Part shown: piece after piece, positions 1 through 64,000 of the stretch
Layout of the letters: the number at the start of each line of letters is the position of its first letter
How positions within the stretch are numbered: the first letter of the stretch is position 1
Translations under genes and position numbers: made by a program
The notes under the pieces: generated by a model
Databases searched by the model: none
The model's input: the letters and a program-made list of their open reading frames with translations, nothing else
Told to the model about the DNA's origin: nothing
DNA from: a virus
DNA: 64,000 bases
Virus record (IMG/VR): IMGVR_UViG_3300033997_000310
Location: 32,001 to 96,000 of that record
Reading direction: 5' to 3' (one strand)

Positions 1-54
1 CGACGGGCCGGACGGCCAGCCCGCGTCATGCGTCGTGAAGGGCGATGACGGCCT

Positions 55-510
55 GTGGCACGCCATCAACCTCACGCTCTGCACCATCAAGGACGGCAAG
101 GAGGCCCTGCATTGAGCGCCGAAATCATCATCCCTGCCATTCGCCCATCGTGGCAAGACTGGATTGCGCAGACCTTCGGCGCGGCCCCGGCCATCACCTG
201 CGCCGGAGGCATTGACCGCCGCATGATCGCTGAACGGATGGACAAGGGCGGGCCCTACATCGTGACCCGCTGCGTGTTTATCGTGCGCGGCCGGGCCTGG
301 TGCTTTGTGCTGGGTGGCGATCTCGACCTGACCGCCGCCTACAACGTGGGTTGCGCGGTTGAGGTGCGCGACCCGCCGGTGGCCATTCAGAGGCGGCTGG
401 CATCCATGACCGGCTCGCAGCGGGAAGCGAGCCTCATCAACGACGCGCCGTTCCCGTGGCGCTATATCGGCGCCGGGCAGAAGGTGGCGGAACTTGCGAG
501 GATGAACTAA
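55..510 (+). CDS. hypothetical protein (true start uncertain)
   Basis: ORF abutting the next gene; no recognised motif. Confidence 0.5.
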   Translation: MARHQPHALHHQGRQGGPALSAEIIIPAIRPSWQDWIAQTFGAAPAITCAGGIDRRMIAERMDKGGPYIVTRCVFIVRGRAWCFVLGGDLDLTAAYNVGCAVEVRDPPVAIQRRLASMTGSQREASLINDAPFPWRYIGAGQKVAELARMN

Positions 511-1140
511 ATGCAAATGCAGTTTAAGGCAGATCATGCCGATGCACTCGATTGGCTTCCGACAATCCAATCCCAATCAGCGAAGATTGTTGTTTTTGAT
601 CCACCATATGCGGTTGGAACTCCTGTTCGCGGAAAAGAGGATGGGGCCGCTGGCAGTGTGTTTGGTCCACTATCATTTATGTCCAAGGCTCTAACGCAGT
701 GCAGTCGTATCGTTATGCCTGGAGGTGTCGTTGTAATATTTGCCGATTGGAGAAGAATGCCGGATTTAGCATATGTTGCTACGACTGTTGGCTTGCGTGC
801 ATCAACATGCATAGCATGGACAAGAAAGCGGCCTGGAACGGGCGGAATGTTTAGATCGGCATGGGACCCAATCCTGATCGCTTCCCGCGGTGTTGCTGAC
901 GCTATTGATCGTGCGGCGATACGGAATGTAATTGAGGCAGACTACCCAACAAAACGCATTCATCCATATGAGAAGCCAGCAGAAGTCTTCCGGCACATTT
1001 TTCCCAGGATTTCTGTGCCAGGAGACCTTGTGGTTGATCCGTTTGCTGGATCTGGAGTGTCGGCAAGGGTGGCCAGAGAATTGGGGCTAAATTGGATCGG
1101 CTGTGATGTTGATCCACAGTTTGCGCAAGAGGCATCATGA
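511..1140 (+). CDS. DNA N6-adenine/N4-cytosine methyltransferase (beta class)
   Basis: DPPY catalytic motif, HPYEKP, then DPFAGSG SAM-binding motif; lower GC than its neighbours. Confidence 0.9.
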   Translation: MQMQFKADHADALDWLPTIQSQSAKIVVFDPPYAVGTPVRGKEDGAAGSVFGPLSFMSKALTQCSRIVMPGGVVVIFADWRRMPDLAYVATTVGLRASTCIAWTRKRPGTGGMFRSAWDPILIASRGVADAIDRAAIRNVIEADYPTKRIHPYEKPAEVFRHIFPRISVPGDLVVDPFAGSGVSARVARELGLNWIGCDVDPQFAQEAS

Positions 1141-2412
1141 ACCAGAACGTCCAGGCCACGACGCTGCCCAATGGCGTCACTGTCATCACCGACGAAATGC
1201 CGGGCAGCGGGATCGTGGCCATCAGTTGCGGCGTCGACGTCGGCAGCCGCGACGAATGCGACCGGCTGGCCGGGGCGAGCCACCTGCTGGAACACATGGT
1301 GTTCAAAGGCACGGCGCGCTATGCCGGCTCCGAGATCGCAGACATCATCGAGCGCGATGGCGGCTCGCTGAATGCCTGCACTGGCGAGGAAGGCACCGAA
1401 TACTCCGCCGAGGTGCTGGCGGAACCGGTCCCGGTCGAGAAAGCCATTGCCGTGCTCTCGGACATGATCTTCGCCCCGCGCCTGGATAAGGACGACCTGG
1501 AGATGGAGCGGGAAGTCGTCGTGCGCGAAATCCTGGAGGCGCAGGACGATGCGGATCGTCGCATGCACGATCTCGTAAAGCGATCCATGTTCGACGGCCA
1601 GTCCATTGGCCGCAGCGTCGCCGGCAGCGTCGAGACTGTGCGCGGCATCACCCAGGGCGACCTTCAGCGATTTCACAGCGCCCACTATCGCCCGCACCAC
1701 GTCATCTACTCCCTGGCCGGCGGGATAGACCATGCGACCGCTGTGGCACTGGTGGAGCGCGAGACGCGAAACGCGACCGGCCAGCACCAGATCAAGCGCC
1801 CGCCGGACCGGTTCAATCCGCAGTTCGTCACGGAGCCGGAAGGCCGGGATCAGATCAGCGTCAACGTGTCCTGGCCAGCACCGCACGCCACGCACCCCGA
1901 CTATCAGACGGTATTCACGATCAGTAACTATCTGGCATCGGGCTTCTCCGCGCCGCTGTGGAGGGCGCTGCGTGAAGATCGCAGCCTGTGCTACCACTTC
2001 TCCGCCCGGTATCGGCCGCACAGCGACGCGGGGTTCTTCAGATTCCATGCGCTGACGAGCGACGACTCCCTGGACGAACTGCTGCAGGTGGCTTCCGGCG
2101 AGATCATGGCCATGCTGGAGCGCGTTGATCCAGAGCGCCTGCGTCGCCAGTGCCAAGATGGAGATGTTCGGTCATCTCCAGTCCGCCTATGGCCGGGCCT
2201 ACTACACCGGGTCGCGCTATGCGGAAACCGGTCGCATCGTCACCTGCGCCGACATCATCGCTGACACGGAGGCAGTGACCCAGGACGCCATCCTGCGCGT
2301 GGCAGCCGAGATGTTTACGCAGCGCCCGGCCATGGCAGTGCAGGGGCCCTTCCGGCATGATCAGTATGCCACCGTCGAGGCGGCGTTTGGCGGGTGGAGG
2401 AAAGCGGCGTGA
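1137..2412 (+). pseudogene. M16 family zinc peptidase, frameshifted near 2140-2150 (or a sequencing error)
   Basis: TLPNG start and HLLEH inverted zinc motif; the M16-like C-terminus (AKMEM...EAVT..I.RVA..F..P.MA.QGP) lies in another frame, ORF 2125..2412. Confidence 0.75.
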
Positions 2413-2729
2413 CCAGGGTGGAATTCCCCATTCTCAAGCCAGTTGCCGGTGGATCCAAGAGCGTTCCATGGGCGTGGATCGAGCAATATCGGTCTGTCGC
2501 CATGCGCAACCATTATCAGACGCTCGAACGGCTGGCGGAAAGAGGTGGCCTAAGTCCGGGCGAAATATGGTTGCTCATCGCTGGTGTCCGTCCGTCCAGA
2601 ATGCCAAGAGATGTTTCTGCGGTACGTTTTCAGAACGTGATTGACCGGACCATAGAACGCTGGCGTCAAGATGCCAGCAGCGGTGAGCAAGGAGGCGACG
2701 ATGGCCAGCACGAACGAGCAAATTCTTGA
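2409..2729 (+). CDS. hypothetical phage protein
   Basis: GTG start overlapping the upstream stop; QTLERLAERGGLSPGE stretch. Confidence 0.6.
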   Translation: MTRVEFPILKPVAGGSKSVPWAWIEQYRSVAMRNHYQTLERLAERGGLSPGEIWLLIAGVRPSRMPRDVSAVRFQNVIDRTIERWRQDASSGEQGGDDGQHERANS

Positions 2730-3660
2730 AGAGCAGGTAAGGCACTCCATCGGCCTCCAGCGACTGGCCGGCGGCACCGTCAAGGACATCCTGGCCCTGC
2801 TGGCAAAGGTAGACACCGACATCGTTGCCAAGATGCGCGAGTACGAGATCGAGGGCCGCAGCGAGGCCGCCCGACGGCGGCTGCAACGCATGCTGGAGGC
2901 CGTGCGCGAGATCATTCAGGAAGGCCACTCCGAGCTTTACCCGCGCCTGCGTGACGACATGTTCGAGCTGGCCAAGTACGAGGCTGAGTACCAGCAGAAC
3001 CTCTTGAGCAGCACCGTGCCGGTGGCCATTGACGTCATCAAGCCGTCTGTCGAGCAACTGACGGCCATCGTCACGCAGCGCCCGATGCAGGGCCTGCTGC
3101 TGAAGGATTGGGCCGCCGGCCTGGAATCCGACAAGCTGAAGCGCGTGGAGCAGGCCATCAACATCGGGTTTGCGGAAGGCGAGACGATTGACGACATGGT
3201 CCGGCGCGTCCGCGGCACTCGGGCGAAGCAATTTCGGGATGGCGTGCTGGATATCAGCCGGCGGAATGCGGAAGCCGTGGTTAGGACGGCTGTGGCCCAC
3301 ACGGCGCAGTCGGCGCGGGATGACTTGTTCGCGGCGAATGCAGACCTCATCAAGGCGGTGGCCTGGAACAGCACCATTGACAACAGAACCTGCGTCGTCG
3401 CGGGAACGATGGTGATGACGCCAGATGGTGAAACCCCCATCGAAAGCCTCACGCCCGGTGACAAAGTGATCGGAGGATCTGGAGTTATTCGCTCCGTCCT
3501 GCATACCGACACAAAGAAGGTTTCCGAACTGATGAGGGTCAAGCTATCGAACGGCGTCACGATACTGTGCACACCTGATCATATGTTCAGAACCGAATCA
3601 GGAAATTGGCTTCCGGCACATATGATGATGTCTGGTACGAAGTTGTCAGCCAAGCTATAA
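2701..3660 (+). CDS. head morphogenesis protein (SPP1 gp7/MuF) N-extein fused to split intein N-fragment
   Basis: GGAGG RBS; MuF-like AEAVVRTA..H and STIDNRT; intein block A CVVAGT begins at 3391; block B TPDHMF; stop after 89 intein residues. Confidence 0.88.
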   Translation: MASTNEQILEEQVRHSIGLQRLAGGTVKDILALLAKVDTDIVAKMREYEIEGRSEAARRRLQRMLEAVREIIQEGHSELYPRLRDDMFELAKYEAEYQQNLLSSTVPVAIDVIKPSVEQLTAIVTQRPMQGLLLKDWAAGLESDKLKRVEQAINIGFAEGETIDDMVRRVRGTRAKQFRDGVLDISRRNAEAVVRTAVAHTAQSARDDLFAANADLIKAVAWNSTIDNRTCVVAGTMVMTPDGETPIESLTPGDKVIGGSGVIRSVLHTDTKKVSELMRVKLSNGVTILCTPDHMFRTESGNWLPAHMMMSGTKLSAKL

Positions 3661-3729
3661 TGGCCGAACCCCCACGGCGCTGGTAACGCCATGGGGGTTC
3701 ATACCAACCACGCTTTGTAGGAGCGAGGA

Positions 3730-4836
3730 ATGGCGGGACAAATAGTATCAATCTGCGCCACATGCGCAAATGAATTTGTCCGGAGTGGCGGCAAATCCGG
3801 GAAATTCTGCTCTGTTGATTGTTACAGGAAATCCCAAAGGTCTGGGGATTATAAGCGCGGCCCAGGTCCATTGAGGACGAGAAGGCCATGCGCGACCTGC
3901 GGTGAAATTACCGTAAGAAACCCTGCCACCGACAGGCACGGAAACAAGTGTGACAAGGTTTTCTGCTCTCGCGCCTGCTATGATCAGCATAGGTCCAATG
4001 CGATCAAGGCCAGAAAAGTAAACTGCGCTCATTGTGGTGTCGCATTCTCCCCAGGATCTGGCAATGGATTTAAGTATTGCTCTCATGAATGCAGGGTTGA
4101 GCACAAGCGTCCAAAGACTGTCATCTGCATAAATTGCGGGTGTGAATTTTGCGCAATAAAGCGCATGAAGAGACCAAATAACAGAATTGAGTTTATTTCT
4201 GTATCAGGCGCAAAAACCTGCTCGAAAGAATGTAATTTGGCGTGGATCAGCAACAATGAAGAGAGAAAGAAAAAGATTGGCGATGCGTTCCGTGGGCCAA
4301 ATCATCCGAACTGGCAGGGCGGGAAATCGTCACTTAACAACGTATCTAAAAGAGGTGCTAGTTGGGAGAAGATAAGGAAAAAGGCACTGAAGAGAGACAG
4401 GCACAAATGCGTTGACTGTGGCATCAGCAACGACCAGTGCATTGAAAAGTTTGGTCGCGGCCTTGATGTAGATCATGTCGTTCCATTCCACAACTTTTCA
4501 AAGTTCAAGGAAGCAAATAGATTATCCAATCTGCAATGCAGATGCAGTTCATGTCACAAGCGCGCCGAAGCCAAGCGAAAAAACGTACAAATGGTGCTAC
4601 CATTCCAGGACAGTGCGAAACGCAGACACAAGGGCGGGCATCGTATGGGCGAAAAGCATCCTAAAGCGAAACTTACATCTGCCCAGGTCATGCAAATCAG
4701 GAAAGAGCACGCTGATGGAGTTTCAGCGCAAGAGCTTTCGCAGAGTTACGGCATCAAAAAGTCAAATGTGCACGCTATAATTAAGGGGAAGACCTGGAAA
4801 TGCCTACCAATATCACCGTCGAACACGCCGAATTGA
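3730..4836 (+). CDS. free-standing HNH homing endonuclease with repeated zinc-finger motifs and a C-terminal HTH
   Basis: Several CxxC..FCS..C units, NHPNWQGG, RDRHKCVDCG..VDHVVP..N..NLQCRCSSCH, GEKHPKAKLT HTH; low GC. Confidence 0.9.
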   Translation: MAGQIVSICATCANEFVRSGGKSGKFCSVDCYRKSQRSGDYKRGPGPLRTRRPCATCGEITVRNPATDRHGNKCDKVFCSRACYDQHRSNAIKARKVNCAHCGVAFSPGSGNGFKYCSHECRVEHKRPKTVICINCGCEFCAIKRMKRPNNRIEFISVSGAKTCSKECNLAWISNNEERKKKIGDAFRGPNHPNWQGGKSSLNNVSKRGASWEKIRKKALKRDRHKCVDCGISNDQCIEKFGRGLDVDHVVPFHNFSKFKEANRLSNLQCRCSSCHKRAEAKRKNVQMVLPFQDSAKRRHKGGHRMGEKHPKAKLTSAQVMQIRKEHADGVSAQELSQSYGIKKSNVHAIIKGKTWKCLPISPSNTPN

Positions 4837-5336
4837 TAACGCTCGATGAGCCTGTTGATGTTTTCGACATCCAGGTTGATGTTGATGAAAGCTTTGTCTG
4901 TGGCGGCATTGTTCTAAGCAACTCGTCCATTTGCAGGACTCGTGACAGCCTGCAATACACACCTGTGGAGCATAAGCCAATAGGTCACAGCGTTCCCTGG
5001 CTCCAAGGCCCGGGTCGGTCTCACTGGAATTGCCGATCCAGCAGCGTCCCGATCACCAAGTCATGGCGCGAACTCGGCATAGACGAAGACGAATTGCCGA
5101 TCACCACGCGCGCCTCAATGGACGGCCAAGTGCCAGCCGACATGACCTACAGCGACTGGCTCAAAAAGCAGCCGCGCTCCGTGGTTGACGAAATCCTGGG
5201 TGAGAAAAAGGCCAAGCTGTTCCTCGACGGCGGCGTCACCCTGGATCGGTTCGAGGATCGCGCCGGGAATGAACTCTCGCTCAAGGAATTGCGCGCCCGC
5301 GAGGCTGAAGCCTTCCGCAAAGTCGGCCTGTCCTGA
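4800..5336 (+). CDS. split intein C-fragment (41 aa) fused to MuF C-extein
   Basis: Block F VFDIQV..DESFVCGG; block G IVLSN/S with Asn at 4920-4922; extein SSIC...HWNCRS MuF motif. Confidence 0.88.
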   Translation: MPTNITVEHAELITLDEPVDVFDIQVDVDESFVCGGIVLSNSSICRTRDSLQYTPVEHKPIGHSVPWLQGPGRSHWNCRSSSVPITKSWRELGIDEDELPITTRASMDGQVPADMTYSDWLKKQPRSVVDEILGEKKAKLFLDGGVTLDRFEDRAGNELSLKELRAREAEAFRKVGLS

Positions 5337-5409
5337 AAGCGCGCGTTTTTGGACAAGACAGAGCAATGGATTTCTTCCATGGTTGGTTCATCAACCACGG
5401 GAGATTTCC

Positions 5410-5703
5410 ATGCTCAATCGCATCGCCGCCTGCATCATTGCCGTCACCATCGCCGGGCCCGCCCTGGCACAGAGCGTCCAGCCGGTCACCAGCATCGGGA
5501 TCAACCAAGTCGTGGCCCCGCTGGACATGGAGACGGCCCGCCAGCTCGTGACCTACGTGCGCCTGAATGGCCTGCAATGCCGCGTGCCGGACATGATCCG
5601 GCGCTGCCTGCTGGAAAGGTGCTTTGAGGTCAGATGCGATCTGCAGTGGACTTATACACTCCGCGCTACGCCCACGGGCGGGATCAGCATCCAGGCTGAG
5701 TGA
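5410..5703 (+). CDS. small exported protein
   Basis: GGGAG RBS; signal peptide MLNRIAACIIAVTIAGPALA; four Cys in the mature part. Confidence 0.65.
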   Translation: MLNRIAACIIAVTIAGPALAQSVQPVTSIGINQVVAPLDMETARQLVTYVRLNGLQCRVPDMIRRCLLERCFEVRCDLQWTYTLRATPTGGISIQAE

Positions 5704-5857
5704 TCGCGGCGCCGTCAAATATGGACGCAGCGCCCACACTGTCTGAACAATGTGTTGTTGCGATATGTGCAGTGCGCGGTTAATGGCATTAAACCGCAGG
5801 CATTGTCCATATAAACCGGCGGTGATTTGGTTTATTCAGTCACCACCGGTCAGGCTA

Positions 5858-6385
5858 TCAGGCGGCCAAATCAAGGTTAACGTATTCGCTCCACTGAGCC
5901 ACGGCGGCTTGCCGATAGGCTTCAGCGGCATCATTGATGTCGGAAAAACAGCCAAGCTCTTTGACGCGCTTACCAATTGTAATTTGTGCGCGCCATTTAC
6001 CACTCTTTTTGTGCCAGCTAACGCCTTTGATCCCTGATTTATTTCTACTGCTTAACGTCTTATTTACCTCATTCTCTGCCCTGGACGCTGGACGAAGATT
6101 TGACCAAGCGTTGTTGCTGGGGTTACGGTCCTTATGATCAATTTCATATGGGCACGATCCAGTCATCCAGACGAAGGCCAATCTATGGGCCGAATACATC
6201 GCATCACCAATACCGATAAGCCGATAGCCGTCCGGCCTGTTATACCCGGCCACGTCGCCAGCGCTGACACGTCGACCATTGCCAGCCAGCCACCGGAACA
6301 TTCCTGTATCTGGATCGTAATGCATCAGTTTCCGCAAGTGCTCTTGCGTAGGAAGCTGGGCAGGCGTATTTCTGCGCTTAGTCAT
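5858..6385 (-). CDS. HNH endonuclease with AP2 domain
   Basis: YDPDTG, AHRLA, IDHKDRNPSNN..NLR, NKSGIKGV, W.AQI. Confidence 0.92.
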   Translation of the reverse strand: MTKRRNTPAQLPTQEHLRKLMHYDPDTGMFRWLAGNGRRVSAGDVAGYNRPDGYRLIGIGDAMYSAHRLAFVWMTGSCPYEIDHKDRNPSNNAWSNLRPASRAENEVNKTLSSRNKSGIKGVSWHKKSGKWRAQITIGKRVKELGCFSDINDAAEAYRQAAVAQWSEYVNLDLAA

Positions 6386-6507
6386 TTGCGGCTCCTATAA
6401 GCCCGGTGATCAGAAAGGCCGGACACCGCAGCAACGGTTCCGGCCTTTCGCCATTGTGCCACATGCACATAGCATCATCAACACCACGAACGAACTTACC
6501 TGCTTCT

Positions 6508-7401
6508 CTACAGCCGATAAGCCCTATCGCTGAACTTGTCCTTGCCTCCGATGCTCACCACCTGCGCACGGCACCGGCTGGCAGCCAGGAACGCTGACTC
6601 GGCCTCAGCAGCTTCAGCGGTTGTCATATCTCGGAACCACGCCTTGGGCCTTCCCGCCTCACCAGCAGACCAGCGATATCCGCGAGCCTTCAGCGCATCC
6701 TTCATCTCAAACGGGGAATGCACCGACCACACCCGATAGGAAGGCCGCCGGGCTGCGTCCAGCAGCGCCTGCATCACCGGACGGCCCGAGACGGGTAGCG
6801 TCTGCGCCAACGCATGCACGACCGCCTGGCAGTCGTTCCCGGCCCGGTGCGCATCGAAGAAAAAACCCAACCGATAGGCGATGAAGGCCAGCTTCTGCGA
6901 CTCGATGCCTTCCGCTTTCCAATCCACATCGCTGACGCTGCATGACCAGTGCTTGGCTGCGAAGCATGGAAAGCGCCGCTCTACCTTAGGCCTGTCGAAA
7001 TCGGCGTTGTGGGCGATCACCAGATCGGCGGCGGCGCACAGCGATTCCACCAAGCAGTCATCGAACCCCAGACCGCGCACCATATCGTCCGTGATGCCGG
7101 TGATGGAGACGATTTCCGGCGACAGTGGCACGCCTGGATCCTCGAACATTGATAGCGGCGTGCCCACCTCAAAGATGCGACCCGTCGTCGGACAGAACGA
7201 AAAGGGCAGGGCGCCGAACTCGATGATGGAGGCGTTTTCCTCCAGGCCGGTGGTCTCGGTGTCGATCACGAGGCCGGTCTTGAACGGTTCGCCGTCGCCG
7301 CGCTCGTGATAGCGGTCAACAGGCCGGAACCGGCGGACGACGCGGAAGTCGCCGGTCTGTTCCAGAAGGTCGATGCACTGCGGGATCGTGATGCTGGTCA
7401 T
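6508..7401 (-). CDS. DnaQ-like (DEDDh) 3'-5' exonuclease
   Basis: IDTETTG, AHNADFD, HRAGND motifs. Confidence 0.9.
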   Translation of the reverse strand: MTSITIPQCIDLLEQTGDFRVVRRFRPVDRYHERGDGEPFKTGLVIDTETTGLEENASIIEFGALPFSFCPTTGRIFEVGTPLSMFEDPGVPLSPEIVSITGITDDMVRGLGFDDCLVESLCAAADLVIAHNADFDRPKVERRFPCFAAKHWSCSVSDVDWKAEGIESQKLAFIAYRLGFFFDAHRAGNDCQAVVHALAQTLPVSGRPVMQALLDAARRPSYRVWSVHSPFEMKDALKARGYRWSAGEAGRPKAWFRDMTTAEAAEAESAFLAASRCRAQVVSIGGKDKFSDRAYRL

Positions 7402-7568
7402 GAGTCTTGATATCCCTGCCACTTGCCCTGTTCCCAGGCGCGAAATTGCGATTCCGAATAGCCGCTCGGAATTTTTGGCGATTGCCCGTCGCCAAGCTCA
7501 TGGTTCGTCGCTTGGCGATACCCATTCCAGAACGCCTCGTGTTCAGGGCTTCCGTGTTCGTAGTCCAT
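7398..7568 (-). CDS. small hypothetical protein
   Basis: 56 aa ORF overlapping the exonuclease start. Confidence 0.4.
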   Translation of the reverse strand: MDYEHGSPEHEAFWNGYRQATNHELGDGQSPKIPSGYSESQFRAWEQGKWQGYQDS

Positions 7569-7743
7569 CGCTGGTGTCCTTGATTTGATCCCATGCATCT
7601 TGCCACGACACCTCGCCGCGCCTGACCTCGCATGGTTGTTCGATATCGCCGCCGCTGAAACAGCCGGCCCCAGCATGAGAGGCAATATAGAGCGGGCAGT
7701 GGTGCATTTCAGCGTGTGGGCAGCCAATGGCCATGACTAATCC

Positions 7744-8130
7744 TCAGAATGCCGGCGCTTCGCCATTGGCGATGGCAAGCAGGGTTTCCGCGTGGCACGG
7801 AAGGCCGGGGGCGCACCAGCAGGCCAGATCGCGCCCGCGAAGATGCTTCCACACGTCGGCCGGTGTCGGAACCGGATCAATCATACGCGAGTGGTGGGGG
7901 CCGGGCGTGGTGAGATCCAGCCGATACAGCTCCACGGCCTTGGCATTGGCTTCCGCCTTGCTGGTGAATGGCCCATGGTGGCCGCTGCTGGATACCCACC
8001 ATGTCCCATCCCAGACATCTCGCCAGACCTTCCACGGGTTTCCCCATCGGCTGCCCCGCCCGACATAGATCGCATCTTCCGGCATCTGCCAACCCTTGGT
8101 GCGGCGACGCTGTATGCGTTTAGGCTGCAT
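7744..8130 (-). CDS. DUF4326 family protein
   Basis: YVGRGSRWGNP and LRGRDLACWC..PCHA. Confidence 0.85.
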   Translation of the reverse strand: MQPKRIQRRRTKGWQMPEDAIYVGRGSRWGNPWKVWRDVWDGTWWVSSSGHHGPFTSKAEANAKAVELYRLDLTTPGPHHSRMIDPVPTPADVWKHLRGRDLACWCAPGLPCHAETLLAIANGEAPAF

Positions 8131-8510
8131 TGGTAGCTCCCGTCTTGATCGACGGCAACGGCTCCACCCGCTGAAAGAACACGGCCAGCGCATGCTCTGC
8201 CCGGCTGCATCCGTCGCACCCAGGCGTGTGGTGGAGATTTGCTTTCCATGCGTCCGGATCAGCGGCGTTTCCGCACCCGCGAGCTTGATCGTATGCCCAT
8301 GACACGCGCGGCGTGGCCGGTCCTTCGGTAAAGCAGGCTGGGCTAGATGTCGGAATGTGCATCATCACTCCTTGCACGCGGCCGCCCAGATCATTATGGG
8401 CACGCAGAACCAGAGGCCGGCATAGAAAAAGGCGCGCACGCCTGTGACGGCGCCGGCCAGGATCAGCAGAACAGCGACCACGACCATGATCGTCAGGATG
8501 GTGACGCGGT

Positions 8511-9215
8511 TCACGATTTACCTTCCAGGCGGTCGGCTTCGGCGTTGATGGCCTCCTCAATTTCTTCCCACTCGCCGACGGTTTCATCGCCGTTGCCTGG
8601 ATAGACGGTTTGCCCTGTATCCCACTCAACGTGTCCGAATTCCTCCTGATAATCTTCACGTCGCTTGGTCACGATGGCGGCGGCGAGGCGCATGCCTGCT
8701 GCTTTGGCTTGCACTTCGGTCATCATCGGGGCCGGCGGGGCGGCGGCAATCATGGCGGCACACGCCGCGCTGTCGCTCATGTCCGTAGGCCGTGGCTCGT
8801 CGTGAAAATGATGCCCGTTTTTTACCCGCCAGAATGCGCCGATCATTTCCGGCGGGATTCGCGCCGGCACCAACCTCCACCCCGCCGGCAGGACCGCGAT
8901 TGGCGCGGGCTGGGGTTCGATGGCGGACAGGATGCGGCGCTCGTAGTTGGCCTGGGCGGCGGCTTTGGCTGCGTCTTGGCTTTCGCATTCCGTGATCTTG
9001 AAATCCTTCCCATATTCCAAAACCCAGACGATTGGACTTGCCCGCACTGCGCCGTAGGCATAGACCCGATAGCCCAGACCGCTGCCAGCAGCGTATTCGT
9101 ATGATCCAAAGTTTTCCCACACCAGCGACTTGACCCGAACGGCCCCGGCAAGCGCCGCGTCCCGTTCGGCCGTCAGCCGGGCAACATCTGCCCGCAGACT
9201 CTCCATCGTCTCCAT
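8511..9215 (-). CDS. hypothetical modular phage protein
   Basis: Shares AERDAALAGAVRVK and AEADRLEGK blocks with 53751..54908. Confidence 0.65.
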   Translation of the reverse strand: METMESLRADVARLTAERDAALAGAVRVKSLVWENFGSYEYAAGSGLGYRVYAYGAVRASPIVWVLEYGKDFKITECESQDAAKAAAQANYERRILSAIEPQPAPIAVLPAGWRLVPARIPPEMIGAFWRVKNGHHFHDEPRPTDMSDSAACAAMIAAAPPAPMMTEVQAKAAGMRLAAAIVTKRREDYQEEFGHVEWDTGQTVYPGNGDETVGEWEEIEEAINAEADRLEGKS

Positions 9216-9217
9216 AA

Positions 9218-9493
9218 TCAATCCCTTTCCTGTCGAGCCCAACTTTGCCGCTGGGCGTGCATCATCTTGGCGGCCTCGAAACGATCTTCGGACCAGCCGT
9301 TGCCGACCGGCGGGTTGAGCGCGTCGATTGCCAGTTGCCTGGCCGCATCCCGTTCGGCGGTCAGACCCTCGACCTGGGCGCGCAGGGCGTCGATGGTGGA
9401 TCGCAAGCGGAATAGATCATTGGAGAACGTCGGGGCAGGCCGGGAAAAGATTTCGTCCAGTTCTTCCGCCGTCAGGGGCTTGTGGTCAGACAT
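9218..9493 (-). CDS. hypothetical coiled-coil protein
   Basis: GGAGG RBS; LRAQVEGLTAERDAA block. Confidence 0.6.
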   Translation of the reverse strand: MSDHKPLTAEELDEIFSRPAPTFSNDLFRLRSTIDALRAQVEGLTAERDAARQLAIDALNPPVGNGWSEDRFEAAKMMHAQRQSWARQERD

Positions 9494-9685
9494 AGCGAAC
9501 CCTCCTATGAGGTGAAAGGCTCAACATGCACTCCAGGAAAGTCGCCAGCATCAACAGCGCGGCAACGCCTGCAATCTCCACCGCGTTGGGGGCGGCGAAG
9601 TACAGGCCGGTGAAGATCAGGAGTAAGATCCTGACGATCATGAACATGATGCGCATCATTGCTCTCCTTCGGTGATGGTGGACGA

Positions 9686-10087
9686 TCAATTGGGCTCAGG
9701 CTCGCGGCCACGTATCCCGGCAGCCCCGGCAGCGGCGATGGCGTTACGAGCTATTCCCTGCAAGTGATCTGCGCTGTTCGCTATTGAGTACGCCATCCCA
9801 GACAGCCTGTGGCCCTGCGCTTCCGCACGCCGTTTCATTGCGGTAAGCGGATTGGCGATTTCTTCCAACGCCTCCAGCGGCCCCGCCGCCGCCTTCTCGC
9901 GCTCGGCAAACAGGGCGATTACGGCGCGGGCCATGTCCTGAAACGTTGCGATGTATGAAACCGGAAATACCGAAATCGGATGATCCGGCTCCTTTGTCCG
10001 AAATGTCGAAAGCATCACTTCCGTCACCAGTTCCACCAGATCGGCGGGCGGCACCATTTTGGTGGCGTCAACAATATGGTCAGTCAT
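9686..10087 (-). CDS. hypothetical protein
   Basis: Start/stop overlap within the leftward operon. Confidence 0.55.
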   Translation of the reverse strand: MTDHIVDATKMVPPADLVELVTEVMLSTFRTKEPDHPISVFPVSYIATFQDMARAVIALFAEREKAAAGPLEALEEIANPLTAMKRRAEAQGHRLSGMAYSIANSADHLQGIARNAIAAAGAAGIRGREPEPN

Positions 10088-10725
10088 TGCTTGAACTCCG
10101 GCCATGCGCCGATTTCGGCTGCGGTGAGAAGGCGATACGATCCGTCGCTGAAACGAACCGCATCGGGCGAATCGGTGATGGTGACGTCCGGCCATACGGT
10201 GGAGACGCGGATATCGGATCCCGTTGCATCGTCGCGGTTCATCGCCCAGATCGGACTGGAGACATATTCGCCACGGCGGTCACAGTGGTCGGCGTAAAAC
10301 CGGAAGCCGATGGGCACCGGCTTTATGTCAGCAGCCGGCGGGAACTTCGCCAAATACCACGCGGCCAGGCCGGTGGCGTTCTTGACGCCGACCTTGGCGT
10401 AGGCCCGCTGTGCCGCCTGCTTCACGGTGAAGATGTTGGCGCCCAATTCCCTCGCTATCTCGTCCATATACTTGCCCTCCGCCAAAAGGCGGGCAATATG
10501 CAGGTCGCGGTCGGAAAGCTGGACGTCGGGGGCGTCTTCCATCGGCATGCTCATGATCCTGGGCAGGCAAGTGCGGCGATCGATCCCCAATTTGGCCATG
10601 GCGTTCTTCATGACCGTTTTTGCCGTGCGGACGGACCAGCCCATGCGTCGGGCGATCTCCTTGTCCATCAGGCCCCGGGCACCGAGGATTGCGACTTGGT
10701 GTTCGCTAGGCTGGAGGCGCTTCAT
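10084..10725 (-). CDS. LuxR-type HTH regulator with two tandem HTH domains
   Basis: G..DKEIARRMGWSVRTAK..AMAKLG and G...DEIARELG....TVK...AYAKVG. Confidence 0.8.
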   Translation of the reverse strand: MKRLQPSEHQVAILGARGLMDKEIARRMGWSVRTAKTVMKNAMAKLGIDRRTCLPRIMSMPMEDAPDVQLSDRDLHIARLLAEGKYMDEIARELGANIFTVKQAAQRAYAKVGVKNATGLAAWYLAKFPPAADIKPVPIGFRFYADHCDRRGEYVSSPIWAMNRDDATGSDIRVSTVWPDVTITDSPDAVRFSDGSYRLLTAAEIGAWPEFKQ

Positions 10726-11081
10726 GTCGGCACCTTCAGATATACCGCTTCCCAGGCAGCAATCAGGCGGATCTCAAAATCCTTGATCGCGCCGTCAGCC
10801 AGAAGCTGGTCTCGGGTTATGCCGTAGAATTCCAGGCTCACCCAATTATCGGCATCTGCTTGGCCAACCATCTCAACGCTGATCGACTCAATGCGGAGAT
10901 CGCCATCAATGTGGTCGTATGCCCAGACGTTGATGTAAGTCTTGTCATTGCAGTGGCATGGGCTGGCGTCTACGCTGCGCTGGAAAAGCATCGGATGAAG
11001 GTCGAAACCTTTCGTGCGGCGACCGTGATTCCGATAGCCGGCGTTGGTCAGAATGGCGGTGATTTGGTCAATGGTCGTCAT
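10722..11081 (-). CDS. hypothetical protein
   Basis: ATGA overlaps at both ends. Confidence 0.6.
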   Translation of the reverse strand: MTTIDQITAILTNAGYRNHGRRTKGFDLHPMLFQRSVDASPCHCNDKTYINVWAYDHIDGDLRIESISVEMVGQADADNWVSLEFYGITRDQLLADGAIKDFEIRLIAAWEAVYLKVPT

Positions 11082-11557
11082 GTCGGCACCTCAAAGCCCT
11101 CCGGCGGCGTCCAGTTCCAGATGCGCTGGAAACCCTTGGCGGGAATTGGGGTGGTCAGTTGTTGCACATCGCGCAACAACCAGCCAAACCGGCCATCATC
11201 CCAGTCGCCGACCGCCAATTCTTCGGCGGACAGGGTGGAGCGGATGTCTTCAGCACGATGGACGATGTCGATGATGGCGGTGGCGACCACGGCGCCGCGC
11301 GGAAGGCGATTCCAGTTCTCCAGCGCCTCAACCTCACCAAATCCAGCAGAGAGCAAGGCGTTGCCGATCACCTCAACGACTTCTGACGGCAATCGTTTCG
11401 CTCCTTTCAGAAGGTCGTCGGCGTCCCGAAGTGCCGCATGGATGGCAATCCGCTTACCGATCATGGCCTGGGGAGGCTTCCAGCCGCGCGTCTCGTAATG
11501 CTTCACGCCAGCGGCGATCAGTGAGGCGTAGGGCTGCCAGAGGGTGATTGCTCGCAT
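11078..11557 (-). CDS. ASCH domain protein
   Basis: AITLWQPYASLI..GVK..ETRGW, IAIHA, P.KG.Q.IW. Confidence 0.9.
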   Translation of the reverse strand: MRAITLWQPYASLIAAGVKHYETRGWKPPQAMIGKRIAIHAALRDADDLLKGAKRLPSEVVEVIGNALLSAGFGEVEALENWNRLPRGAVVATAIIDIVHRAEDIRSTLSAEELAVGDWDDGRFGWLLRDVQQLTTPIPAKGFQRIWNWTPPEGFEVPT

Positions 11558-11564
11558 ATCGCCC

Positions 11565-11807
11565 TCAATGCAGCAGAAAGTCAGCAGGCGTCGGCGGGCG
11601 TGGCGACAGCCGATCCGGTGAGACGTTCGTCTCGACACGACGGTCGGCCAGCAACACGTCGTAGAATTCCTTGCCATTGCCGATGGTCCTGGCGCGAACC
11701 TGGCCCGCGTGCTTGCCGTCCACCATGGTGTCGATGCACCATTCCGGCATCGCATCGAGAACCCGCATGTTTCCGTGAGTGCGCGTCTTCATCATTTTCT
11801 CCTTCAC
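11565..11807 (-). CDS. hypothetical protein
   Basis: Overlaps the ACP stop. Confidence 0.5.
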   Translation of the reverse strand: MKEKMMKTRTHGNMRVLDAMPEWCIDTMVDGKHAGQVRARTIGNGKEFYDVLLADRRVETNVSPDRLSPRPPTPADFLLH

Positions 11808-12061
11808 GCGGCCTGCCGGCCAGCGCCGTGCTTGACCGCGATGTCGATCAACTGCTTCACCGTCATCTCGGGGAAGCTCTCCATATCGCAGTCCGGGATT
11901 TCGATCCCGAACTCCACCTCCAAGGCGATGGCCAGCTCAACCGCATCCAGGCTGTCGCAGCCCAGATCGTCCACCAGCGTGTCATCGTCTTCCACGGGAC
12001 GGCGGTCGAACCCAAGTTGGGTGGAAATGACGTTCTTGATGTCGCTGGCGACGTCGGACAT
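11804..12061 (-). CDS. acpP: acyl carrier protein
   Basis: 85 aa, acidic; DLGCDSLDAVEL..ALE.EFGIEIPD with the phosphopantetheine Ser. Confidence 0.9.
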   Translation of the reverse strand: MSDVASDIKNVISTQLGFDRRPVEDDDTLVDDLGCDSLDAVELAIALEVEFGIEIPDCDMESFPEMTVKQLIDIAVKHGAGRQAA

Positions 12062-12257
12062 TGGCTGCTCCCCGTTCGTGCGTGATGATGGAAATCAGGT
12101 TATGATAAAAATCCATTATCAGCAACACGAATAATGCAAGAAATCCATAAAATTTAACGCGCGGCGCGCCTGCCTTGATGATACGCAGGACGCGCGCTTG
12201 GCTGCACAGTCAGCCTATCTCTTGAAATAAGCTTCTGTCGGCTATATACTGCCCACC

Positions 12258-12656
12258 ATGATCAGACGCTACGCCAAGAACGCAGGGGCCGTATTTTCGT
12301 TGAAGTACCACATTGTGTGGTGCCCGAAGTACAGACGCTCCGTACTCACGCCGCCTATTGATGGTCGGTTGAAAGACGTGCTCGGCGAAATAGCGTCCGA
12401 ACACGGCATGACGCTTCACGCAATGGAAGTTATGCCCGATCATGTAAGCATCTTCGTGGACGCCGACCATACTCTTAGCGTCGCCGAGATCGTCAATAGG
12501 TTTAAGGGACGATCCAGCCGCGTTCTTCGCGGCGAGTTTCCTTCGCTGCGGTCCAGACTCCCAACGCTCTGGTCTCGCAACTATTTTGCGGCAACAGTTG
12601 GCGGCGTGTCGGAAGAAACTATTCGCCGCTACATCGACAACCAAAAGGGCAAGTGA
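12258..12656 (+). CDS. tnpA: IS200-type Y1 transposase TnpA
   Basis: YHIVWCPKYRR, MPDHVS (HUH variant), KG.SSR, LWSRNYF, YI.NQ. Confidence 0.95.
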   Translation: MIRRYAKNAGAVFSLKYHIVWCPKYRRSVLTPPIDGRLKDVLGEIASEHGMTLHAMEVMPDHVSIFVDADHTLSVAEIVNRFKGRSSRVLRGEFPSLRSRLPTLWSRNYFAATVGGVSEETIRRYIDNQKGK

Positions 12657-12659
12657 CGA

Positions 12660-13805
12660 ATGCCGGTTCTGAGTTACAAGTATCGCCTGTATCCGACACG
12701 CGCCCAAGGTGATGCGTTGACGGCGATGCTCGGCTCTTTCTGCGAATTGTACAATGCGGCCTTGCAGCAACGCATAGAAGCATACCGCCGTCAGGGAAAA
12801 ACGCTTCGTTATATTGACCAGGCCGGCGAGTTGAAGTCAGTGCGCGCCGTTGACGAACAGATGGCTGGCTACAGTTACAGTGCGGAGCAGCAGGTATTGC
12901 GCCGGCTAGACAAGGCATTTTCTGCTTTTTTTGGACGGATAAAAAAGGGAAAGGCTGGCTTCCCACGCTTTCGCGCCAAGAGCATGTTTGACAGTGCCGA
13001 ATTTAGGTTCGGTGACGGACTGACGATTCGGAAGACTGGAAAGCTTAGGGTTGCCGGAATTGACGGAGAAATAAAGGTAAAATGGCACAGAGATATTCCT
13101 GTTCGAGCAAAGATTGGCGCGGCAGTAATATCCAGATCATGCGGCAAATGGTACATATGCTTTCAGATCACCATGCCAGACGCTTATGGACCTTGGCCCG
13201 ACAAGGGAGCGGTCGGCATCGACATGGGTCTGTCGAACCTGATCGCCACATCGGACGGCGAGACGGTGCGGACGCCGCAATTCACCAAGGATGCGGTCAA
13301 GAAGCAGCGCAGGCTTCAGCGTAGTCTCGCGCGCTGCAAGCGGGGCTCCAAGGGGCGGGCAAAGGCCCGGCGTAACCTTGCGCGGCACAGCGCCAAAACG
13401 GCTAATCGCCGCAGGGACTTTGCGCACAAACTTTCCCGCTCCTTGGTAGAACGCCACAGCACCATAGCGGTTGAGGACCTGAACATCACCGTATTGGCCC
13501 GTGCGATACTTGCCAAGTCGGTCCATAATGCCGCGTGGGCGCAGTTGCTGGGGATGATCGGATACAAAGCCGCAAATGCTGGTGTTCGGGTGATCGCCGT
13601 CAACCCACGGGGAACAAGCCAAACGTGCCCGGAGTGCGGAGCTTTGGCCGTCAAAAAGCTTGCGACCAGAGTTCATAACTGCGCAAATTGCGGCTGTGTT
13701 ATGGATCGAGATGTTGCGGCGGCCATGGTTATACTTAAACGGGCGCTTTCTGAAATGGGGCCGGGACACGGCCTTGAGACGATAAGTGGGCGGATTGCCG
13801 CGTAA
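12660..13805 (+). CDS. tnpB: RNA-guided endonuclease TnpB
   Basis: YKYRLYPT; RuvC GIDMG, VEDL, DRD; zinc finger CPECG..CANCG. Confidence 0.95.
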   Translation: MPVLSYKYRLYPTRAQGDALTAMLGSFCELYNAALQQRIEAYRRQGKTLRYIDQAGELKSVRAVDEQMAGYSYSAEQQVLRRLDKAFSAFFGRIKKGKAGFPRFRAKSMFDSAEFRFGDGLTIRKTGKLRVAGIDGEIKVKWHRDIPVRAKIGAAVISRSCGKWYICFQITMPDAYGPWPDKGAVGIDMGLSNLIATSDGETVRTPQFTKDAVKKQRRLQRSLARCKRGSKGRAKARRNLARHSAKTANRRRDFAHKLSRSLVERHSTIAVEDLNITVLARAILAKSVHNAAWAQLLGMIGYKAANAGVRVIAVNPRGTSQTCPECGALAVKKLATRVHNCANCGCVMDRDVAAAMVILKRALSEMGPGHGLETISGRIAA

Positions 13806-13886
13806 CTTGTCTCAGAAGCCGCTTGCTTAGGCGGGCGGAGTTGTCACGGCATGGCGCATTTTTTCGGGCGCGGCTATCATCGTGTC

Positions 13887-14132
13887 ATGACGAAACGATT
13901 CACGGTCATTGATGGGGGAGATCAGCCGCTCGCGGGAACGCGGCGGGACCGGAAAAATGATGCTGTCATGGTGCTGTGCCGCGTGTGCGAGGCTGACACC
14001 GGAGTCGCCACCGCCGTTTGGCTGCCGGCCAGGATGGGCGTCATGGAGCGCAAGGGCGTCACCGAGGGTGGCACCGACGCGCTGGTGTGCGCGCACTGTC
14101 TTTCAAGAGGCAAGGTCAGCATCGCGCCATAG
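13887..14132 (+). CDS. hypothetical zinc-binding protein
   Basis: CRVC and CAHC pairs. Confidence 0.55.
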   Translation: MTKRFTVIDGGDQPLAGTRRDRKNDAVMVLCRVCEADTGVATAVWLPARMGVMERKGVTEGGTDALVCAHCLSRGKVSIAP

Positions 14133-14219
14133 ATTTGCTGTCCAATTTTCGGCAATATCTGGACAACCATAGCGCGCCCCAACCGTGCATCATGGGATTT
14201 CCTCATTACGGAGATTCAC

Positions 14220-15020
14220 ATGCTGTCCACTTTGCTCCAGACTGAATTTCGCTGGCCAGCCGTGCCGACAACGGTGACTGTCGCCTTCATGGATGCGTCC
14301 GGACCAGACTATCCCATGGCCGGGTTTTCGCCGTTCACGGCGGCTGAGCGCGCCGCGGCGGTCAGCGCGATCGAGTATGTCGGATCTGTTTCCGGCATCA
14401 AGGTGCAACTGCTGGCCGATGGCGCCAACGCTGACATCGAAATCGGCTGGGCCACCCTGAATCAAAACGAGTGGGGCGTGACGCACCTCGACGAAACGAC
14501 GCAGCAGTCGGAAATATTCCTGTCGGCAGGCATGCGCGGCGGCCTCCAGATCGGGCCAGACCTGATGGGGACGCGCATTTTAATTCATGAGCTTGGACAT
14601 GCTGTATTTCGGTTGGCGGACATGCCTGGTGATGGAGTGTCAAACCCGCCGGCCACGCACCTTGATTATAATTGGTTGGACAGCACCAAGTTCACGCTCG
14701 GCGACCGCATGGTCATCACCAACGCCTATGGGGCACCTACGCCTGGTGCCGCGTGGTTCGATGCGGAATGGTATGTCGCCAAGTATGCAGACGTGCGCGC
14801 CGCTGTGCAGGCCGGCTACTTGACCGCTCAGGATCACTGGAACGCCTATGGCTGGGCTGAGGGCAGAGATCCGAGCGCGTTCTTTGATGCGTCGGAATAT
14901 CTTGACGATAATCCTGATGTCGCGGCGGCGCACGTCAATCCGTTGAACCACTATTTGCAGTACGGCCAATACGAAGATCGCGCGCCTATCATTGCCGCAG
15001 GATGGGACGGAATTTTCTAA
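14220..15020 (+). CDS. M10/serralysin-like metallopeptidase domain plus two Y..xNPDV-type repeats
   Basis: HELGH motif; FDAEWYVAKYADV..H...GW.EGRDP and FDASEYL..NPDV..H...G..E.R. Confidence 0.7.
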   Translation: MLSTLLQTEFRWPAVPTTVTVAFMDASGPDYPMAGFSPFTAAERAAAVSAIEYVGSVSGIKVQLLADGANADIEIGWATLNQNEWGVTHLDETTQQSEIFLSAGMRGGLQIGPDLMGTRILIHELGHAVFRLADMPGDGVSNPPATHLDYNWLDSTKFTLGDRMVITNAYGAPTPGAAWFDAEWYVAKYADVRAAVQAGYLTAQDHWNAYGWAEGRDPSAFFDASEYLDDNPDVAAAHVNPLNHYLQYGQYEDRAPIIAAGWDGIF

Positions 15021-15110
15021 TCCATGCACAATTGATATGGTACAAAGAACAAGCCGGGCGGCGCGCTAACGCCGACCCGGCTTCACTGCAACGGCATTCG
15101 GGGCCGCACA

Positions 15111-15638
15111 ATGTCCAAAGATGCTATACGTGCGTCAGGAATTACACAAGAGAAGCTTAAACAGATTATTTCATACGACCCGTCAACCGGACATTTCACT
15201 TGGCTTGTCCGCAGGTCGTGGCGCGTATTGCCTGGAATGAGAGCCGGCACGATCAATTCATCTGGTCATAGACAGATTAATATCGGGAAGTGTTTGGTAT
15301 TGGCTCACAGGCTTGCCTGGTTCTACATGACTGGAAAAATTCCAAATGGGGAAATTGACCATAAAAATAGAAACAGAGATGACAATAGGTGGGATAATAT
15401 TAGAGAGTCCACTAGATCGACAAATTGCGCAAATAAGGAAAAGCCTGCAACAAACACAAGCGGCTTCAAAGGTGTCAGCCTACATAAACGAACAGGAAAA
15501 TGGCAGGCGACAGTAAAGGTAAACGGAAAAGTGAAATATATTGGCATGTTTGCGGACAAAGTAGAAGCCGCTGCCGCTTACGCTAAAGCCGCAAATGAAG
15601 CGTTCGGCGAATTCGCATGCACTGACTCTGCCGCTTAA
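15111..15638 (+). CDS. HNH endonuclease with AP2 domain
   Basis: YDPSTG, AHRLAW, IDHKNRNRDDN, NTSGFKGV; low GC. Confidence 0.92.
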   Translation: MSKDAIRASGITQEKLKQIISYDPSTGHFTWLVRRSWRVLPGMRAGTINSSGHRQINIGKCLVLAHRLAWFYMTGKIPNGEIDHKNRNRDDNRWDNIRESTRSTNCANKEKPATNTSGFKGVSLHKRTGKWQATVKVNGKVKYIGMFADKVEAAAAYAKAANEAFGEFACTDSAA

Positions 15639-15841
15639 ATCTTCGACTCAACCAGCTTGGCCTTGCTGAACCACTCGTCATCGCAGATCGGGGCTGCGTC
15701 CGGGTCTGCGTCAATGCCGGCCTGGATTTGCTCGTCGGTGATGGCGTCAATAGCACGCAGGCGCTGCTCGCGCGTGGCCAGTTCGTCGGGCGTCATCTCG
15801 GATTGCGGCTTCAGCGTGCGGCGGATGATGGTCTCGGACAT
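15635..15841 (-). CDS. short protein resembling the N-terminal half of BrnA antitoxins
   Basis: GGAG RBS; ITDEQI..GIDADPDAAP..DEWF.KA. Confidence 0.5.
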   Translation of the reverse strand: MSETIIRRTLKPQSEMTPDELATREQRLRAIDAITDEQIQAGIDADPDAAPICDDEWFSKAKLVESKI

Positions 15842-15960
15842 AGTGTTCTCCGGTAACTGAGTGGTGCCGGGATGCAATCCCCGATCTCTTTCGCCTTGCG
15901 GCTACTCTACCGGTGAGCCGGGTGCGTGAGGTAGCTGTTCTCACCTTCACCGCTCACCCC

Positions 15961-15992
15961 AAAAGCCCCAGCCGGCGAACCGGTCTGGGGCT
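15961..15992 (-). terminator. intrinsic terminator-like hairpin
   Basis: Minus strand AGCCCCAG..CTGGGGCT followed by TTT. Confidence 0.5.
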
Positions 15993-16359
15993 GGTGCTGA
16001 TCCCGTCCGACGCCAGCGACGCCGATGGTGCGGTCAGTTGGGATTTGACATGCGCGAGTTCCGACAGGGGGTAATCTCTCGGCCTTTTTGCTCTGCACTC
16101 AAACCATGCGCCGTGTCGACCCGACGACTTCCGGCCTTTCGCGCCCGGCAGCGTCCTGTCTTGCCCCAGGCGGGTTGATGCTTTTGCCCAAAGGCACCAG
16201 CGCATCTACTGGCTCAGCCACCTCACGGTGACCTCGTAGGCTATGCCTGACCCGAAAGGCCCAGCCACGGCTTTACGTGGTCTGGGCCTGGGGCCGGCGT
16301 GGCGGGGGCTTCCGCCGGCTGCAACGCGGCGCCGGGGCAGGGCGTGTACCGCGTTGTAT

Positions 16360-16437
16360 TGGTCTGTGCGAAGGGATTCGAACCCCCGGCCTCTTGCGCC
16401 CAAGGCAAGCGCTCTACGCTGGCTGAGCTACGCACAG
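16360..16437 (-). tRNA. tRNA-Pro (TGG)
   Basis: Cloverleaf CTGTGCG...CTTGC-CTTGGGC-GCAAG...GTTCGAATC...CGCACAG-A-CCA. Confidence 0.92.
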
Positions 16438-16920
16438 AAACTGAATTGGTCGGGCCGGCACTGTCCGCCGTGCGCTGCCTCAGGTTGCTCTGGAATTCAT
16501 TTATCCGGCCATACAGCCGAACCCAGCCAGTGCGTCCCCGTGAACAGATTTTCCCGCCGACCAAACTCTTGCCCGAAGGCAAAACCGTTGCAGGGCTTCC
16601 ACCTGCTGCTCGGCAACTCCTTGCCTATCTGAGGGGTTCTTTCCGTACCACCCAACAAGACGGCATCTGCGTCCGACTGCCCGACCCGGATTCCGTCACC
16701 ATTAATACCAGCGGATTGGATACCGCATGAATGGGCCGTGCTATCCCCCGGCGAGGATGCGAGTTGCCCATGCGGGCGAAAACAGAAGGCATTTTACCGT
16801 CATACCCAGGACGTTAGAGAAGCGCGGGTAGCTACTGAGACCGCCAGCCATTCTCTATTTGTTGTGGCCGTTCCCGAGAGGTAATTGCCACTTGCCATAG
16901 ATAGCGCTCCATGGCGGCGT

Positions 16921-16997
16921 TGGTAGCAGGGGCCAGATTTGAACTGGCGGTCTCGTGGTTATGAGCCACGCGAGATGGGCCGCTTCTCTACCCTGCT
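16921..16997 (-). tRNA. tRNA-Met (CAT), initiator-like scaffold
   Basis: AGCAGGG...CGTGG-CTCATAA-CCACG...GTTCAAATC...CCCTGCT-A-CCA. Confidence 0.92.
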
Positions 16998-17005
16998 TCA
17001 GACCT

Positions 17006-17075
17006 AAAAGACCGGTCGACGACCTGTCGAGCGCCGACCGGTAAGTTTTAGGGAGGAACGTCCAAAGACGCTACG
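17006..17075 (-). ncRNA. suhB/MmgR-like alphaproteobacterial small RNA
   Basis: CTTTGGACGTTCCTCCCTAAAACTT core with anti-SD CCTCCC, then a GC hairpin and TTTT. Confidence 0.7.
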
Positions 17076-17081
17076 CAACGG

Positions 17082-17110
17082 AAGGTATGAAATGACCACA
17101 TAAAGCGCAA
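17082..17110 (-). promoter_or_regulatory. sigma70-like promoter for the sRNA/tRNA cluster
   Basis: Minus strand TTGCGC-17 bp-TACCTT. Confidence 0.6.
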
Positions 17111-17413
17111 GGATAAAAATTCATCACGGCGCGATTTTTTGGGATGGACGCTCGAGGCCGGCTGTGATCGCGGATTTCTTGCCGCCGCTCACGCCATGCG
17201 CACAACCTTCCCGTAATGAACAAAGTCAATATAGCCGAACGTCAACAAAATCGAGTTGTAATTGGCGAAATTTGCACTAGAGTTTGCGTGAGTTCCGAGT
17301 CGCGCCCAACTTGCGGCAAGGATAATGATAAATACTCATGACGCTTTCGGGGTGGCCCCGGCGTCAATTCAGGCTCCGGCAGGGCCGGCGCTCAACCGAA
17401 CCAGAGGTTCCTG

Positions 17414-18325
17414 ATGCTCGCTCCCAACACCACGATCTCGAAGACCAATGCTCTGCGCCACGGGGTGGCTCGGATGGCCCTGGTCACTGGCAATCCTCAC
17501 TTGCGCGCTGCGTTCTTCGATGGTGGCGACGGTGGGGAGGGCGACAAGAAGGCCGATCCGACGAACGATCCGGTCGTCCAGGCACTGATCGCCAAGGCCG
17601 TCGAGGATGCGACGAAGGGTCTGAAGGGCAGCAAGGAAGAAATCCTCACCGAGAAGAAGCAGCTCAAGAGCGAATATGATCGCATCATGGGGCTGGTCGG
17701 CGGTGATGACGGCCTGAAGCGCCTGGAGGACCTGCGCAAGAAGGCCGAGCAGGATGAAGAGTCCAAGCTGATCGCCGACGGCAAGGTTGATCTGGTCATT
17801 GAGCGCCGCACGAACGGCATGCGCGAGAAGCATGGGCAGCAAATCCAGCAACTCGAAAAGCGCGTGAAGGACGTGGAGGCCGAGCGTGACCAGGCCGTCC
17901 AGAAGCTGATTGGCTACAAGACGAACCAGCAGTTGCTGGTGGGTGCGGACGAGGCCGGCGTGAAGCCCGAATATCGGGCAGCGCTGATCTCGCTGGTTCG
18001 CGACCGCGTCAAGCTGGCCGACGAGGGCGGGTCCGATGTTTTCGAGGTCTATGGCGAAGACGGCATCAAGGCGTACAGCCCGAACAACAGCGCCAAGCCG
18101 ATGAGCGTCACCGAGTTGTTCGACAGCCTGCGCGACAAGATGAAGGACGCCTTCCATCCGTCAAGCGGTGGCGGTGCTGGCGGCGGGAGCAAGGCTGCTG
18201 TTGATGGTGCCAAGAACCCGTGGATAAAGGGCCAGCATTTCAATCTCTCTGAGCAGGCTCGCATCATCAAGCAAGACCCGGCGGCGGCAAATCGCCTGAA
18301 GGCAGAAGCCGGCATCCGGGGCTGA
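17414..18325 (+). CDS. capsid scaffolding protein
   Basis: Coiled-coil, GGGAGG linker, KNPW..NL.EQ tail; directly upstream of the capsid gene. Confidence 0.8.
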   Translation: MLAPNTTISKTNALRHGVARMALVTGNPHLRAAFFDGGDGGEGDKKADPTNDPVVQALIAKAVEDATKGLKGSKEEILTEKKQLKSEYDRIMGLVGGDDGLKRLEDLRKKAEQDEESKLIADGKVDLVIERRTNGMREKHGQQIQQLEKRVKDVEAERDQAVQKLIGYKTNQQLLVGADEAGVKPEYRAALISLVRDRVKLADEGGSDVFEVYGEDGIKAYSPNNSAKPMSVTELFDSLRDKMKDAFHPSSGGGAGGGSKAAVDGAKNPWIKGQHFNLSEQARIIKQDPAAANRLKAEAGIRG

Positions 18326-18425
18326 GTTTCGAGGGTCGCGGGGCGGCTCTCATCAAGACCACCAATTCCGGTCCCCTGGGGGGTCCGGGCAGTAGCAACC
18401 CAAAACCCCCTTTGTGGAGACCAAG

Positions 18426-19412
18426 ATGTCCGTCACGCGCATCTCGGACGTGATCGTCCCGGAAGTGTTCACCCCGTACATGATCGAGCGCACCGCCGAG
18501 CTGTCCGCCCTGTGGCAGTCCGGTATCGTCGATCCCAACCCCGAGTTCACCTCCCTGGCCCAGGGCGGCGGCAATGACGTCAATCTTCCTTTCTGGAAGG
18601 ATCTGACCGGCGACTCCGAATCGGACGATGACGATCCGTCGAACCCGGCCAACCCCGCCAACATCGGCTCCAGCTCCGAAGTCGCCCGCAAGCACTTCAA
18701 GCGCAAGGCCTGGGGTAGCGCCGACCTGGCTGCGTCGCTGGCCGGCGATGATCCGATGCGCGCCATCGCTGATTTCGTGGCCGAATGGTGGACGCGCGAC
18801 ATGCAGCGCAACGCCCTGCTGCCCGCCCTGACCGGTATCTTCGCCGGCCCGCTGGCCAGCACCCATGTGCTGACCAAGGCGACGGAAGACGCCAATACGG
18901 CGCCGGACAGCGCCTTCATCGGCAGCGACAACGTGATCGACTGCGCCAACCTGCTGGGCGACCATTGGGAGCGCGTGACCACCCTGGTCATGCACTCCAA
19001 GCCGTTCTCGCGCCTGCAGAAGCTGAAGCTGATCGAGTATGTTCCGCTGTCTGAGCAGAACATCCAGGTTCCGTTCTTCCTTGGCCGCCGCGTGATCGTC
19101 GATGACGGCTGCCCGGCCGTGAATGGCAGCGCCAGCGGCAAGAAGTACACGACCTACCTGTTTGGCGCGGGAACCATCGCCTATGGCGAGGGCACGCCGA
19201 AGGTGCCGACCGAGACCGACCGCGACTCCCTGGCCGGTATCGATTATCTGGTCACCCGTCGTCACTTCTTCCTGCATCCGCGCGGCCTGAAGTGGGTCGG
19301 CGCCGTCGCCGGCAAGACCCCGACCAATGCCGAGCTGGAATCCGGTTCGTCCTGGAGCCTCGTCTACGAGGCCAAGAACGTGCCGATCCTCAAGCTGGTC
19401 ACCAACGGCTAA
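18426..19412 (+). CDS. major capsid protein
   Basis: TRISDVIVPEVF, NLPFWKDL, MHS, GRRVIVDD, HPRG; followed by a strong hairpin. Confidence 0.9.
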   Translation: MSVTRISDVIVPEVFTPYMIERTAELSALWQSGIVDPNPEFTSLAQGGGNDVNLPFWKDLTGDSESDDDDPSNPANPANIGSSSEVARKHFKRKAWGSADLAASLAGDDPMRAIADFVAEWWTRDMQRNALLPALTGIFAGPLASTHVLTKATEDANTAPDSAFIGSDNVIDCANLLGDHWERVTTLVMHSKPFSRLQKLKLIEYVPLSEQNIQVPFFLGRRVIVDDGCPAVNGSASGKKYTTYLFGAGTIAYGEGTPKVPTETDRDSLAGIDYLVTRRHFFLHPRGLKWVGAVAGKTPTNAELESGSSWSLVYEAKNVPILKLVTNG

Positions 19413-19418
19413 GGGCCT

Positions 19419-19442
19419 GACGGCTCGCTTCGGCGGGCCGTC
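19419..19442 (+). terminator. hairpin after the capsid gene
   Basis: GACGGCTCGC-TTCG-GCGGGCCGTC. Confidence 0.65.
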
Positions 19443-19469
19443 TCCTTATCGGCACAAGGAAGTCTCGCC

Positions 19470-20012
19470 ATGACGTACCGCAACAAGACCCTGTCCGAGC
19501 GCCAGCTTGCCAATATCGAGCTGCTGACGGACTCCTCCGGTGGCACCGAGGTGACTGAAATCACCTCCAAGGTCGGCATTTATGTCGTGCCGCTGTTCAT
19601 CAACCTTGCCGAAGTTACCGGCAACGGCGACGTACTGACGACATACACGCCTGGACACAAGTTCAAGATCCTGGCCGTGGACTTTGCCGTTGCAAAGGCC
19701 GTCACCACCGCCTCCAAGCGCGCCGACTTCAATCTGGAGATCGGCACGACGAACGTGACCGGTGGTGTCGTCAGCGTCACCAGCGCCGCTGCAACGCCGA
19801 TGGGCAAGGTCATCGCCGGCACGGCGGTCACTGCCGCCAACACCGGCAGCGCCACCGATACGATCTCGGTCGAATCGGCCAGCGTCACCGCGCACGCTGA
19901 AGGCAATGGCTGGATCCTGATCAAGCTCCAGAACATGGACACGGTCGATGCCGTCGCTGCGCTGTGCGGCAAGCTGAACGACGTGATCTACGGCGCGCAG
20001 AAGACGGCGTAA
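19470..20012 (+). CDS. virion structural/decoration protein
   Basis: Position after the capsid gene; Thr/Ala/Val-rich beta composition. Confidence 0.65.
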   Translation: MTYRNKTLSERQLANIELLTDSSGGTEVTEITSKVGIYVVPLFINLAEVTGNGDVLTTYTPGHKFKILAVDFAVAKAVTTASKRADFNLEIGTTNVTGGVVSVTSAAATPMGKVIAGTAVTAANTGSATDTISVESASVTAHAEGNGWILIKLQNMDTVDAVAALCGKLNDVIYGAQKTA

Positions 20013-20048
20013 CCCACGCCTCCACCTCTTTCAGAAGGATACCGGGCC

Positions 20049-20456
20049 ATGGCCCTCGAAACCGAAGCCTCCCTCACCCAGGACATGCCCTACACCAACG
20101 GCGCCCACGAGCGGGCCCTGGTGCAGTTGGCGGGGTACGAGGATGTCACCGCGACCACGACCACCCAGGCGCTGCGTGTCGATATCTATCAGACGCGCAT
20201 CACCGCTGCTGCCGTGTCCAGCGTCGCCACGCTGCCCGCCGGCACGTTCCCCGGCCAGCGCAAGGTCGTGACCATGCCGGCCCGCGCCGGCAGCGTCACA
20301 TTTATCCTGACCCCGAGCGTTGGTGTGACCTGGAAGCAGGCGAACGGCACCGACGACAGCGCCAGCGTCACCTTCGACGCTGCCGGTGAGTATCTGGTGG
20401 TGCTGTGGGATGGCGCTAAGTGGGTGAACCAGTCCACCAACGCCACCGTCGCCTGA
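20049..20456 (+). CDS. virion structural protein
   Basis: Position; TLPAG..GQ.K...WDG..W pattern. Confidence 0.6.
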   Translation: MALETEASLTQDMPYTNGAHERALVQLAGYEDVTATTTTQALRVDIYQTRITAAAVSSVATLPAGTFPGQRKVVTMPARAGSVTFILTPSVGVTWKQANGTDDSASVTFDAAGEYLVVLWDGAKWVNQSTNATVA

Positions 20457-20516
20457 CCCTGAACAAGGGGCGCCACCCCAACATGGCGCCCCTGAATCCC
20501 AACGGAGCGGAAAGCC

Positions 20517-20882
20517 ATGTCTGCCACCGGCCATAACTATCGCCGCATCATGCTCATGCGTCGTGCGGAGCAGGAGCGCCAGCGCTTGGCGCAGGAAGCT
20601 GCCGCTGCCCAGGAAACGGAGGCGAGCGACGAAGGTGCCGGCGCTCAAGGCATTCCATTGGAGGGCGCTGATCCAGGCGTGATCCCCTCTGCGCCCGTAC
20701 AAAACAGCGGCGAGATTCAGGCCGCCGATGCTCCGCCATCCGTCAACTACGCCGAGTTCACGAAGGTCGAACTGAAGAAGATGGCAGACGAGCGCTTTGG
20801 CCTGAAGCTGGAGCCGGCGATGTCGAAGGGCGACATGATCGCCGCCATTGAGGCCGCGGCCTCGAAGTCTGAAGGCAACTGA
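20517..20882 (+). CDS. hypothetical protein with a C-terminal small helical domain
   Basis: TKVELKKMA..G....K.DMI. Confidence 0.6.
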   Translation: MSATGHNYRRIMLMRRAEQERQRLAQEAAAAQETEASDEGAGAQGIPLEGADPGVIPSAPVQNSGEIQAADAPPSVNYAEFTKVELKKMADERFGLKLEPAMSKGDMIAAIEAAASKSEGN

Positions 20883-20884
20883 TC

Positions 20885-21184
20885 ATGCCTACCGCCTACA
20901 TCGAGGAATTCGATGCCGCCTACCGGGTGAATGGGGACGTCATTCCGACCGTCCCCGGCACCCTCATGGCCAAGCAGAAGGTCGCCATCGCCGGCACGTC
21001 TGCACAGTCATCCGCGCTGGCCGCCGGCACGCGCATCGTGCATCTGTGCGCCGATACCGATTGCCTGTTCCTGGTGGGCGCCAACCCGACCGCAGACGCC
21101 AACAGCCGCTATCTGCCGGCCAAGGTTCCGCGCCTGATCTCCGTCGCTGGCGGCGAGAAGATCGCCGTTATCAGCATCTCGTAA
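20885..21184 (+). CDS. hypothetical virion protein
   Basis: Position in the structural operon. Confidence 0.6.
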   Translation: MPTAYIEEFDAAYRVNGDVIPTVPGTLMAKQKVAIAGTSAQSSALAAGTRIVHLCADTDCLFLVGANPTADANSRYLPAKVPRLISVAGGEKIAVISIS

Positions 21185-21198
21185 CCTGGGAGGCCAGC

Positions 21199-21708
21199 GT
21201 GGCGTTCACCGCGGAAGACGGCACCGGAGTCACGGGAAGCAATTCCCTCGTGAGCGTTTCCGCTGCCGACACGTACTTCAGCGACCGGAACAACACGACT
21301 TGGGCCGCCAAGACGACGGCGCAGAAGCAGGCTGCACTTCTCGAAGGCACCGCCTACCTTGAAGGCACCTATGTCGGCCAATGGCCTGGCACGATCCTGA
21401 AAGAGACCCAGGGACTCTCCTGGCCGCGTGAATACGCCTATGACCGCGACCGCCGCGAACTGACCGGCGTCCCTGTTGATGTGCAGGCGGCTGTGTGCGA
21501 GTTGGCGTTCCAGTCCTTCTCCGGTGCGCTCGCACCCTCCACCAACGGCGCCAAGCGCGTGAAGCGCATCAAGGGCGGTTCGGCTGAGATCGAGTACGAG
21601 ACCAGCAGGGGCGGCACGGCCCGCGAATATCCGTTCGTGACGCGGCTGCTGTCGCGCATCCTGTCCGGTCCCGGCGGCACCTACAACATCGCGCTGCGGA
21701 GGGTCTGA
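21199..21708 (+). CDS. head-tail adaptor (DnaT-like family)
   Basis: GTG start after GGAGG; EDGTG..SNS..SV..AD.Y, Q.LSWPR, P.DV..A.CELA. Confidence 0.8.
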   Translation: MAFTAEDGTGVTGSNSLVSVSAADTYFSDRNNTTWAAKTTAQKQAALLEGTAYLEGTYVGQWPGTILKETQGLSWPREYAYDRDRRELTGVPVDVQAAVCELAFQSFSGALAPSTNGAKRVKRIKGGSAEIEYETSRGGTAREYPFVTRLLSRILSGPGGTYNIALRRV

Positions 21709-22097
21709 TGGGCTTGCTTGCTGACTTCTCCGACGGCATGGCCGAACTGTTCACCGCGCTGGAAGACCTGGCATTCGTCGGCACGGTCACGCGCACGGTC
21801 CCTGGCACCTATGACCCGGACACCGGCCCGACCAGCACCACACTGACGTCGTCGTGCAAGATCGTCTTCGATACCAAGCCGGACACGAACGACACTCGCC
21901 TCGTTGGCCTGGAGATCCTTCCGACCGACGAAAAAATGCTGCTGCAGGGCCTGACCTTCAAGCCGAACGAAGGCGATACCGTCACCATCACGGCGCGCGG
22001 TGACGGCACCTCAGTCAGTGACCAGCCGGTGCGGCGCATCATCTTCGTCGATGACGTCATTCAGAGCGGCGCGCTCTATTCCGTGGTGGGGCGCTGA
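21708..22097 (+). CDS. head closure/stopper protein
   Basis: GTYDP.TG motif; synteny. Confidence 0.65.
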   Translation: MGLLADFSDGMAELFTALEDLAFVGTVTRTVPGTYDPDTGPTSTTLTSSCKIVFDTKPDTNDTRLVGLEILPTDEKMLLQGLTFKPNEGDTVTITARGDGTSVSDQPVRRIIFVDDVIQSGALYSVVGR

Positions 22098-22558
22098 TGC
22101 CGGGACTGGACTTCGCATATCGCCTCGGATGGAAGGCCTACATCACCCTGGTCTGGGAAATCGTCTGGGACCGGTTCTGCTTCATGTGGTGGCGTACCGA
22201 GACGAGGTCGGCAGAAATCGTGTTCGGGTCCGTCGCCGCGCTATGGGCTGCCCTACTGTTTCACGCGGATACCGCGTCCGCCAAGCATCTGTCGTCCTAT
22301 CTGGAGACCATCGCACCGGCCGGCGTCTGGCAATGGCTGCTGTTTGTCCTGGGTGGTGCGCAGTGCGCCATCGCCTGGTTCAAGCAGCGCTCGCTGATTC
22401 CGCTGCGGCTGTTGATCTGGATGGCCAGCTTCGCGACGTGGTCCTACGTCATGCTCATCAGCTTCCTCGCTGTACCGCCAGCGCTGATTACTGCTGCCGT
22501 CGCTGCTGTGCTGGTCTTCGGCTCTTTCTGGGCTGTCACTCGAACGGGGCGTGGGTGA
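22097..22558 (+). CDS. multi-pass membrane protein
   Basis: About four hydrophobic segments. Confidence 0.65.
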   Translation: MPGLDFAYRLGWKAYITLVWEIVWDRFCFMWWRTETRSAEIVFGSVAALWAALLFHADTASAKHLSSYLETIAPAGVWQWLLFVLGGAQCAIAWFKQRSLIPLRLLIWMASFATWSYVMLISFLAVPPALITAAVAAVLVFGSFWAVTRTGRG

Positions 22559-22561
22559 TGC

Positions 22562-22900
22562 ATGGAAATCCTGTCGCTCTTTCAGAAGCTCGGCCCGGAA
22601 TGGCTCACCGGCGGCCTGTTCGCGGGCGTGGCCATCTTCGCCCTGGTGCTGCAACTGAAGCGCATGAGGCAGGACGACAGCCGGAACGACGCAGAGGTGC
22701 AGTTTCGGGGCGACCTGTTCAAGCAAATCGCGGAGCAACGGGCGGAAATCAAGGAACTGAAGGAGCGCGCCGATCGGTTCGCAGACGAGCGCAACAAGGC
22801 CTTGCTGGCCGCGGCCGCCATGGAAGCATCCAACAAGGAACTGGCGGCACAGGTCGGCGGCTTGCAGGCGCTGCACGACATCCGGCGGGGAGATAAGTGA
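22562..22900 (+). CDS. membrane-anchored coiled-coil protein (holin-like?)
   Basis: One N-terminal transmembrane segment then a coiled coil. Confidence 0.55.
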   Translation: MEILSLFQKLGPEWLTGGLFAGVAIFALVLQLKRMRQDDSRNDAEVQFRGDLFKQIAEQRAEIKELKERADRFADERNKALLAAAAMEASNKELAAQVGGLQALHDIRRGDK

Positions 22901-23307
22901 TGCCGTCCGGTACTTTCGCGCTTGATGTATCTCGCTGGGTCGCCAAGGCCAATGGCAACACCGATCTGGTGTTGCGCAAGATCACTTTGGACTTGACGCG
23001 GTCGGTCGTGATGAAAACGCCTGTCGACACCGGCCGTGCCAGAGGTGCGTGGTCCGTGTCCATCGCGACCATTCCGCCATATGAGGTTAAGCCGGAAGAC
23101 AAGAGCGGCGGCAACGTGCTGAGCAAGGCTGCCGGCACAATCAACAGCGAGGTGAAGGCTGGCCAGGTCATTTACCTCACCAACACGCTGCCGTACATCC
23201 TGCGCCTTGAGGAAGGCTACTCAAAGCAGGCCCCGGCCGGCATGGTTGGGCTCACGCTGCGTGAATGGCCCGGCATCGTCCGCACCAGCACGGCGGGGCT
23301 GCCATGA
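22897..23307 (+). CDS. HK97 gp10-like neck/tail completion protein
   Basis: TPVDTGRAR..W, N.LPY..RLE.G.SKQAP.GMV. Confidence 0.88.
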   Translation: MMPSGTFALDVSRWVAKANGNTDLVLRKITLDLTRSVVMKTPVDTGRARGAWSVSIATIPPYEVKPEDKSGGNVLSKAAGTINSEVKAGQVIYLTNTLPYILRLEEGYSKQAPAGMVGLTLREWPGIVRTSTAGLP

Positions 23308-23735
23308 CCGCGCTTCGCATCGCATCCGCCATGGAAAAGCGCCTCAAGAGCCTATCGCCCGCACTGCCGACGAAGTGGGAGGGCGCGCAATACACAGCGA
23401 CCGCAGGCACCGCATGGCAGCGCGCCACCGTGATGTTCTCCGACACGCGGGCCTTGGGTGTGTTCGGCGAAGCGCCTGAGGAATGGACCGGGTATCTGCA
23501 CATCTCGCTCAACTACCCGAACGGGCAGGGCGCACAGCCGGCGCGCACGCGTGCAACGCTTCTCTGCGGAGACCGGGACAATGGCGTTCAAGGCCACTTC
23601 TATCGCGGTCAAGTGCTGATTGAGGGCAACACCAAGGTCACGATCTATCAGCCGATCATCAAGACGGGCGATGACTCTGACCCGCTCTGGTACTCGCTGC
23701 CCGTACACATCCCTTTCCTCGCTCACACGATCTGA
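23304..23735 (+). CDS. tail terminator protein
   Basis: G.L.I....P.G.G, F.RG, PV.I.F; synteny. Confidence 0.7.
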   Translation: MTALRIASAMEKRLKSLSPALPTKWEGAQYTATAGTAWQRATVMFSDTRALGVFGEAPEEWTGYLHISLNYPNGQGAQPARTRATLLCGDRDNGVQGHFYRGQVLIEGNTKVTIYQPIIKTGDDSDPLWYSLPVHIPFLAHTI

Positions 23736-23747
23736 CGGAAGGAAATC

Positions 23748-24041
23748 ATGGCCACCAAGCGCAAGCCCGTCGAGCCCGCCACCGAGATCGTCGCGCCGCC
23801 CGCCGATGTCAACATCGTCGTGAGCGCACTGAACGCTCTGTCCGAAGCGGCATCCTCCGGCAGTGCATGGACACCAGATGTAGCATCGCTGTATCAAGAT
23901 GCGGTGCAACTTGCGCAGAAGCAGGCGAAGGCGCTGGAGCGTATCGCAGGTTTCGAATTTGCATCCGACGCGCCACCGGGCCCAGCCCACGCTGCGTTGA
24001 ATGCAGTCCGCAAGATCGCCAGCGACGCCCTGGGGGCGTAA
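23748..24041 (+). CDS. hypothetical protein
   Basis: AAGGA RBS; in the structural operon. Confidence 0.55.
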   Translation: MATKRKPVEPATEIVAPPADVNIVVSALNALSEAASSGSAWTPDVASLYQDAVQLAQKQAKALERIAGFEFASDAPPGPAHAALNAVRKIASDALGA

Positions 24042-24108
24042 CGGCAACCCAACCCGCCGGTGGCAGGGCCATCGGCAGCCAACACCCCCAATCTGAAGGA
24101 CGTTCGCC

Positions 24109-25320
24109 ATGACGATCGCAAAGGGCATTGCCAAGCAGCTCATCTACAAGAAGGAAACCACGTTCGGCACGCTGGCCGGCGCGTCCAGTGCGCAGCGCCT
24201 GCGCCGCACGGAATCGACGCTGAACCTGCAGAAGGACACCTACCAGTCGGCCGAAATCCGCAGCGATTATCAGATCGCCGATTTCCGCCACGGTGTGCGT
24301 CGCGTCGCCGGCAACGTGAATGGCGAGTTGAGCCTGGGGACCTATAAGGACTTCATCGCCCATGTCCTGCGCCAGGATTGGGTGGCCGGTGTCTCCAAGA
24401 CCAACAGCGATTTCACCAGCGTGACCAGCGACAGCGGCACGAAGACCTTCACTTTCGCCAGCGGCAACCCCATCACCGAGGGCTTCCGCGTGGGCGACGT
24501 GATCCGGTGGACGGGGCTGGCGGCGACCGCCAACAACAGCCGCAACATGCGGATCACCGCGCTGACCAGCACGGCCATCACCGTGGCCGAAAGCATCACG
24601 ACCGATGCCAGCCCGGACAGCAGCTTCACGGTTGCGGTGGTCGGCAGCAAGGTCATGGTGCCTTCGACCGGCCACACCGACACCAGCTTCACGTTCGAGC
24701 ATTACTTCTCTGACCTGGACAAGACCGAGGTCTTCACGGGCGTCAAGGTCAACACCATGGAGATCGGCCTGCCGGCAACCGGCATGGCGACCATCAACAT
24801 GGCGATGATGGGCCAGAACCGCACGCTGGATCCCAATGGTGACGGCTCCGCGCCGTACTTCACCAGCCCGACCTCCGAAACGACCACGGCTATCCTGGCA
24901 GCGGTTAGCGGCGTGCTGCGTGTCAACGGCGCCGACAACGCCGTCGTGACCGGCATCACCATCAACATCTCTGGCAACATCACGGGCGATCCGGTGGTCG
25001 GCTCCAACCTGATCCCGAACATGTTCACCGGTCGCGTGAACGTCACCGGCAGCTTCACCGCCTATTTCGATGGGCAGTCGCTGGACGAGGCTTTCGACGA
25101 CGAGTCCGAGGTCTCGCTGCACTTCATGCTGACCACCGCCGATGGCGAGCCGAAGCCGTTCCTGGCTGTACATCTGCCGCGAATCAAGTTGGGCGGAAAC
25201 GACAAGAACGACGGTGAGGGCGGCCTGATCCAGACCATCCCGTTCCAGGCGCTTCTGAAGCCGACGACGAGCGGTTTCGACTCTTCAACGATAATTTTCC
25301 AGGACAGCAGCGTGTCCTAA
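24109..25320 (+). CDS. major tail tube protein
   Basis: ETTFG, S.EIR.D.Q....RHG...V.G..NGELS, SFT.E. Confidence 0.88.
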   Translation: MTIAKGIAKQLIYKKETTFGTLAGASSAQRLRRTESTLNLQKDTYQSAEIRSDYQIADFRHGVRRVAGNVNGELSLGTYKDFIAHVLRQDWVAGVSKTNSDFTSVTSDSGTKTFTFASGNPITEGFRVGDVIRWTGLAATANNSRNMRITALTSTAITVAESITTDASPDSSFTVAVVGSKVMVPSTGHTDTSFTFEHYFSDLDKTEVFTGVKVNTMEIGLPATGMATINMAMMGQNRTLDPNGDGSAPYFTSPTSETTTAILAAVSGVLRVNGADNAVVTGITINISGNITGDPVVGSNLIPNMFTGRVNVTGSFTAYFDGQSLDEAFDDESEVSLHFMLTTADGEPKPFLAVHLPRIKLGGNDKNDGEGGLIQTIPFQALLKPTTSGFDSSTIIFQDSSVS

Positions 25321-25417
25321 CCGAGATGCCGGCCCCAACCCGGCATGAGTGTCTGCGCAGACTTGGGGGCGGGGAGTTGGGCCCCGCCCCCTTCAACCCA
25401 CCCAACGGGAAATCATC

Positions 25418-25804
25418 ATGGCCTTCGACATTTCCGCTGCCAAGCAGCTCGACACCGCTGAATACACCGTCATCCACCCGGCGACGAAGGATGAGACGGA
25501 ATGGAAGATCACTTTCGCCGGCCCGAGCCATCCCAAGGCCGTCTCGCAGCGCAACGCCATGCTCCGCAAGGGCCTGGTGCGCAGCAAGAACGGCGGGCGC
25601 GATCTGAAGCCGAACGTGGTCGATGAGGAAGCCGTCGACTTCATCGTCGATCGCATCATCGGCTGGACCGGCGCGTCGCAGGAGTTCGAAGAGGAATACG
25701 CCAAGTCGCTGCTGATGAAGCCGGAATATAGCTGGCTGCGTGGCCAGTTGAACGTGTTCCTGAACGACGACGCGTCTTTTATCGGCAGCTCCGCGACGAA
25801 CTGA
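25418..25804 (+). CDS. tail assembly chaperone (G-like)
   Basis: HP.T, I.GW, Y.W...Q...F; lies between tail tube and tape measure. Confidence 0.8.
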   Translation: MAFDISAAKQLDTAEYTVIHPATKDETEWKITFAGPSHPKAVSQRNAMLRKGLVRSKNGGRDLKPNVVDEEAVDFIVDRIIGWTGASQEFEEEYAKSLLMKPEYSWLRGQLNVFLNDDASFIGSSATN

Positions 25805-26175
25805 TCGCCTACGCGGAGCACGAGTTTGCCCTGTCGGTGGAAACCGATGGGGCAACCCTCCGGAAGCACCTGGAGAGCGTGGAAGCGCAGACAGGCAAGC
25901 GACCGGCACAGTTGGATGGCCCCGAGTTCCCAACCGGGGTGGAGTATCTGTGGGAGTGGTACTGGCAGCTGCGTCGCCACAACGGCGGCAATGGTTTCGG
26001 GCCCGGCCCGATATCGTGGAGTGAAATCGACGCTTGGGCGAGAAGAACCGGGGCAGACCCGGCCCCCTGGGAGTTGGAAGTGATCTCTGAACTGGACGCC
26101 GCCTATCTGAAACAGCAGGCGGTTGAACGGAAAAAGAATGACGACCGACATCGCAACGCTCGGGATCAAGGTTGA
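25777..26175 (+). CDS. tail assembly chaperone extension (T-like), probably read by -1 frameshift
   Basis: LWEWYWQL..GPISWSEIDAW..WE...I..LD; -1 frame opens at TCT TTT (25775-25780). Confidence 0.75.
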   Translation, partial: FYRQLRDELIAYAEHEFALSVETDGATLRKHLESVEAQTGKRPAQLDGPEFPTGVEYLWEWYWQLRRHNGGNGFGPGPISWSEIDAWARRTGADPAPWELEVISELDAAYLKQQAVERKKNDDRHRNARDQG

Positions 26176-29100
26176 CACCACGCAAGCGGCACGCGGGGCC
26201 AGTGACCTTGAGCGCTTCGAGGAAAGCGCCGGGAAAGCCGGTCGGGCGGTCGACAAGATGGAGAACGAGGTCAACTCCATTCTGGGTCCGCTGCGTGCGC
26301 TCCAGGGCTTGTTGGCTGGTGTCACTGCGGCGCTTGGTATCCAGAAGCTGATCGAATATGCCGACACATGGAACCTGCTGAACGCGCGCATCAAGATCGT
26401 CAGCCGCTCAACGCAGGAGTTTGTCACGGCGCAGCGAGAACTGTTCCGCATCTCGCAGGAAACCAGAACGGCACTGGAGGGCACGGTCTCGCTCTATACC
26501 CGCGTCGCTGGCGTTGCGCAGCGAGCAGGTCGGTCGCAGGTCGAGGTGCTGAAGTTCACCGAGACCGTCAGCAAGGGACTCCAGGTCTCTGGCGCATCTG
26601 CGGCCGAGGCGCAGAACACCATTATCCAGCTTGGCCAAGCGCTGGCCAGCGGTGCCCTGCGTGGCGACGAGTTCAACTCCCTGCGTGAGAATGCGGGAGC
26701 CCTGGTGCAGGTGCTGGCTGATAACATCAAGGGCGTCGACGGCAACATGGGAAAGCTCCGTGAGTTCGCGGAGCAGGGCAAGCTGACGTTCGACGTGATT
26801 TTCAATGCGGCGCTGGGTGCTTCGGCCAAGATCAATGCCGACTATGCACAGCTTCCGGTAACTGTTGGCGCGGCTTTTACGGTTCTAGAAAACGCCTTCA
26901 TGAAGTTCGTCGGTGAGGTGGACAAGTCCACCGGCATCACGGCGGCTCTGTCGTCTGGACTGGTCTCGCTGTCAAAGAACCTGGATCTTGTTGCCGCATC
27001 CCTGGCAGGCTTGGCCGCCGCCGGCATCGTCGCCAGCCTGGGCACAATTATCGGCCTTATCCGGACAGCCACCACGGCCACCATCGCATGGACGGCGGCG
27101 CTGGCAACGAATCCAATTGGACTGCTGGCCGTGGCAATCTCAAGTGCTGTCGCGGCGCTGGTCTACTATCGAAATGAACTGGTGAATATCGGCAACCAGA
27201 CCGTTCGTGTCGGCAATGTGATCTCTGCCGTGTGGACGACCATTGCCGCCCCGATCGAGGCCGCTGTGAAGTGGCTGGCCGCAATGGTGCGCACACTTGC
27301 AGCGCTTGCGGCTTTCGACTTCAGCTCTGTTGGTCGCGGCCTTGGCGATGGCGCACAGGCCATGAAGGGCGCGGTATCAGATATCGAAAAGGCGTGGTCC
27401 CGTATGAACCTGCGGCCTGGACGCGATATGGGCCGCGACTCGGTCAACAACACGCCGACACCGGTCGCTGGTGTCGATCCTGCGGAGGTGAATGACAAAG
27501 AGCAACTGGTCAACGCCATCGAACGCATCATCGGCGCCTACGACAGGGAAAAGAAGATTGCCTTCGAGGTGGCCGACGCGCGCAAGCATCTGAACGCGGC
27601 GATGGAGGCCGGTTCCCAGGCACTGAAGGACCAGATCGCGGCGGCCGGGGGCGTCGATTCCATCCTGAAGCGGTACGAGGCGCAGCTTCGTAGCAACACG
27701 ACTGCGGTCAAGCAGGCCGACGCCGTCACGCAGGCATTCAAGGACCAGATCGATGACGTCAATCGTTTCTTGGCGGATCAGGCCGGCGGACTGACCGAAG
27801 CCGAGAAGGCCTACCAGCCCTATGCGGCTCAGATCGAGAAGCTGAACGACCTGCTGGCCAAGAAGGGCGTCACCGACCAACAGCGCATCGCTATCCAGGA
27901 GACGATCAACAAGCTGGAGTTGGCCGGCCGCGTCGCCATGGAAGATGCCAACGCCAAACTCCAGCGCCAGATCGATCTGCGCACCCTGGAACTGAATAGA
28001 CTGAAAGAGCGCAACGGGCTCATGTCTCGCGTCGTCGCCGGCGGCTCCGATGGACTGAAGGCTGGCGTGGAGTTGGAGGCTAAGGTCACGCAGTGGCAGA
28101 TCGACGATGCCATCCGTGGCCTCACCGATAGCCTGCGTGATGCGCGTGGGCAGATCAGCGAGACCAATCAGGCCATCATCGACGCCACCGAGGCGGAGAT
28201 GAAGCGCAATGCCGTCCTTGAGCGGCAGGCGCAGATCAACGGCCTTGCACAGACCGCAGCCGACAGCCTGGGCAACATCTTCACGCGCATCCAGTCCGGC
28301 GATTGGGGTAGCGTGGCCGAGGGCGTCGGCAAGTTCGTCACCGATTTCCAAACGCTTGAGAAGAAGACGGGCTCAACTGCCGGTGCCTTTAAGGAGTTGG
28401 GCGAAAACCTGCTGAAGTCGGCAGAGGCTGGCAACGCGCTGGGCAACATGCTGGGCAGCCTGTTCGGCCGGTCGGCGGCGGAGCAGAAGAACGCGCAGAA
28501 GGGCGGCGCCATCGGCGGCACCGTTGGCAGCTTCTTCGGAATGAAGGGGGCCGGCGCCTTCGTTGGCAACATCATCGGCGGCTTCTTCGGTACTTCCAAG
28601 GCCATGGAGCGCGCTGCGCAGAAGGCTGCCGACGTCGCCAAGCTCAACGAACAGATCGACAGCTTCCTCCAGGCCGCGTCGTCGGCCACCGATATGCAGA
28701 AGCAGCTCACGGCTTTGGATGCTCAATTCCAGTCGTTGCGGCGCGAAGCCGAGCGCTTGAAGCAGCCGGTCGACCTGCTGACGAAGGCCTATGAGGCCCA
28801 GCGCAAGAAAATCCTGGACGCCTTCGGCTCCGGCATCGACGAGCTGATCGACAAGTATTCCGGCCGGCAGGCGATGGCTGACCTGCGGGCCCTGCTGAAA
28901 GTGCAGGAGCAGCGCATCAAGGACGCGTTGGTGGCGGAATACGATCTGGGCAAGGTGCGTCGGGCCAATGCGCTGGAACTGGCTGATTTCTTCTCCAACC
29001 TGACCGAGGATCAGCTTGCCGCTTTCGGCGATCTGGTCTCCGCGCTCGACCGGGTGAAGGCCCGCATCCGCGACCTGACCACCACCATCACGGATCAACT

Positions 29101-31186
29101 CGACAAGCAGATCGACACCGCCAAGGAACTGGCGTCGGCCGCGCGCCAACAGGCGTCCGCCTTCCGTCAGCTTGCCGTGTCCCTGCGCGAACAGATCCTG
29201 GCCAACAAGACTGGTGACTTGTCGCCTCTGTCTCCGGGCGACCGCTTCTCTGCGCTCAACACCGAATTCCAGCGCCTGTTCGGCCTGGCAATGGGCGGTG
29301 ATCAGGACGCGGCCGGCAAGCTCGGTGACGCCGGGACAAGCCTTTTGGAGGCTGCCAAGGCAATGTATGCGACCGGGCCCGAGTATGTCGCCATCTTCAA
29401 CCAAGTGCAGGAAGCGCTGGCCAAGACGGCTGAGGTGGCCGATGTGCGCGCCACGGCCCTGGAGCGCATTGCCGATCTGGCGGATACGCAGGTGGTGATT
29501 CTTGAGGCCATCCGTGATGTCCTTAATACCGACCTTGGGCAGCCAACGGCCGACGCCATCGCCGCGGCGATCGCCGACGGCGTGCTGACGGTAGGGGAAA
29601 TCCAGGGTATCAACACCAAGCTGGACGAGCTTGGCCTGAAATTTGCTAACGTGACCGGCCCGGCCGCCGACGCGGTCAAGTCCGCGATCGAGACCCTGCG
29701 GCAGCAGTTGGCGCCCGGCGTGCTCACCGATGCGCAGAAGGCGGCTCTCACGACAGGTCAGCAGGCTATCGCCGACGCGCTGAACGGGTTCAAGGCCCAG
29801 CAGATCGACGAATACCGCAAGGCACTCATTGCAGCCGGCGACGCCATCGGGAAGATGCAGAACTTCCTCCTTGATCCGAACGGCAAGATCCCGGCTGCAA
29901 TCGAGGCCGCGTTCAAAGGCGCAGATATTCAAGCATCGCTGGCTACCGGCATCGAAACCCTGTTCAACGACGCCCTGGGCGATGCCTGGGAGGCGACGCC
30001 CCTCGTTGTTCGCGCCGATCAGACCTTGGCCCAGGCCGTTGGCCAGTGGACGGCGGAAAACCTGTCGACCCGCATCACCAGCCAGTTCGGGGAGGCCATC
30101 GCCAACTGGGCGACGGGTAGCGATCCGCGCACCCTGGTGCAGCGCGTGGACGAGGTATTCTCGCAGGCTATTGGTGACGAGACCGGAAATTGGCAGGGCA
30201 CGCTGAAGTCCCTGCTGGATCAACAGTCTCCGCTCGTGCTGAACCTTCAGGCGCTGACCGCACAAATTCCGCTGTTGATCGATGCCCTGAAGAATCAGGC
30301 CGCGAACGACAATGCTTCCGGCGCCTATGACGCTGCGATGCAGGCGTTCGTCAACCCGATCAAGAACGCGGCCGTCGGGGCGGTGAACAGCATCGCCAGC
30401 GTGCCGATCGACAAGCCTTCAGGCGGCAAGAACAACCGCACGGATCTGAGCGTCAATATCGCTTCCGGGCTCCAGCAGAATATCGGCGGGAACGCACAGA
30501 ACGAGGGCAGCCGCCAGCGCGCAGCAGAGCTTGGCAGCATCATGCAGACGCTTGGCCAGCAACTCGAGATGCTGACTGGCGGCACGCTGGGGACGATCCA
30601 GGTTCGCGCGGGCGAGGACACGTCCGGCTATCGCGTCGGATCGATCGACCGCATGGACGCCTATGACGGCAACGCCCATGCCCAGATCATCTCGGGGTTC
30701 ATCAACGATGCGATCAAGTCGCTGTCGGGCGGCAACGTCGAGGCGATCAAGATCCTTCAGGGCACGGACTTTACCGACATCACCGCCGGCTTCACGAACG
30801 CGGCTGCTGAAATCTACAAGCTTTTGAATCCACCAGCTTTTGCCGCTGGCGGTATGCATGCTGGCGGACTGCGTTTGGTCGGTGAAAATGGGCCCGAGTT
30901 GGAAGTCACTGGCCCTGCCCGTTATTTCAGTGCGTCGCAAACGGCATCGATGATTGATGGAGCATATGGCGCCGTAGCCGGCCGCAGCCGTGGGCAGGCG
31001 GTTACCGATCCGGCCCTGCTGTCCGAGCTGCGGGCCCTGCGCGCAAGCAACGAGGCCATGGCGGCGGAACTGTCCGCCTACCGGAAGGAGCAGGCGGAGC
31101 GAGACGGCCGGATCATCCGGAGCAACGAGGCAATGGCGGCGGACAGCAAGCGCCAAGCAGGCCAGGCAGGGGAGCGTCGCCGCTGA
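26138..31186 (+). CDS. tail tape measure protein
   Basis: About 1680 aa helical protein; QLGQALASG.LRGDEFNS tape-measure domain; FAAGG..LVGENGPE. Confidence 0.95.
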   Translation: MTTDIATLGIKVDTTQAARGASDLERFEESAGKAGRAVDKMENEVNSILGPLRALQGLLAGVTAALGIQKLIEYADTWNLLNARIKIVSRSTQEFVTAQRELFRISQETRTALEGTVSLYTRVAGVAQRAGRSQVEVLKFTETVSKGLQVSGASAAEAQNTIIQLGQALASGALRGDEFNSLRENAGALVQVLADNIKGVDGNMGKLREFAEQGKLTFDVIFNAALGASAKINADYAQLPVTVGAAFTVLENAFMKFVGEVDKSTGITAALSSGLVSLSKNLDLVAASLAGLAAAGIVASLGTIIGLIRTATTATIAWTAALATNPIGLLAVAISSAVAALVYYRNELVNIGNQTVRVGNVISAVWTTIAAPIEAAVKWLAAMVRTLAALAAFDFSSVGRGLGDGAQAMKGAVSDIEKAWSRMNLRPGRDMGRDSVNNTPTPVAGVDPAEVNDKEQLVNAIERIIGAYDREKKIAFEVADARKHLNAAMEAGSQALKDQIAAAGGVDSILKRYEAQLRSNTTAVKQADAVTQAFKDQIDDVNRFLADQAGGLTEAEKAYQPYAAQIEKLNDLLAKKGVTDQQRIAIQETINKLELAGRVAMEDANAKLQRQIDLRTLELNRLKERNGLMSRVVAGGSDGLKAGVELEAKVTQWQIDDAIRGLTDSLRDARGQISETNQAIIDATEAEMKRNAVLERQAQINGLAQTAADSLGNIFTRIQSGDWGSVAEGVGKFVTDFQTLEKKTGSTAGAFKELGENLLKSAEAGNALGNMLGSLFGRSAAEQKNAQKGGAIGGTVGSFFGMKGAGAFVGNIIGGFFGTSKAMERAAQKAADVAKLNEQIDSFLQAASSATDMQKQLTALDAQFQSLRREAERLKQPVDLLTKAYEAQRKKILDAFGSGIDELIDKYSGRQAMADLRALLKVQEQRIKDALVAEYDLGKVRRANALELADFFSNLTEDQLAAFGDLVSALDRVKARIRDLTTTITDQLDKQIDTAKELASAARQQASAFRQLAVSLREQILANKTGDLSPLSPGDRFSALNTEFQRLFGLAMGGDQDAAGKLGDAGTSLLEAAKAMYATGPEYVAIFNQVQEALAKTAEVADVRATALERIADLADTQVVILEAIRDVLNTDLGQPTADAIAAAIADGVLTVGEIQGINTKLDELGLKFANVTGPAADAVKSAIETLRQQLAPGVLTDAQKAALTTGQQAIADALNGFKAQQIDEYRKALIAAGDAIGKMQNFLLDPNGKIPAAIEAAFKGADIQASLATGIETLFNDALGDAWEATPLVVRADQTLAQAVGQWTAENLSTRITSQFGEAIANWATGSDPRTLVQRVDEVFSQAIGDETGNWQGTLKSLLDQQSPLVLNLQALTAQIPLLIDALKNQAANDNASGAYDAAMQAFVNPIKNAAVGAVNSIASVPIDKPSGGKNNRTDLSVNIASGLQQNIGGNAQNEGSRQRAAELGSIMQTLGQQLEMLTGGTLGTIQVRAGEDTSGYRVGSIDRMDAYDGNAHAQIISGFINDAIKSLSGGNVEAIKILQGTDFTDITAGFTNAAAEIYKLLNPPAFAAGGMHAGGLRLVGENGPELEVTGPARYFSASQTASMIDGAYGAVAGRSRGQAVTDPALLSELRALRASNEAMAAELSAYRKEQAERDGRIIRSNEAMAADSKRQAGQAGERRR

Positions 31187-33534
31187 TGGCCTTCTCCCCC
31201 GCCTTCCTCGACCTCATCGCCCAGCCGAACGCCGTCCGCTCCTATCTGGTGACGGTGCAGCCCTATGCAGTCGTGCGGGCCAGCATGGCGCAGGTGGCCA
31301 GCGGCAACCGCCTGACGGCCGCTGCCGGCACCTTCAGCACGATGAAGCCATGGGACACCGGCCTGACCCTCAGCCGGCCCGCGACAGGCGATGTGACCAT
31401 CGGCATCAGCGACGTGGCGGACGACGGCTCATGGGTGCAGGTCACCGGGGTGACGCTGAGCAATGTCGCCGCAGCCACCTGCACCATCAGCGGGCTGGTC
31501 GACCGGTACTTCAGCACGGGCGGCTACAACACGACGCCCACGGACACGCCGGCCAACCGCCATTACGAGGATGGCGTTGAGAACGCGCTGTCCTTCACGC
31601 GGACGATGTACGACGGCACCAAGATCGGCGGACGCTCTATCCCCGGCCGTGGCGACATTGTTCTGCATAACCTGAATGGCCGGTTTGATGGCTATCGCTC
31701 GTGGGGCTGGGCAGGGCGCCGCGTCACGGTAGAGCTTGGCGCCACCAGCTTCGCGCGCAACGAATTTGGCGTCATCTTTGTCGGCGTGACGGCCGGCGTA
31801 TCGCTCTCCGACGATCGGTTCTCCATTTCCGTCCGCGATCTGACCGAACTGCTTAACCAGGCGCTCTATGCCCCCCGCTATCGCGGGACCGGCGGGTACG
31901 AGGGCGGCATCGACCTGCTGGATCAGGTCAAGCCGATCTGCATCGGGAAGTGCCAGAACATCGAGCCCGTGCCGCTGGGCATCATCGACGGGCGGTTTAC
32001 CTACCAGTTCCACGACGGCGCTGTCGCGGCTTACGACAGCGGCTGGCATCAGGTGCGGGATGCCGGCGTGCCGCTTACCTATGTCGCCAGCAGCCCGGCG
32101 GCCGGGCAATGGACGCTCGACGCCACCAGGGGCCTGATCATCATCGGGGGCGGGGAGCCGGCACTGCTGACGGCCGACGTCATCGGCACCAGCGACGCCT
32201 CGACAGAGCCATCGGCCGCCCGAGCAATGGAATATCTGGTGCTGCGCCGGCTGGCTCTGGATAGCGGCGGGAGCATCACCAGCGTCTCCATCGGCACGGG
32301 GAGCAAGACGTTCACCGTGCGGGACACGCTGCCGTTCGGCATCGGCGGCTATGCGCTCATTTCCCGCACTGCCGCGCCCGACCAATACTGGATGCTGGGC
32401 ACGGTGACGGGCTGGACCGGCGGTTCCCTCACCGTCAACGTCACCGCGTCGGCGGGCGTCGGGACCTTCTCGGATTGGACGGTCACCAAGATCGGCCTGC
32501 TGGCGAGCGAGATCGGCCCCGGCACTGGCGGTGATGTCTTCGACGAGCTGCACACCGCCAACACCGCCCCGGTGCAAGTCTATATCCGCGACGGCGCCAA
32601 CGCGTTGGACGTGCTGGACGAGATCGCCAAAAGTATCGGGGCTTTCTACGGCTTCGACCGCGCAGGCCTGTTCGATGCCGGCCTGTTCCTGGCGCCCACC
32701 GGGACTCCCGTCCTGTCGATCGACGGCGACACCGCCATGGAGGGCCTGCAACGCGAGGACACCAGCGCCCCGGCCTGGCGCGTCTCTCTCGGCTATGGCC
32801 GGAATTTCCGCGTCGCAACCACGGACGAGTTGGCGGAAGACATCCGCAAGAACCTCGTCACCAACGGCTATTTCAATGCTGACACCGATTGGACAAAGGG
32901 CACTGGCTGGACCATCAGCAGCGGTGCGGCGCAGGCGGTGGCAGGGTCTGCGTCGGATCTATCGCAAACCATCGCCCTCAAGGTCGGACAGGAATACGTC
33001 CTGACGGCCGACGTTACTCGCAGCGCCGGCAGCGTCCAGTTCAAGCTCGACAGCACAAATCTGGGGTCGGCGGTCAGCGCCACCGGCACGCTTGAGGTCA
33101 CCTTCATCTCCACTTCGGCCAGCATGTCGCTGAAGGCGTCGAAGGATTCATCGTTCGCCGGGTCGGTCGACAACATCTCGATCGTGACCAGCCGACTCCG
33201 GTTCTTCACGACAGAATACCGATATCCTGCCGCTGCCGCAGATATGAGCGTGCGGACCATCTATGGGCCCTACGCCACATCGGAGACACGAGACACGCTG
33301 CTGCTGCGCAAGGCAGATGCTGAGACAGAACAGGCCCGACAACTGGCGCTCTATGGGGCTGCCCGCGATGTCTTCACCGTGCCTGCGAAGACGGAGCCAT
33401 TCCAGGTCGACATCGGAAATGTAGTCGAGTTGACCGATTCGCGGTACGGTCTATCCGCAGGGAAACTGATGACTGTACTGGGCATCATTGAGGACGCGAG
33501 CACCAATCGCGTCACGCTGACGCTGTGGGGTTGA
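31186..33534 (+). CDS. tail tip/baseplate protein with inserted beta domains
   Basis: Follows the tape measure; KP...G...NIEP; NLVTNG.F..DTDW.KG.GW carbohydrate-binding-like insert. Confidence 0.75.
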   Translation: MAFSPAFLDLIAQPNAVRSYLVTVQPYAVVRASMAQVASGNRLTAAAGTFSTMKPWDTGLTLSRPATGDVTIGISDVADDGSWVQVTGVTLSNVAAATCTISGLVDRYFSTGGYNTTPTDTPANRHYEDGVENALSFTRTMYDGTKIGGRSIPGRGDIVLHNLNGRFDGYRSWGWAGRRVTVELGATSFARNEFGVIFVGVTAGVSLSDDRFSISVRDLTELLNQALYAPRYRGTGGYEGGIDLLDQVKPICIGKCQNIEPVPLGIIDGRFTYQFHDGAVAAYDSGWHQVRDAGVPLTYVASSPAAGQWTLDATRGLIIIGGGEPALLTADVIGTSDASTEPSAARAMEYLVLRRLALDSGGSITSVSIGTGSKTFTVRDTLPFGIGGYALISRTAAPDQYWMLGTVTGWTGGSLTVNVTASAGVGTFSDWTVTKIGLLASEIGPGTGGDVFDELHTANTAPVQVYIRDGANALDVLDEIAKSIGAFYGFDRAGLFDAGLFLAPTGTPVLSIDGDTAMEGLQREDTSAPAWRVSLGYGRNFRVATTDELAEDIRKNLVTNGYFNADTDWTKGTGWTISSGAAQAVAGSASDLSQTIALKVGQEYVLTADVTRSAGSVQFKLDSTNLGSAVSATGTLEVTFISTSASMSLKASKDSSFAGSVDNISIVTSRLRFFTTEYRYPAAAADMSVRTIYGPYATSETRDTLLLRKADAETEQARQLALYGAARDVFTVPAKTEPFQVDIGNVVELTDSRYGLSAGKLMTVLGIIEDASTNRVTLTLWG

Positions 33535-33535
33535 G

Positions 33536-35734
33536 ATGGCGCTGACGGGACGCAGCCGGAATGTGGTGCTGGCATGGCAGAACTTCGTGGACGAGAGCAT
33601 CACAGTTCTGACCAGCCCGACATCGTTTGTTTCTGGCATGCCGCTGAGCAACGTCAAGAACGACAGGCTCAAGAAGGTGGCGCGCACCACCGGCAACTCC
33701 GTGATTTTCGACTTCGACTTCGGCCAGGCCGTGCCCATCAGCATGGCCGCGATCCTGGGGCACAATCTCACCGAAAACGCGACCATGCGCATCCAGGCGG
33801 CAAACGCTCGCAGCGGCACGGCCAGCGCGCCGGGCGGCTACACGCTTGCATTGCCTGATCTGGTCTACGACACGCGTCAGACCCTGCGTAGCGGCACCGC
33901 GCGCGGGGCCTACACCTGGACCAGCAGCATGCTGGACCATGATTTCACGACGGGCACACTGCCGGCCGGGTCCAGCTTCAGCCGGGCCAGCCCGGCGACC
34001 TATTTCGACTATACCGGCACCATGCGCACGGCGGCGACCGGGGAGCCGCGGTACGACTACGACCCGGTGACCAAGACGGCGCGCGGCATCCTGATCGAGG
34101 AGGCGCGGACGAACCTGCTGCTGAACAGCGAGGCGCTGTCCACCCAGAGCGTCGTGGTCACCGCGCAGGCATACACGCTGTCATTCTACGGGACTGGTAC
34201 GATTACGCTGTCTGGTGCATCTACCGCGGGCCCGCTGGTGGGGGGCGGCGCCTTTCCGGCGCGCACCACGCTGACCTTCACGCCGGCCGCCGGCACGCTG
34301 ATGCTGACCGTCACCGGCACGGTGCAATATGCCCAGCTGGAAGCCGGTGCTTTCCCGACCAGCTACATCCCAACCACAGCCACCACCGTCACTCGGGCCA
34401 CAGATTTCCTGAATATGCCGACCAGCGTGCTGCCTTTCAATTCGGCGGCAGGCACGTTGTTGACCTCATTCAAAATGCCATATGTGGGCGGCGCCGGTTA
34501 TCCAGGTGCGGCCTTTTTCGATGATGGAACCGTAAACAATTACATTGGCTCGTTCGTGGCTGATGCCGCATCCGATGCGACGTATTTTGAGGTAAAGACG
34601 GGCGGGGTACAGCAATTTTACGGCTCGGTAGGAACATATGTGGCGGGTACGTCTGTTACCGTAGGCGGGGCGTGGTCTGCCGCAAATTTTGCCGCATCCC
34701 TAAATGGTTCTACACCGGCGACGTCATCATCAGGGACAATTCCGACTGTGAACGTGCTCCGCGTCGGCACGTTGTTGGCAAACCTGGCCCCCCTCAACGG
34801 CTGGATCAGTCGCCTGACCTATATCGCCTCCCGCGTCAGCAATGCCGACCTCCAGACCCTGACCAATCCCGCCACGTCGGCAGCCACGCGCGCGGCCACG
34901 CTGGCGCCCTATGCCGGCACGGCCGGCACGGCGGCCATCACCCTGGGCACTGGCAGCAAGACCGTCTATGTCGACGACGCTGACATGCGCTTCTATGCCG
35001 GCACGACCGTGCGGCTGTCTATCGACGACAGCAACTATATGTCCGGCACGGTGACCTCCTATTACCGCCCCTCGCGCCGCTTGGTCATCAACTCGACCAC
35101 CGTCGTCGGGTCCGGCTCTGCAACGACCATGGCCGTCACTCGCGAGACCGACGACATCAAGGTCTGGCCGGATGTGACTCCTTTTGGTGAGGGCGGGTAT
35201 TGGGGGCGGTTCACGTGGGGTGGCCTGCTGTCGCTCGTCGGGAGGGATTACCTCCCGCCTGGCATCCACATGCCGGCGCTATTCACAGGCGATGACGAGC
35301 CGATCTACGCGCGGTATCTGAAGCTGGAAATCACCGACACCAGCCTGAGCTATATCGACATCGGCCGGCTGTTCCTGTCGGCCGCATATCAGCCGACGCG
35401 GAACCTGGAGTTTGATTGGTCGCTTACCCAGGTCGACCCCAGCCCCAAGGAGCGGTCACGGGGTGGGCAGGTCTATGTCGACGGCCGTCCGCAGTATCGA
35501 CGCATCGCACTTCGGCTGTCCGGCATCTCCCGCGACGAAATCATGTCACAGGTCTACGAGATGCAGCGCGAGCTTGGCGTGCGCCGGCCCTTCCTGCTGA
35601 TCGTCGATCCCACGGACCCCATCAACCTGCATCGCCTTACGCTTTATGGCTCGCGGCCAGACGATGCACCCATCAGCAACCCGCTGACCAACAACTATTA
35701 CGCCGTCGAAATCGTCTCAGAGGAGTGGCTGTAA
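33536..35734 (+). CDS. tail protein with inserted spike/fibre (LamG-like) domain
   Basis: FSRASPATY..G.LIEE.RTNLL...QLEAG.F.TSYIPT block. Confidence 0.75.
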   Translation: MALTGRSRNVVLAWQNFVDESITVLTSPTSFVSGMPLSNVKNDRLKKVARTTGNSVIFDFDFGQAVPISMAAILGHNLTENATMRIQAANARSGTASAPGGYTLALPDLVYDTRQTLRSGTARGAYTWTSSMLDHDFTTGTLPAGSSFSRASPATYFDYTGTMRTAATGEPRYDYDPVTKTARGILIEEARTNLLLNSEALSTQSVVVTAQAYTLSFYGTGTITLSGASTAGPLVGGGAFPARTTLTFTPAAGTLMLTVTGTVQYAQLEAGAFPTSYIPTTATTVTRATDFLNMPTSVLPFNSAAGTLLTSFKMPYVGGAGYPGAAFFDDGTVNNYIGSFVADAASDATYFEVKTGGVQQFYGSVGTYVAGTSVTVGGAWSAANFAASLNGSTPATSSSGTIPTVNVLRVGTLLANLAPLNGWISRLTYIASRVSNADLQTLTNPATSAATRAATLAPYAGTAGTAAITLGTGSKTVYVDDADMRFYAGTTVRLSIDDSNYMSGTVTSYYRPSRRLVINSTTVVGSGSATTMAVTRETDDIKVWPDVTPFGEGGYWGRFTWGGLLSLVGRDYLPPGIHMPALFTGDDEPIYARYLKLEITDTSLSYIDIGRLFLSAAYQPTRNLEFDWSLTQVDPSPKERSRGGQVYVDGRPQYRRIALRLSGISRDEIMSQVYEMQRELGVRRPFLLIVDPTDPINLHRLTLYGSRPDDAPISNPLTNNYYAVEIVSEEWL

Positions 35735-37081
35735 ATGCCTGTCGTCAATGGAAACGAATACACCGCAGACGGCAACTTCAATGGCAACAAATACGCCGAC
35801 TCTGCACTGGGGCTGATCCCGGCGCTGACGGACGTGGTTGCGCACTGCGAAGGCATCTTCCGCGGCACCAGCACCAGCAGTGTGACGGTGGGCAATGGCA
35901 CCAAGACGCTGACCATCAGCCTGAACCGGCCGATCTACATCGGCTCGTGGGTGCGCATTGAGGCGCAGGCGAACAGCGCCATCTCGATGGAGGGTACGGT
36001 CACCGCCTACGACAGCGGCACCGGGGTGCTGTCCGTCTCGGTTGACCCCTCTGACGTCAGCGGAGCCGGCACGCTGGCGGCCTGGTACATCTTCACGATG
36101 GGCCGGCGCGGCAAGGACGGCAATGCGGGAACTTTGGCGACGAACAGCGTGGCGGGCGTGGCTGCGCTGGCAACGCAGGCGGAGGTGGACGGCCGCACCA
36201 TCACGGGCAAGATCGTGGCCCCGTCCACGCTGGCGGAAGGGCTGGGCCTGAAGGGCACCGACATCGCCAGCGCATCCACGCTGACGCTGCCCACCATCGG
36301 CGACTATTTTAACGTGACTGGCACCACTGGCATCACCGCCATCAGCACCAGGGCAGCCGGGCGGGACGTTACCCTGGTGTTTGCCGCATCCCTGACTGTG
36401 ACACATAACGGCACCTCGCTGATCCTGCCGGGCGGCGCAAACATCACTGTCGCGGCCGGTGATGTCATGCGCCTGAAGTCCGAGGGAAGTGGAAATTGGA
36501 GGTGCGTCAGCTTCAATAGGGCAAGCCTTGCTGCTGGAGCGCCGGCCCCCGGTGAGTATCTCCTGTCCTATCAGGCCGTGACCGGCTCCCCGTCCCAGAT
36601 CGATATCACTTCAGGAATCACCTCGGCGTATGATCTTTATGTGGTGCGGTTCCTTCTGGTAACGTTTAACAGCATCGTGTCAATCGGGTTGCAGATCGGA
36701 AGCGGCTCTTTCACCACCACGAACTATTTGTATGGCTCCAGTATCAGCCGTAGTTCTTCCGGATCAGTCAGCGCCGCCAATTCAACTTCAGCGTCGGCAA
36801 TTATGTTGACCGCTGCGGGTGACGTTGTGAGCGGTCGTGACGTGATTGGCGAGGTGATTATCAACCGTGCTGATAGCGGGTCTAGTTCCGGTGTGCTTGC
36901 GCGATTCTGGAGCATGTATAGCTATACAGCGGCATCACCAGCGGAAATTGTGCATGTCGTAGGCGCTGGTTGGCGCGCGCCGACACCGATCACTGTCATC
37001 GACCGAATCCGCCTTCTTCCTTCGTCCGGCACATTCCAGAACGCTGGTTACGTCAACCTCTATGGCATCAGGAAGTCGTAA
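35735..37081 (+). CDS. tail fibre / receptor-binding protein
   Basis: ATQAE repeat, DIASA.T.., LILPGGANIT..AGD, C-terminal LYG. Confidence 0.8.
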   Translation: MPVVNGNEYTADGNFNGNKYADSALGLIPALTDVVAHCEGIFRGTSTSSVTVGNGTKTLTISLNRPIYIGSWVRIEAQANSAISMEGTVTAYDSGTGVLSVSVDPSDVSGAGTLAAWYIFTMGRRGKDGNAGTLATNSVAGVAALATQAEVDGRTITGKIVAPSTLAEGLGLKGTDIASASTLTLPTIGDYFNVTGTTGITAISTRAAGRDVTLVFAASLTVTHNGTSLILPGGANITVAAGDVMRLKSEGSGNWRCVSFNRASLAAGAPAPGEYLLSYQAVTGSPSQIDITSGITSAYDLYVVRFLLVTFNSIVSIGLQIGSGSFTTTNYLYGSSISRSSSGSVSAANSTSASAIMLTAAGDVVSGRDVIGEVIINRADSGSSSGVLARFWSMYSYTAASPAEIVHVVGAGWRAPTPITVIDRIRLLPSSGTFQNAGYVNLYGIRKS

Positions 37082-37534
37082 ATGAACGATATTGAAGACA
37101 CCCAGGCCCCTGGCGAGCTACAGAATGCAACGCCAGATGCCAGCGAAAATGATCCGGAGATCTTCACATTCCCGGAAGGTGCGATCACTGTGTTGGAGAA
37201 CGGTATTCCGCGGCTTGCTACGCCGGATGAGGAAGCCGAAATCCTGGCCCGCCAGCAGCCCGCACCGCCGGTCAAGCTCCCGAACATCAGCAAGCTGGCG
37301 TTTCTGGAGTTGTTGGTGGCTGCCCTTGGCGAACACAGGGCGTTGGCGCTATTGCAACCAACGACGCGCTTCGGTCTGATCTTCCTGGCGGCATCGCAGG
37401 TCGATTATGACGACCTGTTCATCGGCATCGACGGAGATCCGGAGCAGGCGTGCTACACGGCCCAGCTTCTTGCGGCCGAAGTGGTGACGCAGGCCGAAAT
37501 TGAGGCCCTGGAAGAATCATGGCCAACGACCTGA
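37082..37534 (+). CDS. tail fibre assembly-like protein
   Basis: Acidic; R..TPDEEAE; follows the fibre gene. Confidence 0.55.
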   Translation: MNDIEDTQAPGELQNATPDASENDPEIFTFPEGAITVLENGIPRLATPDEEAEILARQQPAPPVKLPNISKLAFLELLVAALGEHRALALLQPTTRFGLIFLAASQVDYDDLFIGIDGDPEQACYTAQLLAAEVVTQAEIEALEESWPTT

Positions 37535-37809
37535 TGCACGAAACCATCCGGCGGGCGAAGGAGGTGCTGTCTCTTTTGTCCTGCGCCGCCAACGTCATCG
37601 TCGGCACAGGTGATCGAGAGGTCACCCTGTCCGCCGGAAGCTGGGAATTGCGCGTGAACGGGCGCAACAGGGCCGTCCGCTGCTATGGCGTTGCCTTGGT
37701 CACTGTAATCGACGCCATGAATCTGCCATTCGACGGGCGAAATCACTGTTCACGAGCCTGGATAGAGCACGCGCCCATTTGGGCAAAGGTCGCGGACGAC
37801 CGCGCCTGA
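37519..37809 (+). CDS. hypothetical protein
   Basis: N...G....TLSA..W...ID...NHC pattern seen in phage tail regions. Confidence 0.55.
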   Translation: MANDLMHETIRRAKEVLSLLSCAANVIVGTGDREVTLSAGSWELRVNGRNRAVRCYGVALVTVIDAMNLPFDGRNHCSRAWIEHAPIWAKVADDRA

Positions 37810-37895
37810 GTTGTCCATTTTCCTTTGGAAATTGGACAAGAAACAAATCCGATTTCCAGTACCATGTACGCACAAAATCCCGCTGGAGGTGCGAC

Positions 37896-38192
37896 ATGGC
37901 ATATGCCCTTGTGTCTGGCGGCACGGTCGTCAACGTCACCGTGGTCGAGCTTGATGATCCTGAGGCCGATGGCTGGATAGAAATTCCAGACGGCCTACCC
38001 GTGGTTCCGGGCTGGACTTACGCCGATGACACATTCACCGCACCAATTCCATCGCAGGATCAGATAGACGCGCGCAACGCCCCGCTGGTGAAGCAGCAGG
38101 TGAACGCGCGCTTGGAACGTCGGGCTAAGGCCCTGGCTGCTGACGGGGACCGCATCGGTGCCCTTGAACTTCGCATCCAGAAGGAGACATGA
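37896..38192 (+). CDS. hypothetical tail-associated protein
   Basis: GGAGG RBS; YALV..G.VVN...GWTY....FTAP. Confidence 0.65.
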   Translation: MAYALVSGGTVVNVTVVELDDPEADGWIEIPDGLPVVPGWTYADDTFTAPIPSQDQIDARNAPLVKQQVNARLERRAKALAADGDRIGALELRIQKET

Positions 38193-38193
38193 C

Positions 38194-38478
38194 ATGGCAA
38201 CGGGATACCGCCGCCTCAATGACGGTGATGGCGCAACGCTGGCCAAGGACGCATGCGCCTTGCTGCTGGCGGCACAGAGCAAGCTGGCCCAGGCCGCAGC
38301 GATGGCTGGTGCCGTCCTGGCGCGCGGAACGGCCGCCGAACTGGAGGGCGCTGAATTCGGCGCACAGTCTGGTGAAGGGCAGGCCGTGCATGACGAGATC
38401 GCTGGCCTGAGCAGCGCGCTTGACACCTTCATGTCCACCAATGCGACCAACATCGCCCGGTACAATCCGGGCGGCTGA
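38194..38478 (+). CDS. hypothetical protein
   Basis: AAGGAG RBS. Confidence 0.55.
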   Translation: MATGYRRLNDGDGATLAKDACALLLAAQSKLAQAAAMAGAVLARGTAAELEGAEFGAQSGEGQAVHDEIAGLSSALDTFMSTNATNIARYNPGG

Positions 38479-38494
38479 TCCAGCTATGAAAGAC

Positions 38495-38531
38495 AAAGGC
38501 GCTCACGGTCAAAAGCCGTAGAGCGCCTTTT
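38495..38531. terminator. bidirectional terminator
   Basis: AAAGGCGCTC..GAGCGCCTTT between convergent genes. Confidence 0.65.
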
Positions 38532-39155
38532 CTATTCTTCGTAAGCAGTCATCGAGAAAGCCAGCGTTTTCGCGGCCCCGGCGCGGTTTGTCATGCGGAT
38601 CAGGTAATTGGTCGATGCCTTGAAAATGATTTCGTTGTCGAACCGGAAGTCACCACCAACGGCAGACGATTTCGTCCCGCCTGGATTGAAGCCGGAGTAA
38701 AGCAACGTGCCCGTGGCTGATATGGTCGGTGTGTAAAATGTGTCCGTATCAGGCATGGCCGCGCTGGAGCGGTTGCGATTATGCACCGTCACTGCCGTGC
38801 CATCACCGCTCACTGTAGTGCCTTCGTAGATCAGAATTTCAAAGTTTCCACCGCCGACAACGTCGCAAATGGCGTGGCACTCAATTCCAGCCGGCACCTT
38901 GATCAGGATGTCGGCGTTCGCGTCATCGGCAACCGAAGAAAATACATGGCTGAAGGTGAAGACCTGACCCAGATGGATCCGCTGGTGCACGATCGGCATC
39001 GTGACCAGGGAAGCGCCGATGGCGTCGCTGCCGTTGCGCGATTCGGAGTTGGTTAACTCCACCGGCATTGGCGTAGCCGGCTTGACGACTGTCCGGTTCC
39101 CGCCGGCACTGGCGAACGCGGCAACGTGGATTGGTTCAACGAGCGGTTCGGTCAT
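38532..39155 (-). CDS. hypothetical beta-rich (virion-like) protein
   Basis: 207 aa ORF, no firm family. Confidence 0.6.
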   Translation of the reverse strand: MTEPLVEPIHVAAFASAGGNRTVVKPATPMPVELTNSESRNGSDAIGASLVTMPIVHQRIHLGQVFTFSHVFSSVADDANADILIKVPAGIECHAICDVVGGGNFEILIYEGTTVSGDGTAVTVHNRNRSSAAMPDTDTFYTPTISATGTLLYSGFNPGGTKSSAVGGDFRFDNEIIFKASTNYLIRMTNRAGAAKTLAFSMTAYEE

Positions 39156-39268
39156 GGCGGCTCACCGGGCTTGAGGTGAGCGCATAATACCGCATCCGGT
39201 CGATTGCAGGAATGGCCAACCTATAAGCATGACTTACAGGTTGCTATCGGCCCGCTGGTCAAGTGCTA

Positions 39269-39435
39269 TTTTTCGTCCACGCTCATTTGCGTGGTGAGTG
39301 AATCCAGCCCCAGGTAAACGAGATTCTGCCCCTCATTGCCGCTCCCACTAAGTGCGGGGTGAGTGATCCAGCGCGATGCCATTCATATAAGGCTGTCATG
39401 TTGTCACCCCCGCCCAAATGCGGGGTATGTGAACC
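39269..39435 (-). CRISPR. mini-array 3: three degenerate 35-36 nt repeats, two spacers
   Basis: Repeats at 39269, 39335, 39400 (period 65-66); the 39400 repeat shares 28 nt with the repeat at 42677. Confidence 0.75.
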
Positions 39436-39493
39436 GATCCAGCCACAAAGCACTGACATGGAAAGAAAACCAGCGCCTGTGACCAGGGAAAAA

Positions 39494-41707
39494 TCACGCT
39501 GCGACCTCCTGTTTCACCGCATACGGGAACACTTCCGCGTAACCGTACACATCATCAAACCCCGACCGGAACCGTTCCGGGATGCAGTCGGAGAAGCCGG
39601 CGAACGAGGCGTCGTTGTAAGCCCGCGCCCGGCGGTTGCTGGTGATGCTCTGCGGCAGCGGGAACCGTGGATCGAGCATCCAAACCCGCACGTCGTCGCT
39701 GGCCTGACGGATGCCGCGACCGAAGCCCTGTTTCAGCCGCTTCTTGGCCCCCAGGGCGACGCTGGAGAAGTCGATAGCCCGGATGGCATCTTCCGACAGC
39801 CCGCGCGCACGCAGGGCCGCCGCACGGGCCCCAGAGCGGGCATTATCGAGCGATCCGAACGGCAGTCGGGTGACGACGAGGTTCTGCACCATGCCGGGCA
39901 GATCGACGCCTTCCCATGCCGCCGGGGAAATCAGCAGAGCGTTCGGCGTTTCGCGGTACTTGGCCAGCGCATCAACCAGCTTCGTGCCGCGCACATGCTC
40001 AATCACGTCAACCCCAGCCGCACGGACGCAAGCGGCAATTGCCTGCGTGTCGACATAGCTCGTGGTCAGCACCAGCGTGCGCCCGCCGGCGGCATGGGCC
40101 GCAACGACGCCATCAGCGGCATATTCAACCCAGGCCGGGTTGGTGGTGACGATTTCCTCATCGTCGACCTTGGCCGTGGGGCGGGGAGCGGCGCGATCCG
40201 CCAAATGCAGGGAAGACCAGCGCCCGAACACTTCCGGCGCGAACCGCTGGCACCGATCCGGCGACACGTTCTTGACCTTCTCCGGGTTGGACCGGTCGTA
40301 ATAGATGCCGACCTCGCTGCGGAACGACCGGAAGTCGGCATCGCTTTCCGACTGGCTCCGAGCCGGCGCGTCCAGGGTGGCGCTGGTGAAGACCAGCGAA
40401 CGCAGGAACGGCGCATATTCCGTGCCGTCCGACGACTTGCCGGGCTTGAACAGGCGCGCGGCCAGCCGGCCAGGATAGACCGGCACGATGCTGAGGGACG
40501 GATAGGAGCGTACCGGAGACCAGCGCAGCAGCGGGCACTGAATGGCCGAATGCTCGCCTTCCTTGGCGTCCAGCGTGCCGTTGGCGAAGCTGCGCAGTTC
40601 CTCCACCATGTCACGCATCTCCGCGACGACACCGGCATCAACGCCGGCTTTCTTGCCGCGCGTGGAAGCCTCCAGCAGCAGACCGCTGAGATAGACCGCG
40701 TGCCCCACGGCTTCCTTGCGCAGATCGGCCATGTTCGGGGCCGAAAGCAGGACATGCCCGCCACGATCATCGCGCGTGAAGCCGGGGCGATGCTCCATCT
40801 TCTCGAAGGTGGCCCCCATCCATGCTTCCCAATCCTTCAGGGCGGCGAACGCCTTGATGGTGTCGATACCGGCGTCACTGACGGCGGTGAGCGTGCGGCG
40901 CATCATCGGGGCAGAGACGCGAGTGTCAAAAACCGATTCGGCGGCGTGCGGGATGCGGTCGGCCTCATCGATCACGCCGATATCGAATCCGTCGCTTTCA
41001 CCGGCCAGCAGCCGGTTCCACCGGATGGCGGAAATCATGGTCAGGGCATGGTTGGTGACGACGATATCGGCGGTATGACTGCCAACAACGTGGTCCTTGT
41101 ACCGCTGCTGGTCATCGTCGCTGCACACGGCGGTGAGGCACACGTCTGCCTCGGAAATGCCGCACGGCAGCGGGCCGAACGTCTCTTTCCACTCCGCGAT
41201 ATCGCCGCTGGCCTCTGCGAAGCTGCGCAGCGCCTCCAGGCTGATCCGGGCATCGTCCGTGAGCGCGCCATCGGTGGCCATGGCAGCCATCAGTGCAACG
41301 ATGCGGGACGGTGACAGGAAGTTGCGGCGACCCTTGCGCACGGCGGCGCTGATCTGGATTCCGGTGATGGCCTTGGCGACCGCGATGGCGACCGGCACGT
41401 CCTTGCCCATCAACTGCGTCTGCAGATTGATGGTGTATGTGCTGACCAAGCCGCGCTGCCCGGTGCGGGCGCAATGCACGGCCATGGGAACCAGATAGCC
41501 CAGCGACTTGCCGACGCCGGTTTCGGCTTCATAGAGCGACACTTCGCCGATGCCGGGTGTGGCGTTCTCGAAGCTGTTGGCAACCGCCTTGGCGTAGGCG
41601 ATTTGCTGGGGATTGGGGCGATACGCCTTGCCCAGCTTCTTCATTTCGGCATCAACGGGACCGCCAGCGGCGAACGCGGCGGCGACGATTTCAGAGAGAG
41701 TCGGCAT
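39494..41707 (-). CDS. csf4: CRISPR-associated DinG helicase (Csf4/CasDinG)
   Basis: EAETGVGKSLGYL, ST.TI.LQ.Q, IDEAD, TSATL, WEGVDL, QG.GR.IR; next to csf2 and arrays. Confidence 0.9.
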   Translation of the reverse strand: MPTLSEIVAAAFAAGGPVDAEMKKLGKAYRPNPQQIAYAKAVANSFENATPGIGEVSLYEAETGVGKSLGYLVPMAVHCARTGQRGLVSTYTINLQTQLMGKDVPVAIAVAKAITGIQISAAVRKGRRNFLSPSRIVALMAAMATDGALTDDARISLEALRSFAEASGDIAEWKETFGPLPCGISEADVCLTAVCSDDDQQRYKDHVVGSHTADIVVTNHALTMISAIRWNRLLAGESDGFDIGVIDEADRIPHAAESVFDTRVSAPMMRRTLTAVSDAGIDTIKAFAALKDWEAWMGATFEKMEHRPGFTRDDRGGHVLLSAPNMADLRKEAVGHAVYLSGLLLEASTRGKKAGVDAGVVAEMRDMVEELRSFANGTLDAKEGEHSAIQCPLLRWSPVRSYPSLSIVPVYPGRLAARLFKPGKSSDGTEYAPFLRSLVFTSATLDAPARSQSESDADFRSFRSEVGIYYDRSNPEKVKNVSPDRCQRFAPEVFGRWSSLHLADRAAPRPTAKVDDEEIVTTNPAWVEYAADGVVAAHAAGGRTLVLTTSYVDTQAIAACVRAAGVDVIEHVRGTKLVDALAKYRETPNALLISPAAWEGVDLPGMVQNLVVTRLPFGSLDNARSGARAAALRARGLSEDAIRAIDFSSVALGAKKRLKQGFGRGIRQASDDVRVWMLDPRFPLPQSITSNRRARAYNDASFAGFSDCIPERFRSGFDDVYGYAEVFPYAVKQEVAA

Positions 41708-41822
41708 GTTTGAGTTCCTGTTTGCAGATGGTGATGGGAAAGGTACATCATGGCGGGCAATGAGAAAAGTGCATAATTTGACCGGCCCCGGCAGGCGGGG
41801 GGATTTTTGCGTTCATCACTCA

Positions 41823-43108
41823 GTTGACGGACCCGCAGCGGCGGGTGGCGGCATGAACGAGAAGCCGCAGTTGCGCACCTCTTTTTCGTCCCCGCGCTGG
41901 CGGGGAAAGGGGCGTTGCCGAATCCGTCCTTTATCAATTTCCATACCCGCAACTGCGTGGTCGCTTGGTCGGCGGTCGTGACCGCTCCACCACCGAGTTT
42001 TCACCCCCGCGTGTGCGGGGAAGGCCACGGCTGTCTTGCGCGTCGGTCTACGGAGCCATTTTTCATCCCCGCGCGTGCGGAGCAGCATTGGCGCTGGATA
42101 TCATCGCGGACCTGAACCAATTTCCGTCCCCGCACGTGCGGGGGAGGCCTGGACGGCAGAGACCTACCAGCGCCTCGATTGTTTTCGTCCCCGCGCGTGC
42201 GGGGGATACCCCGCCACCTATCGCCGCAATGGCGTGTTCCTGTTTTCGTCCCCGCGCGTGCGGGGGAGGAATGAACATCCAATCAATGTGCAAGCCCTGC
42301 CACTTTCCGCCCCCGCCCATGCAAGGCTTCCCATTTTATCAAGCAGTCGTCATTGGCCGCTCTTTCCACCCCCGCCATGCAGGGAACCGTCCGCCCGATG
42401 TTGGCTCCATCCATCTGGTTGTCGTCCCAACGAGTGCTGGGAAAGTGATTCTGCCACGGGTTGAAATGGTGGCGTCGATATTTTCACCCCCACTGGATTG
42501 CGGGGTAGGTGAGGCATCGTATCGGTTTCGTCAGACCCGGCCAAGTTTCCGTCCCCACCAGAATGCGGGGCAAGAGAGACGAAGGCTGGCACGTTCAAGG
42601 TGGTGTTCGTGTTTCCGTCCCCACCAGAATGCGGGGTAAGCAAAACGCTGTCCTTGCCGCTGGTACGTCGCCTCACGTTTCCGGCCCCGCCCAAATGCGG
42701 GGTATGTGAACCCTCATTTTTCCGATTTCGTACCCATCAAACGTTTTCGTCCCCGCCCAAATGCGGGGTAAGAGAGACACATGCACAAGGCTGGCCTGAT
42801 AACCGGTTGTTTCCGTCCCCACCTAAATGCGGGGTAAGAGAGACCGGCGCCCGGGTGAAGCGGATGGCCCGCCAGTTGTCGTCCCCACCTAAATGCGGGG
42901 TAAGAGAGACACATCGGGGGGTGAATCCGAACAGCGATCTGTTGTCGTCCCCACCTAAATGCGGGGTAAGAGAGACGCTCGTCATCGCTCAGAAGATCCC
43001 GCTCCAGTTGTCGTCCCCACCTAAATGCGGGGTAAGAGAGACTCCCGCCGACGGCCATCGGGCGCGGTATAGGTTGTCGTCCCCACCTAAATGCGGGGTA
43101 AGAGAGAC
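41823..43108 (-). CRISPR. main array, about 21 repeats; leader-proximal repeat GTCTCTCTTACCCCGCATTTAGGTGGGGACGACAAC, about 30 nt spacers
   Basis: 36-nt repeats at 43073, 43007, 42941, 42875, 42809, 42743, 42677, 42611, 42545, 42480; shorter, diverged repeats at about 42418, 42362, 42303, 42242, 42181, 42120, 42059, 41997, 41937, 41882, 41823. Confidence 0.93.
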
Positions 43109-43200
43109 TGATCCTAACACAACTCATTGCAATCAAATACGAATTACGCATTCGCATTTGAAAAAAACCATGATGTACTTGTTCAAGAACCGGTGAAAAT
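43109..43200 (-). promoter_or_regulatory. AT-rich CRISPR leader
   Basis: AT-rich and adjacent to the most uniform repeats; junction GATCCTAACACAACTCATTG resembles GATCCAGCCACAAAGCACTG beside mini-array 3. Confidence 0.65.
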
Positions 43201-43209
43201 GCGCGCTTT

Positions 43210-44271
43210 TTACGGCGCGCGGAAGTTCAGGCTGGTCACGTCGGTGGCATCCCAGGCCGCCAGCGCGGAAGCGATGATGCCGGTATCCAGCAACTCCAGG
43301 CCACCGAACGGTTCGATCTGGACGCTGCCGACATTTGCGAAGCCGTCACCTTCCCGCACCGTCACCGTCCAGGTGCCGCTGATCACCCCGCAGCCGTGAT
43401 TCGCGTGCGCCCCGACAACCGGGTCCAGCGCCAACTCACGCAGCGCGGCCAAGAACAGGCCCAACTCCAGCTTGGTCACGTTCCGCAGAACCATGCGCTG
43501 GTTCAGCACCTTACCCTGCGGGATCACCTCGTAACCGCCCAACACCTGCTTGATGTTGACGCCGGCGGCCTCGACCTGCCCCTTCAGCGCGTCACGCTTG
43601 GCGGACAGTTCCGCGACTTCAGCAGCCGCATCGGCATTGCCCTTGGCGTTCTTCACGGCCTTGCGCAGGGCCGTCTCGATGTTCTTCAGTTCGGCCTTGG
43701 CCTTGCTGTTGCTGGCACCTTCCTCCGACATGGACAGCCACTTGTCGCGCTCGCCATCAGCCAGGGTATTGAGCGTGTCCGGGGTGCGTTCCATGTCATC
43801 GCTGCGGATGCCAGCGATCTTATCCGGTTCGGTCGGCTGTTCCGGCACGGCATGGCTCACCATCAGCTTGCCGGCGGTATGCGCGGCCATGCTGCCGAAA
43901 AGCGAGATCAGCGGGTTCGCGGCACGCAGATTGGCCGCCGCGATGATATCGGCCTTGCTGTCGCTGCCCTTGTCCTTGATGCCGCCGACCACGTTGAAAT
44001 AGTGGTCATCCAGGGTGAAGACGGGAGCGCCATCACCCTGCACCGCGCGGCGAACGACGGTGAGCGCGTGCCGACGCAGCTTTCCGCGCAAGCCGGAGCC
44101 AGGGAAATAGACGGTCTCGGCATTGCCCACGGTCATGCGGGGCAGACGCGACGGCGGGTTCTTCTCGCGTTCGGCGCGCTTCTCGGTCTCGGTCTTCGGC
44201 GGGCAGGTGGCCAGAGGCGATTCGGTGGTGATGGTGCCGTTCAGGACGACGGTATAGGTCTGGGTGTTCAT
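43210..44271 (-). CDS. csf2: type IV Cas7-like backbone protein Csf2
   Basis: PGSGLRGKLRR, NPLISLFG, G.L, GAH...GCG. Confidence 0.9.
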   Translation of the reverse strand: MNTQTYTVVLNGTITTESPLATCPPKTETEKRAEREKNPPSRLPRMTVGNAETVYFPGSGLRGKLRRHALTVVRRAVQGDGAPVFTLDDHYFNVVGGIKDKGSDSKADIIAAANLRAANPLISLFGSMAAHTAGKLMVSHAVPEQPTEPDKIAGIRSDDMERTPDTLNTLADGERDKWLSMSEEGASNSKAKAELKNIETALRKAVKNAKGNADAAAEVAELSAKRDALKGQVEAAGVNIKQVLGGYEVIPQGKVLNQRMVLRNVTKLELGLFLAALRELALDPVVGAHANHGCGVISGTWTVTVREGDGFANVGSVQIEPFGGLELLDTGIIASALAAWDATDVTSLNFRAP

Positions 44272-44321
44272 GTTCGTGTTCCATGTTGGGTAGGTGCGGG
44301 GTGGCCCGCGATCGAGTGTGT

Positions 44322-44662
44322 TTTGTCGGCCCCGCGTGGGCGGGGCATGAGCAGAAACCCACTCGACCTCTGGGCGGTGACTTTTCGCCCCCGCGTGTGC
44401 GGGGCGAGAGTCGGTCGGGATGTGGCCAATCACCTTCTCGTTATCGTACCCGCGCGGGTGCGGGTTTTGGTCTTGACTGTCACTGAACTTCGCAATCTCC
44501 ATCCTCTTGCCGTCCCCGTGCTCGTGCGGGGTGAGGGGTGCGTCGTTCGATTACTCGGATGACAACGAAGTCCTTACCGTCCCCGCGCACGTGCGAGGCA
44601 TCGGCTGTTGTGCTTTCGGATCAAGACCAGCCCTTTCCATCCCCACTCACGCCGGGAACAGC
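44322..44662 (-). CRISPR. array 2: six degenerate repeats between cas6 and csf2
   Basis: CCCCGC-loop-GCGGGG-type hairpins with 8-nt handles at 44322, 44381, 44440, 44506, 44573, 44633 (periods 59-67). Confidence 0.8.
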
Positions 44663-45222
44663 CGCAACATCCCCATGCCATAGCTCTTGGCCGGGCCGAT
44701 GCCGATCTTCATCGCATCCGTCAGTGCATCGGCATCGGTAACGCGCAACGCGCCGGTGAAGGTGGTGAAATCTAAGCCGTCCTTGCCGATCTTCGCCTCG
44801 TTGCGCATGACATGGCGGAACTCTGTGCGGAGCGCGACTTGCTCGACCACGAAGCCGTGCTTCAGCCCGCGCGCCTTGAGCCAGTCCATCCGGCCCTCAT
44901 CGTCCCCACGACGCAGCATCACGCGCTTGCCGCGCTGCCCGCCGTTGCGCTGATCCACGCGGATGCACCGCGTCGGATGCGCCGTCAGCACGAAGCGGTA
45001 CGTGCAGCCTTCGACTGGCAATGCCACGTCGTCGGCGTGCTGGGCAACTGTATCGGGCAGGTTGTCTGAGCGAATCACGATGCCAGGCGCGGCCTCGTCA
45101 ATCGCAAACAGGAAATCCCGCGTCTTGTCGCTGCCTTCACCAAGCATGAAGGCATAGGCCATTTCATGCAGAGCATAGCGGTTGTGGGGCAGGGCGGGCA
45201 GTTGGATGGAGACTTCACGCAT
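44647..45222 (-). CDS. cas6e: Cas6e-like crRNA processing endoribonuclease
   Basis: Y.LH, F.L.A.PT, WL......GF, F.G.L.V.D, GIGPAKSYGMGML glycine-rich loop. Confidence 0.9.
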   Translation of the reverse strand: MREVSIQLPALPHNRYALHEMAYAFMLGEGSDKTRDFLFAIDEAAPGIVIRSDNLPDTVAQHADDVALPVEGCTYRFVLTAHPTRCIRVDQRNGGQRGKRVMLRRGDDEGRMDWLKARGLKHGFVVEQVALRTEFRHVMRNEAKIGKDGLDFTTFTGALRVTDADALTDAMKIGIGPAKSYGMGMLRLFPA

Positions 45223-45225
45223 TTT

Positions 45226-45903
45226 TCAGCCCTCGTTCTTCTCGCGGTCACCGCACAGCAGCGACAGCATGTTGAAATCATCGCTGCCCACGGCGGGCAG
45301 GCGGTCGATAACGGCGTCCAGCGCCGGGCACTTGACGATCATGGCGTCGATTTCTGCGTCGATCGATTCCGCCTCTGAGTGATTGCGCTTACGGCGCTCC
45401 AGGGCGCGGGCGGCGGCCCGCCATTGCATCGGCGCGATGCCGTCCAGATCGGCATAAAGGCCTGCAACCAGGGCGCGGTTGATGGTTGCGGTCTCGACGC
45501 CGGAAAGGCTGATCACATCGCTGCCGTAATTGATCCGCCAGTTGTGGATCGTGTTCCAGTCCTTGCCATGGATGACGACCATGAACGGGCTGGCCGGCGG
45601 CGACAGGACGATTTCGGCAATCCAGTTGGGAATAGTGCGCCAAGATCCATCATGGATCACAGTGCTGGCCGGCGGCTGGCGGCACGGCTTGATATCGGCC
45701 ATCAGCACGCAGCCGGTCTCAGTGACCAGCGACATGGCCTTGCCGCCACCCAGGCGAACCGCAGAACCGGCATTGGCCGCGTGCGCGTGGTTGCGGGACA
45801 GGGCAACGATGGCCGGATTGCTTTCATTACTCACGGCAGAATGAAGGTACTGGCCAATGCCGCGATACCAGAAATCCAGCGGGTCAAGGTTGATGATGTC
45901 CAT
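45226..45903 (-). CDS. divergent Csf1/Cas8-like large subunit
   Basis: Position between csf3 and cas6; L.PP.SPF...H..W block; no N-terminal CxxC finger visible. Confidence 0.6.
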   Translation of the reverse strand: MDIINLDPLDFWYRGIGQYLHSAVSNESNPAIVALSRNHAHAANAGSAVRLGGGKAMSLVTETGCVLMADIKPCRQPPASTVIHDGSWRTIPNWIAEIVLSPPASPFMVVIHGKDWNTIHNWRINYGSDVISLSGVETATINRALVAGLYADLDGIAPMQWRAAARALERRKRNHSEAESIDAEIDAMIVKCPALDAVIDRLPAVGSDDFNMLSLLCGDREKNEG

Positions 45904-45911
45904 TGCTTGCC

Positions 45912-46598
45912 TCATGCGGCCAGAAAGCGCGGGGAAATCACGGCGTCGCCAACCGGATTAGGCACGGCGCACAGTGCGTAGTCGCCTTGCCAATACGGCG
46001 GCTGAAATCGCTCCGCATTCAGCGCGGCGCGCTGATTGGACAGCTTCCCCCAGATGCTGACGGGGACAGGCCGGGCCGGACTGCCATCAGCCAGGGCCAA
46101 GCCGACGTGGTGGCCAGTCACTTCCCGCACATCAATGCGGGACACCTGACCATATCCGACGGAACGCTTGGTTCCGATGCCAGATGCGTCGGACAGCAAA
46201 TCCTTGACGGCGGCAACGTCTCCGGTTCCGCAGAACCAGACGGCATCGGCATTGATGCTGGTGTATTCCGACAGGCTGTTCTGGTAATCGCCCCGCGCGC
46301 TGTCGATGCGCGGGAGCGCCTTGCGCCCGCCGTTCGGCCGGATCATGTCCGGCGTAATTTCCATGTCGGCACGGATTGAGCCGACGATCATCACGCCGCG
46401 CAATGGAGAATTGCCATCGATGAAAGCCTGCGAACCAGCCCAGACGCCGCTGCTGCGATCCAGCGGGATTTCTGCGTGTGCGCGTTCAACGCTGCCGGTG
46501 CGCTCATAAATCAGCGCCGCAAGCAGTCCATCAAGCAGCAGCCGACGACCCGGAATGACCGGTGTTGCCATGCTGATCTTGATCACAAACGGGGTCAT
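45912..46598 (-). CDS. csf3: type IV Cas5-like protein Csf3
   Basis: TPV...LDGLLA, IPL, W..S, GD...V..LL....IG.KR..GYG.V, RPVP, PPYW; GGAGG RBS. Confidence 0.88.
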   Translation of the reverse strand: MTPFVIKISMATPVIPGRRLLLDGLLAALIYERTGSVERAHAEIPLDRSSGVWAGSQAFIDGNSPLRGVMIVGSIRADMEITPDMIRPNGGRKALPRIDSARGDYQNSLSEYTSINADAVWFCGTGDVAAVKDLLSDASGIGTKRSVGYGQVSRIDVREVTGHHVGLALADGSPARPVPVSIWGKLSNQRAALNAERFQPPYWQGDYALCAVPNPVGDAVISPRFLAA

Positions 46599-46763
46599 CC
46601 GACCTCCTGTTGTCTGCGTTTCGATGGGCTGATATTGATAAATTCCATTACGCAACGCAAGCAGGAAAATGAGAAAAGTTCATTATATTGCTGCGAGGCA
46701 TGAGATTGGACGTTTTCCAGATTCGCGGTATGATGGCGCGACTCGGGAAGCAATGGGGCCGCC

Positions 46764-47417
46764 ATGTCGATCATCACGCTTTCGCTGCTGGCAGCCGCCA
46801 TGCCGGACTCCACTACACAGAACCGCGAGCGATATGCCGATCCGCTGGGCGACGCCTGCGTTCGCTTCGGAATCACGTCCCCCAAGCAAATCGCCATGTT
46901 CATTGCCCAAGTCGGGCATGAGAGCGGCTATCTCCGTAGCGTTCAGGAAAGCCTGAACTACCGGGCCGAGGCGCTGGTTCCGACCTTCGGTTCGCATCGC
47001 ATCACCGCTGAACAGGCGGCCCGGCTTGGCCGTTCCGGTGATCGTCCGGCTGATCAACAGGGCATCGCCAACGTCGTGTATGGCGGAAGGTTCGGCCAGG
47101 ACATTCTTGGCAACACCGAACCAGGCGACGGCTGGCGGTTCCGCGGCCGCGGGCTGATCCAGACGACGGGCCGGAAGAACTATGCGACGTGCGGGGCTGG
47201 TATCGGCCTCGACCTGATCAGCAATCCTGACTTGCTTCTTGAGCCTGAACATGCCGCCGCGTCAGCCGGTTGGTTCTGGTCATCGCGTGGTCTGAACCGG
47301 TTCGCGGACGCTGGAGACCTTGAAGGTTGCACCAAGAAGGTCAACGGCGGACTGAAGGGCTTGGATGATCGCCGGGCCATCTATGACCGCGCCCGGAAAG
47401 TGTTCGGGTTGCCATGA
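46764..47417 (+). CDS. endolysin, glycoside hydrolase family 19
   Basis: AQVGHES, YGGR..GN..GDGWRFRGRGLIQ.TGR.NY, VNGG..GL.DR. Confidence 0.93.
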   Translation: MSIITLSLLAAAMPDSTTQNRERYADPLGDACVRFGITSPKQIAMFIAQVGHESGYLRSVQESLNYRAEALVPTFGSHRITAEQAARLGRSGDRPADQQGIANVVYGGRFGQDILGNTEPGDGWRFRGRGLIQTTGRKNYATCGAGIGLDLISNPDLLLEPEHAAASAGWFWSSRGLNRFADAGDLEGCTKKVNGGLKGLDDRRAIYDRARKVFGLP

Positions 47418-47689
47418 CCGATTCCGCTTACACACACACCGAAGGCGCTTTCCCGAACACCCCGCGCTGGTCTGCTCGGCGCTTTGGCATGATCCTGGCC
47501 CTGTTTATGTCCGGCGTCATCATGATCGGCCTTGGCGTGCATCCAGGTATTGCGGAAGCGCGGGCACTCCGCCTGATCGACGCCGGAACGGAATGCCTCA
47601 TGTTTTCGTCGCTTGGCTTTGCGTTTGCCGCGTCGGCTGAGCGCATCGGCGGGTGGTGGACTGCCAAGCGACCGGTGGCGGCATCATGA
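47414..47689 (+). CDS. holin candidate
   Basis: Two transmembrane segments, overlapping the endolysin stop. Confidence 0.65.
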   Translation: MTDSAYTHTEGAFPNTPRWSARRFGMILALFMSGVIMIGLGVHPGIAEARALRLIDAGTECLMFSSLGFAFAASAERIGGWWTAKRPVAAS

Positions 47690-47964
47690 AGCTGCTGTTC
47701 TGCCGGGAATGCGGCGATGTCCGCAAGCTGCATGTCAATCGTGAATTGCATGCGTGCGCCTGTGGTGCGTCCGCTGGCCGGTATGTCGATGGGCTGAACG
47801 CCGAAGTGACCGGCCCGTGCCTCGCTCTTGGCATCGACAACAACTCGCTGCGCCTGGCTCTCACAAACCACGAGCGGTCACCACGTATGGACGGCCTGGG
47901 TCACCGCATCGAGGCGTTCATCATCCCTGAAACGGCCCCAACCCTTCGGAGGGTGCAAAGATGA
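47686..47964 (+). CDS. hypothetical zinc-binding protein
   Basis: C..C.D...C.CG. Confidence 0.6.
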   Translation: MKLLFCRECGDVRKLHVNRELHACACGASAGRYVDGLNAEVTGPCLALGIDNNSLRLALTNHERSPRMDGLGHRIEAFIIPETAPTLRRVQR

Positions 47965-48467
47965 TTCCGTTCATTGCGCCACTGCTGGCCGGGCGCGGCC
48001 TAAAGCTGCTGCTGATCGGCGGCGCTGTCGCTGCCGTTGGCTTCGCCGGCTTCCTGGCATACCGCTACGTGGACGGCCTGACCGAAAAGGTCGCCATCCT
48101 GTCGGCCAACAACGCCAAGCTGGAACTGGCATTCCAAGAGGCACAGGCCCGTGGCGATGCGCTGCGGGACCATATCCAGCGCGTGGCCATCGAGGTGGAG
48201 GAAAACAACAAGCGCCTGTCCGATCTGGCGGTTGAAGCCGCCACCGCCCGCGCCGAAGCCAAGGCCACCGCCAACCTTTTCGCCAAGCACGACTTCAAGG
48301 GGCTCGTCAATGCCAAGCCGGAACTTCTGGAGAAGCGCATCAATGCTGGCACTGCTCGCGTGCAGCGCCTGCTCGAACAAGCCAGCACCGTTGGAGGTGA
48401 AGCTGGCTCCGGAGCCGCCGCCGGCCAAGGTGCAACTGGCGCTGCCTCCGGTTCCGGACCCCGTTGA
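47961..48467 (+). CDS. Rz-like inner-membrane spanin
   Basis: N-terminal transmembrane segment then coiled coil, KP.L.EKRIN.G. Confidence 0.8.
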   Translation: MIPFIAPLLAGRGLKLLLIGGAVAAVGFAGFLAYRYVDGLTEKVAILSANNAKLELAFQEAQARGDALRDHIQRVAIEVEENNKRLSDLAVEAATARAEAKATANLFAKHDFKGLVNAKPELLEKRINAGTARVQRLLEQASTVGGEAGSGAAAGQGATGAASGSGPR

Positions 48468-48639
48468 CCTGCCTGCCGTCAACTGGCGCGTGATTCAGAC
48501 ACCGGAAGGCAACATGATTGCCCTGGAGCCCAGCGCCTATGAGGCGCTGAGCCTGGGCTTAGCCGACGTTCTGCGGTGGATGCGGGAAGCACGATCGCAG
48601 ATCCTATACTATCGGCGCCTGGAACTCGAAGGCCAATAG
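48310..48639 (+). CDS. Rz1-like outer-membrane lipoprotein spanin
   Basis: Overlapping frame; lipobox-like LLAC/SAC; Pro-rich; ends I.YYR. Confidence 0.75.
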   Translation: MPSRNFWRSASMLALLACSACSNKPAPLEVKLAPEPPPAKVQLALPPVPDPVDLPAVNWRVIQTPEGNMIALEPSAYEALSLGLADVLRWMREARSQILYYRRLELEGQ

Positions 48640-49245
48640 CGTCGCTGCCGCCGAAACAGCGACCTTGGTCACCTTGTCGGCAACAATACCGGCTTTCTCC
48701 CACAGAGCGCTGCGCATTCTGTCAATCCTGCGTTCGACGTCGACCGGAAAGTCTAGAAACGCCCCATCTGAGGGGTTGTTGCCGCGCCCTACCGTTCTTG
48801 CCCTGGCCCTGGCCAGGAAATGCCTGTGGATTTCAGGGGTGACCACGGTGGCCTCCCCATACTCACGCTGCTCCCGCACAAACGCGATCATGCGTGCGGC
48901 GCCTTCTTTGCCAAGACGACCAAAAAGCGGATGCTGGCTCCAGGGCGACAGCTTGTCGTTCCACGATCGCTCGACATGCTTGGATGCGCGCTGTACACGC
49001 GTCTCGAAATCTGGGTCCGAAATAATGGTGGTTCCGATCGGCGGGATGTAATACTTGGCCCTCACCGAAGCCGACCCCATCACCGGGAACATCATCCTGC
49101 CTGCAATGCCGGTGATGTGACTTGGAATCCCACCATCTCTACTGTTCCAAACTATTTCCGCATCTCCGTCGTTGTTGGCATAGGGTATCAAGCAGTAAGC
49201 AAGATGATGACTGAATTCCTCTCTGTATTTTGCACTCAAGATCAA
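48604..49245 (-). CDS. hypothetical protein
   Basis: 213 aa ORF downstream of the integrase; start uncertain. Confidence 0.5.
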   Translation of the reverse strand: MILSAKYREEFSHHLAYCLIPYANNDGDAEIVWNSRDGGIPSHITGIAGRMMFPVMGSASVRAKYYIPPIGTTIISDPDFETRVQRASKHVERSWNDKLSPWSQHPLFGRLGKEGAARMIAFVREQREYGEATVVTPEIHRHFLARARARTVGRGNNPSDGAFLDFPVDVERRIDRMRSALWEKAGIVADKVTKVAVSAAATLLAFEFQAPIV

Positions 49246-49274
49246 GCCACAAGTTTGTTGCTCATTAATCTGTA

Positions 49275-50549
49275 TTACTTGATGGCGATTTTGACAATGG
49301 TACTGACTTGACCATCGAAGCCAAACTTTGGCGCGTGGTTTTCTACCATCTCATCTTTGTACGATTGCAGCAGATGGCCGTAGTGCTTCTCCACCATGCG
49401 GGTGTCCGTATGCCCAAGGTTCTGCGCCAGCACCAGCATCGGCATGCCGTTCATCAGGCTGAGGCTGGCATAGGTGTGTCGCAGCTCGTGGAAAGTGCAG
49501 CGCGGCTCGATCCGGCCATTCACGCATGCGGCTTCCACCCGGCGTGATTGGTGGTTTGGCCCCCACGGGTCGCCGTCCGGCCTGGGTAGCATCGGCGTCG
49601 TTTTATGTCGGCCGGCAACCTGTGCATCGAAGAACGCACGGCCTTCTGCTGTGAGGCTGATCCAGCGCGACTTGCCGTCTTTCGTGTCGCCAAAGAACAG
49701 CCGGCCCTGCTGATAATCGCCCACCCGCAACCGGCATAGCTCGCTGTATCGCGCGCCCGTGTGCAGGCCCGCAATGATCATGGGGCGGAAATCAGGATCG
49801 CAGGCATTCACCAGTCGGCGGGCCTCGTCCGGCTCCAGAAAACGGATGCGCGCGGCGTCGACGCCCTCAAACGGCTCGATGCGATCCCAGGCCGCGGTGC
49901 TGATGGCCTCGTTCTCGCGTGCGGCATGGTTCAGCAGCGCCTTCAACGTCGTCAGCACACCGTTCGCAGTGCTGCGCCGGGCCCTGATCTCGTCCTTCGT
50001 CTGCGGCGGCGGGGCAAATTTCTGCGCCTCACCCTTGCGCGTGCGCAGCCGGCGGCCGGAGCTGGCCACCTTGTTGAGCCATGTTCGGATCTGACGACTG
50101 GTCAGTTCGCGCACCACCAGCTTGCCCAGGTCGGGCAGGATGTGCGCGTCGATCGTTTTCTGGAACTGCTGCACCGACTTCCGCTGCGTGCGGAACCAGG
50201 CCATGTAGTCGTCCGCGGCCTCTTTCACAGTGAGGTCGGCCCGGCCCCGGCCGGCCAGCTCGTGCGCGCGGGCCTCGAACCAATCGCGCGCCGCGCCCTG
50301 CGCCTGCTGCCAGGACAGGACATGCACGCCGTCCGCGTCCAGCGTGTCGTCTGCGGCGCCAAGGCGGCGCTCCTCGTGCTTCTTGTCGCCCAGATACATG
50401 CGGGCGATCCAGGCCCCGCCGGTGGCCGTCTTGCGGTAGCCAATGCTCCGGCCATGCTCCAGGGTATGCCAGTAGGGTTTCTTCGAGGCGGAAAGCCGCT
50501 CACGGCCCTTGCGGGTCTCCAAGCGGCTGTCGCGGGTTAGCCGTGCCAT
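49275..50549 (-). CDS. int: tyrosine integrase
   Basis: TGAR.SEL, K, HELRHTYAS, LGH, HY; arm-binding-type N-terminus; AAGGAGG RBS. Confidence 0.95.
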   Translation of the reverse strand: MARLTRDSRLETRKGRERLSASKKPYWHTLEHGRSIGYRKTATGGAWIARMYLGDKKHEERRLGAADDTLDADGVHVLSWQQAQGAARDWFEARAHELAGRGRADLTVKEAADDYMAWFRTQRKSVQQFQKTIDAHILPDLGKLVVRELTSRQIRTWLNKVASSGRRLRTRKGEAQKFAPPPQTKDEIRARRSTANGVLTTLKALLNHAARENEAISTAAWDRIEPFEGVDAARIRFLEPDEARRLVNACDPDFRPMIIAGLHTGARYSELCRLRVGDYQQGRLFFGDTKDGKSRWISLTAEGRAFFDAQVAGRHKTTPMLPRPDGDPWGPNHQSRRVEAACVNGRIEPRCTFHELRHTYASLSLMNGMPMLVLAQNLGHTDTRMVEKHYGHLLQSYKDEMVENHAPKFGFDGQVSTIVKIAIK

Positions 50550-50597
50550 GGATCCTCCTTTTGAGGGTGACGGCCGCGTTTTGCGGCCCGGTGAAGG

Positions 50598-50852
50598 TCA
50601 GGTGCGGGCAATCATGCCAGCGAATGCCAGCGCCGCGGCCCGGCCCTGGATAACAATTACGTCCGAGTGAGCCGCCATCTGATCGACCACTCGGGCAGCG
50701 TGGAACTGCTTGCATTCGATCTGCACACCGCTGGGGAGCGCGAAATCAAGCTGGCCCGGCCGCTCGTTCCCCTTGCTATGGTGGCAATAGGGGATGCGTG
50801 CTGCATCAAGTGCCTCGGCGATGATGCGCTCTATGGGATCGGAAATTCTCAC
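50598..50852 (-). CDS. small PD-(D/E)XK-like protein
   Basis: LDF.L..V.IECK. Confidence 0.5.
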   Translation of the reverse strand: MRISDPIERIIAEALDAARIPYCHHSKGNERPGQLDFALPSGVQIECKQFHAARVVDQMAAHSDVIVIQGRAAALAFAGMIART

Positions 50853-51048
50853 GGACCAGCTTCCACAACATGGGTTGGGCGGAATGGCATGGTGATTCCA
50901 GTTGGACCAGGACTGAGCCAGTAGCCCTTGTCAGGGCCGGTCGGCACCCACATGCGCACCTCGTTCACGGCCATTCCGGACTGCGTGGTGCCGAACAGGT
51001 GACGGACGGCGCGGGGCGCGTGGTCGGTGTCTGTGATGGGGCGGATGG

Positions 51049-51534
51049 TCACCGCTTCCTCCACATGTCCTTGGCCTGGCGGTTCTGCCGGCGGATGTCG
51101 TGCTTGGAGAGCTTGGGGGCGCGATGCCGGGGATTCTGGGCCTGGGCGACCGCATCAGCAAGCTGGTTAAACTCGTCCACTGTCAGCGGTGTCGGTGGCT
51201 CACGGACTGACTCCATCCGCAGCACGACGTCTCCGGCTTCGTGGGCAACGGACAGGATGCGCATCGGCCCTTCGTCGTTGAACTGCAACACCGTTCCGGG
51301 TGCAGCATCCCCTCCGAATGGATCACCGGTCAGCCGGATGGTCTTGATGCCGGCAGCCTCGTCGCGACGGCGCTGGTGTTCTGCTTCGTCGGCATGCTGC
51401 ATGGCCTGGAGAGGCGGGCCCGCCATAGTCTGTCCTGCCAGCAACGCTTTCTGCGCTGGCGTCATCTCGGCCCACTGCTGGCGCAATCTGGCGGCCGTTT
51501 CTGTGATCAGGGCGTCGATTTTCTGGTCAATCAT
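51049..51534 (-). CDS. hypothetical protein
   Basis: Overlapping start/stop in the operon. Confidence 0.55.
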   Translation of the reverse strand: MIDQKIDALITETAARLRQQWAEMTPAQKALLAGQTMAGPPLQAMQHADEAEHQRRRDEAAGIKTIRLTGDPFGGDAAPGTVLQFNDEGPMRILSVAHEAGDVVLRMESVREPPTPLTVDEFNQLADAVAQAQNPRHRAPKLSKHDIRRQNRQAKDMWRKR

Positions 51535-52025
51535 TTCGACCCCAGCACGTCATGCACGATCTGTTCGATCGGCATCAGGTGTTCTTGGACGATATCCGCA
51601 ATGGCCCGGCCGTCCAGCGTGACCTTCTGCATCTGGTGCAGCAGCCCAGCCCGCACCGCGGCCCCGAAACACTCGCCGATCTGGTCCAGAGCCTTGCCGG
51701 CCGGCGTGTCGACCAGGGCGGGCTGTGCCGCCGGCGGGTCAATGGTATCTGCCAGGGTGCGCAAGAGCGACGCCATGGCCCGCATGTGCATGTCGCCGGG
51801 GTTGGACCGGTAGGCGGCGGCGAAGATGTGCCGGCCCATCAGCGCCTCAAGCTGGGCGCGCAGCAGCGGGGAATTCCAGCAGGACACCTCCTGGTCGTCG
51901 GCCACCCCGACCGCGTTGCAGCCGATCATGGTCTCCACAACCGACTTGGCGGCCTGGAAATCCGGGAAATGAAAGGTGGGTGTTTCCGGCTTGCTGATCG
52001 CGTTCACGTCGTTCCTCCGTCCCAA
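51531..52025 (-). CDS. hypothetical protein
   Basis: Operon position; start uncertain. Confidence 0.55.
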   Translation of the reverse strand: MGRRNDVNAISKPETPTFHFPDFQAAKSVVETMIGCNAVGVADDQEVSCWNSPLLRAQLEALMGRHIFAAAYRSNPGDMHMRAMASLLRTLADTIDPPAAQPALVDTPAGKALDQIGECFGAAVRAGLLHQMQKVTLDGRAIADIVQEHLMPIEQIVHDVLGSK

Positions 52026-52230
52026 TCAGATGCCCATCACGAGCAACATATTGATGTATATGAGTGATTTACATATTCTCATATGGAAAACGGAAATGCA
52101 AGGGAATAATGGGAAAAATCCATAAGAGGCGTTGATATGATGAGATTTCTGGAATTGGCCTTGTGGATCAACGATTGACAAATTATGAGTTTAATATAGA
52201 TTAACAGCGCCAAGTAACGACGAAGTAAAA

Positions 52231-52274
52231 CTCTCACGCTGAAAACGAGGATTCGAATTCCTCTGGGGTCGCCA
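52231..52274 (+). other. attP core: 3' half of a tRNA-Glu(CTC)-like gene
   Basis: CTCTCAC loop, GAGGA-TTCGAAT-TCCTC T-arm, GGGGTC-G-CCA end; flanked by the 13-bp direct repeat TCCGTCCCAATCA at 52016 and 52298 in an AT-rich gap. Confidence 0.75.
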
Positions 52275-52389
52275 ATACTTAGCTTGTTTTTGCTGAGTCC
52301 GTCCCAATCATTTCTCAATCATCTATGTTATAAGCGAATGGCGCGGACTATTGTGAAAAAATCCGTCCGCGCCATTAGCATTAAGGGCT

Positions 52390-52863
52390 TCAGGTTTTAG
52401 CTTGGTCCCGCACAGTCGCCCTAAACCAAGCCGTCACGCTCACATACCCGCAAACCTCCCGGCACGCAGCGGACCACACGCTTTTCCACCCCCGGTCTTG
52501 CTGCATCCTCACCGTCTCCCGGTGCAGCTCCGTGCCCTGCATGCGTTCCAGGAGGGCTTGTAGCCCAGCCGGGCCGGGCGTGATGGCCTCCAGCGCCGGG
52601 ACCGCATCCACGCGCTTCTGGCGCCTGCTTTTGGGCCTGCTGGACTTCGGACGGGCGCCGCTGGCCCCGATCATGCGCCGTATGTCGGACAGGGCATTCT
52701 TCACCCCGCGAAAGCTGTCCGACCCGCTGCTGGGCACGACGTAGAACTGCTCCTTGCCCTGGTGCGTGAAATAGATGCGCGGGTGGTTCTTGGACCGGAC
52801 GACGCGGCCCCGGATGCCGTGCCGCTCCAACTCGGCAAGCACGGCTTGGATTTGGTCGGTCAT
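52390..52863 (-). CDS. hypothetical protein (HicA-like N-terminus possible)
   Basis: H.R.......P.S.SD.R...N...D.RR pattern. Confidence 0.5.
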   Translation of the reverse strand: MTDQIQAVLAELERHGIRGRVVRSKNHPRIYFTHQGKEQFYVVPSSGSDSFRGVKNALSDIRRMIGASGARPKSSRPKSRRQKRVDAVPALEAITPGPAGLQALLERMQGTELHRETVRMQQDRGWKSVWSAACREVCGYVSVTAWFRATVRDQAKT

Positions 52864-52871
52864 GCTGCACC

Positions 52872-53396
52872 TCAGAACGGGATCAAGTCGTCGTCGATCG
52901 CATCGGTGGCCGGTGCGGGGCGCCCACCGCCACTCCCGCCGCCGCGCCCGCCTCTGTCGGCAGCATACCCACCACCGCTGCGTTGATTGCCGCCCCGCTG
53001 CCCGCCGCCATACCCCGCATCGCCCGGATCGTAGGCGTCACCGCCCTGGCTCTCGCGCCCGCCCAGCAGGAGGAGCTTGGCATCGAACTGCAGAACGACC
53101 TCTGTCGTGTACCGGTCCTGGCCCTGCTGGTCGGTCCACTTCCTCGTCTTCAGCTTGCCCTCGACCAGCAGCTTCGTGCCCTTTTTGACGAAGCGTTCGA
53201 TGACGCCCACCAGGCCCTCGTTCCAGACGACGACGTTATGCCAGTCGGTGGATTCCTTCTTTTCGCCGCTCCTGTCCTTCCACGTCTCCGTGGTGGCGAC
53301 GCTGAATGTGGCGACCTTCTGGCCGCCCTGGGTATTCCGGATTTCGGGATCCTTCCCGACATTTCCGATCAGGGTGACGCGATTGAGTGATGACAT
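52872..53396 (-). CDS. ssb: single-stranded DNA-binding protein
   Basis: LNRVTLIGN.GKDPE, WH.VV, EGKL.TRKW, acidic DDDLIPF tail. Confidence 0.97.
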   Translation of the reverse strand: MSSLNRVTLIGNVGKDPEIRNTQGGQKVATFSVATTETWKDRSGEKKESTDWHNVVVWNEGLVGVIERFVKKGTKLLVEGKLKTRKWTDQQGQDRYTTEVVLQFDAKLLLLGGRESQGGDAYDPGDAGYGGGQRGGNQRSGGGYAADRGGRGGGSGGGRPAPATDAIDDDLIPF

Positions 53397-53406
53397 GGTG
53401 TTCTCC

Positions 53407-53754
53407 TCAGTTGACGGTGGCAGCCTTCGCCTCTTGCGCCTCGCCAAGCGTGGGCAAGGGCAGGGCTGCAGTGCAGGTTTCGATGATGGCAGCCAGCAGA
53501 TCGTCACGATCCGCTTCGGGCTGTTCCAGCGCCTGACGGCAAACCTGGCGGATGGCGGCCAGGGACCGGAACATCTCGTTCGATCCGGCCATGAGTTGGG
53601 CCATCAGTTCGCCGTCAGGGACCATCGGCGCTATCTGGGCGACGACGGGCGCGTATTCGTGATCCATGCCCATCACGAACTTGCCCTTGGCCGCCATGTG
53701 CCCGTCTTTGGGCCTGCGCAGGGCATCGCGCCATTCGGTGGGGATCTTGGTCAC
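53407..53754 (-). CDS. hypothetical protein
   Basis: Operon position. Confidence 0.5.
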   Translation of the reverse strand: MTKIPTEWRDALRRPKDGHMAAKGKFVMGMDHEYAPVVAQIAPMVPDGELMAQLMAGSNEMFRSLAAIRQVCRQALEQPEADRDDLLAAIIETCTAALPLPTLGEAQEAKAATVN

Positions 53755-54908
53755 TGCTTACCCTCCAGGCGGTCGGCTTCGGCGCGGGCGAGCGTTACGG
53801 CAGCATGGCCAATGCCGTAGCGCGCCTCAATAGCATCAGCATGCGCTCGCAGCGCCTTCGCCCCGGCCTGCGCTTCGGTGAGCAGCGGGGCCGGTGGGGC
53901 GGCGGCAACGGCATCGGAATAAGCAATAGCCAGTGAATAGATACGCTCGACTTCCTGCCCGGCGACATCGCACCACTGAACGCCGCTTCCCGCCCATGCC
54001 GCTTCATTCATTTCATCGGTCAGCGTCTCCGGCAGCAACCTGTACCCCGCCGGCACGACCGCTACGGGCCTTTCCGCAATCTCTTGCCGCAATTGATGCA
54101 CTACCGTGATTGCATCCGCAGCGGCCTTTTCCAACCCGTGCGCATCCTGGTAATGGCCGCCGTCGCCGTGGATCACGGCCAGCAGGTTGCCGACGGACCG
54201 CGGCACGACCTCCACGGGCGCGGGCTGATCTTTGCGCTCAATTGCTATGTCGATTTCGTGGCCCAGCATGAACAGGCCAAGATCGTTCAGCGCATCAGCC
54301 GGCCCGGACGGTTTAAGCGTCATGCCATCGCTTTGCGTCCACTTCAGTCGCCGAAGAATTGACAGCAGCCGGTGAAGACGGGCCGCGTGGCTTGGGTCAA
54401 TGGAAGCCGGCTTGACCCGCACGGCCCCGGCAAGCGCCGCATCCCGTTCGGCTTGCATTCCCGCAAGAAGTGCCTGCCCACGACCGTGCGCTTGCAAAAG
54501 CGCCGCGTCCCGTTCGGCGGTTAGACTCTCGACCTGGGCGCGCAGGGTTCCCAGTATGTCCGCCAGTTTATCGCCGGCATCTCGTAACACTTCTATGTCC
54601 CCGGAGTCCCTGGCTCCATAGTCAGGTGAGTTTTTAGCGCCATACCAAAGTGCGATCATGTCTTCCGCCGCCCGCTCCACCAGAATATGGTCCGGCACCA
54701 TCTTCCCGGCGTCGGGAGAAAGGTCATTGACCGGCTCGAATCGCCCATCATCGAATTCACCTGCTGGCCGGACGAAAACCCGCCCTTCGGCGTCGTCATA
54801 GACCACGACGGCGGTCGCGGGGTAATCGGCCTCCATATGCCCGCGCGTGATGACGCGGTACAGGCCACCAGATTTCAGATGGCGATGGGTTGGCGCAAAA
54901 GTCAGCAT
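53751..54908 (-). CDS. DUF1653-like N-terminus plus modular blocks
   Basis: H.KSGGLY.V...VVY.....VFVRP..EF.DGRF. Confidence 0.7.
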   Translation of the reverse strand: MLTFAPTHRHLKSGGLYRVITRGHMEADYPATAVVVYDDAEGRVFVRPAGEFDDGRFEPVNDLSPDAGKMVPDHILVERAAEDMIALWYGAKNSPDYGARDSGDIEVLRDAGDKLADILGTLRAQVESLTAERDAALLQAHGRGQALLAGMQAERDAALAGAVRVKPASIDPSHAARLHRLLSILRRLKWTQSDGMTLKPSGPADALNDLGLFMLGHEIDIAIERKDQPAPVEVVPRSVGNLLAVIHGDGGHYQDAHGLEKAAADAITVVHQLRQEIAERPVAVVPAGYRLLPETLTDEMNEAAWAGSGVQWCDVAGQEVERIYSLAIAYSDAVAAAPPAPLLTEAQAGAKALRAHADAIEARYGIGHAAVTLARAEADRLEGKQ

Positions 54909-54952
54909 GATGGTCTCGCAGGTGAGGGGTGGTCAGGCGGGGCGAGCCATGA

Positions 54953-55894
54953 TCAGCGCGCGAACCGCGCTTCATCCTCTGGCTTTTTGATCGGCCAGTT
55001 GCTGCCCTGAAAAAAGTAGAGCCCGATGCGCTCAAAGCTGATGCCGAAGGCGCGGAATGGCACAACGGCGCGAAAGGATTCCCCGCCGCTTTTCCACTTC
55101 CACCGTACCCACAGTTCGGAGCCGTTGAGCGTGCCGCCGCTGGCCGGCGCCAGGAGTGTCGGCCTCCACAGCAGGCCACGGCGGATACGGTACTGCACGT
55201 CACTGATCTCCCGCCGGAACCAGCGCCATGCACGATGCCAGCGCGGCTCGTGGTGCAGCATGGTGGCTGCCCATATCTGCACCGCTTCGTAGGCCCACCG
55301 GCCCTTGGGCGGATAGGACTCGTCGATCATGCTGTACCACTCGTCGATATCATCGAACATGCGGGCCATCTTGTCCGGGCACAAGTCGCCATCTTCACGC
55401 AGGCCCTTGGCGGCCTTCATCTGCACGGCGCCGCTACGGTGGTTGCCACTGCCCCACTCGTATTTCTCGACCAGTGCCTTCCAGATAGGCAGGTCTTCGT
55501 CCTTATCGCGCCACTTCATTTCGTCATCGGCCTGAGACAGGATGCGCTTGACGGTCTTTTCGCGGTCGAACTCGCGGCTGAGGTTGGACTTCTCCATCAG
55601 GTAACAGAAGTCAGCTCGGTGCGCCCACAGGATGGCATGCCAGAGGGTGGGGCAGGCCTGATAGTGCCGGAACACCACCGTGTCGAAGCCGCCATGCACC
55701 ATGATGCAGCCGGGCGTGTAGGTGATGCGGAATCCATCGCGATGGCCGTTGTAGACGCGCCATGTTCCGGGCGCGACTTTCTGCATGGTGGCGTCGGCAT
55801 AAGAGGTGCGCGCCATCCTCGCGATATCCTGGTGATCCCCGTACTCGTTGATCGGCGGCATGATCGCCGGCCGCCGCCGGCGCAGCGCCATCAT
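54953..55894 (-). CDS. hypothetical protein
   Basis: 313 aa ORF; F.I...PG...V.G. Confidence 0.6.
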   Translation of the reverse strand: MMALRRRRPAIMPPINEYGDHQDIARMARTSYADATMQKVAPGTWRVYNGHRDGFRITYTPGCIMVHGGFDTVVFRHYQACPTLWHAILWAHRADFCYLMEKSNLSREFDREKTVKRILSQADDEMKWRDKDEDLPIWKALVEKYEWGSGNHRSGAVQMKAAKGLREDGDLCPDKMARMFDDIDEWYSMIDESYPPKGRWAYEAVQIWAATMLHHEPRWHRAWRWFRREISDVQYRIRRGLLWRPTLLAPASGGTLNGSELWVRWKWKSGGESFRAVVPFRAFGISFERIGLYFFQGSNWPIKKPEDEARFAR

Positions 55895-56298
55895 TGGTGG
55901 ATGTCCGGCGATTCCACGCCGGACAGGTTCTCGACCAACTGGCCGGTGTTGAACACGACCTGAACAGCTCGGTCGTCGTAGAGACGCAACATTGCTACGT
56001 CCTTCTGGTTGGTGACCGGCAGGCGGACGCCGAAATACTTCTCCGTCCAGTCCTGAATGATTCGCACCATGCGCTCGACGTCCTGGAGGATTTCGGCGCT
56101 TGGCAAGCCCATGGCCTTACTGCCGACGCCGCCATCGACGCGGGCCGTGAAGATGCGCACTTCCTGGCCATCGGCGATCCACTGGCGCACCCGGTCGGCC
56201 ATGGCCGGCACAGGCTCTCCGATGTGTTCCTCGCCTCGCCACACGTCATACTGTGCCAGCGTCCCGTCGAGATCGACGCCGATCCATCCGTTTTTCAT
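55891..56298 (-). CDS. HAD-family phosphatase (polynucleotide-kinase-like)
   Basis: VDLDGTLA, IFTAR, T..K, YDDRA. Confidence 0.8.
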   Translation of the reverse strand: MKNGWIGVDLDGTLAQYDVWRGEEHIGEPVPAMADRVRQWIADGQEVRIFTARVDGGVGSKAMGLPSAEILQDVERMVRIIQDWTEKYFGVRLPVTNQKDVAMLRLYDDRAVQVVFNTGQLVENLSGVESPDIHQ

Positions 56299-56350
56299 GT
56301 AATCCCCCGGTGGTGCCCGCCCAGCCGAAGCCGGGCGGGGGTGATGATGA

Positions 56351-57955
56351 TCAGAGATGTTCGGCCAGGGCGGCGCGGATGTCGGCCAGCGTCTGATGAC
56401 GCTTCATCTGGCCATTCTCGAATACGACCTCCAGCACGCCGGCGTTGGCCTGCTCGCGCGTCTGCCGATCCAGCAGATGGAAGCCGAAGCCGGTCTTCTC
56501 GACACGGATCAGGCCAGCGGCCGACTTCTTCACGCCACTGTCGGTCTTCGGGTCCTTCTGCAGGACGCGCTCCTCGCCGTTGACGACGCCATAGGTGGCC
56601 TTGATCGCCGTGCCGAAGGTATCGCGGGTGACGTACTGGTAGGTGTAACTGCCGATGCCCAGCACCACGTTCGTGCTGGCAAATCCCTTGGCGGCCAGGC
56701 GCTTCAAGATGCGCTCCGCCCGATCCAGGGTGATGCTGTCGCCGTAGATCAGGCCGACGTGGCTGTCCAACTGCCGGTGACCTGTGCTTGTCTCGGTGCC
56801 GCCGAACACGTCCCACAGGCACTGGATAGCGCCGCGCTGGGCCGGAGTTGGCTCCCATATCCGATGCGTCGAAATGCTGGGCCCGTGCGCGGCACCGGTG
56901 TTGTGGGCCTCGACTTTGTAGAAGTGGCCGTCCTGGTGGAACACATCCACCCCAGCCTGCAGCATGTCCATCAGGCTGACGAACTCGCTGCGATCCGGCA
57001 CGCCGCAGATGATGTCGACCGGGTCGCCGCTATCGGGCCGGAACACCACCTTGCCGTCGCGCGCCAGGATCTCATCCTTTAGCTTGACCGTGAACTCGGT
57101 CATCACCTTCCAGAAATCCCAGGTGTCGCTGACGATGCTGACGATACCGGACGGGTAGGTGTGGATCAGGCGGCGGAAGGTTTCGACTTCGTCATCATGC
57201 CCGCCCATGCACATGACGCTGTGCTCCGTGGCCGGCACGGACCCGCCGACGAAGGTCTCGGCGCCGCTGTAATATTCCTCCAGGAAGTCGATGGCGGGGA
57301 TGGTATCGGTTCCGGTGAAGCTCAGCAGGTGGGCCGCGCCGCTCGACATGGCGTCGTGAATGCCGCTCATGCCCCGGAAGCTGAAATCGTGGCCCTGCCA
57401 CAGCGCGAAGGCGGGATCACCGCCGGTCTCGACCGCCATGCGATGGAACAGCCGGCGATACTCAAAGGCGGTAGTCGCCGTCGTCATCGGCTTCCACAGT
57501 TCGGCGCTCAGTTGCGTCTCGACATAGTTTGTCAGCCACGCGAAATCTGGGTGTGTGTTCTCGATCGTGAACATGGGCACGCGGATGTCGACGCGACTGC
57601 CTTCCGGCACGGCCTTGATGCGCAGCGGCAGATAGCCCAGGTCATGCAGCGCCGCGATGTGATCCGCGCCGACCGCTCCGGCGCCCAGATAGCCGTCCAT
57701 GCGACGCGTGTAACGGGCGACGACCGTATCCCGAGACAAGCCGAAGAACGAGCGGTCCCAGGTGTCGATCAGGAGCCACTGACACACGGCCTGGAGACCG
57801 AAGAACACGACCTTGTGGTCGAAGTCAGACAGCATCTTGGCGTGCGCATCACCGCGGCACGTCCAGTTGCTGTAGACCAGTTGGGTGCCGGGCGGATACT
57901 GCTTGCGATGCCCGGTCTTATAGCCATCGGTGGCGTGGGGTGCGAAGATGTTCAT
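56351..57955 (-). CDS. nadV: nicotinamide phosphoribosyltransferase family (Namat-like)
   Basis: TDGYK.GH..QYP, HDFSFRG, PATEHSV, SIVSDTWD, RPDSGDP, IYGDSIT, KDPKTD. Confidence 0.93.
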   Translation of the reverse strand: MNIFAPHATDGYKTGHRKQYPPGTQLVYSNWTCRGDAHAKMLSDFDHKVVFFGLQAVCQWLLIDTWDRSFFGLSRDTVVARYTRRMDGYLGAGAVGADHIAALHDLGYLPLRIKAVPEGSRVDIRVPMFTIENTHPDFAWLTNYVETQLSAELWKPMTTATTAFEYRRLFHRMAVETGGDPAFALWQGHDFSFRGMSGIHDAMSSGAAHLLSFTGTDTIPAIDFLEEYYSGAETFVGGSVPATEHSVMCMGGHDDEVETFRRLIHTYPSGIVSIVSDTWDFWKVMTEFTVKLKDEILARDGKVVFRPDSGDPVDIICGVPDRSEFVSLMDMLQAGVDVFHQDGHFYKVEAHNTGAAHGPSISTHRIWEPTPAQRGAIQCLWDVFGGTETSTGHRQLDSHVGLIYGDSITLDRAERILKRLAAKGFASTNVVLGIGSYTYQYVTRDTFGTAIKATYGVVNGEERVLQKDPKTDSGVKKSAAGLIRVEKTGFGFHLLDRQTREQANAGVLEVVFENGQMKRHQTLADIRAALAEHL

Positions 57956-57960
57956 GGTGT

Positions 57961-58767
57961 TCAGGCCTTGATGATGGTGACGAAATCGCCCGGCACCTGG
58001 CCGAACGGGTTGGCGGTGTAGATATGATCGATGTGCTTGCTCAGCTCATCGAAGCCGGCACTGAAGATGCTGTGGGTGATGTAGAGCAGCACGCGACCAT
58101 CGGTGAGCGGCTGCAGCACCTTCGCCAACTCGATGAAGGTGCGGCCGCCGTCACAGATATCGTCCACGACCAGGAAGTCAGCCTTGCCGACGTGCTCGCT
58201 GTACGCGACCGTGCCGGTGATGCTGCCGTCCCTCGGGTCACGCGTCTTGTCGGCGCGGACCATGGGACAGCCCAGCGCCTTGGCGATGCCGCTGACCTTC
58301 TTGATCGCGCCCGCGTCCGGCGCCACCAGCACGCAGTTGCCGACGTCCAGATAGCGCAGGAAGTCGAGTGCCGGCTTGTTGATGCACCGGTCCAGCAGCG
58401 CCGGACCAACATCGCTGTGGCAGTCCCAGACCGTCACGCTGGCATAGCGCTGCGCGTTGATCAGGTCGCACATCACCCGCAGCGACAGAGCCTCACCTGG
58501 CGCGCAGACGCGGTCCTGACGGGCATAGGGCAGATAGGGGCAGGTGAGATGGACCGGGATGTCTCCGAACTGGCGGCGGGCCGCATCGGTCAGCAGCAGC
58601 AGCCGCATGATGTCGGATGCGTCCGTCATCATCGCTGAGATGTACAGGTCCTTGGCAATGTGCCGGAAAGGAAACGGATTGATCCGGCAGTGAGCCTCAC
58701 CGCCGCTGAAGTTGTGCCAGACCACGTCGGCGGCATAGATGTCGACGCAGAGGGTGATGTTACCCAT
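57961..58767 (-). CDS. prs: ribose-phosphate pyrophosphokinase family (Adps-like)
   Basis: FSGGE, PYLPYARQDR, D.HS, PDAGA.K, VVDDICDGGRTF, ITH.IFS. Confidence 0.92.
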   Translation of the reverse strand: MGNITLCVDIYAADVVWHNFSGGEAHCRINPFPFRHIAKDLYISAMMTDASDIMRLLLLTDAARRQFGDIPVHLTCPYLPYARQDRVCAPGEALSLRVMCDLINAQRYASVTVWDCHSDVGPALLDRCINKPALDFLRYLDVGNCVLVAPDAGAIKKVSGIAKALGCPMVRADKTRDPRDGSITGTVAYSEHVGKADFLVVDDICDGGRTFIELAKVLQPLTDGRVLLYITHSIFSAGFDELSKHIDHIYTANPFGQVPGDFVTIIKA

Positions 58768-58815
58768 GGGGGACCTCCGGTGGTGTGGGCCAGGAGTTGG
58801 ACCTGACCCGTGGTG

Positions 58816-60606
58816 TCATGCCGCCTTGGCACCCATCTGCTTCATGGCATCGGCGCGGGTGTATGCCACCCCGTCGTCGAGCCAGTAGGTGGCCCCCATG
58901 CCAGCCGGCCCGATGTCAGGCACCTTGTCCGGCGTCGGCACCATCAGCGACACGATCCAGTGCAGGCCGGTCCCGTGCAGCATCTGGATGAAGTTGCCGC
59001 GCTCCTCAGCCGGGAGACGGTCGAAGTTGTCCACCACCACCAGGGCGGAGCCGTCCACCTTGGCGATGGCGGTCTGCATGATAATGCGGACCTTGGCGCG
59101 CTCGCCTTCCGACAGCAGGATGGACCGGCCGCCATATTCGATGCCCAGCTCATCGTTCAGCGTGACGGGCCGAACCTTCGCCGCCCGGCACAGCGGCGCC
59201 AGGACATCGCGGTTGAAGGCTTCGATGCCCTCCACCAGCTTCGTGCGGCGCACGCCCTTGTTCTCGTCCAGCAGCTCGACGATGCCGGCATTGACGACGA
59301 TGCTCTCGTGCTTGGCACGGGCCTCGTGGAACGCCTTGAACGCGGCCAGACGGTCGCGGGCGACGGTCATGGCGGCCTCGGCATCTGCCACAGACATGGT
59401 GCTGGCGGCTACAGCCTGCAGTTCGTTCAGGCGCGTCTGGGCAGCCCGTACGGACATGGCGTCGCGTTCGGCCACCTGCAGGGCATCGTAGGCATCGCGG
59501 AACTCCTTGTCGGCGGCGGCGCGGTCCCGCTCGAAAGCCGCACGCGCGGCCTTGGCGGCTTCGATGGTGGCCTCGTCGATATGCTGCGCCTTCTCCAGGC
59601 GCGGCCCGGCCAGATCGGAGACAATGCTGACACTGCCGGCGCAGTGCGGGCAGGGCGTGCCACTGGACGGGATGGCCGGCGGCGTCTTGATCTTGAACGG
59701 CTGGTCTGCCTCGCGTGCCTTGTCCATGCGCCGCTTGGCAGTGACCAGGGTGCGCTCCAGATCGGGCAGGGCGTCGACCTTGGCCTTCAGTTCCGCGATG
59801 ATCGCCTCGGAAGCGCCTTCGGCCTTGGCGGCGGCGATCTTGGCGGCGTCGGCGCGATGCACAGCACCTTCCAGATCGGAAAGGCTGGTAGCAGCCAGTT
59901 CATCATCCCAGATGGCCGGCTTCCACGATTCGGCCAACGCAGGCCCGTAATTGCCGCTGTGCCGCGTGATGGCCTTCCATTCGGCCTTCAGATCAACGCC
60001 CTTGGCGGCGGCGTCCTTGTGGGCGGTGTTCCAGCCCTTGTCGGTGATGGTTTTCCACAGCGATTTCAGAAGCCGATACAGGCCGCGGTCATTGTCATCG
60101 TCGTCATTCAGGCCGATGGTGCGCATGTCGGCAACGGCATCTATGTCAAGAGCTGCATCGCTCGGCTTGTGCAGATTGGCCTCCCGCAGAGCGGCCAGCA
60201 CGTCATCGCGCGTCGGTTCGATCTTCAGCAGCGGACCCAGGATGGCCGGGCGCTTCTTGGCATCAACCTCGGTGATGCATTCCAGGCCGGCGGCGAAGGC
60301 GGACACGGCCGGCGGCGAACCGCTGCCCTTCTCCAGCTTCATTTCGGCCTTGGGGTAGGCCACGGAGACGGCATATCCCTCGCCTTCCCAGCGGACGGAA
60401 CCTTTCTCCGCACCGCTCTTGACCAGGCGCAGGGCCTCACCCTTCTTCACCTCGCCAGTGGGCACGGTGTTACCCGTGACGGCGGCGCGCACGCACAGCA
60501 CGATGCTGCTCTTGCCCTGACCGCTGGTGCCGGCCAGGATGGCGCCACGGCTGACCTGGATATCGGCGGCGCGGCAGCCGCCCATGTTACTCACCTCGAA
60601 ACGCAT
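58816..60606 (-). CDS. SMC/RecF-like ABC ATPase
   Basis: G.SGQGKS Walker A, coiled coil with CPHC hook, LSEGE signature, VVDN Walker B. Confidence 0.85.
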   Translation of the reverse strand: MRFEVSNMGGCRAADIQVSRGAILAGTSGQGKSSIVLCVRAAVTGNTVPTGEVKKGEALRLVKSGAEKGSVRWEGEGYAVSVAYPKAEMKLEKGSGSPPAVSAFAAGLECITEVDAKKRPAILGPLLKIEPTRDDVLAALREANLHKPSDAALDIDAVADMRTIGLNDDDDNDRGLYRLLKSLWKTITDKGWNTAHKDAAAKGVDLKAEWKAITRHSGNYGPALAESWKPAIWDDELAATSLSDLEGAVHRADAAKIAAAKAEGASEAIIAELKAKVDALPDLERTLVTAKRRMDKAREADQPFKIKTPPAIPSSGTPCPHCAGSVSIVSDLAGPRLEKAQHIDEATIEAAKAARAAFERDRAAADKEFRDAYDALQVAERDAMSVRAAQTRLNELQAVAASTMSVADAEAAMTVARDRLAAFKAFHEARAKHESIVVNAGIVELLDENKGVRRTKLVEGIEAFNRDVLAPLCRAAKVRPVTLNDELGIEYGGRSILLSEGERAKVRIIMQTAIAKVDGSALVVVDNFDRLPAEERGNFIQMLHGTGLHWIVSLMVPTPDKVPDIGPAGMGATYWLDDGVAYTRADAMKQMGAKAA

Positions 60607-60724
60607 AGATGTCTCCTTTGCAGATGGTGATGGAAGCCTATTCCCGATGATGGAAAAAGACAATAAGCAATAATGGGAAAATCACATGGAACGGGGCGCG
60701 CGAAACGCCCCGCGCCGATGGTGA

Positions 60725-61141
60725 TCAGGCAGCCTGCTTCTTGCCCAGACCGTAGCTCTTCGCCAGACCGGAACGCACGGCCGCATAGTTCGGGGCCGTC
60801 ATCGGATAATCCACGGGCAAGCCCCACTTGCGCCGGTATTCATCCGGCGTCATGCCAAGCTTCGCCAGATGCCGCTTGAGCATCTTCAGCTTCTTCCCGT
60901 CATCCAGGCAGACGATGTAGTCCGGCGTCACCGACTTGCGGATCGGCACTGCGGGCTCCAGCTTGGCCGGCTCGGGCGGGCTGGTGGCGGCGGGCGGTTC
61001 CGAAGTCAGATCACTCAGCGTGGAATAAATGGTCTTCAGCAGGGCGGGCAGGTAGTCCATCGGCGTGTTGGCCGGATTGGCGGCGATGAACGCCGTGGCG
61101 ACAGCCGTAGTGCTGGCCAGCAACTCGGAGTGCGTATGCAT
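60725..61141 (-). CDS. mucR: Ros/MucR family regulator
   Basis: PAVPIRKSVTPDYIVCLDDGKK.K.LKRHL...MTP.EYR.KWGLP.DYPM.APNY. Confidence 0.95.
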   Translation of the reverse strand: MHTHSELLASTTAVATAFIAANPANTPMDYLPALLKTIYSTLSDLTSEPPAATSPPEPAKLEPAVPIRKSVTPDYIVCLDDGKKLKMLKRHLAKLGMTPDEYRRKWGLPVDYPMTAPNYAAVRSGLAKSYGLGKKQAA

Positions 61142-61196
61142 GCTCTTGTCCTTGGTTGGGAGTGGTGCAGCGGCGGTTGGGGCGCCGCTGCGTTGA

Positions 61197-62345
61197 TCAG
61201 CCGAAATTCAGGCCGTCGCCAGTGTGCGGCGGGGCACCGTCTTCGTAAATCTCACCGGTCTGCGGATCGTGCGCGGGAGGCGGCTCCGTCCGCTGGGCCT
61301 GCGCAGCCTTGCCGCCGCGCGGGCGCGTGGTGGCCTCGACCGGGCCGGCGCTGCCGCTGGCAACGACTGGTGCGGCTTCGCGCTGGTGCGTGCCTTCGAC
61401 CACAAAGGGCTTCTCGGTGGGGGAAGGCAGGGCGGCGGCCTGGGGAGATTCATCCTCATGCTCGACCGTCGGCACGCCGTCGCCGTCCTTCAGGCTCTGC
61501 GCCACGGACACGTCCTGCATCGCCGCGAAGTCGATGGTGCCGCTCTCCGCCGCCTCATCGGCCGCCGCCGCGGAGGCGAAGTTGCCGCCGATCGGCAGCA
61601 CCTTGGACAGCTTGCGGATGGCGGTCTTGGCCGCCATGTCGTCTTCCCACATCACCCAGGGCGTCTCGGCCAGCTTCTTCTCGGCCGATTCCTTCTTCCA
61701 CCCGGAATCCGCTTCGGCCGCCTGCTTGACCAGGAAGTTGTATGTCTCGGACTTGGACCGGGCCTTGTGGACTTCCTCCAGGGGCAGGACGCAGGCCAGC
61801 GTCGCCTCGGCGCCGGCGGCCGTGCGATACCGGGCGATGGCATAGGCACCGATCAGCGGGCCACGATCCGTCATGGCCGGCTGCCAGCGCAGATGCGCGT
61901 CATAGTCCTCGAAATACTCGAACTTGTCGTTCTGGTGGATCGCATGCGCCCGGAGACTGACGATGTTCGGGTTGCGATAGGCCAGTTCGATCAGGCCGCG
62001 ATAGCCGATGACCAGTTGGCATTCTGTGCCGACGACGCCCCACTTGCCGGTCTGGGGATCCTTGCCACGCTTCTGATAGGGGATCAGATAAGCGTGACCC
62101 TGCGGGGTGTTCGGCTCCAGCTCCAGGCTGGCCAGCGTCATAACGGCACCCAGGAACGACTGCTTGTCGCACTGACCGAGGGCCGGAACCTTGCGCAGGC
62201 AGTTGATGACGATCTTCAGCAGGCGCTCGGGGCGCAGGTACTTGCCGGCAACGGCGCTGATGCCGGAGACGACGGTGGGCGAACTGAGATATTCAGCCAG
62301 CTCACGGGGCTTCTGCGTTGCCGGCACTGCGGCGGGGGTGTTCAT
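61197..62345 (-). CDS. recT: RecT-family recombinase
   Basis: C...SF.GA....LEP...G.AYLIPY, Q..IGYRGL..LA.R, W...MA.KT.IR.L.K.LP. Confidence 0.92.
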   Translation of the reverse strand: MNTPAAVPATQKPRELAEYLSSPTVVSGISAVAGKYLRPERLLKIVINCLRKVPALGQCDKQSFLGAVMTLASLELEPNTPQGHAYLIPYQKRGKDPQTGKWGVVGTECQLVIGYRGLIELAYRNPNIVSLRAHAIHQNDKFEYFEDYDAHLRWQPAMTDRGPLIGAYAIARYRTAAGAEATLACVLPLEEVHKARSKSETYNFLVKQAAEADSGWKKESAEKKLAETPWVMWEDDMAAKTAIRKLSKVLPIGGNFASAAAADEAAESGTIDFAAMQDVSVAQSLKDGDGVPTVEHEDESPQAAALPSPTEKPFVVEGTHQREAAPVVASGSAGPVEATTRPRGGKAAQAQRTEPPPAHDPQTGEIYEDGAPPHTGDGLNFG

Positions 62346-62851
62346 TACTCATCTCCTTTGAAGGAAAGTGGCATGTTGGGAAAGTTGAGTGTTGCGTACT
62401 CACCGAAGAATGAAACTGCCGCAAGGTCATAAGCTCTCGCCGCCAACCTTGGAGATGCAAAGTTTCCAAGCCAAATGCGTTTGCGATTTACGGTTATCTG
62501 GGCAATGTAATTCGGTGACTTGTTCTCAGGCTGAACGCCTCTGTAGCCAGTTTGGCTTTTGCACCTGCGACGGCTTGCGTTGTTCTTGCTGCGAGTGCAA
62601 ATGCGCAAATTTTCTTTTCTGTTATCAAGGCCGTCGCCATTTATATGGTCGACATCTAATCCGTCCGGTGCATTCATGATGACTCTGTGCATCATCAGGC
62701 ATTTCCGGTTCTTTCTCCCTCCGTGGTTTTTATGCGCATACCAAACGTGAAGCGATCTGGAGCAATTCCATGCGCCGAACGACATGATGCGGTCGTAGTC
62801 ATCGTCGTCAACGATGGCGCTAATGCCATTCGGCAGCGGTATCGTCTTCAA
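62345..62851 (-). CDS. HNH endonuclease with AP2 domain
   Basis: TTG start; IVDDDD, MHR, VDHINGDGLDNRK.NLR, AARAYD.AA..FG. Confidence 0.9.
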   Translation of the reverse strand: MKTIPLPNGISAIVDDDDYDRIMSFGAWNCSRSLHVWYAHKNHGGRKNRKCLMMHRVIMNAPDGLDVDHINGDGLDNRKENLRICTRSKNNASRRRCKSQTGYRGVQPENKSPNYIAQITVNRKRIWLGNFASPRLAARAYDLAAVSFFGEYATLNFPNMPLSFKGDE

Positions 62852-63708
62852 TTTGAATGCTCCTTGAACTTCCACTCCGCACAGCCGTCCGTGCCCCACA
62901 GAGGGCAGGTCCGCTCCGCGCAAAGGAAACTGGACGGCGAACAATCGAAGGCGTTGATCGGGTCCGCGCTTCCGACTGAAACCAGCCGCCGGAACTCCGT
63001 CACGTCCTGCTTGACGCGGCGGATTCGGTTGAACGTGATGGGTTCGATGTCCCACAGTTCGTAATTTGTGACGACTGGCGGCGGCACGTCCTTATCCGCC
63101 GCCACGCGCTTGATGAAGCGTGTCCGCGCCAGCTTGATCGGTCGGCCATGCGCGCGATGGATCGTGCTGTAGGCGCCGAGCTGCGCCGCGTGCGTGCGGC
63201 TGACGACTCCAGTTTTTACATCTTCGATAGCGTCCGGCCCCATGGCGATGATATCGGTCTGGCCGGACAGGATGAACCCGTCACCAAGGTCAACGGTCAG
63301 TCGCTCCTCCAGCGACAGCGGCTCGATCTCCGGCACTGACCAATGAGCGAACACCTTCGCCATCTTGGCGATCTGCTTCTCGGCCGACGATGTGTTCGGG
63401 CTGGTCTTGTCGAACACCACGCCCTGGATCAGCAACTCACGGAACCGCTCCACCGCGCCATCGGTGGCCATGGAAACAGAACCGGTTCCGTAGCGCCCAT
63501 GCATCTTATCCAGCAGCATCAATTCGGTCCCGCGATGCACGGATGTGCCAACGGTCGATGCAACGGTGTTGGCAAAGTCGCGGATTTCATATCCGGCTGC
63601 CTTGATTTCGTCCCGCAGTATCGACGCTGCCGCCGTCCGCCGCGCCGTATCCCCATAACTGGACAGCGACGAAGGTCGAATGATCGTGCGGCCTTCCTCG
63701 TCTTTCAC
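62848..63708 (-). CDS. PD-(D/E)XK exonuclease (RecE/RecB-like)
   Basis: RPSSL, GT.VH, E..L, G..D, D.KTG, QL..Y, C..CP.W..C; GTG start after AAGGAGG. Confidence 0.8.
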   Translation of the reverse strand: MKDEEGRTIIRPSSLSSYGDTARRTAAASILRDEIKAAGYEIRDFANTVASTVGTSVHRGTELMLLDKMHGRYGTGSVSMATDGAVERFRELLIQGVVFDKTSPNTSSAEKQIAKMAKVFAHWSVPEIEPLSLEERLTVDLGDGFILSGQTDIIAMGPDAIEDVKTGVVSRTHAAQLGAYSTIHRAHGRPIKLARTRFIKRVAADKDVPPPVVTNYELWDIEPITFNRIRRVKQDVTEFRRLVSVGSADPINAFDCSPSSFLCAERTCPLWGTDGCAEWKFKEHSN

Positions 63709-64000
63709 CTGCACCTCCTTGCGATGGCCCAATCCCGAAGCGCTGCCGCTGTCATGCTGTGACACAGGTCAATGACCCGCTGGCATTGCCACTGATTGAA
63801 GAACCGGATGTGCGCTTCGTCGCGATCCAGCCCCATCTGTTCCGCCAGCCAGGCATAGGCCCTGCGTCGCGCCGAATTGGCAATTCGACATCTGGCCTTG
63901 CGCGCCGCCGGCCCACGTCCGCGCATGACTGCCTCGTGACACGGCAGATGGATGGCATCCCTCCACAGCGGGTCGAATGCATCATGAGCCTGTGCCCTGG
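63705..64000 (-). CDS. DUF3268-like protein (partial, runs off the window)
   Basis: AH.AFDPLW...R..AY.WLA..MG.....HI..F...C. Confidence 0.7.
   Translation of the reverse strand, partial: RAQAHDAFDPLWRDAIHLPCHEAVMRGRGPAARKARCRIANSARRRAYAWLAEQMGLDRDEAHIRFFNQWQCQRVIDLCHSMTAAALRDWAIARRCR

Follow-up and report, generated by a model that had tools for sequence, protein, structure and literature searches.

Only a few natural split inteins are known, and they are workhorses of protein ligation technology. One of them, gp41-1, has found wide use as a fast tool of this kind. The closest described counterparts of the locus reported here are the fractured genes gp41-1, gp41-8, NrdJ-1, IMPDH-1, and NrdA-2 (Dassa et al, 2009; PMC2677866), which occur in phage or metagenomic contexts. 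[quoted passage not shown] The intein is broken at the canonical endonuclease-insertion loop, its two halves carry opposite charges, and a nuclease-less variant exists (gp41-7). The hosts are DNA or nucleotide enzymes, and the nucleases found were GIY-YIG and Vsr-like only, with the prediction that HNH proteins could fracture genes as well.

Other systems share individual features with this arrangement. Aeromonas phage Aeh1 carries the free-standing HNH gene mobE between the halves of nrdA; the genes are co-transcribed, a hairpin that sequesters the ribosome-binding site restrains the nuclease, and the halves assemble non-covalently, with no intein (PMC2677866; PMC3045599). The cyanobacterial DnaE split intein (Ssp/Npu) is a class 1 intein that is naturally split at the same loop as the intein described below, but its halves lie at unlinked loci, with no nuclease, in a replication enzyme. 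Finally, contiguous inteins were reported in 2025 in MuF-type minor capsid proteins of actinobacteriophages, whose host family is of the SPP1 gp7/MuF type (InterPro IPR006528; bioRxiv 10.1101/2025.01.02.630785). These inteins are not split and have no HNH; some are of class 3, and in those of class 1 a LAGLIDADG ORF runs antisense. Their endonuclease arrangements are non-canonical, and here too the authors' interpretation is that a free-standing nuclease gene invaded an intein.

Here, we analyzed a window of 64,000 nucleotides from an environmental phage genome of 115 kb, in which the MuF head-assembly gene is present in two pieces, each with half a self-splicing intein, on either side of a selfish HNH nuclease gene. 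The locus shares the gene order, the position of the break, and the phage or metagenomic context of the fractured genes described by Dassa et al (2009), and its halves may likewise carry opposite charges. It is of a known kind; new are its host, a head-morphogenesis protein, and its nuclease, a zinc-finger HNH protein. The first-pass annotation had placed fractured genes mainly among replication and nucleotide enzymes, which has to be qualified since a fractured terminase was already known (PMC2677866).

Architecture of the interrupted MuF gene

Three ORFs lie on the + strand of the window (2671/2701–3660, 3730–4836, and 4800–5336), in the layout that the first-pass annotation had proposed. 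The first ORF (2701–3660, 319 aa) encodes a MuF N-extein followed by IntN. We placed its start at ATG 2701 because AAGGAGG is located 7 nt upstream and because this position agrees with the starts of homologues. The N-extein (2701..3390, 230 aa) belongs to the SPP1 gp7/Mu F-type head morphogenesis proteins and has the C-terminus ...STIDNRT; IntN (3391..3660) comprises 89 aa and a TAA stop codon. After a spacer of 69 nt, the second ORF (3730..4836) is a free-standing gene for a zinc-finger HNH endonuclease of 368 aa. The third ORF (4800–5336, 178 aa) encodes a separately initiated IntC of 41 aa (4800..4922), for which ATG 4800 is the first start codon of its frame past a stop, and the MuF C-extein (4923..5336, 137 aa and stop), which opens with the +1 Ser (SSIC...HWNCRS...). 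IntN and IntC are located on separate, adjacent ORFs of the same strand, each in frame with one MuF half. The N-half and the HNH ORF have a common reading frame, with two in-frame stops between them, and the C-half is in another frame. GC content dips across the cassette, to 0.45–0.48 in the HNH gene versus 0.60–0.65 in the flanks, a base composition that marks the cassette as foreign.

Both MuF pieces match the head morphogenesis family PHROG 241, the N-half over profile positions 5–240 (E=1e-76) and the C-half over positions 239–365 (E=9e-52), so that the exteins abut exactly, without a gap. The joined motif T-I-D-N-R-T/S-S-I-C fits that of intein-less MuF homologues (..LD.RT/T..C), which bears out the junction IDNRT-SSIC proposed earlier. 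The N-extein is 50–56% identical to intact MuF proteins of 357–368 aa, and the C-extein is 48% identical to residues 205–366 of the intact MuF protein P0004. A tblastn search of the genome with this protein matched exactly two pieces, which constitute the sole MuF of the genome (a DTR-bounded record, CheckV 100% complete). A Pfam PF04233 search of the genome gave no match; the single halves fall below the Pfam cut-off because the MuF domain is cut in two. The gene is located 23 kb away from the portal gene, which is atypical.

The spacer (3656..3729) contains regulatory-looking elements. A TATAAT sequence (3656–3661) overlaps the stop codon of the N-half and is found at the same place in three related loci (L082, L084, and L174). 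It is followed by a strong hairpin (~3666–3700), and a small hairpin pairs with the HNH Shine–Dalgarno sequence AGGAG (3719–3723). The fold energy of the spacer is −35.8 kcal/mol (z=−3.8), and none of 200 shuffled sequences was as stable; the hairpins upstream of the HNH gene in L082, L084, L174, and L175 were not significantly more stable than shuffled sequence. For comparison, the spacers of the fractured genes in Dassa et al (2009) are 27–51 nt long, and hairpins were found in the endonuclease 5′ UTR in 15 of 16 cases (PMC2677866). The final stretch of the HNH ORF (4776..4799) harbors candidate transcription and translation signals for the C-half, with a TATAAT (4776–4781) and the Shine–Dalgarno-like AAGGGGAAG (4783–4791) preceding the IntC start; this region is unstructured (z=+2.7), and L174 likewise has a TATAAT upstream of IntC. 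These promoter- and hairpin-like elements suggest a regulatory function.

The intein halves and the HNH nuclease

IntN starts with Cys1 (codon 3391–3393) directly after ...STIDNRT, contains block A (CVVAGT) and block B (TPDH, a T-x-x-H motif), and ends at the canonical endonuclease-insertion loop. Pfam Hint_2 matches residues 240–286 of the N-half above its cut-off (33.8 versus 28.4 bits), and the closest solved relative is the gp41-1 intein 6QAZ (phmmer E=4e-6, ~30% identity over 68 residues). IntC contains block F (VFDIQVDVDESF) and a block G ending in L-S-N, with the C-terminus ...VFDIQVDVDESFVCGGIVLSN followed by S. Eleven other C-halves carry a homologous IntC, and the contiguous mini-intein of P0002 has a homologous C-terminus. 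Compared with solved inteins, the IntC family profile aligns with blocks F/G of the Spl DnaX, PolB16, DnaB, RecA, and DnaE inteins, with Spl DnaX 7CFV as the best solved match (E=1e-4), and its match to gp41-1 is weak (E=0.57). IntN and IntC together are collinear with the P0002 mini-intein, and the break point falls within the linker of the latter. The first-pass annotation had already recognized both halves, an 89-aa IntN with Cys1, TPDH, and a stop, and a 41-aa IntC at 4800–4922 in which LSN precedes SSIC; the Hint_2 match and the IntC family profile agree with these assignments.

The acidic nature of IntC had been contrasted with the basic IntC of DnaE split inteins. Its composition is as described (nine Asp/Glu, no Lys/Arg, net charge −9), but acidic IntC is not new, because gp41-1 shares it: in gp41-1 and gp41-8, an acidic IntC is paired with a basic IntN (PMC2677866). 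Over six loci, the overall charge is −5 to −9 for IntC and −2 to +8 for IntN (+1 in the window). The polarity of DnaE is the reverse, with a negative N- and a positive C-half. The gp41-1 intein (6QAZ, 6RIZ) resembles the MuF intein in being a class 1 intein with Cys1 and an acidic IntC, and possibly in its basic-leaning IntN (PMC2677866), but its host is a DNA helicase, it has a penultimate His, and its identity to the MuF intein is low.

The window intein retains Cys1, the block B T-x-x-H motif, the Asp of block F, the +1 Ser, and the terminal Asn (Asn41), which is invariant in all 12 aligned IntC sequences. The Ser reported at the penultimate position, a residue that sets the window copy apart from the inteins of Dassa et al (2009), is present but is no trait of the family, since 11 of the 12 sequences carry His there. 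At the block-F His position, which is His in several family members, the window copy has Glu. Both usual helpers of Asn cyclization are therefore missing, and splicing may proceed slowly or stall once the branched intermediate has formed. The splicing efficiency of this copy is uncertain, and the penultimate Ser may be more of a handicap than an asset. The penultimate His (G:6) or a block-F His assists Asn cyclization (PMC4031507) but does not strictly define an intein. Phage class 1 inteins whose penultimate residue is Gly, Lys, or Ser do splice, and the block-F His was suggested to substitute for an absent penultimate His (PMC5050341). Ssp DnaE is also reported to lack the penultimate His (PMC4031507).

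The HNH protein consists of four CxxC...CSxxC zinc finger-like (Cys4) repeats, a NUMOD3-like motif (E=0.024), an HNH core that carries a CxxC/CxxC zinc site, and a C-terminal helix–turn–helix. It matches Pfam HNH (22.6 bits, cut-off 21.4) and PHROG 1271 (E=4e-25), and is full length with all catalytic and zinc residues present. H249, N263/N267, H276, and C227/C230/C272/C275 are invariant in 34 sequences; all 16 finger cysteines are invariant as well. In an AF2 model of the protein (pLDDT 81), the HNH core has the phage GVE2 HNH structure 5H0M as its top Foldseek match (probability 1.0); the zinc-finger array gave no significant Foldseek match. Homologues form at least 80 clusters, and family members reside either within the MuF intein or directly behind an intact MuF gene. 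The relatives next to intact MuF are free-standing genes rather than intein domains, and a comparison of the HNH protein with the middle of large contiguous MuF inteins revealed no similarity. INPHARED (GenBank phages) contains no close relative, the best being ~25% identical proteins of haloarchaeal viruses. A quick tree, with weak deep support, interleaves the "inside intein" and "after MuF" contexts, and when the insertion-site motif was compared between MuF genes with and without an HNH, nothing pointed clearly to the cleavage target. The core, the separate DNA-binding modules, and the sporadic, mobile element-like distribution are those of a free-standing HNH homing endonuclease, which would cleave nuclease-free alleles site-specifically and promote homing.

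Relatives and evolution of the split intein

The split MuF gene belongs to a family of at least 12 related phage lineages. At least nine distinct N-halves (that of the window and eight others) stop at the same alignment position within the intein, and ~13 distinct C-halves start with a homologous acidic IntC of 35–41 aa. The order N-half/HNH/C-half is found in five loci, the window, L082, L084, L174, and L175, and in the latter four it adjoins portal and capsid genes. In L083, the counterpart of the nuclease-less gp41-7, only 23 nt separate the halves and the nuclease is absent, and in P0002 (488 aa), the same MuF site is occupied by a contiguous mini-intein. Locus layouts refer to the window, L082, L083, L084, L174, and L175; P0007/P0122, P0027, P0090, P0124, P0128, P0149, P0239, P0300, and P0338 stand outside the layout counts. 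The extra loci were found by a metagenome scan and by a scan with the HNH protein P0224. When the N-half alignment was run against IMG/VR, most matches were contiguous inteins of no relation, located in terminases and other genes, and no additional split MuF came up; a scan of GTDB genomes yielded other inteins only, and INPHARED contained no split MuF. In Pseudomonas phage LKO4, what separates portal and MuF is simply a GIY-YIG gene.

Among the relatives, identity is 30–49% for IntN, 47–64% for IntC, and 25–31% for the N-exteins; the intein parts are better conserved than the N-exteins. In one pair of relatives (L082 and L084, not including the window), dN/dS is 0.17 for IntN and 0.04–0.07 for the exteins, showing that IntN is under purifying selection in relatives. 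In this pair, the exteins are 89–97% identical, compared with 78% for IntN, 64% for IntC, and 61% for HNH. We rejected a swap of the whole cassette, because the synonymous divergence of IntN (0.77) resembles that of the C-extein (0.82), and looser constraint thus explains the lower identity of IntN; possibly, IntC and HNH alone were exchanged. L082 also has a nonsense codon at +2 of its C-extein, which indicates that some copies decay. Reading-frame relations differ in L174. The split state recurs in independent lineages and is not a one-off mutation.

Probable origin and function of the fractured gene

We consider it probable that this is a fractured MuF gene, in which an HNH gene invaded a mini-intein at a conserved site, the two halves trans-splice, and the cassette is capable of homing. 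The ancestral mini-intein would have occupied the conserved ..D-x-R-T/S.. site of MuF, and a free-standing zinc-finger HNH gene would have entered it at the loop where endonucleases usually insert. The locus would now yield three proteins from one strand, the 319-aa N-half, the HNH protein, translated from its own Shine–Dalgarno sequence behind a hairpin, and the 178-aa C-half, whose start overlaps the 3′ end of the HNH gene. The strongly acidic IntC would dock onto IntN and rebuild a gp41-1-related class 1 HINT domain. Using Cys1, the terminal Asn, and the +1 Ser, this domain would trans-splice the exteins, and the resulting MuF of 367 aa would be joined at ...IDNRT-SSIC.... The HNH protein would cut HNH-free MuF alleles of co-infecting phages, and repair would copy in the IntN-HNH-IntC cassette. 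Splicing activity, co-transcription, hairpin regulation, and the nuclease target are what we infer for this scheme.

Parts of the evidence could also be read differently. The intein halves might be splicing-dead and serve as a tight non-covalent docking module, with MuF as a two-chain protein like Aeh1 NrdA, whose gene is split by an HNH gene and whose halves assemble without splicing (PMC2677866; PMC3045599). This would fit the window copy, which alone lacks the penultimate His, has also lost the block-F His, and keeps the strong negative charge of IntC that docking needs. We nevertheless regard it as unlikely, given that this copy still has Cys1, T-x-x-H, the Asp of block F, the terminal Asn, and the +1 Ser, that all relatives hold the canonical catalytic set, and that natural inteins without a penultimate His do splice (PMC5050341; PMC4031507); moreover, ~130 extra residues in the most conserved MuF motif would probably disturb function. 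It is also quite improbable that HNH invasion destroyed MuF, leaving a phage that does without it or a defective genome. While the lost penultimate His, the 23-kb displacement from the portal gene, and the premature stop in the L082 C-extein would point in that direction, all three ORFs are intact and have their own start signals, and they include the sole MuF copy of a complete, terminally repeated genome at ~88x. In addition, the split is kept across lineages whose N-exteins are just 25–31% identical, and the IntN dN/dS of 0.17 in relatives speaks against decay.

Removal of the interruption by a self-splicing intron, or read-through combined with frameshifting, would give one contiguous polypeptide, and the N-half and the HNH ORF do happen to be in one frame. 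However, two in-frame stops precede HNH, the C-half is out of frame, the frame relations differ in L174, and an Rfam scan of positions 2500–6500 found no intron and no relevant RNA family at E≤1. The interruption is bordered precisely by intein blocks A/B and F/G, something that an intron would not need, and we judge these explanations very improbable. An assembly or sequencing artefact, with a false stop or false frames in a truly contiguous intein, might be suspected from the single source metagenome, but is effectively refuted: a Logan re-assembly of the source run with a second assembler was identical over 3300–5400, with no variants and a k-mer depth of ~88, and confirmed the stop codon at 3658–3660, and independent contigs from other samples have a stop at the homologous codon. 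Among the sequencing runs listed, the probable source sample is the sole one to contain the locus, and no RNA run does. The fractured-gene architecture passes every computational test, and its halves are predicted to trans-splice. Homology, the exact junction, and recurrence back the original reading of a split-intein MuF gene with a free-standing HNH gene between its halves.

Taken as a whole, the results tip the balance slightly toward a broader reading, in which MuF hosts a gp41-1-related family of natural split inteins in at least 12 lineages, virion assembly depends on trans-splicing, the HNH nuclease is specialized on MuF, and every stage of fracturing is represented at one site. Fractured genes extend beyond DNA and nucleotide enzymes into virion morphogenesis, and the presence of an HNH nuclease in a fractured gene had been predicted, but not observed, by the 2009 model. 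A dozen or more diverged natural variants with a +1 Ser or Cys form a pool for orthogonal pairs and, if the broader reading is true, would provide fast split inteins that have diverged from each other and may be mutually orthogonal. The window copy, with both His helpers absent, is a natural test of their dispensability in a trans-splicing intein. One gene is available in four comparable states, an intein-free allele, a mini-intein, a nuclease-invaded split intein, and a nuclease-free split intein, and the same nuclease family beside intact MuF genes adds a further comparison. If the reading is true, the HNH gene switches between two places, one directly downstream of MuF and one in the endonuclease loop of the intein, and the gene-fracturing model would be directly testable in a single gene system.

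A MuF head-gene locus of three open reading frames

The first-pass annotation had described a fractured MuF head gene with a split intein and an HNH gene between its halves, and this description was borne out by three ORFs on the plus strand: the MuF N-extein with the N-terminal intein half, IntN (2671/2701-3660), the HNH nuclease (3730-4836; Pfam HNH above cut-off), and the C-terminal intein half, IntC, with the MuF C-extein (4800-5336). The true start of the N-half is the ATG at 2701, which has an AAGGAGG 7 nt upstream and corresponds to the residue at which homologues start; the C-half ORF begins at the earliest possible start codon of its frame. The PHROG 241 head-morphogenesis profile continues across the junction, with positions 5-240 matched by the N-half and 239-365 by the C-half, so the exteins abut, with nothing lost or overlapping. 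Together they give 230 + 137 = 367 aa (357-372 aa in intact relatives), and the motif formed on joining them is, as annotated, the normal MuF motif in an alignment with intein-free homologues.

The annotated intein features were likewise found. Directly after ...STIDNRT, IntN opens with Cys1 (3391) and carries block A (CVVAGT) as well as block B (TPDH), and a TAA (3658-3660) ends it 89 residues into the intein; the separately initiated IntC comprises 41 residues, ends in L-S-N and is followed by SSIC...HWNCRS. Pfam Hint_2 scores above its cut-off in the N-half, and the best solved relative of IntN is the gp41-1 split intein (6QAZ, E=4e-6). When twelve C-halves are combined into a profile, it matches blocks F and G, the final 30-35 residues, in many solved inteins, among them Spl DnaX (E=1e-4), PolB16, DnaB, RecA, DnaE and, weakly, gp41-1. 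Furthermore, the MuF protein P0002 (488 aa; exteins 54% identical to those of the window) carries a contiguous mini-intein at exactly the same site, which runs collinear with the window's two intein halves and terminates in L-H-N/S. The window's break falls within the linker of this mini-intein, the usual point of endonuclease insertion. Judged from sequence, the window's halves are one intein in two pieces.

The 69-nt spacer before the HNH gene folds into a highly stable hairpin (-35.8 kcal/mol, z=-3.8), and in a second, small one the AGGAG of the nuclease gene is base-paired. Dassa et al (PMC2677866) observed hairpins in 15 of 16 corresponding 5' UTRs and connected them with translational restraint of the nuclease; in the relatives of the window, folding found the corresponding hairpins not significantly stable. 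A TATAAT hexamer overlaps the N-half stop or lies right behind it in the window and in three related loci (L082, L084 and L174), a second one precedes IntC by about 20 nt in the window and L174, and the IntC start region is unstructured on folding. The spacer hairpins and TATAAT elements may represent expression signals.

The parent record is a 114.8-kb IMG/VR virus with direct terminal repeats and a CheckV completeness of 100%. The stretch is present in one sequencing run only, a subsurface metagenome that is probably the source sample, and positions 3300-5400 are identical in a second assembly of the same run (Logan), at a depth of ~88.

Trans-splicing and its alternatives

IntC contains nine Asp/Glu and zero Lys/Arg, in line with the annotated count, and IntN has a net charge of +1. 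The acidic IntC, which the first-pass annotation had set against the opposite charge in DnaE, is real but not new, since a positive N-half with a negative C-half is already known for gp41-1 and gp41-8 (PMC2677866). The window's IntC has Ser at the penultimate position, where 11 of 12 relatives keep His, and in block F a Glu occupies the position of a His found in several relatives. Splicing has been shown for phage class-1 inteins whose penultimate residue is Gly, Lys or Ser, and the block-F His has been suggested to take over the role of the penultimate His (Kelley et al, PMC5050341). Because the window copy has neither His, we regard active trans-splicing in this phage as probable rather than assured; the main uncertainty is limited to this copy and its two substitutions.

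The same two missing histidines speak for a module that only docks the two protein pieces, as in the intein-less NrdA of Aeh1, which we nevertheless consider unlikely. That the gene is dead appears more improbable still, given that a search of the phage genome found no MuF besides the two pieces. Removal of the interruption as an intron, or its read-through as a single chain, is contradicted by the two stops and the frame change that separate the pieces, and no intron family was detected.

Split MuF genes in other phages

Database searches identified three additional N-halves whose stop falls at the same position of the alignment (P0007, P0027 and P0090) and eight additional C-halves (P0122, P0124, P0128, P0138, P0149, P0239, P0300 and P0338), short proteins in which a homologous, strongly acidic IntC precedes the MuF C-extein. 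Five loci were readable as DNA. Four of them, L082 and L084 from a JGI metagenome and L174 and L175 from IMG/VR, share the order N-half, HNH, C-half; in the fifth, L083, the halves lie 23 nt apart without a nuclease, with their own Shine-Dalgarno sequence. In L174 and L175 the split locus follows the portal gene, with scaffold-like and capsid-like ORFs on the other side in L175. Identities across these phages are 25-31% for N-exteins, 30-49% for IntN, 47-64% for IntC and 40-53% for HNH. In the one close pair, L082 and L084, a dN/dS of 0.17 for IntN (0.04-0.07 for exteins) points to an intein that is under purifying selection and not decaying. The split MuF gene is evidently a family, not an accident. 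Individual copies can die, as L082 has an in-frame TAG (L082:1713-1715) at C-extein position +2, where L084 has Gln; this copy looks inactivated, or else reflects a sequencing error.

MuF has a second intein site within its conserved H-x-N/C-R-S motif, which is occupied by a mini-intein in P0003; many MuF proteins of ~725 aa seem to bear a large intein at this site, their C-extein match beginning at query residue 77. This set comprises P0003, P0247, P0251, P0261, P0274, P0369 and P0244 (Pfam checked for P0247 and P0244 only); P0244 (1025 aa) has two distinct Pfam matches of intein type. The two insertion sites lie in the most conserved motifs of MuF. Five close MuF relatives of 530-570 aa (P0008, P0010, P0017, P0048 and P0285) are fused to ADP-ribosyltransferase toxin-type domains (PF03496, PF01129, ART-PolyVal), which the window MuF does not carry. 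In the IMG/VR loci L043, L046, L052, L056 and L063, ORFs stop about 86-101 residues past the Cys1 of an intein related to IntN, a distance that possibly marks further split inteins in other genes.

The genes ahead of MuF in the window are a DNA methylase (511-1140), one resembling M16 peptidases (1137-2264) and a 111-aa ORF, and the portal gene (G000:C1:10384-11700) lies about 23 kb upstream of MuF (2701); MuF directly follows portal in L083 and L174, and a 103-aa ORF alone intervenes in L175. Another free-standing homing-endonuclease gene occupies 5858-6385 on the minus strand (HNH_3, E=2e-12; AP2, E=4e-7; PHROG 99, E=8e-63), some 500 bp beyond the MuF C-half and likewise in a region of low GC (0.50-0.52). 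The surroundings of MuF contain two selfish nuclease genes that are unrelated to each other. Just past this gene, opposite to MuF, is a DEDD-type exonuclease gene (6508-7422, minus strand; Pfam RNase_T; PHROG 192, DNA polymerase exonuclease subunit). A TnpB/IS605 OrfB-type gene also lies inside the phage genome (12660-13805, plus strand; OrfB_IS605, Cas12f1-like TNB and HTH_OrfB_IS605; PHROG 506, E=3e-95).

Origin of the nuclease and relation to known fractured genes

In the 368-aa HNH ORF, four CxxC...CSxxC repeats and a NUMOD3-like motif accompany an HNH core, which has a Cys4 zinc site, and a helix-turn-helix lies at the C-terminus; the repeat cysteines and the catalytic and zinc-site residues of the core are invariant in 34 homologues, and in an AlphaFold model (pLDDT 81) the core matches the phage GVE2 HNH structure. 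The protein forms at least 80 sequence clusters, all metagenomic, with one to three C-terminal helix-turn-helix repeats. Six IMG/VR loci (L150-L155), about four distinct phages since L150/L151 and L154/L155 are near-identical pairs, have a free-standing gene of this family directly after an intact MuF gene. In L152 this ORF (3369-4472, plus strand) has lost its helix-turn-helix tail and terminates as a second MuF C-terminus, diverged from the first (...LRAKNAAAFAKAGL), which places the nuclease gene between two copies of the MuF 3' end. Scars of this kind are typical of homing-endonuclease genes that have carried along part of the target gene from their donor. The free-standing relatives and the scar, together with a comparison in which the HNH showed no similarity to the middle parts of large contiguous MuF inteins, speak for the model of Dassa et al, the invasion of a mini-intein by a free-standing nuclease gene, and against an in-frame endonuclease domain that has decayed. 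GC drops from 0.60-0.65 to 0.45-0.52 over about 3500-5000, as expected of an imported cassette. A quick HNH tree mixes inside-intein and after-MuF contexts, with weak deep support.

On the sequence evidence, the arrangement is a fractured gene as defined in PMC2677866. The nucleases described there are GIY-YIG and Vsr-like, whereas that of the window is an HNH, a type predicted to be able to fracture genes likewise (PMC2677866). Their hosts are indeed DNA and nucleotide enzymes, as the first-pass annotation held, but also include a terminase; here the host is a head-morphogenesis protein. A 2025 study described contiguous inteins in the MuF-type minor capsid proteins of actinobacteriophages (bioRxiv 10.1101/2025.01.02.630785). 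Full-text literature searches turned up neither a split intein in a head-morphogenesis gene nor one paired with a free-standing HNH. What is new here is therefore the host protein and the nuclease type, the fractured-gene arrangement being already known; further interest lies in the size of the family and in the occurrence of all evolutionary stages at one insertion site.

What the first reader, a model, noticed from the sequence alone, without database searches (positions are those of the whole stretch)
39269..46700. Complete type IV-A-like CRISPR-Cas effector locus carried by a tailed temperate phage
Seen: csf3, csf1-like, cas6e, csf2 and dinG, all on the minus strand, with three arrays, inserted between the tail-fibre and lysis modules of an otherwise normal-looking siphovirus. 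There is no cas1, cas2 or cas3. Known: type IV-A systems are mostly plasmid/ICE-borne, borrow host adaptation machinery and silence targets through CasDinG rather than cutting them. Inference: this phage carries a programmable, non-cutting silencer against rival elements or host genes. The divergent large subunit and the gene order may define a new variant.
Basis: partly seen in the sequence, partly recalled or inferred. Interest (0 to 1): 0.9.

Follow-up and report, generated by a model that had tools for sequence, protein, structure and literature searches.

The report
Phage-borne type IV-A CRISPR-Cas locus

Summary
Observation confirmed. On the minus strand lie csf3/cas5, a csf1/cas8-like gene, cas6e, csf2/cas7 and casDinG, with three array regions holding 30 hairpin repeat units. 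The whole 114.8-kb genome has no cas1, cas2 or cas3. The element is a real tailed temperate phage: terminase, portal, tape measure, endolysin, spanin and integrase are present and no sheath was found. An independent assembly links each half of the locus to phage genes at equal depth, so it is not a mis-joined plasmid piece.

The divergent large subunit is a true Csf1. Its model aligns to Klebsiella IV-A3 Cas8 with Z 13.3, but it has no zinc-finger cysteines. Csf2 and DinG trees place the system outside Klebsiella IV-A3 and outside the Cas6f-type plasmid group. The csf1-cas6e-csf2 core recurs in about 30 mostly metagenomic loci; the narrower csf2-array-dinG layout and the 36-nt repeat/30-nt spacer arrays recur in several.

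Two other phage contigs, with an 82% identical integrase, carry the locus at the same site. None of 50,697 GenBank phages encodes a relative. No protospacer was found, so crRNA-guided silencing of rival elements or host genes remains an inference. Other first-stage notes of this scan flagged the same arrays in this genome. On other DNA the scan had found only type IV-B in phages. Verdict: new variant of a known kind, moderately high interest.

The parts
45912..46655 (-). csf3 (Cas5 of type IV), 247 aa
   Evidence: PADLOC Csf3_0_IV 2.4e-37 over residues 19-234; TIGR03116 9.6e-11, which is below its cut-off. PDB Csf3 chains 8rc3_F and 7xfz_B match at about 1e-5.
45226..45915 (-). csf1 / Cas8-like large subunit (229 aa ORF; database form 225 aa starts at 45903), no Zn-finger cysteines
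   Evidence: Sequence HMM is weak (Csf1_0_IV E 0.02). The AlphaFold model has pLDDT 91. The top three structural matches are the type IV-A large subunits: 8rc2_G (Klebsiella IV-A3) Z 13.3 with 204 residues aligned, 8rc3_G Z 7.2 and 7xg1_A Z 7.0; the next hit is Z 3.7. The alignment of 10 homologues has no conserved Cys.
44647..45222 (-). cas6e (CasE-type endoribonuclease), 191 aa
   Evidence: Pfam PF08798 9e-26 and TIGR01907 1.1e-19, both above cut-off. Aligned to E. coli CasE, His19 aligns with His20, which I know to be the catalytic residue of CasE. The C-terminal GIGPAKS..G.G loop is kept.
44322..44608 (-). array I: 5 dissimilar hairpin repeat units (periods 67, 67, 60, 59) between cas6e and csf2; a possible weak sixth unit overlaps the cas6e stop
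   Evidence: This array is absent from the related phage contigs L009/L010, where the cas6e-csf2 gap is 60 nt.
43210..44271 (-). csf2 (Cas7 of type IV), 353 aa (P0001)
   Evidence: PADLOC Csf2_0_IV 1.2e-52; Pfam RAMPs 8.5e-6. PDB 8rc2_A (IV-A3 Csf2) matches at 7.9e-39, against 1e-5 for IV-A1 chains.
43109..43209 (-). AT-rich leader of the main array
   Evidence: Read directly. The five repeats next to it are identical and the repeats degenerate with distance.
42418..43108 (-). array IIa: 11 units with a period of about 66 nt (64-66), made of a 36-nt repeat (10 nt + 6-bp-stem hairpin + 8-nt ACGACAAC tail) and a 30-nt spacer
   Evidence: The hairpin folds at -10.9 kcal/mol and its G-U pair exists only on the minus-strand transcript. 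The same 36+30 design is found in L009, L013, L015, L017 and L044.
41778..42394 (-). array IIb: 11 units, mostly 57-61 nt period, I-E-like geometry (about 29-nt repeat, 4-nt loop, 32-nt spacer), degenerate; runs up to the dinG start region
   Evidence: Fold is -13.1 kcal/mol, z -2.9.
39494..41707 (-). casDinG (csf4) helicase, 737 aa, no nuclease domain
   Evidence: PADLOC Csf4_0_IVA 2e-140 over residues 18-719; Pfam Helicase_C_2 6.7e-16; no HNH match. Walker A (TGVGKS) and DEAD box are present. PDB IV-A3 DinG 8s35_M matches at 1e-32.
39269..39435 (-). array III: 3 degenerate 36-nt-type units after dinG
   Evidence: Unit 30 keeps the stem through a compensatory C-G to A-U change.
46764..47417 (+). 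endolysin (start of the lysis cassette, divergent from csf3)
   Evidence: phrog_181 2.9e-82.
26123..37081 (+). tape measure (26123-31186), distal tail and fibre-like genes (left flank)
   Evidence: PHROG tape measure 8e-88, tail proteins, tail collar fibre.
49275..50549 (-). tyrosine integrase
   Evidence: phrog_1 7.4e-55. It is 82% identical to the integrase of contigs L009/L010, which carry the same cas locus.

Best explanation
This is an intact type IV-A CRISPR-Cas interference module carried as an opposite-strand accessory island between the tail and lysis modules of a complete 114.8-kb temperate siphovirus-like phage. The inferred mechanism is as follows. The arrays are transcribed on the minus strand. 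Cas6e cuts at the 3' base of each 6-bp hairpin. Each crRNA then keeps an 8-nt 5' tail (ACGACAAC or ACGAAAAC) and a 3' hairpin. Csf3 caps the 5' tail, Csf2 polymerises along the guide, and Csf1 with Csf3 reads a PAM on double-stranded DNA. The R-loop recruits CasDinG, whose helicase activity blocks transcription or replication of the target without cutting it. In a lysogen this would silence competing phages or plasmids, or host genes. New spacers would have to be added in trans, since the phage encodes no adaptation genes. Shown here: gene identities, motif integrity, hairpin and tail conservation, phage context, contiguity, and conservation of the locus in related phages. Inferred from published IV-A1/IV-A3 work: the RNA processing, the complex assembly and the silencing outcome. 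Unknown: targets, PAM, host and spacer source.
For: HMM, PDB and fold matches exist for all five proteins. DinG has Walker A and DEAD motifs and no HNH. Cas6e keeps the His that aligns with E. coli CasE His20, the catalytic residue by my own knowledge of CasE. There are 30 hairpin units with a conserved 8-nt tail. G-U pairs are valid only on the minus strand, and compensatory stem changes occur in units 16 and 30. Five identical leader-proximal repeats sit behind an AT-rich leader. No cas1, cas2 or cas3 occurs in the complete genome. Phage hallmarks are spread around a genome with 127-bp terminal overlap: terminase, portal, tape measure, endolysin, spanin and integrase. Logan contigs of 95.9 kb and 18.5 kb, at 88x each, join the two halves of the locus to tail genes and to lysis/integrase genes, and break only inside the identical repeats. 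Related IMG/VR contigs share the integrase (82%) and the same csf3-csf1-cas6e-csf2-array arrangement. The published mechanism is non-nucleolytic, DinG-dependent repression by IV-A1/IV-A3 (PMC11519345; bioRxiv 10.1101/2023.06.23.546257).
Against: No protospacer was found. There is none in the phage's own genome. None is significant among GenBank phages or PLSDB plasmids; the best hits have E about 5. There are no exact matches for three leader-proximal spacers in IMG/VR. More than half of the repeat units are degenerate, and arrays I, IIb and III lack a recognisable leader. The consensus promoter scan was no better than shuffles. The Csf1 lacks the Zn finger used for PAM reading in the solved IV-A complexes.
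Confidence: 0.7

Rival explanations
1. The locus is a decaying, no longer functional remnant. The genes are hitch-hiking and the arrays are eroding.
For: Most units in arrays I, IIb and III differ from one another, and their 5' repeat flanks are not conserved. No targets were found.
Against: All five ORFs are full length against their profiles, with intact catalytic motifs. Five identical repeats sit next to the leader. The stems are kept by wobble and compensatory changes. The locus is retained at the same site in related phages that have diverged to 56-70% protein identity.
Confidence: 0.1
2. Some of the heterogeneous repeat units do not act as guides. The I-E-like, degenerate ones in arrays I, IIb and III may serve as RNA decoys (RNA anti-CRISPRs) that soak up a host type I-E system. 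Alternatively, they may act as Cas6e cleavage sites that uncouple cas6e, csf2 and dinG expression.
For: Array IIb has canonical I-E geometry (29+32) beside the clade-typical 36+30 array. Array I lies inside the operon between cas6e and csf2 and is missing from the sister phage contigs. Repeat-derived RNA anti-CRISPRs in viruses are described in PMC11656645.
Against: The host and its CRISPR type are unknown, so mimicry cannot be checked. All units keep the same 8-nt tail that the phage's own complex would use, which is what ordinary old array units look like.
Confidence: 0.12
3. The CRISPR locus is a mis-assembled plasmid fragment, or the element is a plasmid rather than a phage.
For: Type IV-A is overwhelmingly plasmid-borne. 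466 PLSDB plasmids encode a Csf2 relative, against 0 of 50,697 GenBank phages. The circular assembly would also fit a phage-plasmid, and partition and replication genes were not surveyed.
Against: Independent Logan contigs link dinG and the arrays to tail genes, and csf genes to endolysin, spanin and integrase, at equal depth. The only break is in the identical repeats. GC content is even across the junctions. Terminase, portal, tape measure and lysis genes are present. The same junction with integrase and lysis genes appears in two other samples' contigs.
Confidence: 0.03

Closest known systems
Type IV-A3 CRISPR-Cas of Klebsiella pneumoniae IncHI1B/IncFIB plasmids (PDB 8RC2, 8S35-37; Benz et al., Cepaite et al.)
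   Same: Both have the five-protein set Cas8/Csf1, Cas6e-type Cas6, Cas7/Csf2, Cas5/Csf3 and CasDinG. Both lack cas1, cas2, cas3 and cas11. cas8-cas6e and cas7-array are adjacent in both. Among solved structures, this system is the best match for the phage's Csf2 (7.9e-39), DinG (1e-32) and Csf1 fold (Z 13.3).
   Different: The carrier is a phage, not a conjugative plasmid. The gene order is csf3-csf1-cas6e-(array)-csf2-array-dinG-(array), against cas8-cas6e-dinG-cas5-cas7-array. Csf1 shares only about 10% identity and lacks the Zn-finger cysteines. The main array has 36-nt repeats and 30-nt spacers instead of the I-E-like design. Csf2 and DinG trees put Klebsiella on a separate long branch. 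tblastn identity of Csf2 is only 28-32%.
Cas6f-type IV-A loci on plasmids (csf2-cas6f-dinG-csf3; IV-A2 in the sense of Pinilla-Redondo 2020), e.g. the Halomonas sp. KO116 and Pseudomonas paraeruginosa plasmids
   Same: These are the nearest plasmid Csf2 by tblastn (33.8% and 32.6%). They have a DinG of similar length (about 750 aa).
   Different: They use Cas6f and 60-nt-period I-F-like arrays. They have no csf1-cas6e pair. They form a separate, well-supported clade in both trees.
Type IV-A1 (Pseudomonas oleovorans / P. aeruginosa; PDB 8RC3, 7XFZ-7XG4)
   Same: The overall effector architecture is the same, and the Csf1 fold is related (Z about 7).
   Different: It is much more distant in sequence (Csf2 E 1e-5). 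It has a different Cas6 (Csf5/Cas6f-like) and the gene order dinG-cas6-csf1-csf2-csf3.
Uncultured csf1-cas6e-csf2 IV-A loci found here (L011, L013 Roseomonas, L015, L017, L025-L045)
   Same: They share the core csf1-cas6e-csf2. Several have the array between csf2 and dinG and 36+30 repeats. L013, L037-L039, L041, L044 and L045 share the csf3-(csf1)-cas6e-csf2-dinG order, although tblastn detected csf1 only in L037, L038 and L041.
   Different: Csf2 and DinG are at most 42% identical. None of these loci shows phage genes related to this phage. Only L009/L010 form a tight clade with the window (100/99 support).

Membership tests
Type IV-A CRISPR-Cas | Csf2 (type IV Cas7) present | tested here: met
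   PADLOC Csf2_0_IV 1.2e-52; PDB 8rc2_A 7.9e-39. The NCBIfam TIGR03115 hit (46.6 bits) is below its 130-bit cut-off, so this is a divergent member.
Type IV-A CRISPR-Cas | Csf3 (type IV Cas5) present | tested here: met
   PADLOC Csf3_0_IV 2.4e-37; PDB Csf3 chains at about 1e-5.
Type IV-A CRISPR-Cas | Small Csf1/Cas8-like large subunit | tested here: met
   The sequence HMM is only E 0.02. The pLDDT-91 model aligns to IV-A3 Cas8 at Z 13.3 (204 of 225 residues) and to both IV-A1 Csf1 structures at Z about 7. No unrelated hit exceeds Z 3.7.
Type IV-A CRISPR-Cas | CasDinG (Csf4) helicase instead of a nuclease | tested here: met
   Csf4_0_IVA 2e-140; Walker A and DEAD present; no HNH or HD domain in Pfam.
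Type IV-A CRISPR-Cas | Cas6-family processing enzyme plus an associated CRISPR array | tested here: met
   Cas6e is above the Pfam and NCBIfam cut-offs, with the His aligned to CasE His20 conserved. There are 30 repeat units.
Type IV-A CRISPR-Cas | No adaptation module (cas1/cas2) and no cas3 | tested here: met
   Six-frame searches of the complete genome with PF01867, PF09707, PF09827 and TIGR01587 gave no match.
Type IV-A CRISPR-Cas | crRNA-guided, DinG-dependent repression without cleavage | not testable with these tools
   This needs expression and reporter assays. No RNA run holds the locus.
IV-A3 variant (Klebsiella type) | Cas8 with N-terminal zinc finger | tested here: not met
   There is no CxxC pair and no conserved Cys in the protein or its 9 homologues. 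The Zn finger is described in PMC11519345.
IV-A3 variant (Klebsiella type) | Gene order cas8-cas6e-dinG-cas5-cas7-array and membership of the Klebsiella Csf2/DinG clade | tested here: not met
   The order differs. The Klebsiella sequences form a separate long branch in both trees.
IV-A3 variant (Klebsiella type) | I-E-like repeats | tested here: inconclusive
   Array IIb has I-E geometry, about 29+32 by my own knowledge of I-E arrays. The leader-proximal array IIa is 36+30. The I-E likeness of IV-A3 repeats and leaders is stated in bioRxiv 10.1101/2023.06.23.546257 and PMC7434947.
IV-A2 in the 2025 classification (HNH fused to CasDinG) | HNH nuclease domain on DinG | tested here: not met
   Pfam finds only Helicase_C_2 and DEAD in the 737-aa protein. 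The variant is defined in PMC12669027.
Tailed temperate phage (siphovirus-like) | Virion, packaging, lysis and integration genes on one complete genome | tested here: met
   Terminase large subunit, portal 1.7e-124, tape measure, tail proteins, endolysin, Rz spanin and integrase. There is a 127-bp terminal repeat and CheckV completeness is 100%. No tail sheath (PF04984) was found. Lysogeny itself was not shown.

The most novel reading that the evidence does not exclude
The phage belongs to a distinct, so far unnamed type IV-A lineage. Its marks are a Zn-finger-less Csf1, a Cas6e and 36-nt-repeat/30-nt-spacer arrays; many of its loci also place the array between csf2 and dinG. The 66-nt array unit is not that of type I-E, so spacers would be acquired through an adaptation partner other than the I-E machinery known for IV-A3. 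Type II-C or I-C like geometry is one possibility, and an unknown route is another, since four of five genomes holding relatives have no Cas1 at all. Temperate phages would use this system in lysogeny as a heritable CRISPRi weapon, with extra in-operon repeat units that let Cas6e tune its own operon.
Probability: 0.2. Interest if true: 0.8.

Novelty: new variant of a known kind. Interest (0 to 1): 0.62.

Why it matters
Type IV-A systems are seen as weapons of plasmid-versus-plasmid conflict. Experimental work rests on two plasmid systems, IV-A1 and IV-A3.

This is a complete, independently supported phage genome with an intact IV-A module, conserved at the same site in sister phages. It shows that temperate phages also keep such nuclease-free, guide-programmed silencers. 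It gives a concrete system for asking what a phage gains from one: superinfection exclusion, plasmid exclusion or host gene control.

The clade's 36+30 arrays combine Cas6e-type hairpins with an I-E-like 8-nt tail. Together with the frequent absence of any Cas1 in carrier genomes, they reopen the question of how type IV arrays are fed. The compact Zn-finger-less Csf1 is also a natural variant for studying PAM reading and for CRISPRi tool building.

Tried and rejected
- **Spacer targets.** blastn-short of all 30 inter-hairpin segments against the phage genome gave only chance matches of 14-18 nt.
- **Array II against public collections.** blastn against GenBank phages and PLSDB plasmids gave only repeat-to-repeat similarity with I-E arrays (Streptomyces, Acetobacter, Ralstonia). 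It also gave a 25/27 match to a Ralstonia MATE gene at E 5, taken as chance.
- **IMG/VR spacer scans.** Three leader-proximal spacers, with every sixth base free, found nothing.
- **Window spacers against all fetched loci.** Nothing was significant.
- **Array handle pattern in IMG/VR.** It found only the L009 contig.
- **Whole locus against GenBank phages.** Megablast of 37-49 kb gave no match.
- **Rfam.** No CRISPR-DR or other family matched across 39.2-44.7 kb.
- **Promoter/terminator scan.** It was no better than shuffles.
- **Host identification.** Portal protein homologues are all unnamed metagenomic proteins (best 63%), so the host stays unknown.
- **RNA evidence.** No RNA holder was listed among the sequencing runs.
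- The contexts of the closest Csf2 relative P0002 (70%) and of other database hits could therefore not be read.
- **Papers not held.** Al-Shayeb 2022 (Cell) and Moya-Beltran 2021 could not be read. Earlier counts of phage-borne type IV-A loci could not be checked.
- **430-aa csf2 ORF.** It was rejected. Its first about 77 codons run through array I, the profiles start at residue 84, and the database form is 353 aa.

Full report
**What is there.** The window is bases 32001-96000 of a 114,801-bp IMG/VR virus record. The record has a 127-bp terminal repeat, which indicates a circularly closed assembly, and CheckV rates it 100% complete. On the minus strand between 39.3 and 46.7 kb lie five cas genes.
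- csf3/cas5 is at 45912-46655.
- A 229-aa gene is at 45226-45915.
- cas6e is at 44647-45222.
- csf2/cas7 is at 43210-44271.
- A 737-aa DinG-family helicase is at 39494-41707.

**Profile support.** Four of the five genes have strong profile matches.
- DinG matches PADLOC Csf4_0_IVA at 2e-140.
- Csf2 matches Csf2_0_IV at 1.2e-52.
- Csf3 matches Csf3_0_IV at 2.4e-37.
- Cas6e is above the curated cut-offs of Pfam PF08798 and TIGR01907.

The NCBIfam equivalogs for Csf2, Csf3 and Csf4 all score far below their cut-offs. The proteins are therefore divergent members of their families. The mechanical 430-aa ORF for csf2 is over-extended. Profiles begin at residue 84, and the database form (P0001, 353 aa) starts at 44271.

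**The large subunit.** The 229-aa protein has only a marginal HMM hit (Csf1_0_IV, E 0.02) and no sequence match in the PDB. A profile of ten syntenic homologues finds 205 representative clusters among 1.84 billion proteins, so the family is real but rare. Its AlphaFold model has mean pLDDT 91.
- Foldseek's only significant hit is chain G of the Klebsiella type IV-A3 effector complex.
- VIA-align gives Z 13.3 with 204 of 225 residues aligned to that chain.
- It gives Z about 7 to the Csf1 chains of the two IV-A1 complexes, and nothing unrelated above Z 3.7.

It is therefore a genuine Csf1/Cas8-like subunit. It has no CxxC pairs and no conserved cysteine. The solved IV-A Cas8 proteins read the PAM with a zinc-finger domain (PMC11519345).

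**Integrity of the enzymes.** DinG has Walker A (TGVGKS) and a DEAD box, and no HNH or other nuclease domain. Cas6e His19 aligns with E. coli CasE His20, which I know to be the catalytic residue, and the glycine-rich C-terminal loop is kept. Six-frame searches of the whole genome find no Cas1, no Cas2 of either family and no Cas3 core.

**Arrays.** Thirty hairpin units lie in three regions. Every unit has a 5-6-bp C/G stem followed by an 8-nt tail (ACGACAAC, ACGAAAAC or ACGGAAAC). This is the Cas6e/I-E design.
- **Array II** starts behind an AT-rich 100-nt leader directly after csf2. It opens with five identical 36-nt repeats separated by 30-nt spacers, a period of 66 nt.
- Further from the leader the repeats drift. 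After 11 units the period changes to about 61 nt, with I-E-like 29-nt repeats and 32-nt spacers. The series of 22 units runs up to the dinG start.
- **Array I** has 5 mutually different units and sits between cas6e and csf2.
- **Array III** has 3 units and follows dinG.

The stems contain G-U pairs that exist only in the minus-strand transcript. Units 16 and 30 keep the stem through compensatory changes. This supports minus-strand RNA function.

**Phage context and contiguity.** The locus is bracketed by phage genes, and further hallmarks lie elsewhere in the genome.
- Left flank: tape measure (1,687 aa), distal tail and fibre-like proteins.
- Right flank: endolysin, Rz-like spanin and a tyrosine integrase.
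- Elsewhere: terminase large subunit, portal (1.7e-124), helicase, methyltransferases and NAMPT.
- No tail sheath was found.

The cas island is on the strand opposite to both flanking modules, like a moron. GC content is even across the junctions. Logan's independent assembly of the source run gives two contigs:
- a 95,945-nt contig covering window 35000-42843;
- an 18,523-nt contig covering 43080-51000.

Both contigs have about 88x depth, and the only break lies inside the identical repeats. Each half of the locus is thus physically joined to phage genes.

**Relatives.** Csf2 has only 34 word-search relatives, nearly all metagenomic. The closest are 70% and 62% identical, and the rest are at most 44%. 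Two IMG/VR contigs (L009, L010) carry csf3-csf1-cas6e-csf2 in the same order. In L009 a 36+30 array with the same ACGACAAC tail follows. They also share the integrase (82% identity), a neighbouring gene and the spanin region in the same order. The module is therefore a stable feature of a small phage lineage. They lack array I.

Thirty further loci from genomes and metagenomes hold relatives at 28-42% identity. Many share the csf1-cas6e-csf2 core. L013 (Roseomonas) and L015 place a 66-nt-period array between csf2 and dinG. L044/L045 and L016 (Pararhizobium) carry theirs after dinG, and L017 carries its arrays between csf3 and csf2.

**Place among known variants.** The annotated plasmid loci give these orders:
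- Klebsiella IV-A3: cas8-cas6e-dinG-cas5-cas7-array.
- Halomonas and Pseudomonas paraeruginosa plasmids: csf2-cas6f-dinG-csf3.

In an IQ-TREE Csf2 tree the window pairs with L009 (100/99). It sits outside both the Klebsiella IV-A3 branch and the Cas6f-type clade. The FastTree DinG tree agrees. No IV-A1 reference could be included in either tree. Among deposited records, 466 plasmids but none of 50,697 phage genomes encode a Csf2 relative.

**Mechanism.** From the published IV-A1/IV-A3 work, the most likely function is crRNA-guided binding of double-stranded DNA. DinG-dependent, non-nucleolytic interference would follow (PMC11519345; bioRxiv 10.1101/2023.06.23.546257; PMC11656645). In a lysogen this would act against competing elements or host genes. 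This remains inference, because I found no protospacer:
- none in the phage itself;
- none of significance in GenBank phages or PLSDB plasmids;
- none in IMG/VR for three recent spacers.

The host could not be named. The sample is a subsurface metagenome. How spacers are acquired is open. The phage has no adaptation genes, and only one of five genomes with relatives has any Cas1, a type I-C one. The 66-nt unit differs from the I-E unit that IV-A3 borrows.

**Assessment.** The identification and the phage context are supported, and the functional reading is plausible but untested. Reviews already state that type IV systems occur in some phages and prophages (PMC7038947, PMC11656645), so the category is not new. 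What is new is:
- a complete, contiguity-checked temperate phage with an intact IV-A module;
- membership of a distinct lineage with a Zn-finger-less Csf1, its own gene order, 36+30 arrays and repeat units interleaved in the operon.

Earlier notes of this scan on the same genome flagged the array switch and the in-operon array. On other genomes the scan had found only type IV-B in phages.

Noticed in passing
L044:14119-14148 versus G000 genome 28915-28948 (about 3.1 kb left of the window start): A spacer in the 65-66-nt-period array of a related metagenomic IV-A locus matches this phage's DPPY-type DNA methyltransferase gene at 26 of 29 positions (blastn-short E 0.002 in a small search). The site encodes a conserved motif, so the true target may be a homologous gene of another element.
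   Followed up: partly
L013, L015, L016, L017, L044, L009 arrays: Across Alpha- and Gammaproteobacteria and phage contigs, relatives of this IV-A system carry arrays with 36-nt repeats and 30-nt spacers (66-nt period) ending in a Cas6e-style hairpin plus 8-nt tail. This geometry is otherwise typical of type II or VI arrays rather than I-E.
   Followed up: partly
G001-G005 (genomes of L011-L013, L016, L017); L023: Only one of five genomes holding a related IV-A locus has any Cas1. It is type I-C, next to a 32+34 (66-nt period) array. The others show no adaptation module at all, though some are incomplete MAGs.
   Followed up: partly
window 44636-44662: A weak sixth hairpin-like unit (CCC...GGGG followed by ATGGAAAG) overlaps the cas6e stop codon, 62 nt upstream of the first clear unit of array I.
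   Followed up: no
window 37995-39155 (minus strand): Two genes of unknown function follow array III on the same strand as the cas operon: 207 aa (phrog_5335) and 156 aa (no family). They may belong to the same accessory island.
   Followed up: partly
window 56351-57955: The phage encodes a nicotinamide phosphoribosyltransferase (phrog_448, 5e-192). This is an NAD-salvage gene of the kind reported to counter NAD-depleting defences.
   Followed up: no
L048 (Pseudomonas paraeruginosa plasmid NZ_CP027167.1): A Cas6f-type IV-A locus (csf2-cas6f-dinG-csf3) is directly followed by a cas1f gene. This is a IV-A locus with its own adaptation gene.
   Followed up: no

What the first reader, a model, noticed from the sequence alone, without database searches (positions are those of the whole stretch)
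39269..44662. CRISPR arrays interleaved inside the cas operon, with one repeat overlapping the cas6 stop codon
Seen: the minus-strand order is csf3-csf1-cas6-[6 repeats]-csf2-[leader + about 21 repeats]-dinG-[short leader-like junction + 3 repeats]. All repeats face the same way as the genes (hairpin then 8-nt handle). The first repeat of array 2 (44633-44662) is built from the last codons of cas6, and its TGA (44647-44649) lies within the hairpin. Inference: Cas6 would cut the polycistronic mRNA right after its own ORF and between genes. One transcript would then supply both mRNA and crRNA, and cleavage could set subunit stoichiometry or give autoregulation.
Basis: partly seen in the sequence, partly recalled or inferred. 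Interest (0 to 1): 0.82.

Follow-up and report, generated by a model that had tools for sequence, protein, structure and literature searches.

The report
CRISPR arrays embedded between phage cas genes

Summary
On the minus strand the order is csf3(cas5), cas8-like, cas6e, array A2 (6 repeats), csf2(cas7), a 100-nt AT-rich leader, array A1 (21 repeats), dinG, array A3 (3 repeats).

- All 30 repeats face the same way as the genes.
- They keep a 6-bp G+C hairpin (175 of 180 stem positions paired, four compensatory A-T swaps) followed by an 8-nt handle.
- The unit over the cas6e stop codon is a real repeat: 20.3 bits in a leave-one-out matrix, against a maximum of 16.9 anywhere else in the 114.8-kb phage.
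- A second assembler and a second sample give the same junctions.

The layout is not a one-off.
- An unrelated metagenome contig (L003, Csf2 38% identical) has cas6e, 9 nt, 7 repeats, 23 nt, csf2, 12 nt, 19 repeats, dinG, 10 nt, 10 repeats, csf3.
- An array between csf2 and dinG occurs in 7 of 10 same-order relatives.

- Co-transcription of A2 with cas6e and csf2 is hard to avoid.
- dinG, however, has its own promoter-like box, duplicated from the csf3 promoter, and A1 has a leader. "One transcript" is therefore too strong.
- Cleavage, stoichiometry control and autoregulation are untested, and no RNA run was found.

I rate it a new variant of a known kind (type IV-A, closest to IV-A3). The scan found no such layout on other DNA.

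The parts
46668..46690 (-). Promoter-like box of the effector operon: TATAAT followed by ATGAACTTTTCTCATT
   Evidence: Sequence. G+C dips to 0.51 here. The 16-nt box has exactly two perfect copies in the window. No TSS data.
45912..46597 (-). csf3 (cas5); probable start ATG 46597 behind AGGAGG (the open frame reaches TTG 46655)
   Evidence: PADLOC Csf3_0_IV 2.4e-37 and TIGR03116 9.6e-11; start read.
45226..45915 (-). cas8-like large subunit (csf1 position), 229 aa
   Evidence: No Pfam, NCBIfam, PADLOC or PHROG hit. Conserved next to cas6e in relatives. The model with pLDDT 92 matches 8RC2_G, 7XG1_A and 8RC3_G, all type IV-A complexes.
44647..45222 (-). cas6e, 191 aa, catalytic His19 present
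   Evidence: PF08798 9.1e-26 and TIGR01907 above its cut-off. Aligns to residues 14-198 of the 199 of E. coli CasE 4QYZ_K.
44633..44662 (-). A2 repeat 1: its 5' half is the last cas6e codons (L-F-P-A) and the TGA 44649-44647 lies in the hairpin loop
   Evidence: Matrix score 20.3 bits against a null maximum of 16.9. 5 of 6 stem pairs, with one G-G mismatch.
44321..44662 (-). Array A2: 6 heterogeneous repeats and 5 unique spacers, no leader
   Evidence: Junction confirmed by independent contigs.
43210..44271 (-). csf2 (cas7), 353 aa, ATG 49 nt after the last A2 repeat
   Evidence: PADLOC Csf2_0_IV 6.2e-53 and TIGR03115. Relatives align from residues 1-7.
43109..43209 (-). AT-rich leader of A1 (G+C about 0.50)
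   Evidence: Partly alignable with the leader of L037.
41823..43108 (-). Array A1: 21 repeats. Ten leader-proximal units of 36 nt with 30-nt spacers (66-nt period), then degenerate units, then I-E-like units of 29 nt with 32-nt spacers (61-nt period)
   Evidence: The distal part matches I-E arrays of Acetobacter and Streptomyces plasmids.
41759..41800 (-). Promoter-like box upstream of dinG: second perfect copy of the 16-nt element, about 50 nt alignable with the csf3 upstream region
39494..41707 (-). dinG (csf4), 737 aa
   Evidence: PADLOC Csf4_0_IVA 2e-140 and PF13307.
39269..39435 (-). Array A3: 3 repeats and 2 unique spacers, starting 58 nt after the dinG stop
   Evidence: One compensatory A-T pair in repeat 3.

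Best explanation
[quoted passage not shown] Its CRISPR arrays occupy the gaps between cas genes, on the same strand as those genes.

Shown:
- All 30 repeats are genuine and co-oriented with the genes.
- They are under selection for the Cas6e-type hairpin plus 8-nt handle.

Inferred:
- Array A2 is transcribed as part of the csf3, cas8-like, cas6e, csf2 message.
- Array A3 is transcribed as the 3' end of the dinG message.
- Cas6e therefore releases crRNAs from these messages and in doing so cuts them. The cas6e cistron would end in a hairpin that holds its own stop codon. The csf2 cistron would be freed with a 5'-OH end.
- Array A1 has its own leader, and dinG probably has its own promoter, so that part is less dependent on read-through.

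Speculative:
- The cuts are used to uncouple csf2 from the single-copy subunits (Cas7 is needed at about 5-6 copies per complex).
- The cuts feed back on Cas6e.
For: - Gene identities.
- Repeats: 175 of 180 stem cells paired and four compensatory double changes, against a shuffle maximum of 171. Handle positions G3, A6 and A7 are invariant in all 30 units. The stop-codon repeat is beyond every background score.
- Spacers: all unique and none matches the phage itself.
- Packing: 0 nt between cas6e and A2, 49 nt from A2 to csf2, 58 nt from dinG to A3. No minus-strand promoter or terminator match in 38400-48000.
- Independent lineage L003: arrays lie 9, 23, 12, 10 and 30 nt from the flanking ORFs, and csf2 has a GAAGGA ribosome site 23 nt after the last repeat.
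- An array between csf2 and dinG is present in 7 of 10 same-order relatives.
- Published: Cas6 products carry 5'-OH and 2',3'-cyclic phosphate ends, and the ratios are Cas5:Cas8:Cas7:Cas6 = 1:1:5-6:1 (PMC11519345). A cas mRNA that reads into an array is documented in M. xanthus type III-B (PMC6061681).
- The assembly is sound.
Against: - There are no RNA data of any kind, so no cleavage site, transcript end or start is shown.
- dinG has a promoter-like box duplicated from the csf3 promoter, and A1 has a leader. The single-transcript picture fails for that half.
- The closest relatives available (L037 and L038, Csf2 62-68% identical) have no array between cas6e and csf2. A2 is therefore not needed for the system to work.
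- The first A2 hairpin carries a G-G mismatch that a synonymous CCG to CCC change would remove. This argues against strong selection on that hairpin.
- In a 439-nt minimum-energy fold the first and fifth A2 hairpins are replaced by long-range pairs.
- The host's promoter types are unknown, so the promoter scan is weak evidence.
Confidence: 0.6

Rival explanations
1. The interleaving is a neutral by-product of recombination between repeats. Arrays act as recombination sites that shuffle cas gene cassettes. A2 and A3 are stranded, decaying array fragments, tolerated but without a regulatory role. They may still yield some crRNAs.
For: - Gene order differs between relatives in a way that looks like cassette shuffling at arrays. 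L003 is a cyclic permutation of the window, with csf3 after the third array instead of first. Other loci have dinG-csf3 inverted.
- A2 and A1 mix two repeat classes with 61- and 66-nt periods.
- A2 repeats are heterogeneous and have no leader.
- A2 is absent from the closest relatives.
- From memory, and not checkable here because the paper is not held: Moya-Beltran et al. 2021 reported extensive gene shuffling and unusually heterogeneous repeats in type IV loci.
Against: - Hairpins and handle positions are kept through compensatory changes even in the most diverged units. Free decay would not do this.
- In L003 the array between cas6e and csf2 has seven near-identical repeats, not a decaying remnant.
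- Even if the origin is recombination, co-transcription and cutting would still follow from the layout.
Confidence: 0.27
2. A2 and A3 are regulatory mini-arrays of the kind described in type I, II and V loci. Their cr-like RNAs would pair partially with promoters of the locus or of phage or host genes and repress them.
For: - Mini-arrays and single repeats between cas genes are common in type I loci, and some repress cas promoters (preprint 10.1101/2023.03.03.530964).
- Type IV-A acts by transcriptional repression, so self-regulation is mechanistically easy.
Against: - Spacers of A2 and A3 give only 11-13-nt matches to the phage genome at chance level (E 0.04-0.7), and none lies in the three promoter-like regions.
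- Six- and three-repeat arrays are longer than the usual two-repeat mini-array.
Confidence: 0.08
3. Assembly artefact: repeats caused a chimeric join that placed array pieces between genes.
For: Metagenome assemblies often break or misjoin at repeats. Logan's assembly does break inside the identical leader-proximal A1 repeats.
Against: - A second assembler gives single contigs across csf3 to the first A1 repeat and across distal A1, dinG and A3, with no differences.
- A second sample holds the cas6e-A2 junction.
- L003 from an unrelated metagenome has the same layout.
Confidence: 0.02

Closest known systems
Type IV-A3 CRISPR-Cas of Klebsiella pneumoniae IncHI1B/IncFIB plasmids (e.g. pENVA; structure 8RC2)
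   Same: - Csf2, Csf3, DinG, a small Cas8-like subunit and a Cas6e-family nuclease.
- cas8-like and cas6e are adjacent.
- An array directly follows csf2.
- No Cas1, Cas2 or nuclease.
   Different: - pENVA order is cas8, cas6e, dinG, cas5, cas7, then one terminal array.
- Here cas5 leads, dinG lies behind the array, and two further arrays sit between cas6e and csf2 and after dinG.
- Csf2 is only about 28-32% identical.
- The carrier is a tailed phage, not a conjugative plasmid.
Metagenome locus L003 (WUUC01233982.1), an undescribed relative
   Same: The same interleaving: cas8-like, cas6e, array, csf2, array, dinG, array. All are co-oriented, with a 66-nt period and a repeat that starts GTCTC.
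   Different: - csf3 follows the third array.
- There is no leader after csf2.
- The first repeat starts 9 nt after the cas6e stop and does not overlap it.
- Repeats are nearly uniform.
- Csf2 is 38% identical.
Myxococcus xanthus type III-B CRISPR4-Cas operon (PMC6061681)
   Same: cas genes and the array are made as one polycistronic RNA, which Cas6 then processes.
   Different: The array is terminal there, so processing does not separate one cas ORF from another.
Intergenic mini-arrays and single repeat units in type I, II and V cas loci (preprint 10.1101/2023.03.03.530964)
   Same: Repeat-like units located between cas genes.
   Different: - Those are mostly two-repeat units in long intergenic regions.
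- They have spacers that partly match cas promoters.
- Type IV was not covered.
- No such matches were found here.
E. coli type I-E CasE (Cas6e) and its repeat
   Same: - Full-length alignment and the catalytic His.
- A G+C hairpin followed by an 8-nt handle.
- The distal A1 repeats have I-E geometry: 29-nt repeats and 32-nt spacers.
   Different: This Cas6e serves a type IV-A effector. The leader-proximal repeats are 36 nt with 30-nt spacers.

Membership tests
Type IV-A CRISPR-Cas | Csf2 (type IV Cas7) | tested here: met
   PADLOC Csf2_0_IV 6.2e-53; TIGR03115 1.3e-12, below its curated cut-off of 130 bits.
Type IV-A CRISPR-Cas | Csf3 (Cas5) | tested here: met
   PADLOC Csf3_0_IV 2.4e-37.
Type IV-A CRISPR-Cas | Small Cas8-like large subunit (Csf1) | tested here: met
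   By fold only: the model matches chains of 8RC2, 7XG1 and 8RC3. No sequence family hit. The N-terminal zinc-finger cysteines of Csf1 were not seen.
Type IV-A CRISPR-Cas | DinG/Csf4 helicase | tested here: met
   PADLOC Csf4_0_IVA 2e-140; PF13307. Pfam reports helicase domains only.
Type IV-A CRISPR-Cas | Cas6-family nuclease and an associated array | tested here: met
   Cas6e; three arrays.
Type IV-A CRISPR-Cas | No adaptation module | tested here: met
   No Cas1 match in the whole 114.8-kb record; the control genomes did give matches. Cas2 was not searched separately.
Type IV-A CRISPR-Cas | crRNA-guided, nuclease-free interference | not testable with these tools
   Needs experiments.
Type IV-A3 variant | Gene order cas8, cas6e, dinG, cas5, cas7, then array | tested here: not met
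   The order here is cas5, cas8, cas6e, array, cas7, array, dinG, array.
Cas6e (CasE/Cse3) | Family profile above the curated cut-off, and a catalytic histidine | tested here: met
   PF08798 91.9 bits (cut-off 25); TIGR01907 71.7 bits (cut-off 45.2); His19 aligns with E. coli His20.
CRISPR array (for A2 and A3) | Three or more co-oriented repeats at regular spacing with unique spacers | tested here: met
   A2 has 6 units spaced 57-67 nt. A3 has 3 units spaced 64-67 nt. All spacers are unique.
CRISPR array (for A2 and A3) | Transcribed and processed into crRNAs | not testable with these tools
   No run on record as RNA was listed for this stretch.

The most novel reading that the evidence does not exclude
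In a clade of type IV-A systems, CRISPR repeats have been taken over as RNA punctuation inside the cas operon. Cas6e cutting at embedded arrays would be an evolved way to split the message, giving the csf2 (Cas7) cistron a separate fate from the single-copy subunits. A Cas6e-bound hairpin that holds the cas6e stop codon would give feedback on Cas6e synthesis. One RNA would then be guide source, mRNA and regulator together.
Probability: 0.25. Interest if true: 0.8.

Novelty: new variant of a known kind. Interest (0 to 1): 0.6.

Why it matters
Textbook CRISPR loci keep arrays outside the cas genes. Here, and in an unrelated relative, arrays lie between ORFs with no room for separate promoters. 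Guide production and cas mRNA fate should therefore be physically linked. That would be a natural version of the Cas6/Csy4 cleavage sites that synthetic biologists insert to insulate genes within operons. It also gives a direct way to ask how class 1 systems reach their roughly 1:1:6:1 subunit ratios. It adds a phage-borne, Cas6e-dependent type IV-A lineage with a compact 7.5-kb locus that could be tested in a laboratory strain. In the papers I could search I found no description of arrays embedded inside a type IV operon. The most relevant paper, Moya-Beltran 2021, was not available to read.

Tried and rejected
The contigs of the two closest Csf2 relatives (P0002 70%, P0003 62%) could not be fetched that way. 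L037 and L038 from IMG/VR stood in for them.
- RNA evidence: no RNA holder was listed, so expression and processing could not be examined.
- Protospacers:
  - No convincing spacer match in PLSDB plasmids. The hits there were dinG or csf2 coding sequence, or I-E repeats.
  - None in phage records; those hits lie in csf2 coding sequence.
  - None in IMG/VR for three spacers searched with every sixth base free.
  - None in the phage's own genome.
- Rfam gave nothing relevant in 39000-47000.
- 401 genomes of the order of the Roseomonas relative held Csf2 of this clade only in that relative itself. One genome-contig scan gave 3 loci. The first try failed for lack of a conserved stretch.
- The Atlas look-up for the cas8-like protein gave nothing above noise. 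A profile of it against PDB sequences found nothing. Only the fold search worked.
- A single repeat-like hairpin 3 nt after the cas6e stop in L037/L038 scored 9.7 bits. One of 17,990 positions in L037 and 44 of 229,602 in the phage reach that score. It is suggestive only and is not used as evidence.
- The 22nd 'repeat' of A1 (41799-41774) was rejected as a repeat. It aligns with the csf3 upstream region instead.
- The 189-aa ORF at 47252-46683 has no hits and an Arg/Ala-rich composition, and was not counted as a gene.
- Moya-Beltran et al. 2021 (PMC8658065) is not held.


Full report
**What is there**

The window is part of a 114,801-bp IMG/VR virus record with direct terminal repeats. It is a tailed phage. 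A 1,687-aa tape measure protein and tail proteins lie just upstream on the plus strand, and an integrase lies at 49275-50549.

On the minus strand between 46700 and 39269 lie the following genes:
- csf3/cas5 (PADLOC Csf3_0_IV 2.4e-37);
- a 229-aa protein with no family hit;
- cas6e (PF08798 9e-26; TIGR01907 above its cut-off);
- csf2/cas7 (Csf2_0_IV 6e-53);
- dinG/csf4 (Csf4_0_IVA 2e-140).

The 229-aa protein is conserved beside cas6e in relatives. With an alignment of 14 relatives it folds at pLDDT 92. Its three best structural matches are all chains of type IV-A effector complexes. The first is 8RC2 chain G (E 1.5e-5, TM 0.61). That chain has 263 residues, which is the size of the first gene of the K. 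pneumoniae pENVA IV-A3 locus. I therefore read it as the Cas8-like large subunit.

No Cas1 is encoded anywhere in the record.

**The repeats**

Thirty repeat units lie in three blocks, all on the gene strand:
- A2: 6 units, 44662-44321, between cas6e and csf2.
- A1: 21 units, 43108-41823, behind a 100-nt leader of about 50% G+C after csf2.
- A3: 3 units, 39435-39269, starting 58 nt after the dinG stop.

Each unit is a 6-bp G+C stem followed by an 8-nt handle. Across the 30 units, 175 of 180 stem cells pair. Four units carry double, compensating changes to A-T. When 5' strands were dealt among repeats, the mean was 164 paired cells and the maximum 171. Handle positions 3, 6 and 7 are invariant. 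The hairpin and handle are therefore kept while the rest of the repeat drifts, which is what a Cas6e substrate and Cas5-bound tag would need.

All 26 spacers are unique, and none matches the phage itself beyond chance.

**The repeat over the stop codon**

The hairpin at 44657-44640 reads TCCCGGC-GTGA-GTGGGGA. The cas6e TGA (44649-44647) is in its loop, and the handle ATGGAAAG follows.

In a leave-one-out position matrix built from the other 29 repeats it scores 20.3 bits. None of 229,602 positions in the rest of the phage, with the arrays masked, exceeds 16.9. It also lies in phase, 59 nt before the next unit.

Cas6e aligns with E. coli CasE to its last residues (LRLFPA* against LSLAPL*). The 5' half of this repeat is therefore native coding sequence, not a tail added by the array. 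The stem has one G-G mismatch. A synonymous CCG to CCC change would remove it, so selection for a perfect hairpin is not evident.

**Assembly**

Logan's separate assembly of the main DNA run gives one contig over 43080-46700 and another over 39200-42843, both without differences. It breaks only in the identical leader-proximal A1 repeats. A second sample of the same study holds 44431-44678 exactly.

**Relatives**

Csf2 of this clade is rare: 16 clusters at E<=1e-10 in the large protein set. Loci came from metagenomes, genomes and IMG/VR. I mapped them with tblastn and a repeat finder.

L003 is the key comparison. Its Csf2 is 38% identical and its hairpin sequence differs, but it has the same interleaving, packed very tightly:
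- cas6e stop, then 9 nt, then 7 repeats, then 23 nt, then the csf2 ATG with a GAAGGA ribosome site;
- csf2 stop, then 12 nt, then 19 repeats, then about 280 nt, then dinG;
- dinG stop, then 10 nt, then 10 repeats, then about 30 nt, then csf3.

An array between csf2 and dinG is present in L003, L016, L017, L019, L022 and L034, as in the window. L037 has an array right after csf2 before its contig ends. L015, L023 and L028 have none there. Several relatives have further arrays upstream of csf3 or after dinG.

An array between cas6e and csf2 is found only in the window and L003. In 17 other loci the gap is 2-129 nt, and L037/L038, the closest relatives I could fetch, have about 40 nt.

**How it probably works**

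Two AT-rich regions stand out: upstream of csf3 and the A1 leader. Upstream of csf3 there is a perfect TATAAT followed by ATGAACTTTTCTCATT. The same 16-nt element, differing only at its degenerate fourth base (C for A), occurs once more, 52 nt upstream of the dinG ATG behind a -10-like AATTAT. About 50 nt of the two regions align. There are no other close copies in 64 kb, where 0.44 are expected by chance.

I therefore infer three start regions: csf3, the leader, and dinG.

Between the cas6e stop and the csf2 ATG there is only the array plus 49 nt. The consensus scan finds no minus-strand promoter or terminator anywhere in 38400-48000. csf2 must then be read from RNA that crosses A2, and A3 must ride on the dinG message.

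If Cas6e treats these hairpins as it treats any repeat, it cuts at the 3' base of each stem. It has the catalytic His. The known Cas6 chemistry gives 5'-OH and 2',3'-cyclic phosphate ends (PMC11519345).

That would leave the csf3, cas8 and cas6e message ending in a hairpin that holds the cas6e stop codon. It would release five crRNAs and free a csf2 message with a 5'-OH leader. Cas7 is needed at 5-6 copies per complex, against one each of Cas5, Cas8 and Cas6 (PMC11519345). A separate fate for the csf2 message is therefore an attractive use of the cut, and in both the window and L003 this extra array stands directly in front of csf2. This last step is inference only.

**Limits**
- No RNA run holds the locus.
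- The promoter scan assumes sigma-70-type sites.
- A global fold of 439 nt does not keep the first and fifth A2 hairpins. Co-transcriptional folding and protein binding are not modelled there.
- The closest relatives lack A2, so it is dispensable.
- Gene order varies among relatives as if cassettes were exchanged at arrays. That fits an origin by repeat recombination. I give the neutral by-product reading about a quarter of the odds.
- A role as promoter-targeting mini-arrays, as described for type I loci (preprint 10.1101/2023.03.03.530964), finds no support in the spacer matches.

**Comparison with what is known**

By content this is type IV-A: Csf2, Csf3, a Cas8-like subunit, DinG, Cas6, arrays, and no Cas1. 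It is closest to IV-A3, which also pairs a Cas8-like gene with cas6e and places an array after csf2. It fails the IV-A3 gene order.

Cas-gene messages that read into a terminal array are known (PMC6061681). So are repeat-like units between cas genes of types I, II and V. The type IV surveys and reviews I could read do not mention arrays inside the operon (PMC7038947, PMC8175902, PMC12669027). The paper most likely to bear on it, Moya-Beltran et al. 2021, is not held. From memory it reports gene shuffling and very heterogeneous repeats in type IV loci, which agrees with what is seen here.

**Verdict**

I rate it a new variant of a known kind, with interest 0.6.

Noticed in passing
window 46668-46683 and 41759-41774 (minus strand): A 16-nt element, ATG[A/C]ACTTTTCTCATT (an ATG-N9-CAT shape), occurs exactly twice in 64 kb, each time behind a -10-like hexamer: upstream of csf3 and upstream of dinG. 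It is likely a shared promoter/operator that co-regulates the two halves of the locus.
   Followed up: partly
window 43108-41823: Array A1 is composite. It has ten 36-nt repeats with 30-nt spacers (66-nt period) next to the leader, a degenerate middle, and then 29-nt I-E-like repeats with 32-nt spacers (61-nt period). L003, L034 and L037 all use the 66-nt form, so that form is native to the clade. The 61-nt part resembles I-E arrays of Acetobacter and Streptomyces plasmids and may have been captured by recombination.
   Followed up: partly
L037 7838-7859 (and L038): A solitary repeat-like hairpin with a handle (CCCCGCATCTGGGG ATGATGAT) lies 3 nt after the cas6e stop codon in the closest relatives, which have no array there. 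The matrix score is only 9.7 bits, roughly p = 0.01 for that gap.
   Followed up: partly
L019 4573-4604 and L022 5614-5645: A conserved terminator-like hairpin (CCCGAA-TTTT-TCGGG followed by TTTTG) sits between the last repeat of the csf2-dinG array and dinG. It could attenuate read-through into dinG in those relatives.
   Followed up: no
window 41786-41800 (plus strand): A terminator-like hairpin with a T-run on the plus strand, at the dinG-proximal end of A1. It could stop antisense transcription into the array.
   Followed up: no
window 44309-44296 (minus strand): A short hairpin, GCGGG-CCAC-CCCGC, lies in the 49 nt between the last A2 repeat and the csf2 ATG. It looks like an inverted half-repeat. 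Its role is unknown.
   Followed up: no
window 26123-37534 and 49275-50549: Phage context: tape measure protein (1,687 aa), tail and tail-fibre-like proteins on the plus strand just before the locus, and a tyrosine integrase after it. The type IV-A locus sits in a tailed phage that also encodes an integrase.
   Followed up: partly
L034 (Roseomonas sp. CAU 1739, NZ_JBDOQQ010000013.1) 6123-12107: This is the only cultured-organism genome found with this Csf2 clade. It has csf3, cas6e, csf2, 16 repeats, then dinG. No Cas1 was found in that genome. It hints at Acetobacteraceae-like hosts.
   Followed up: partly
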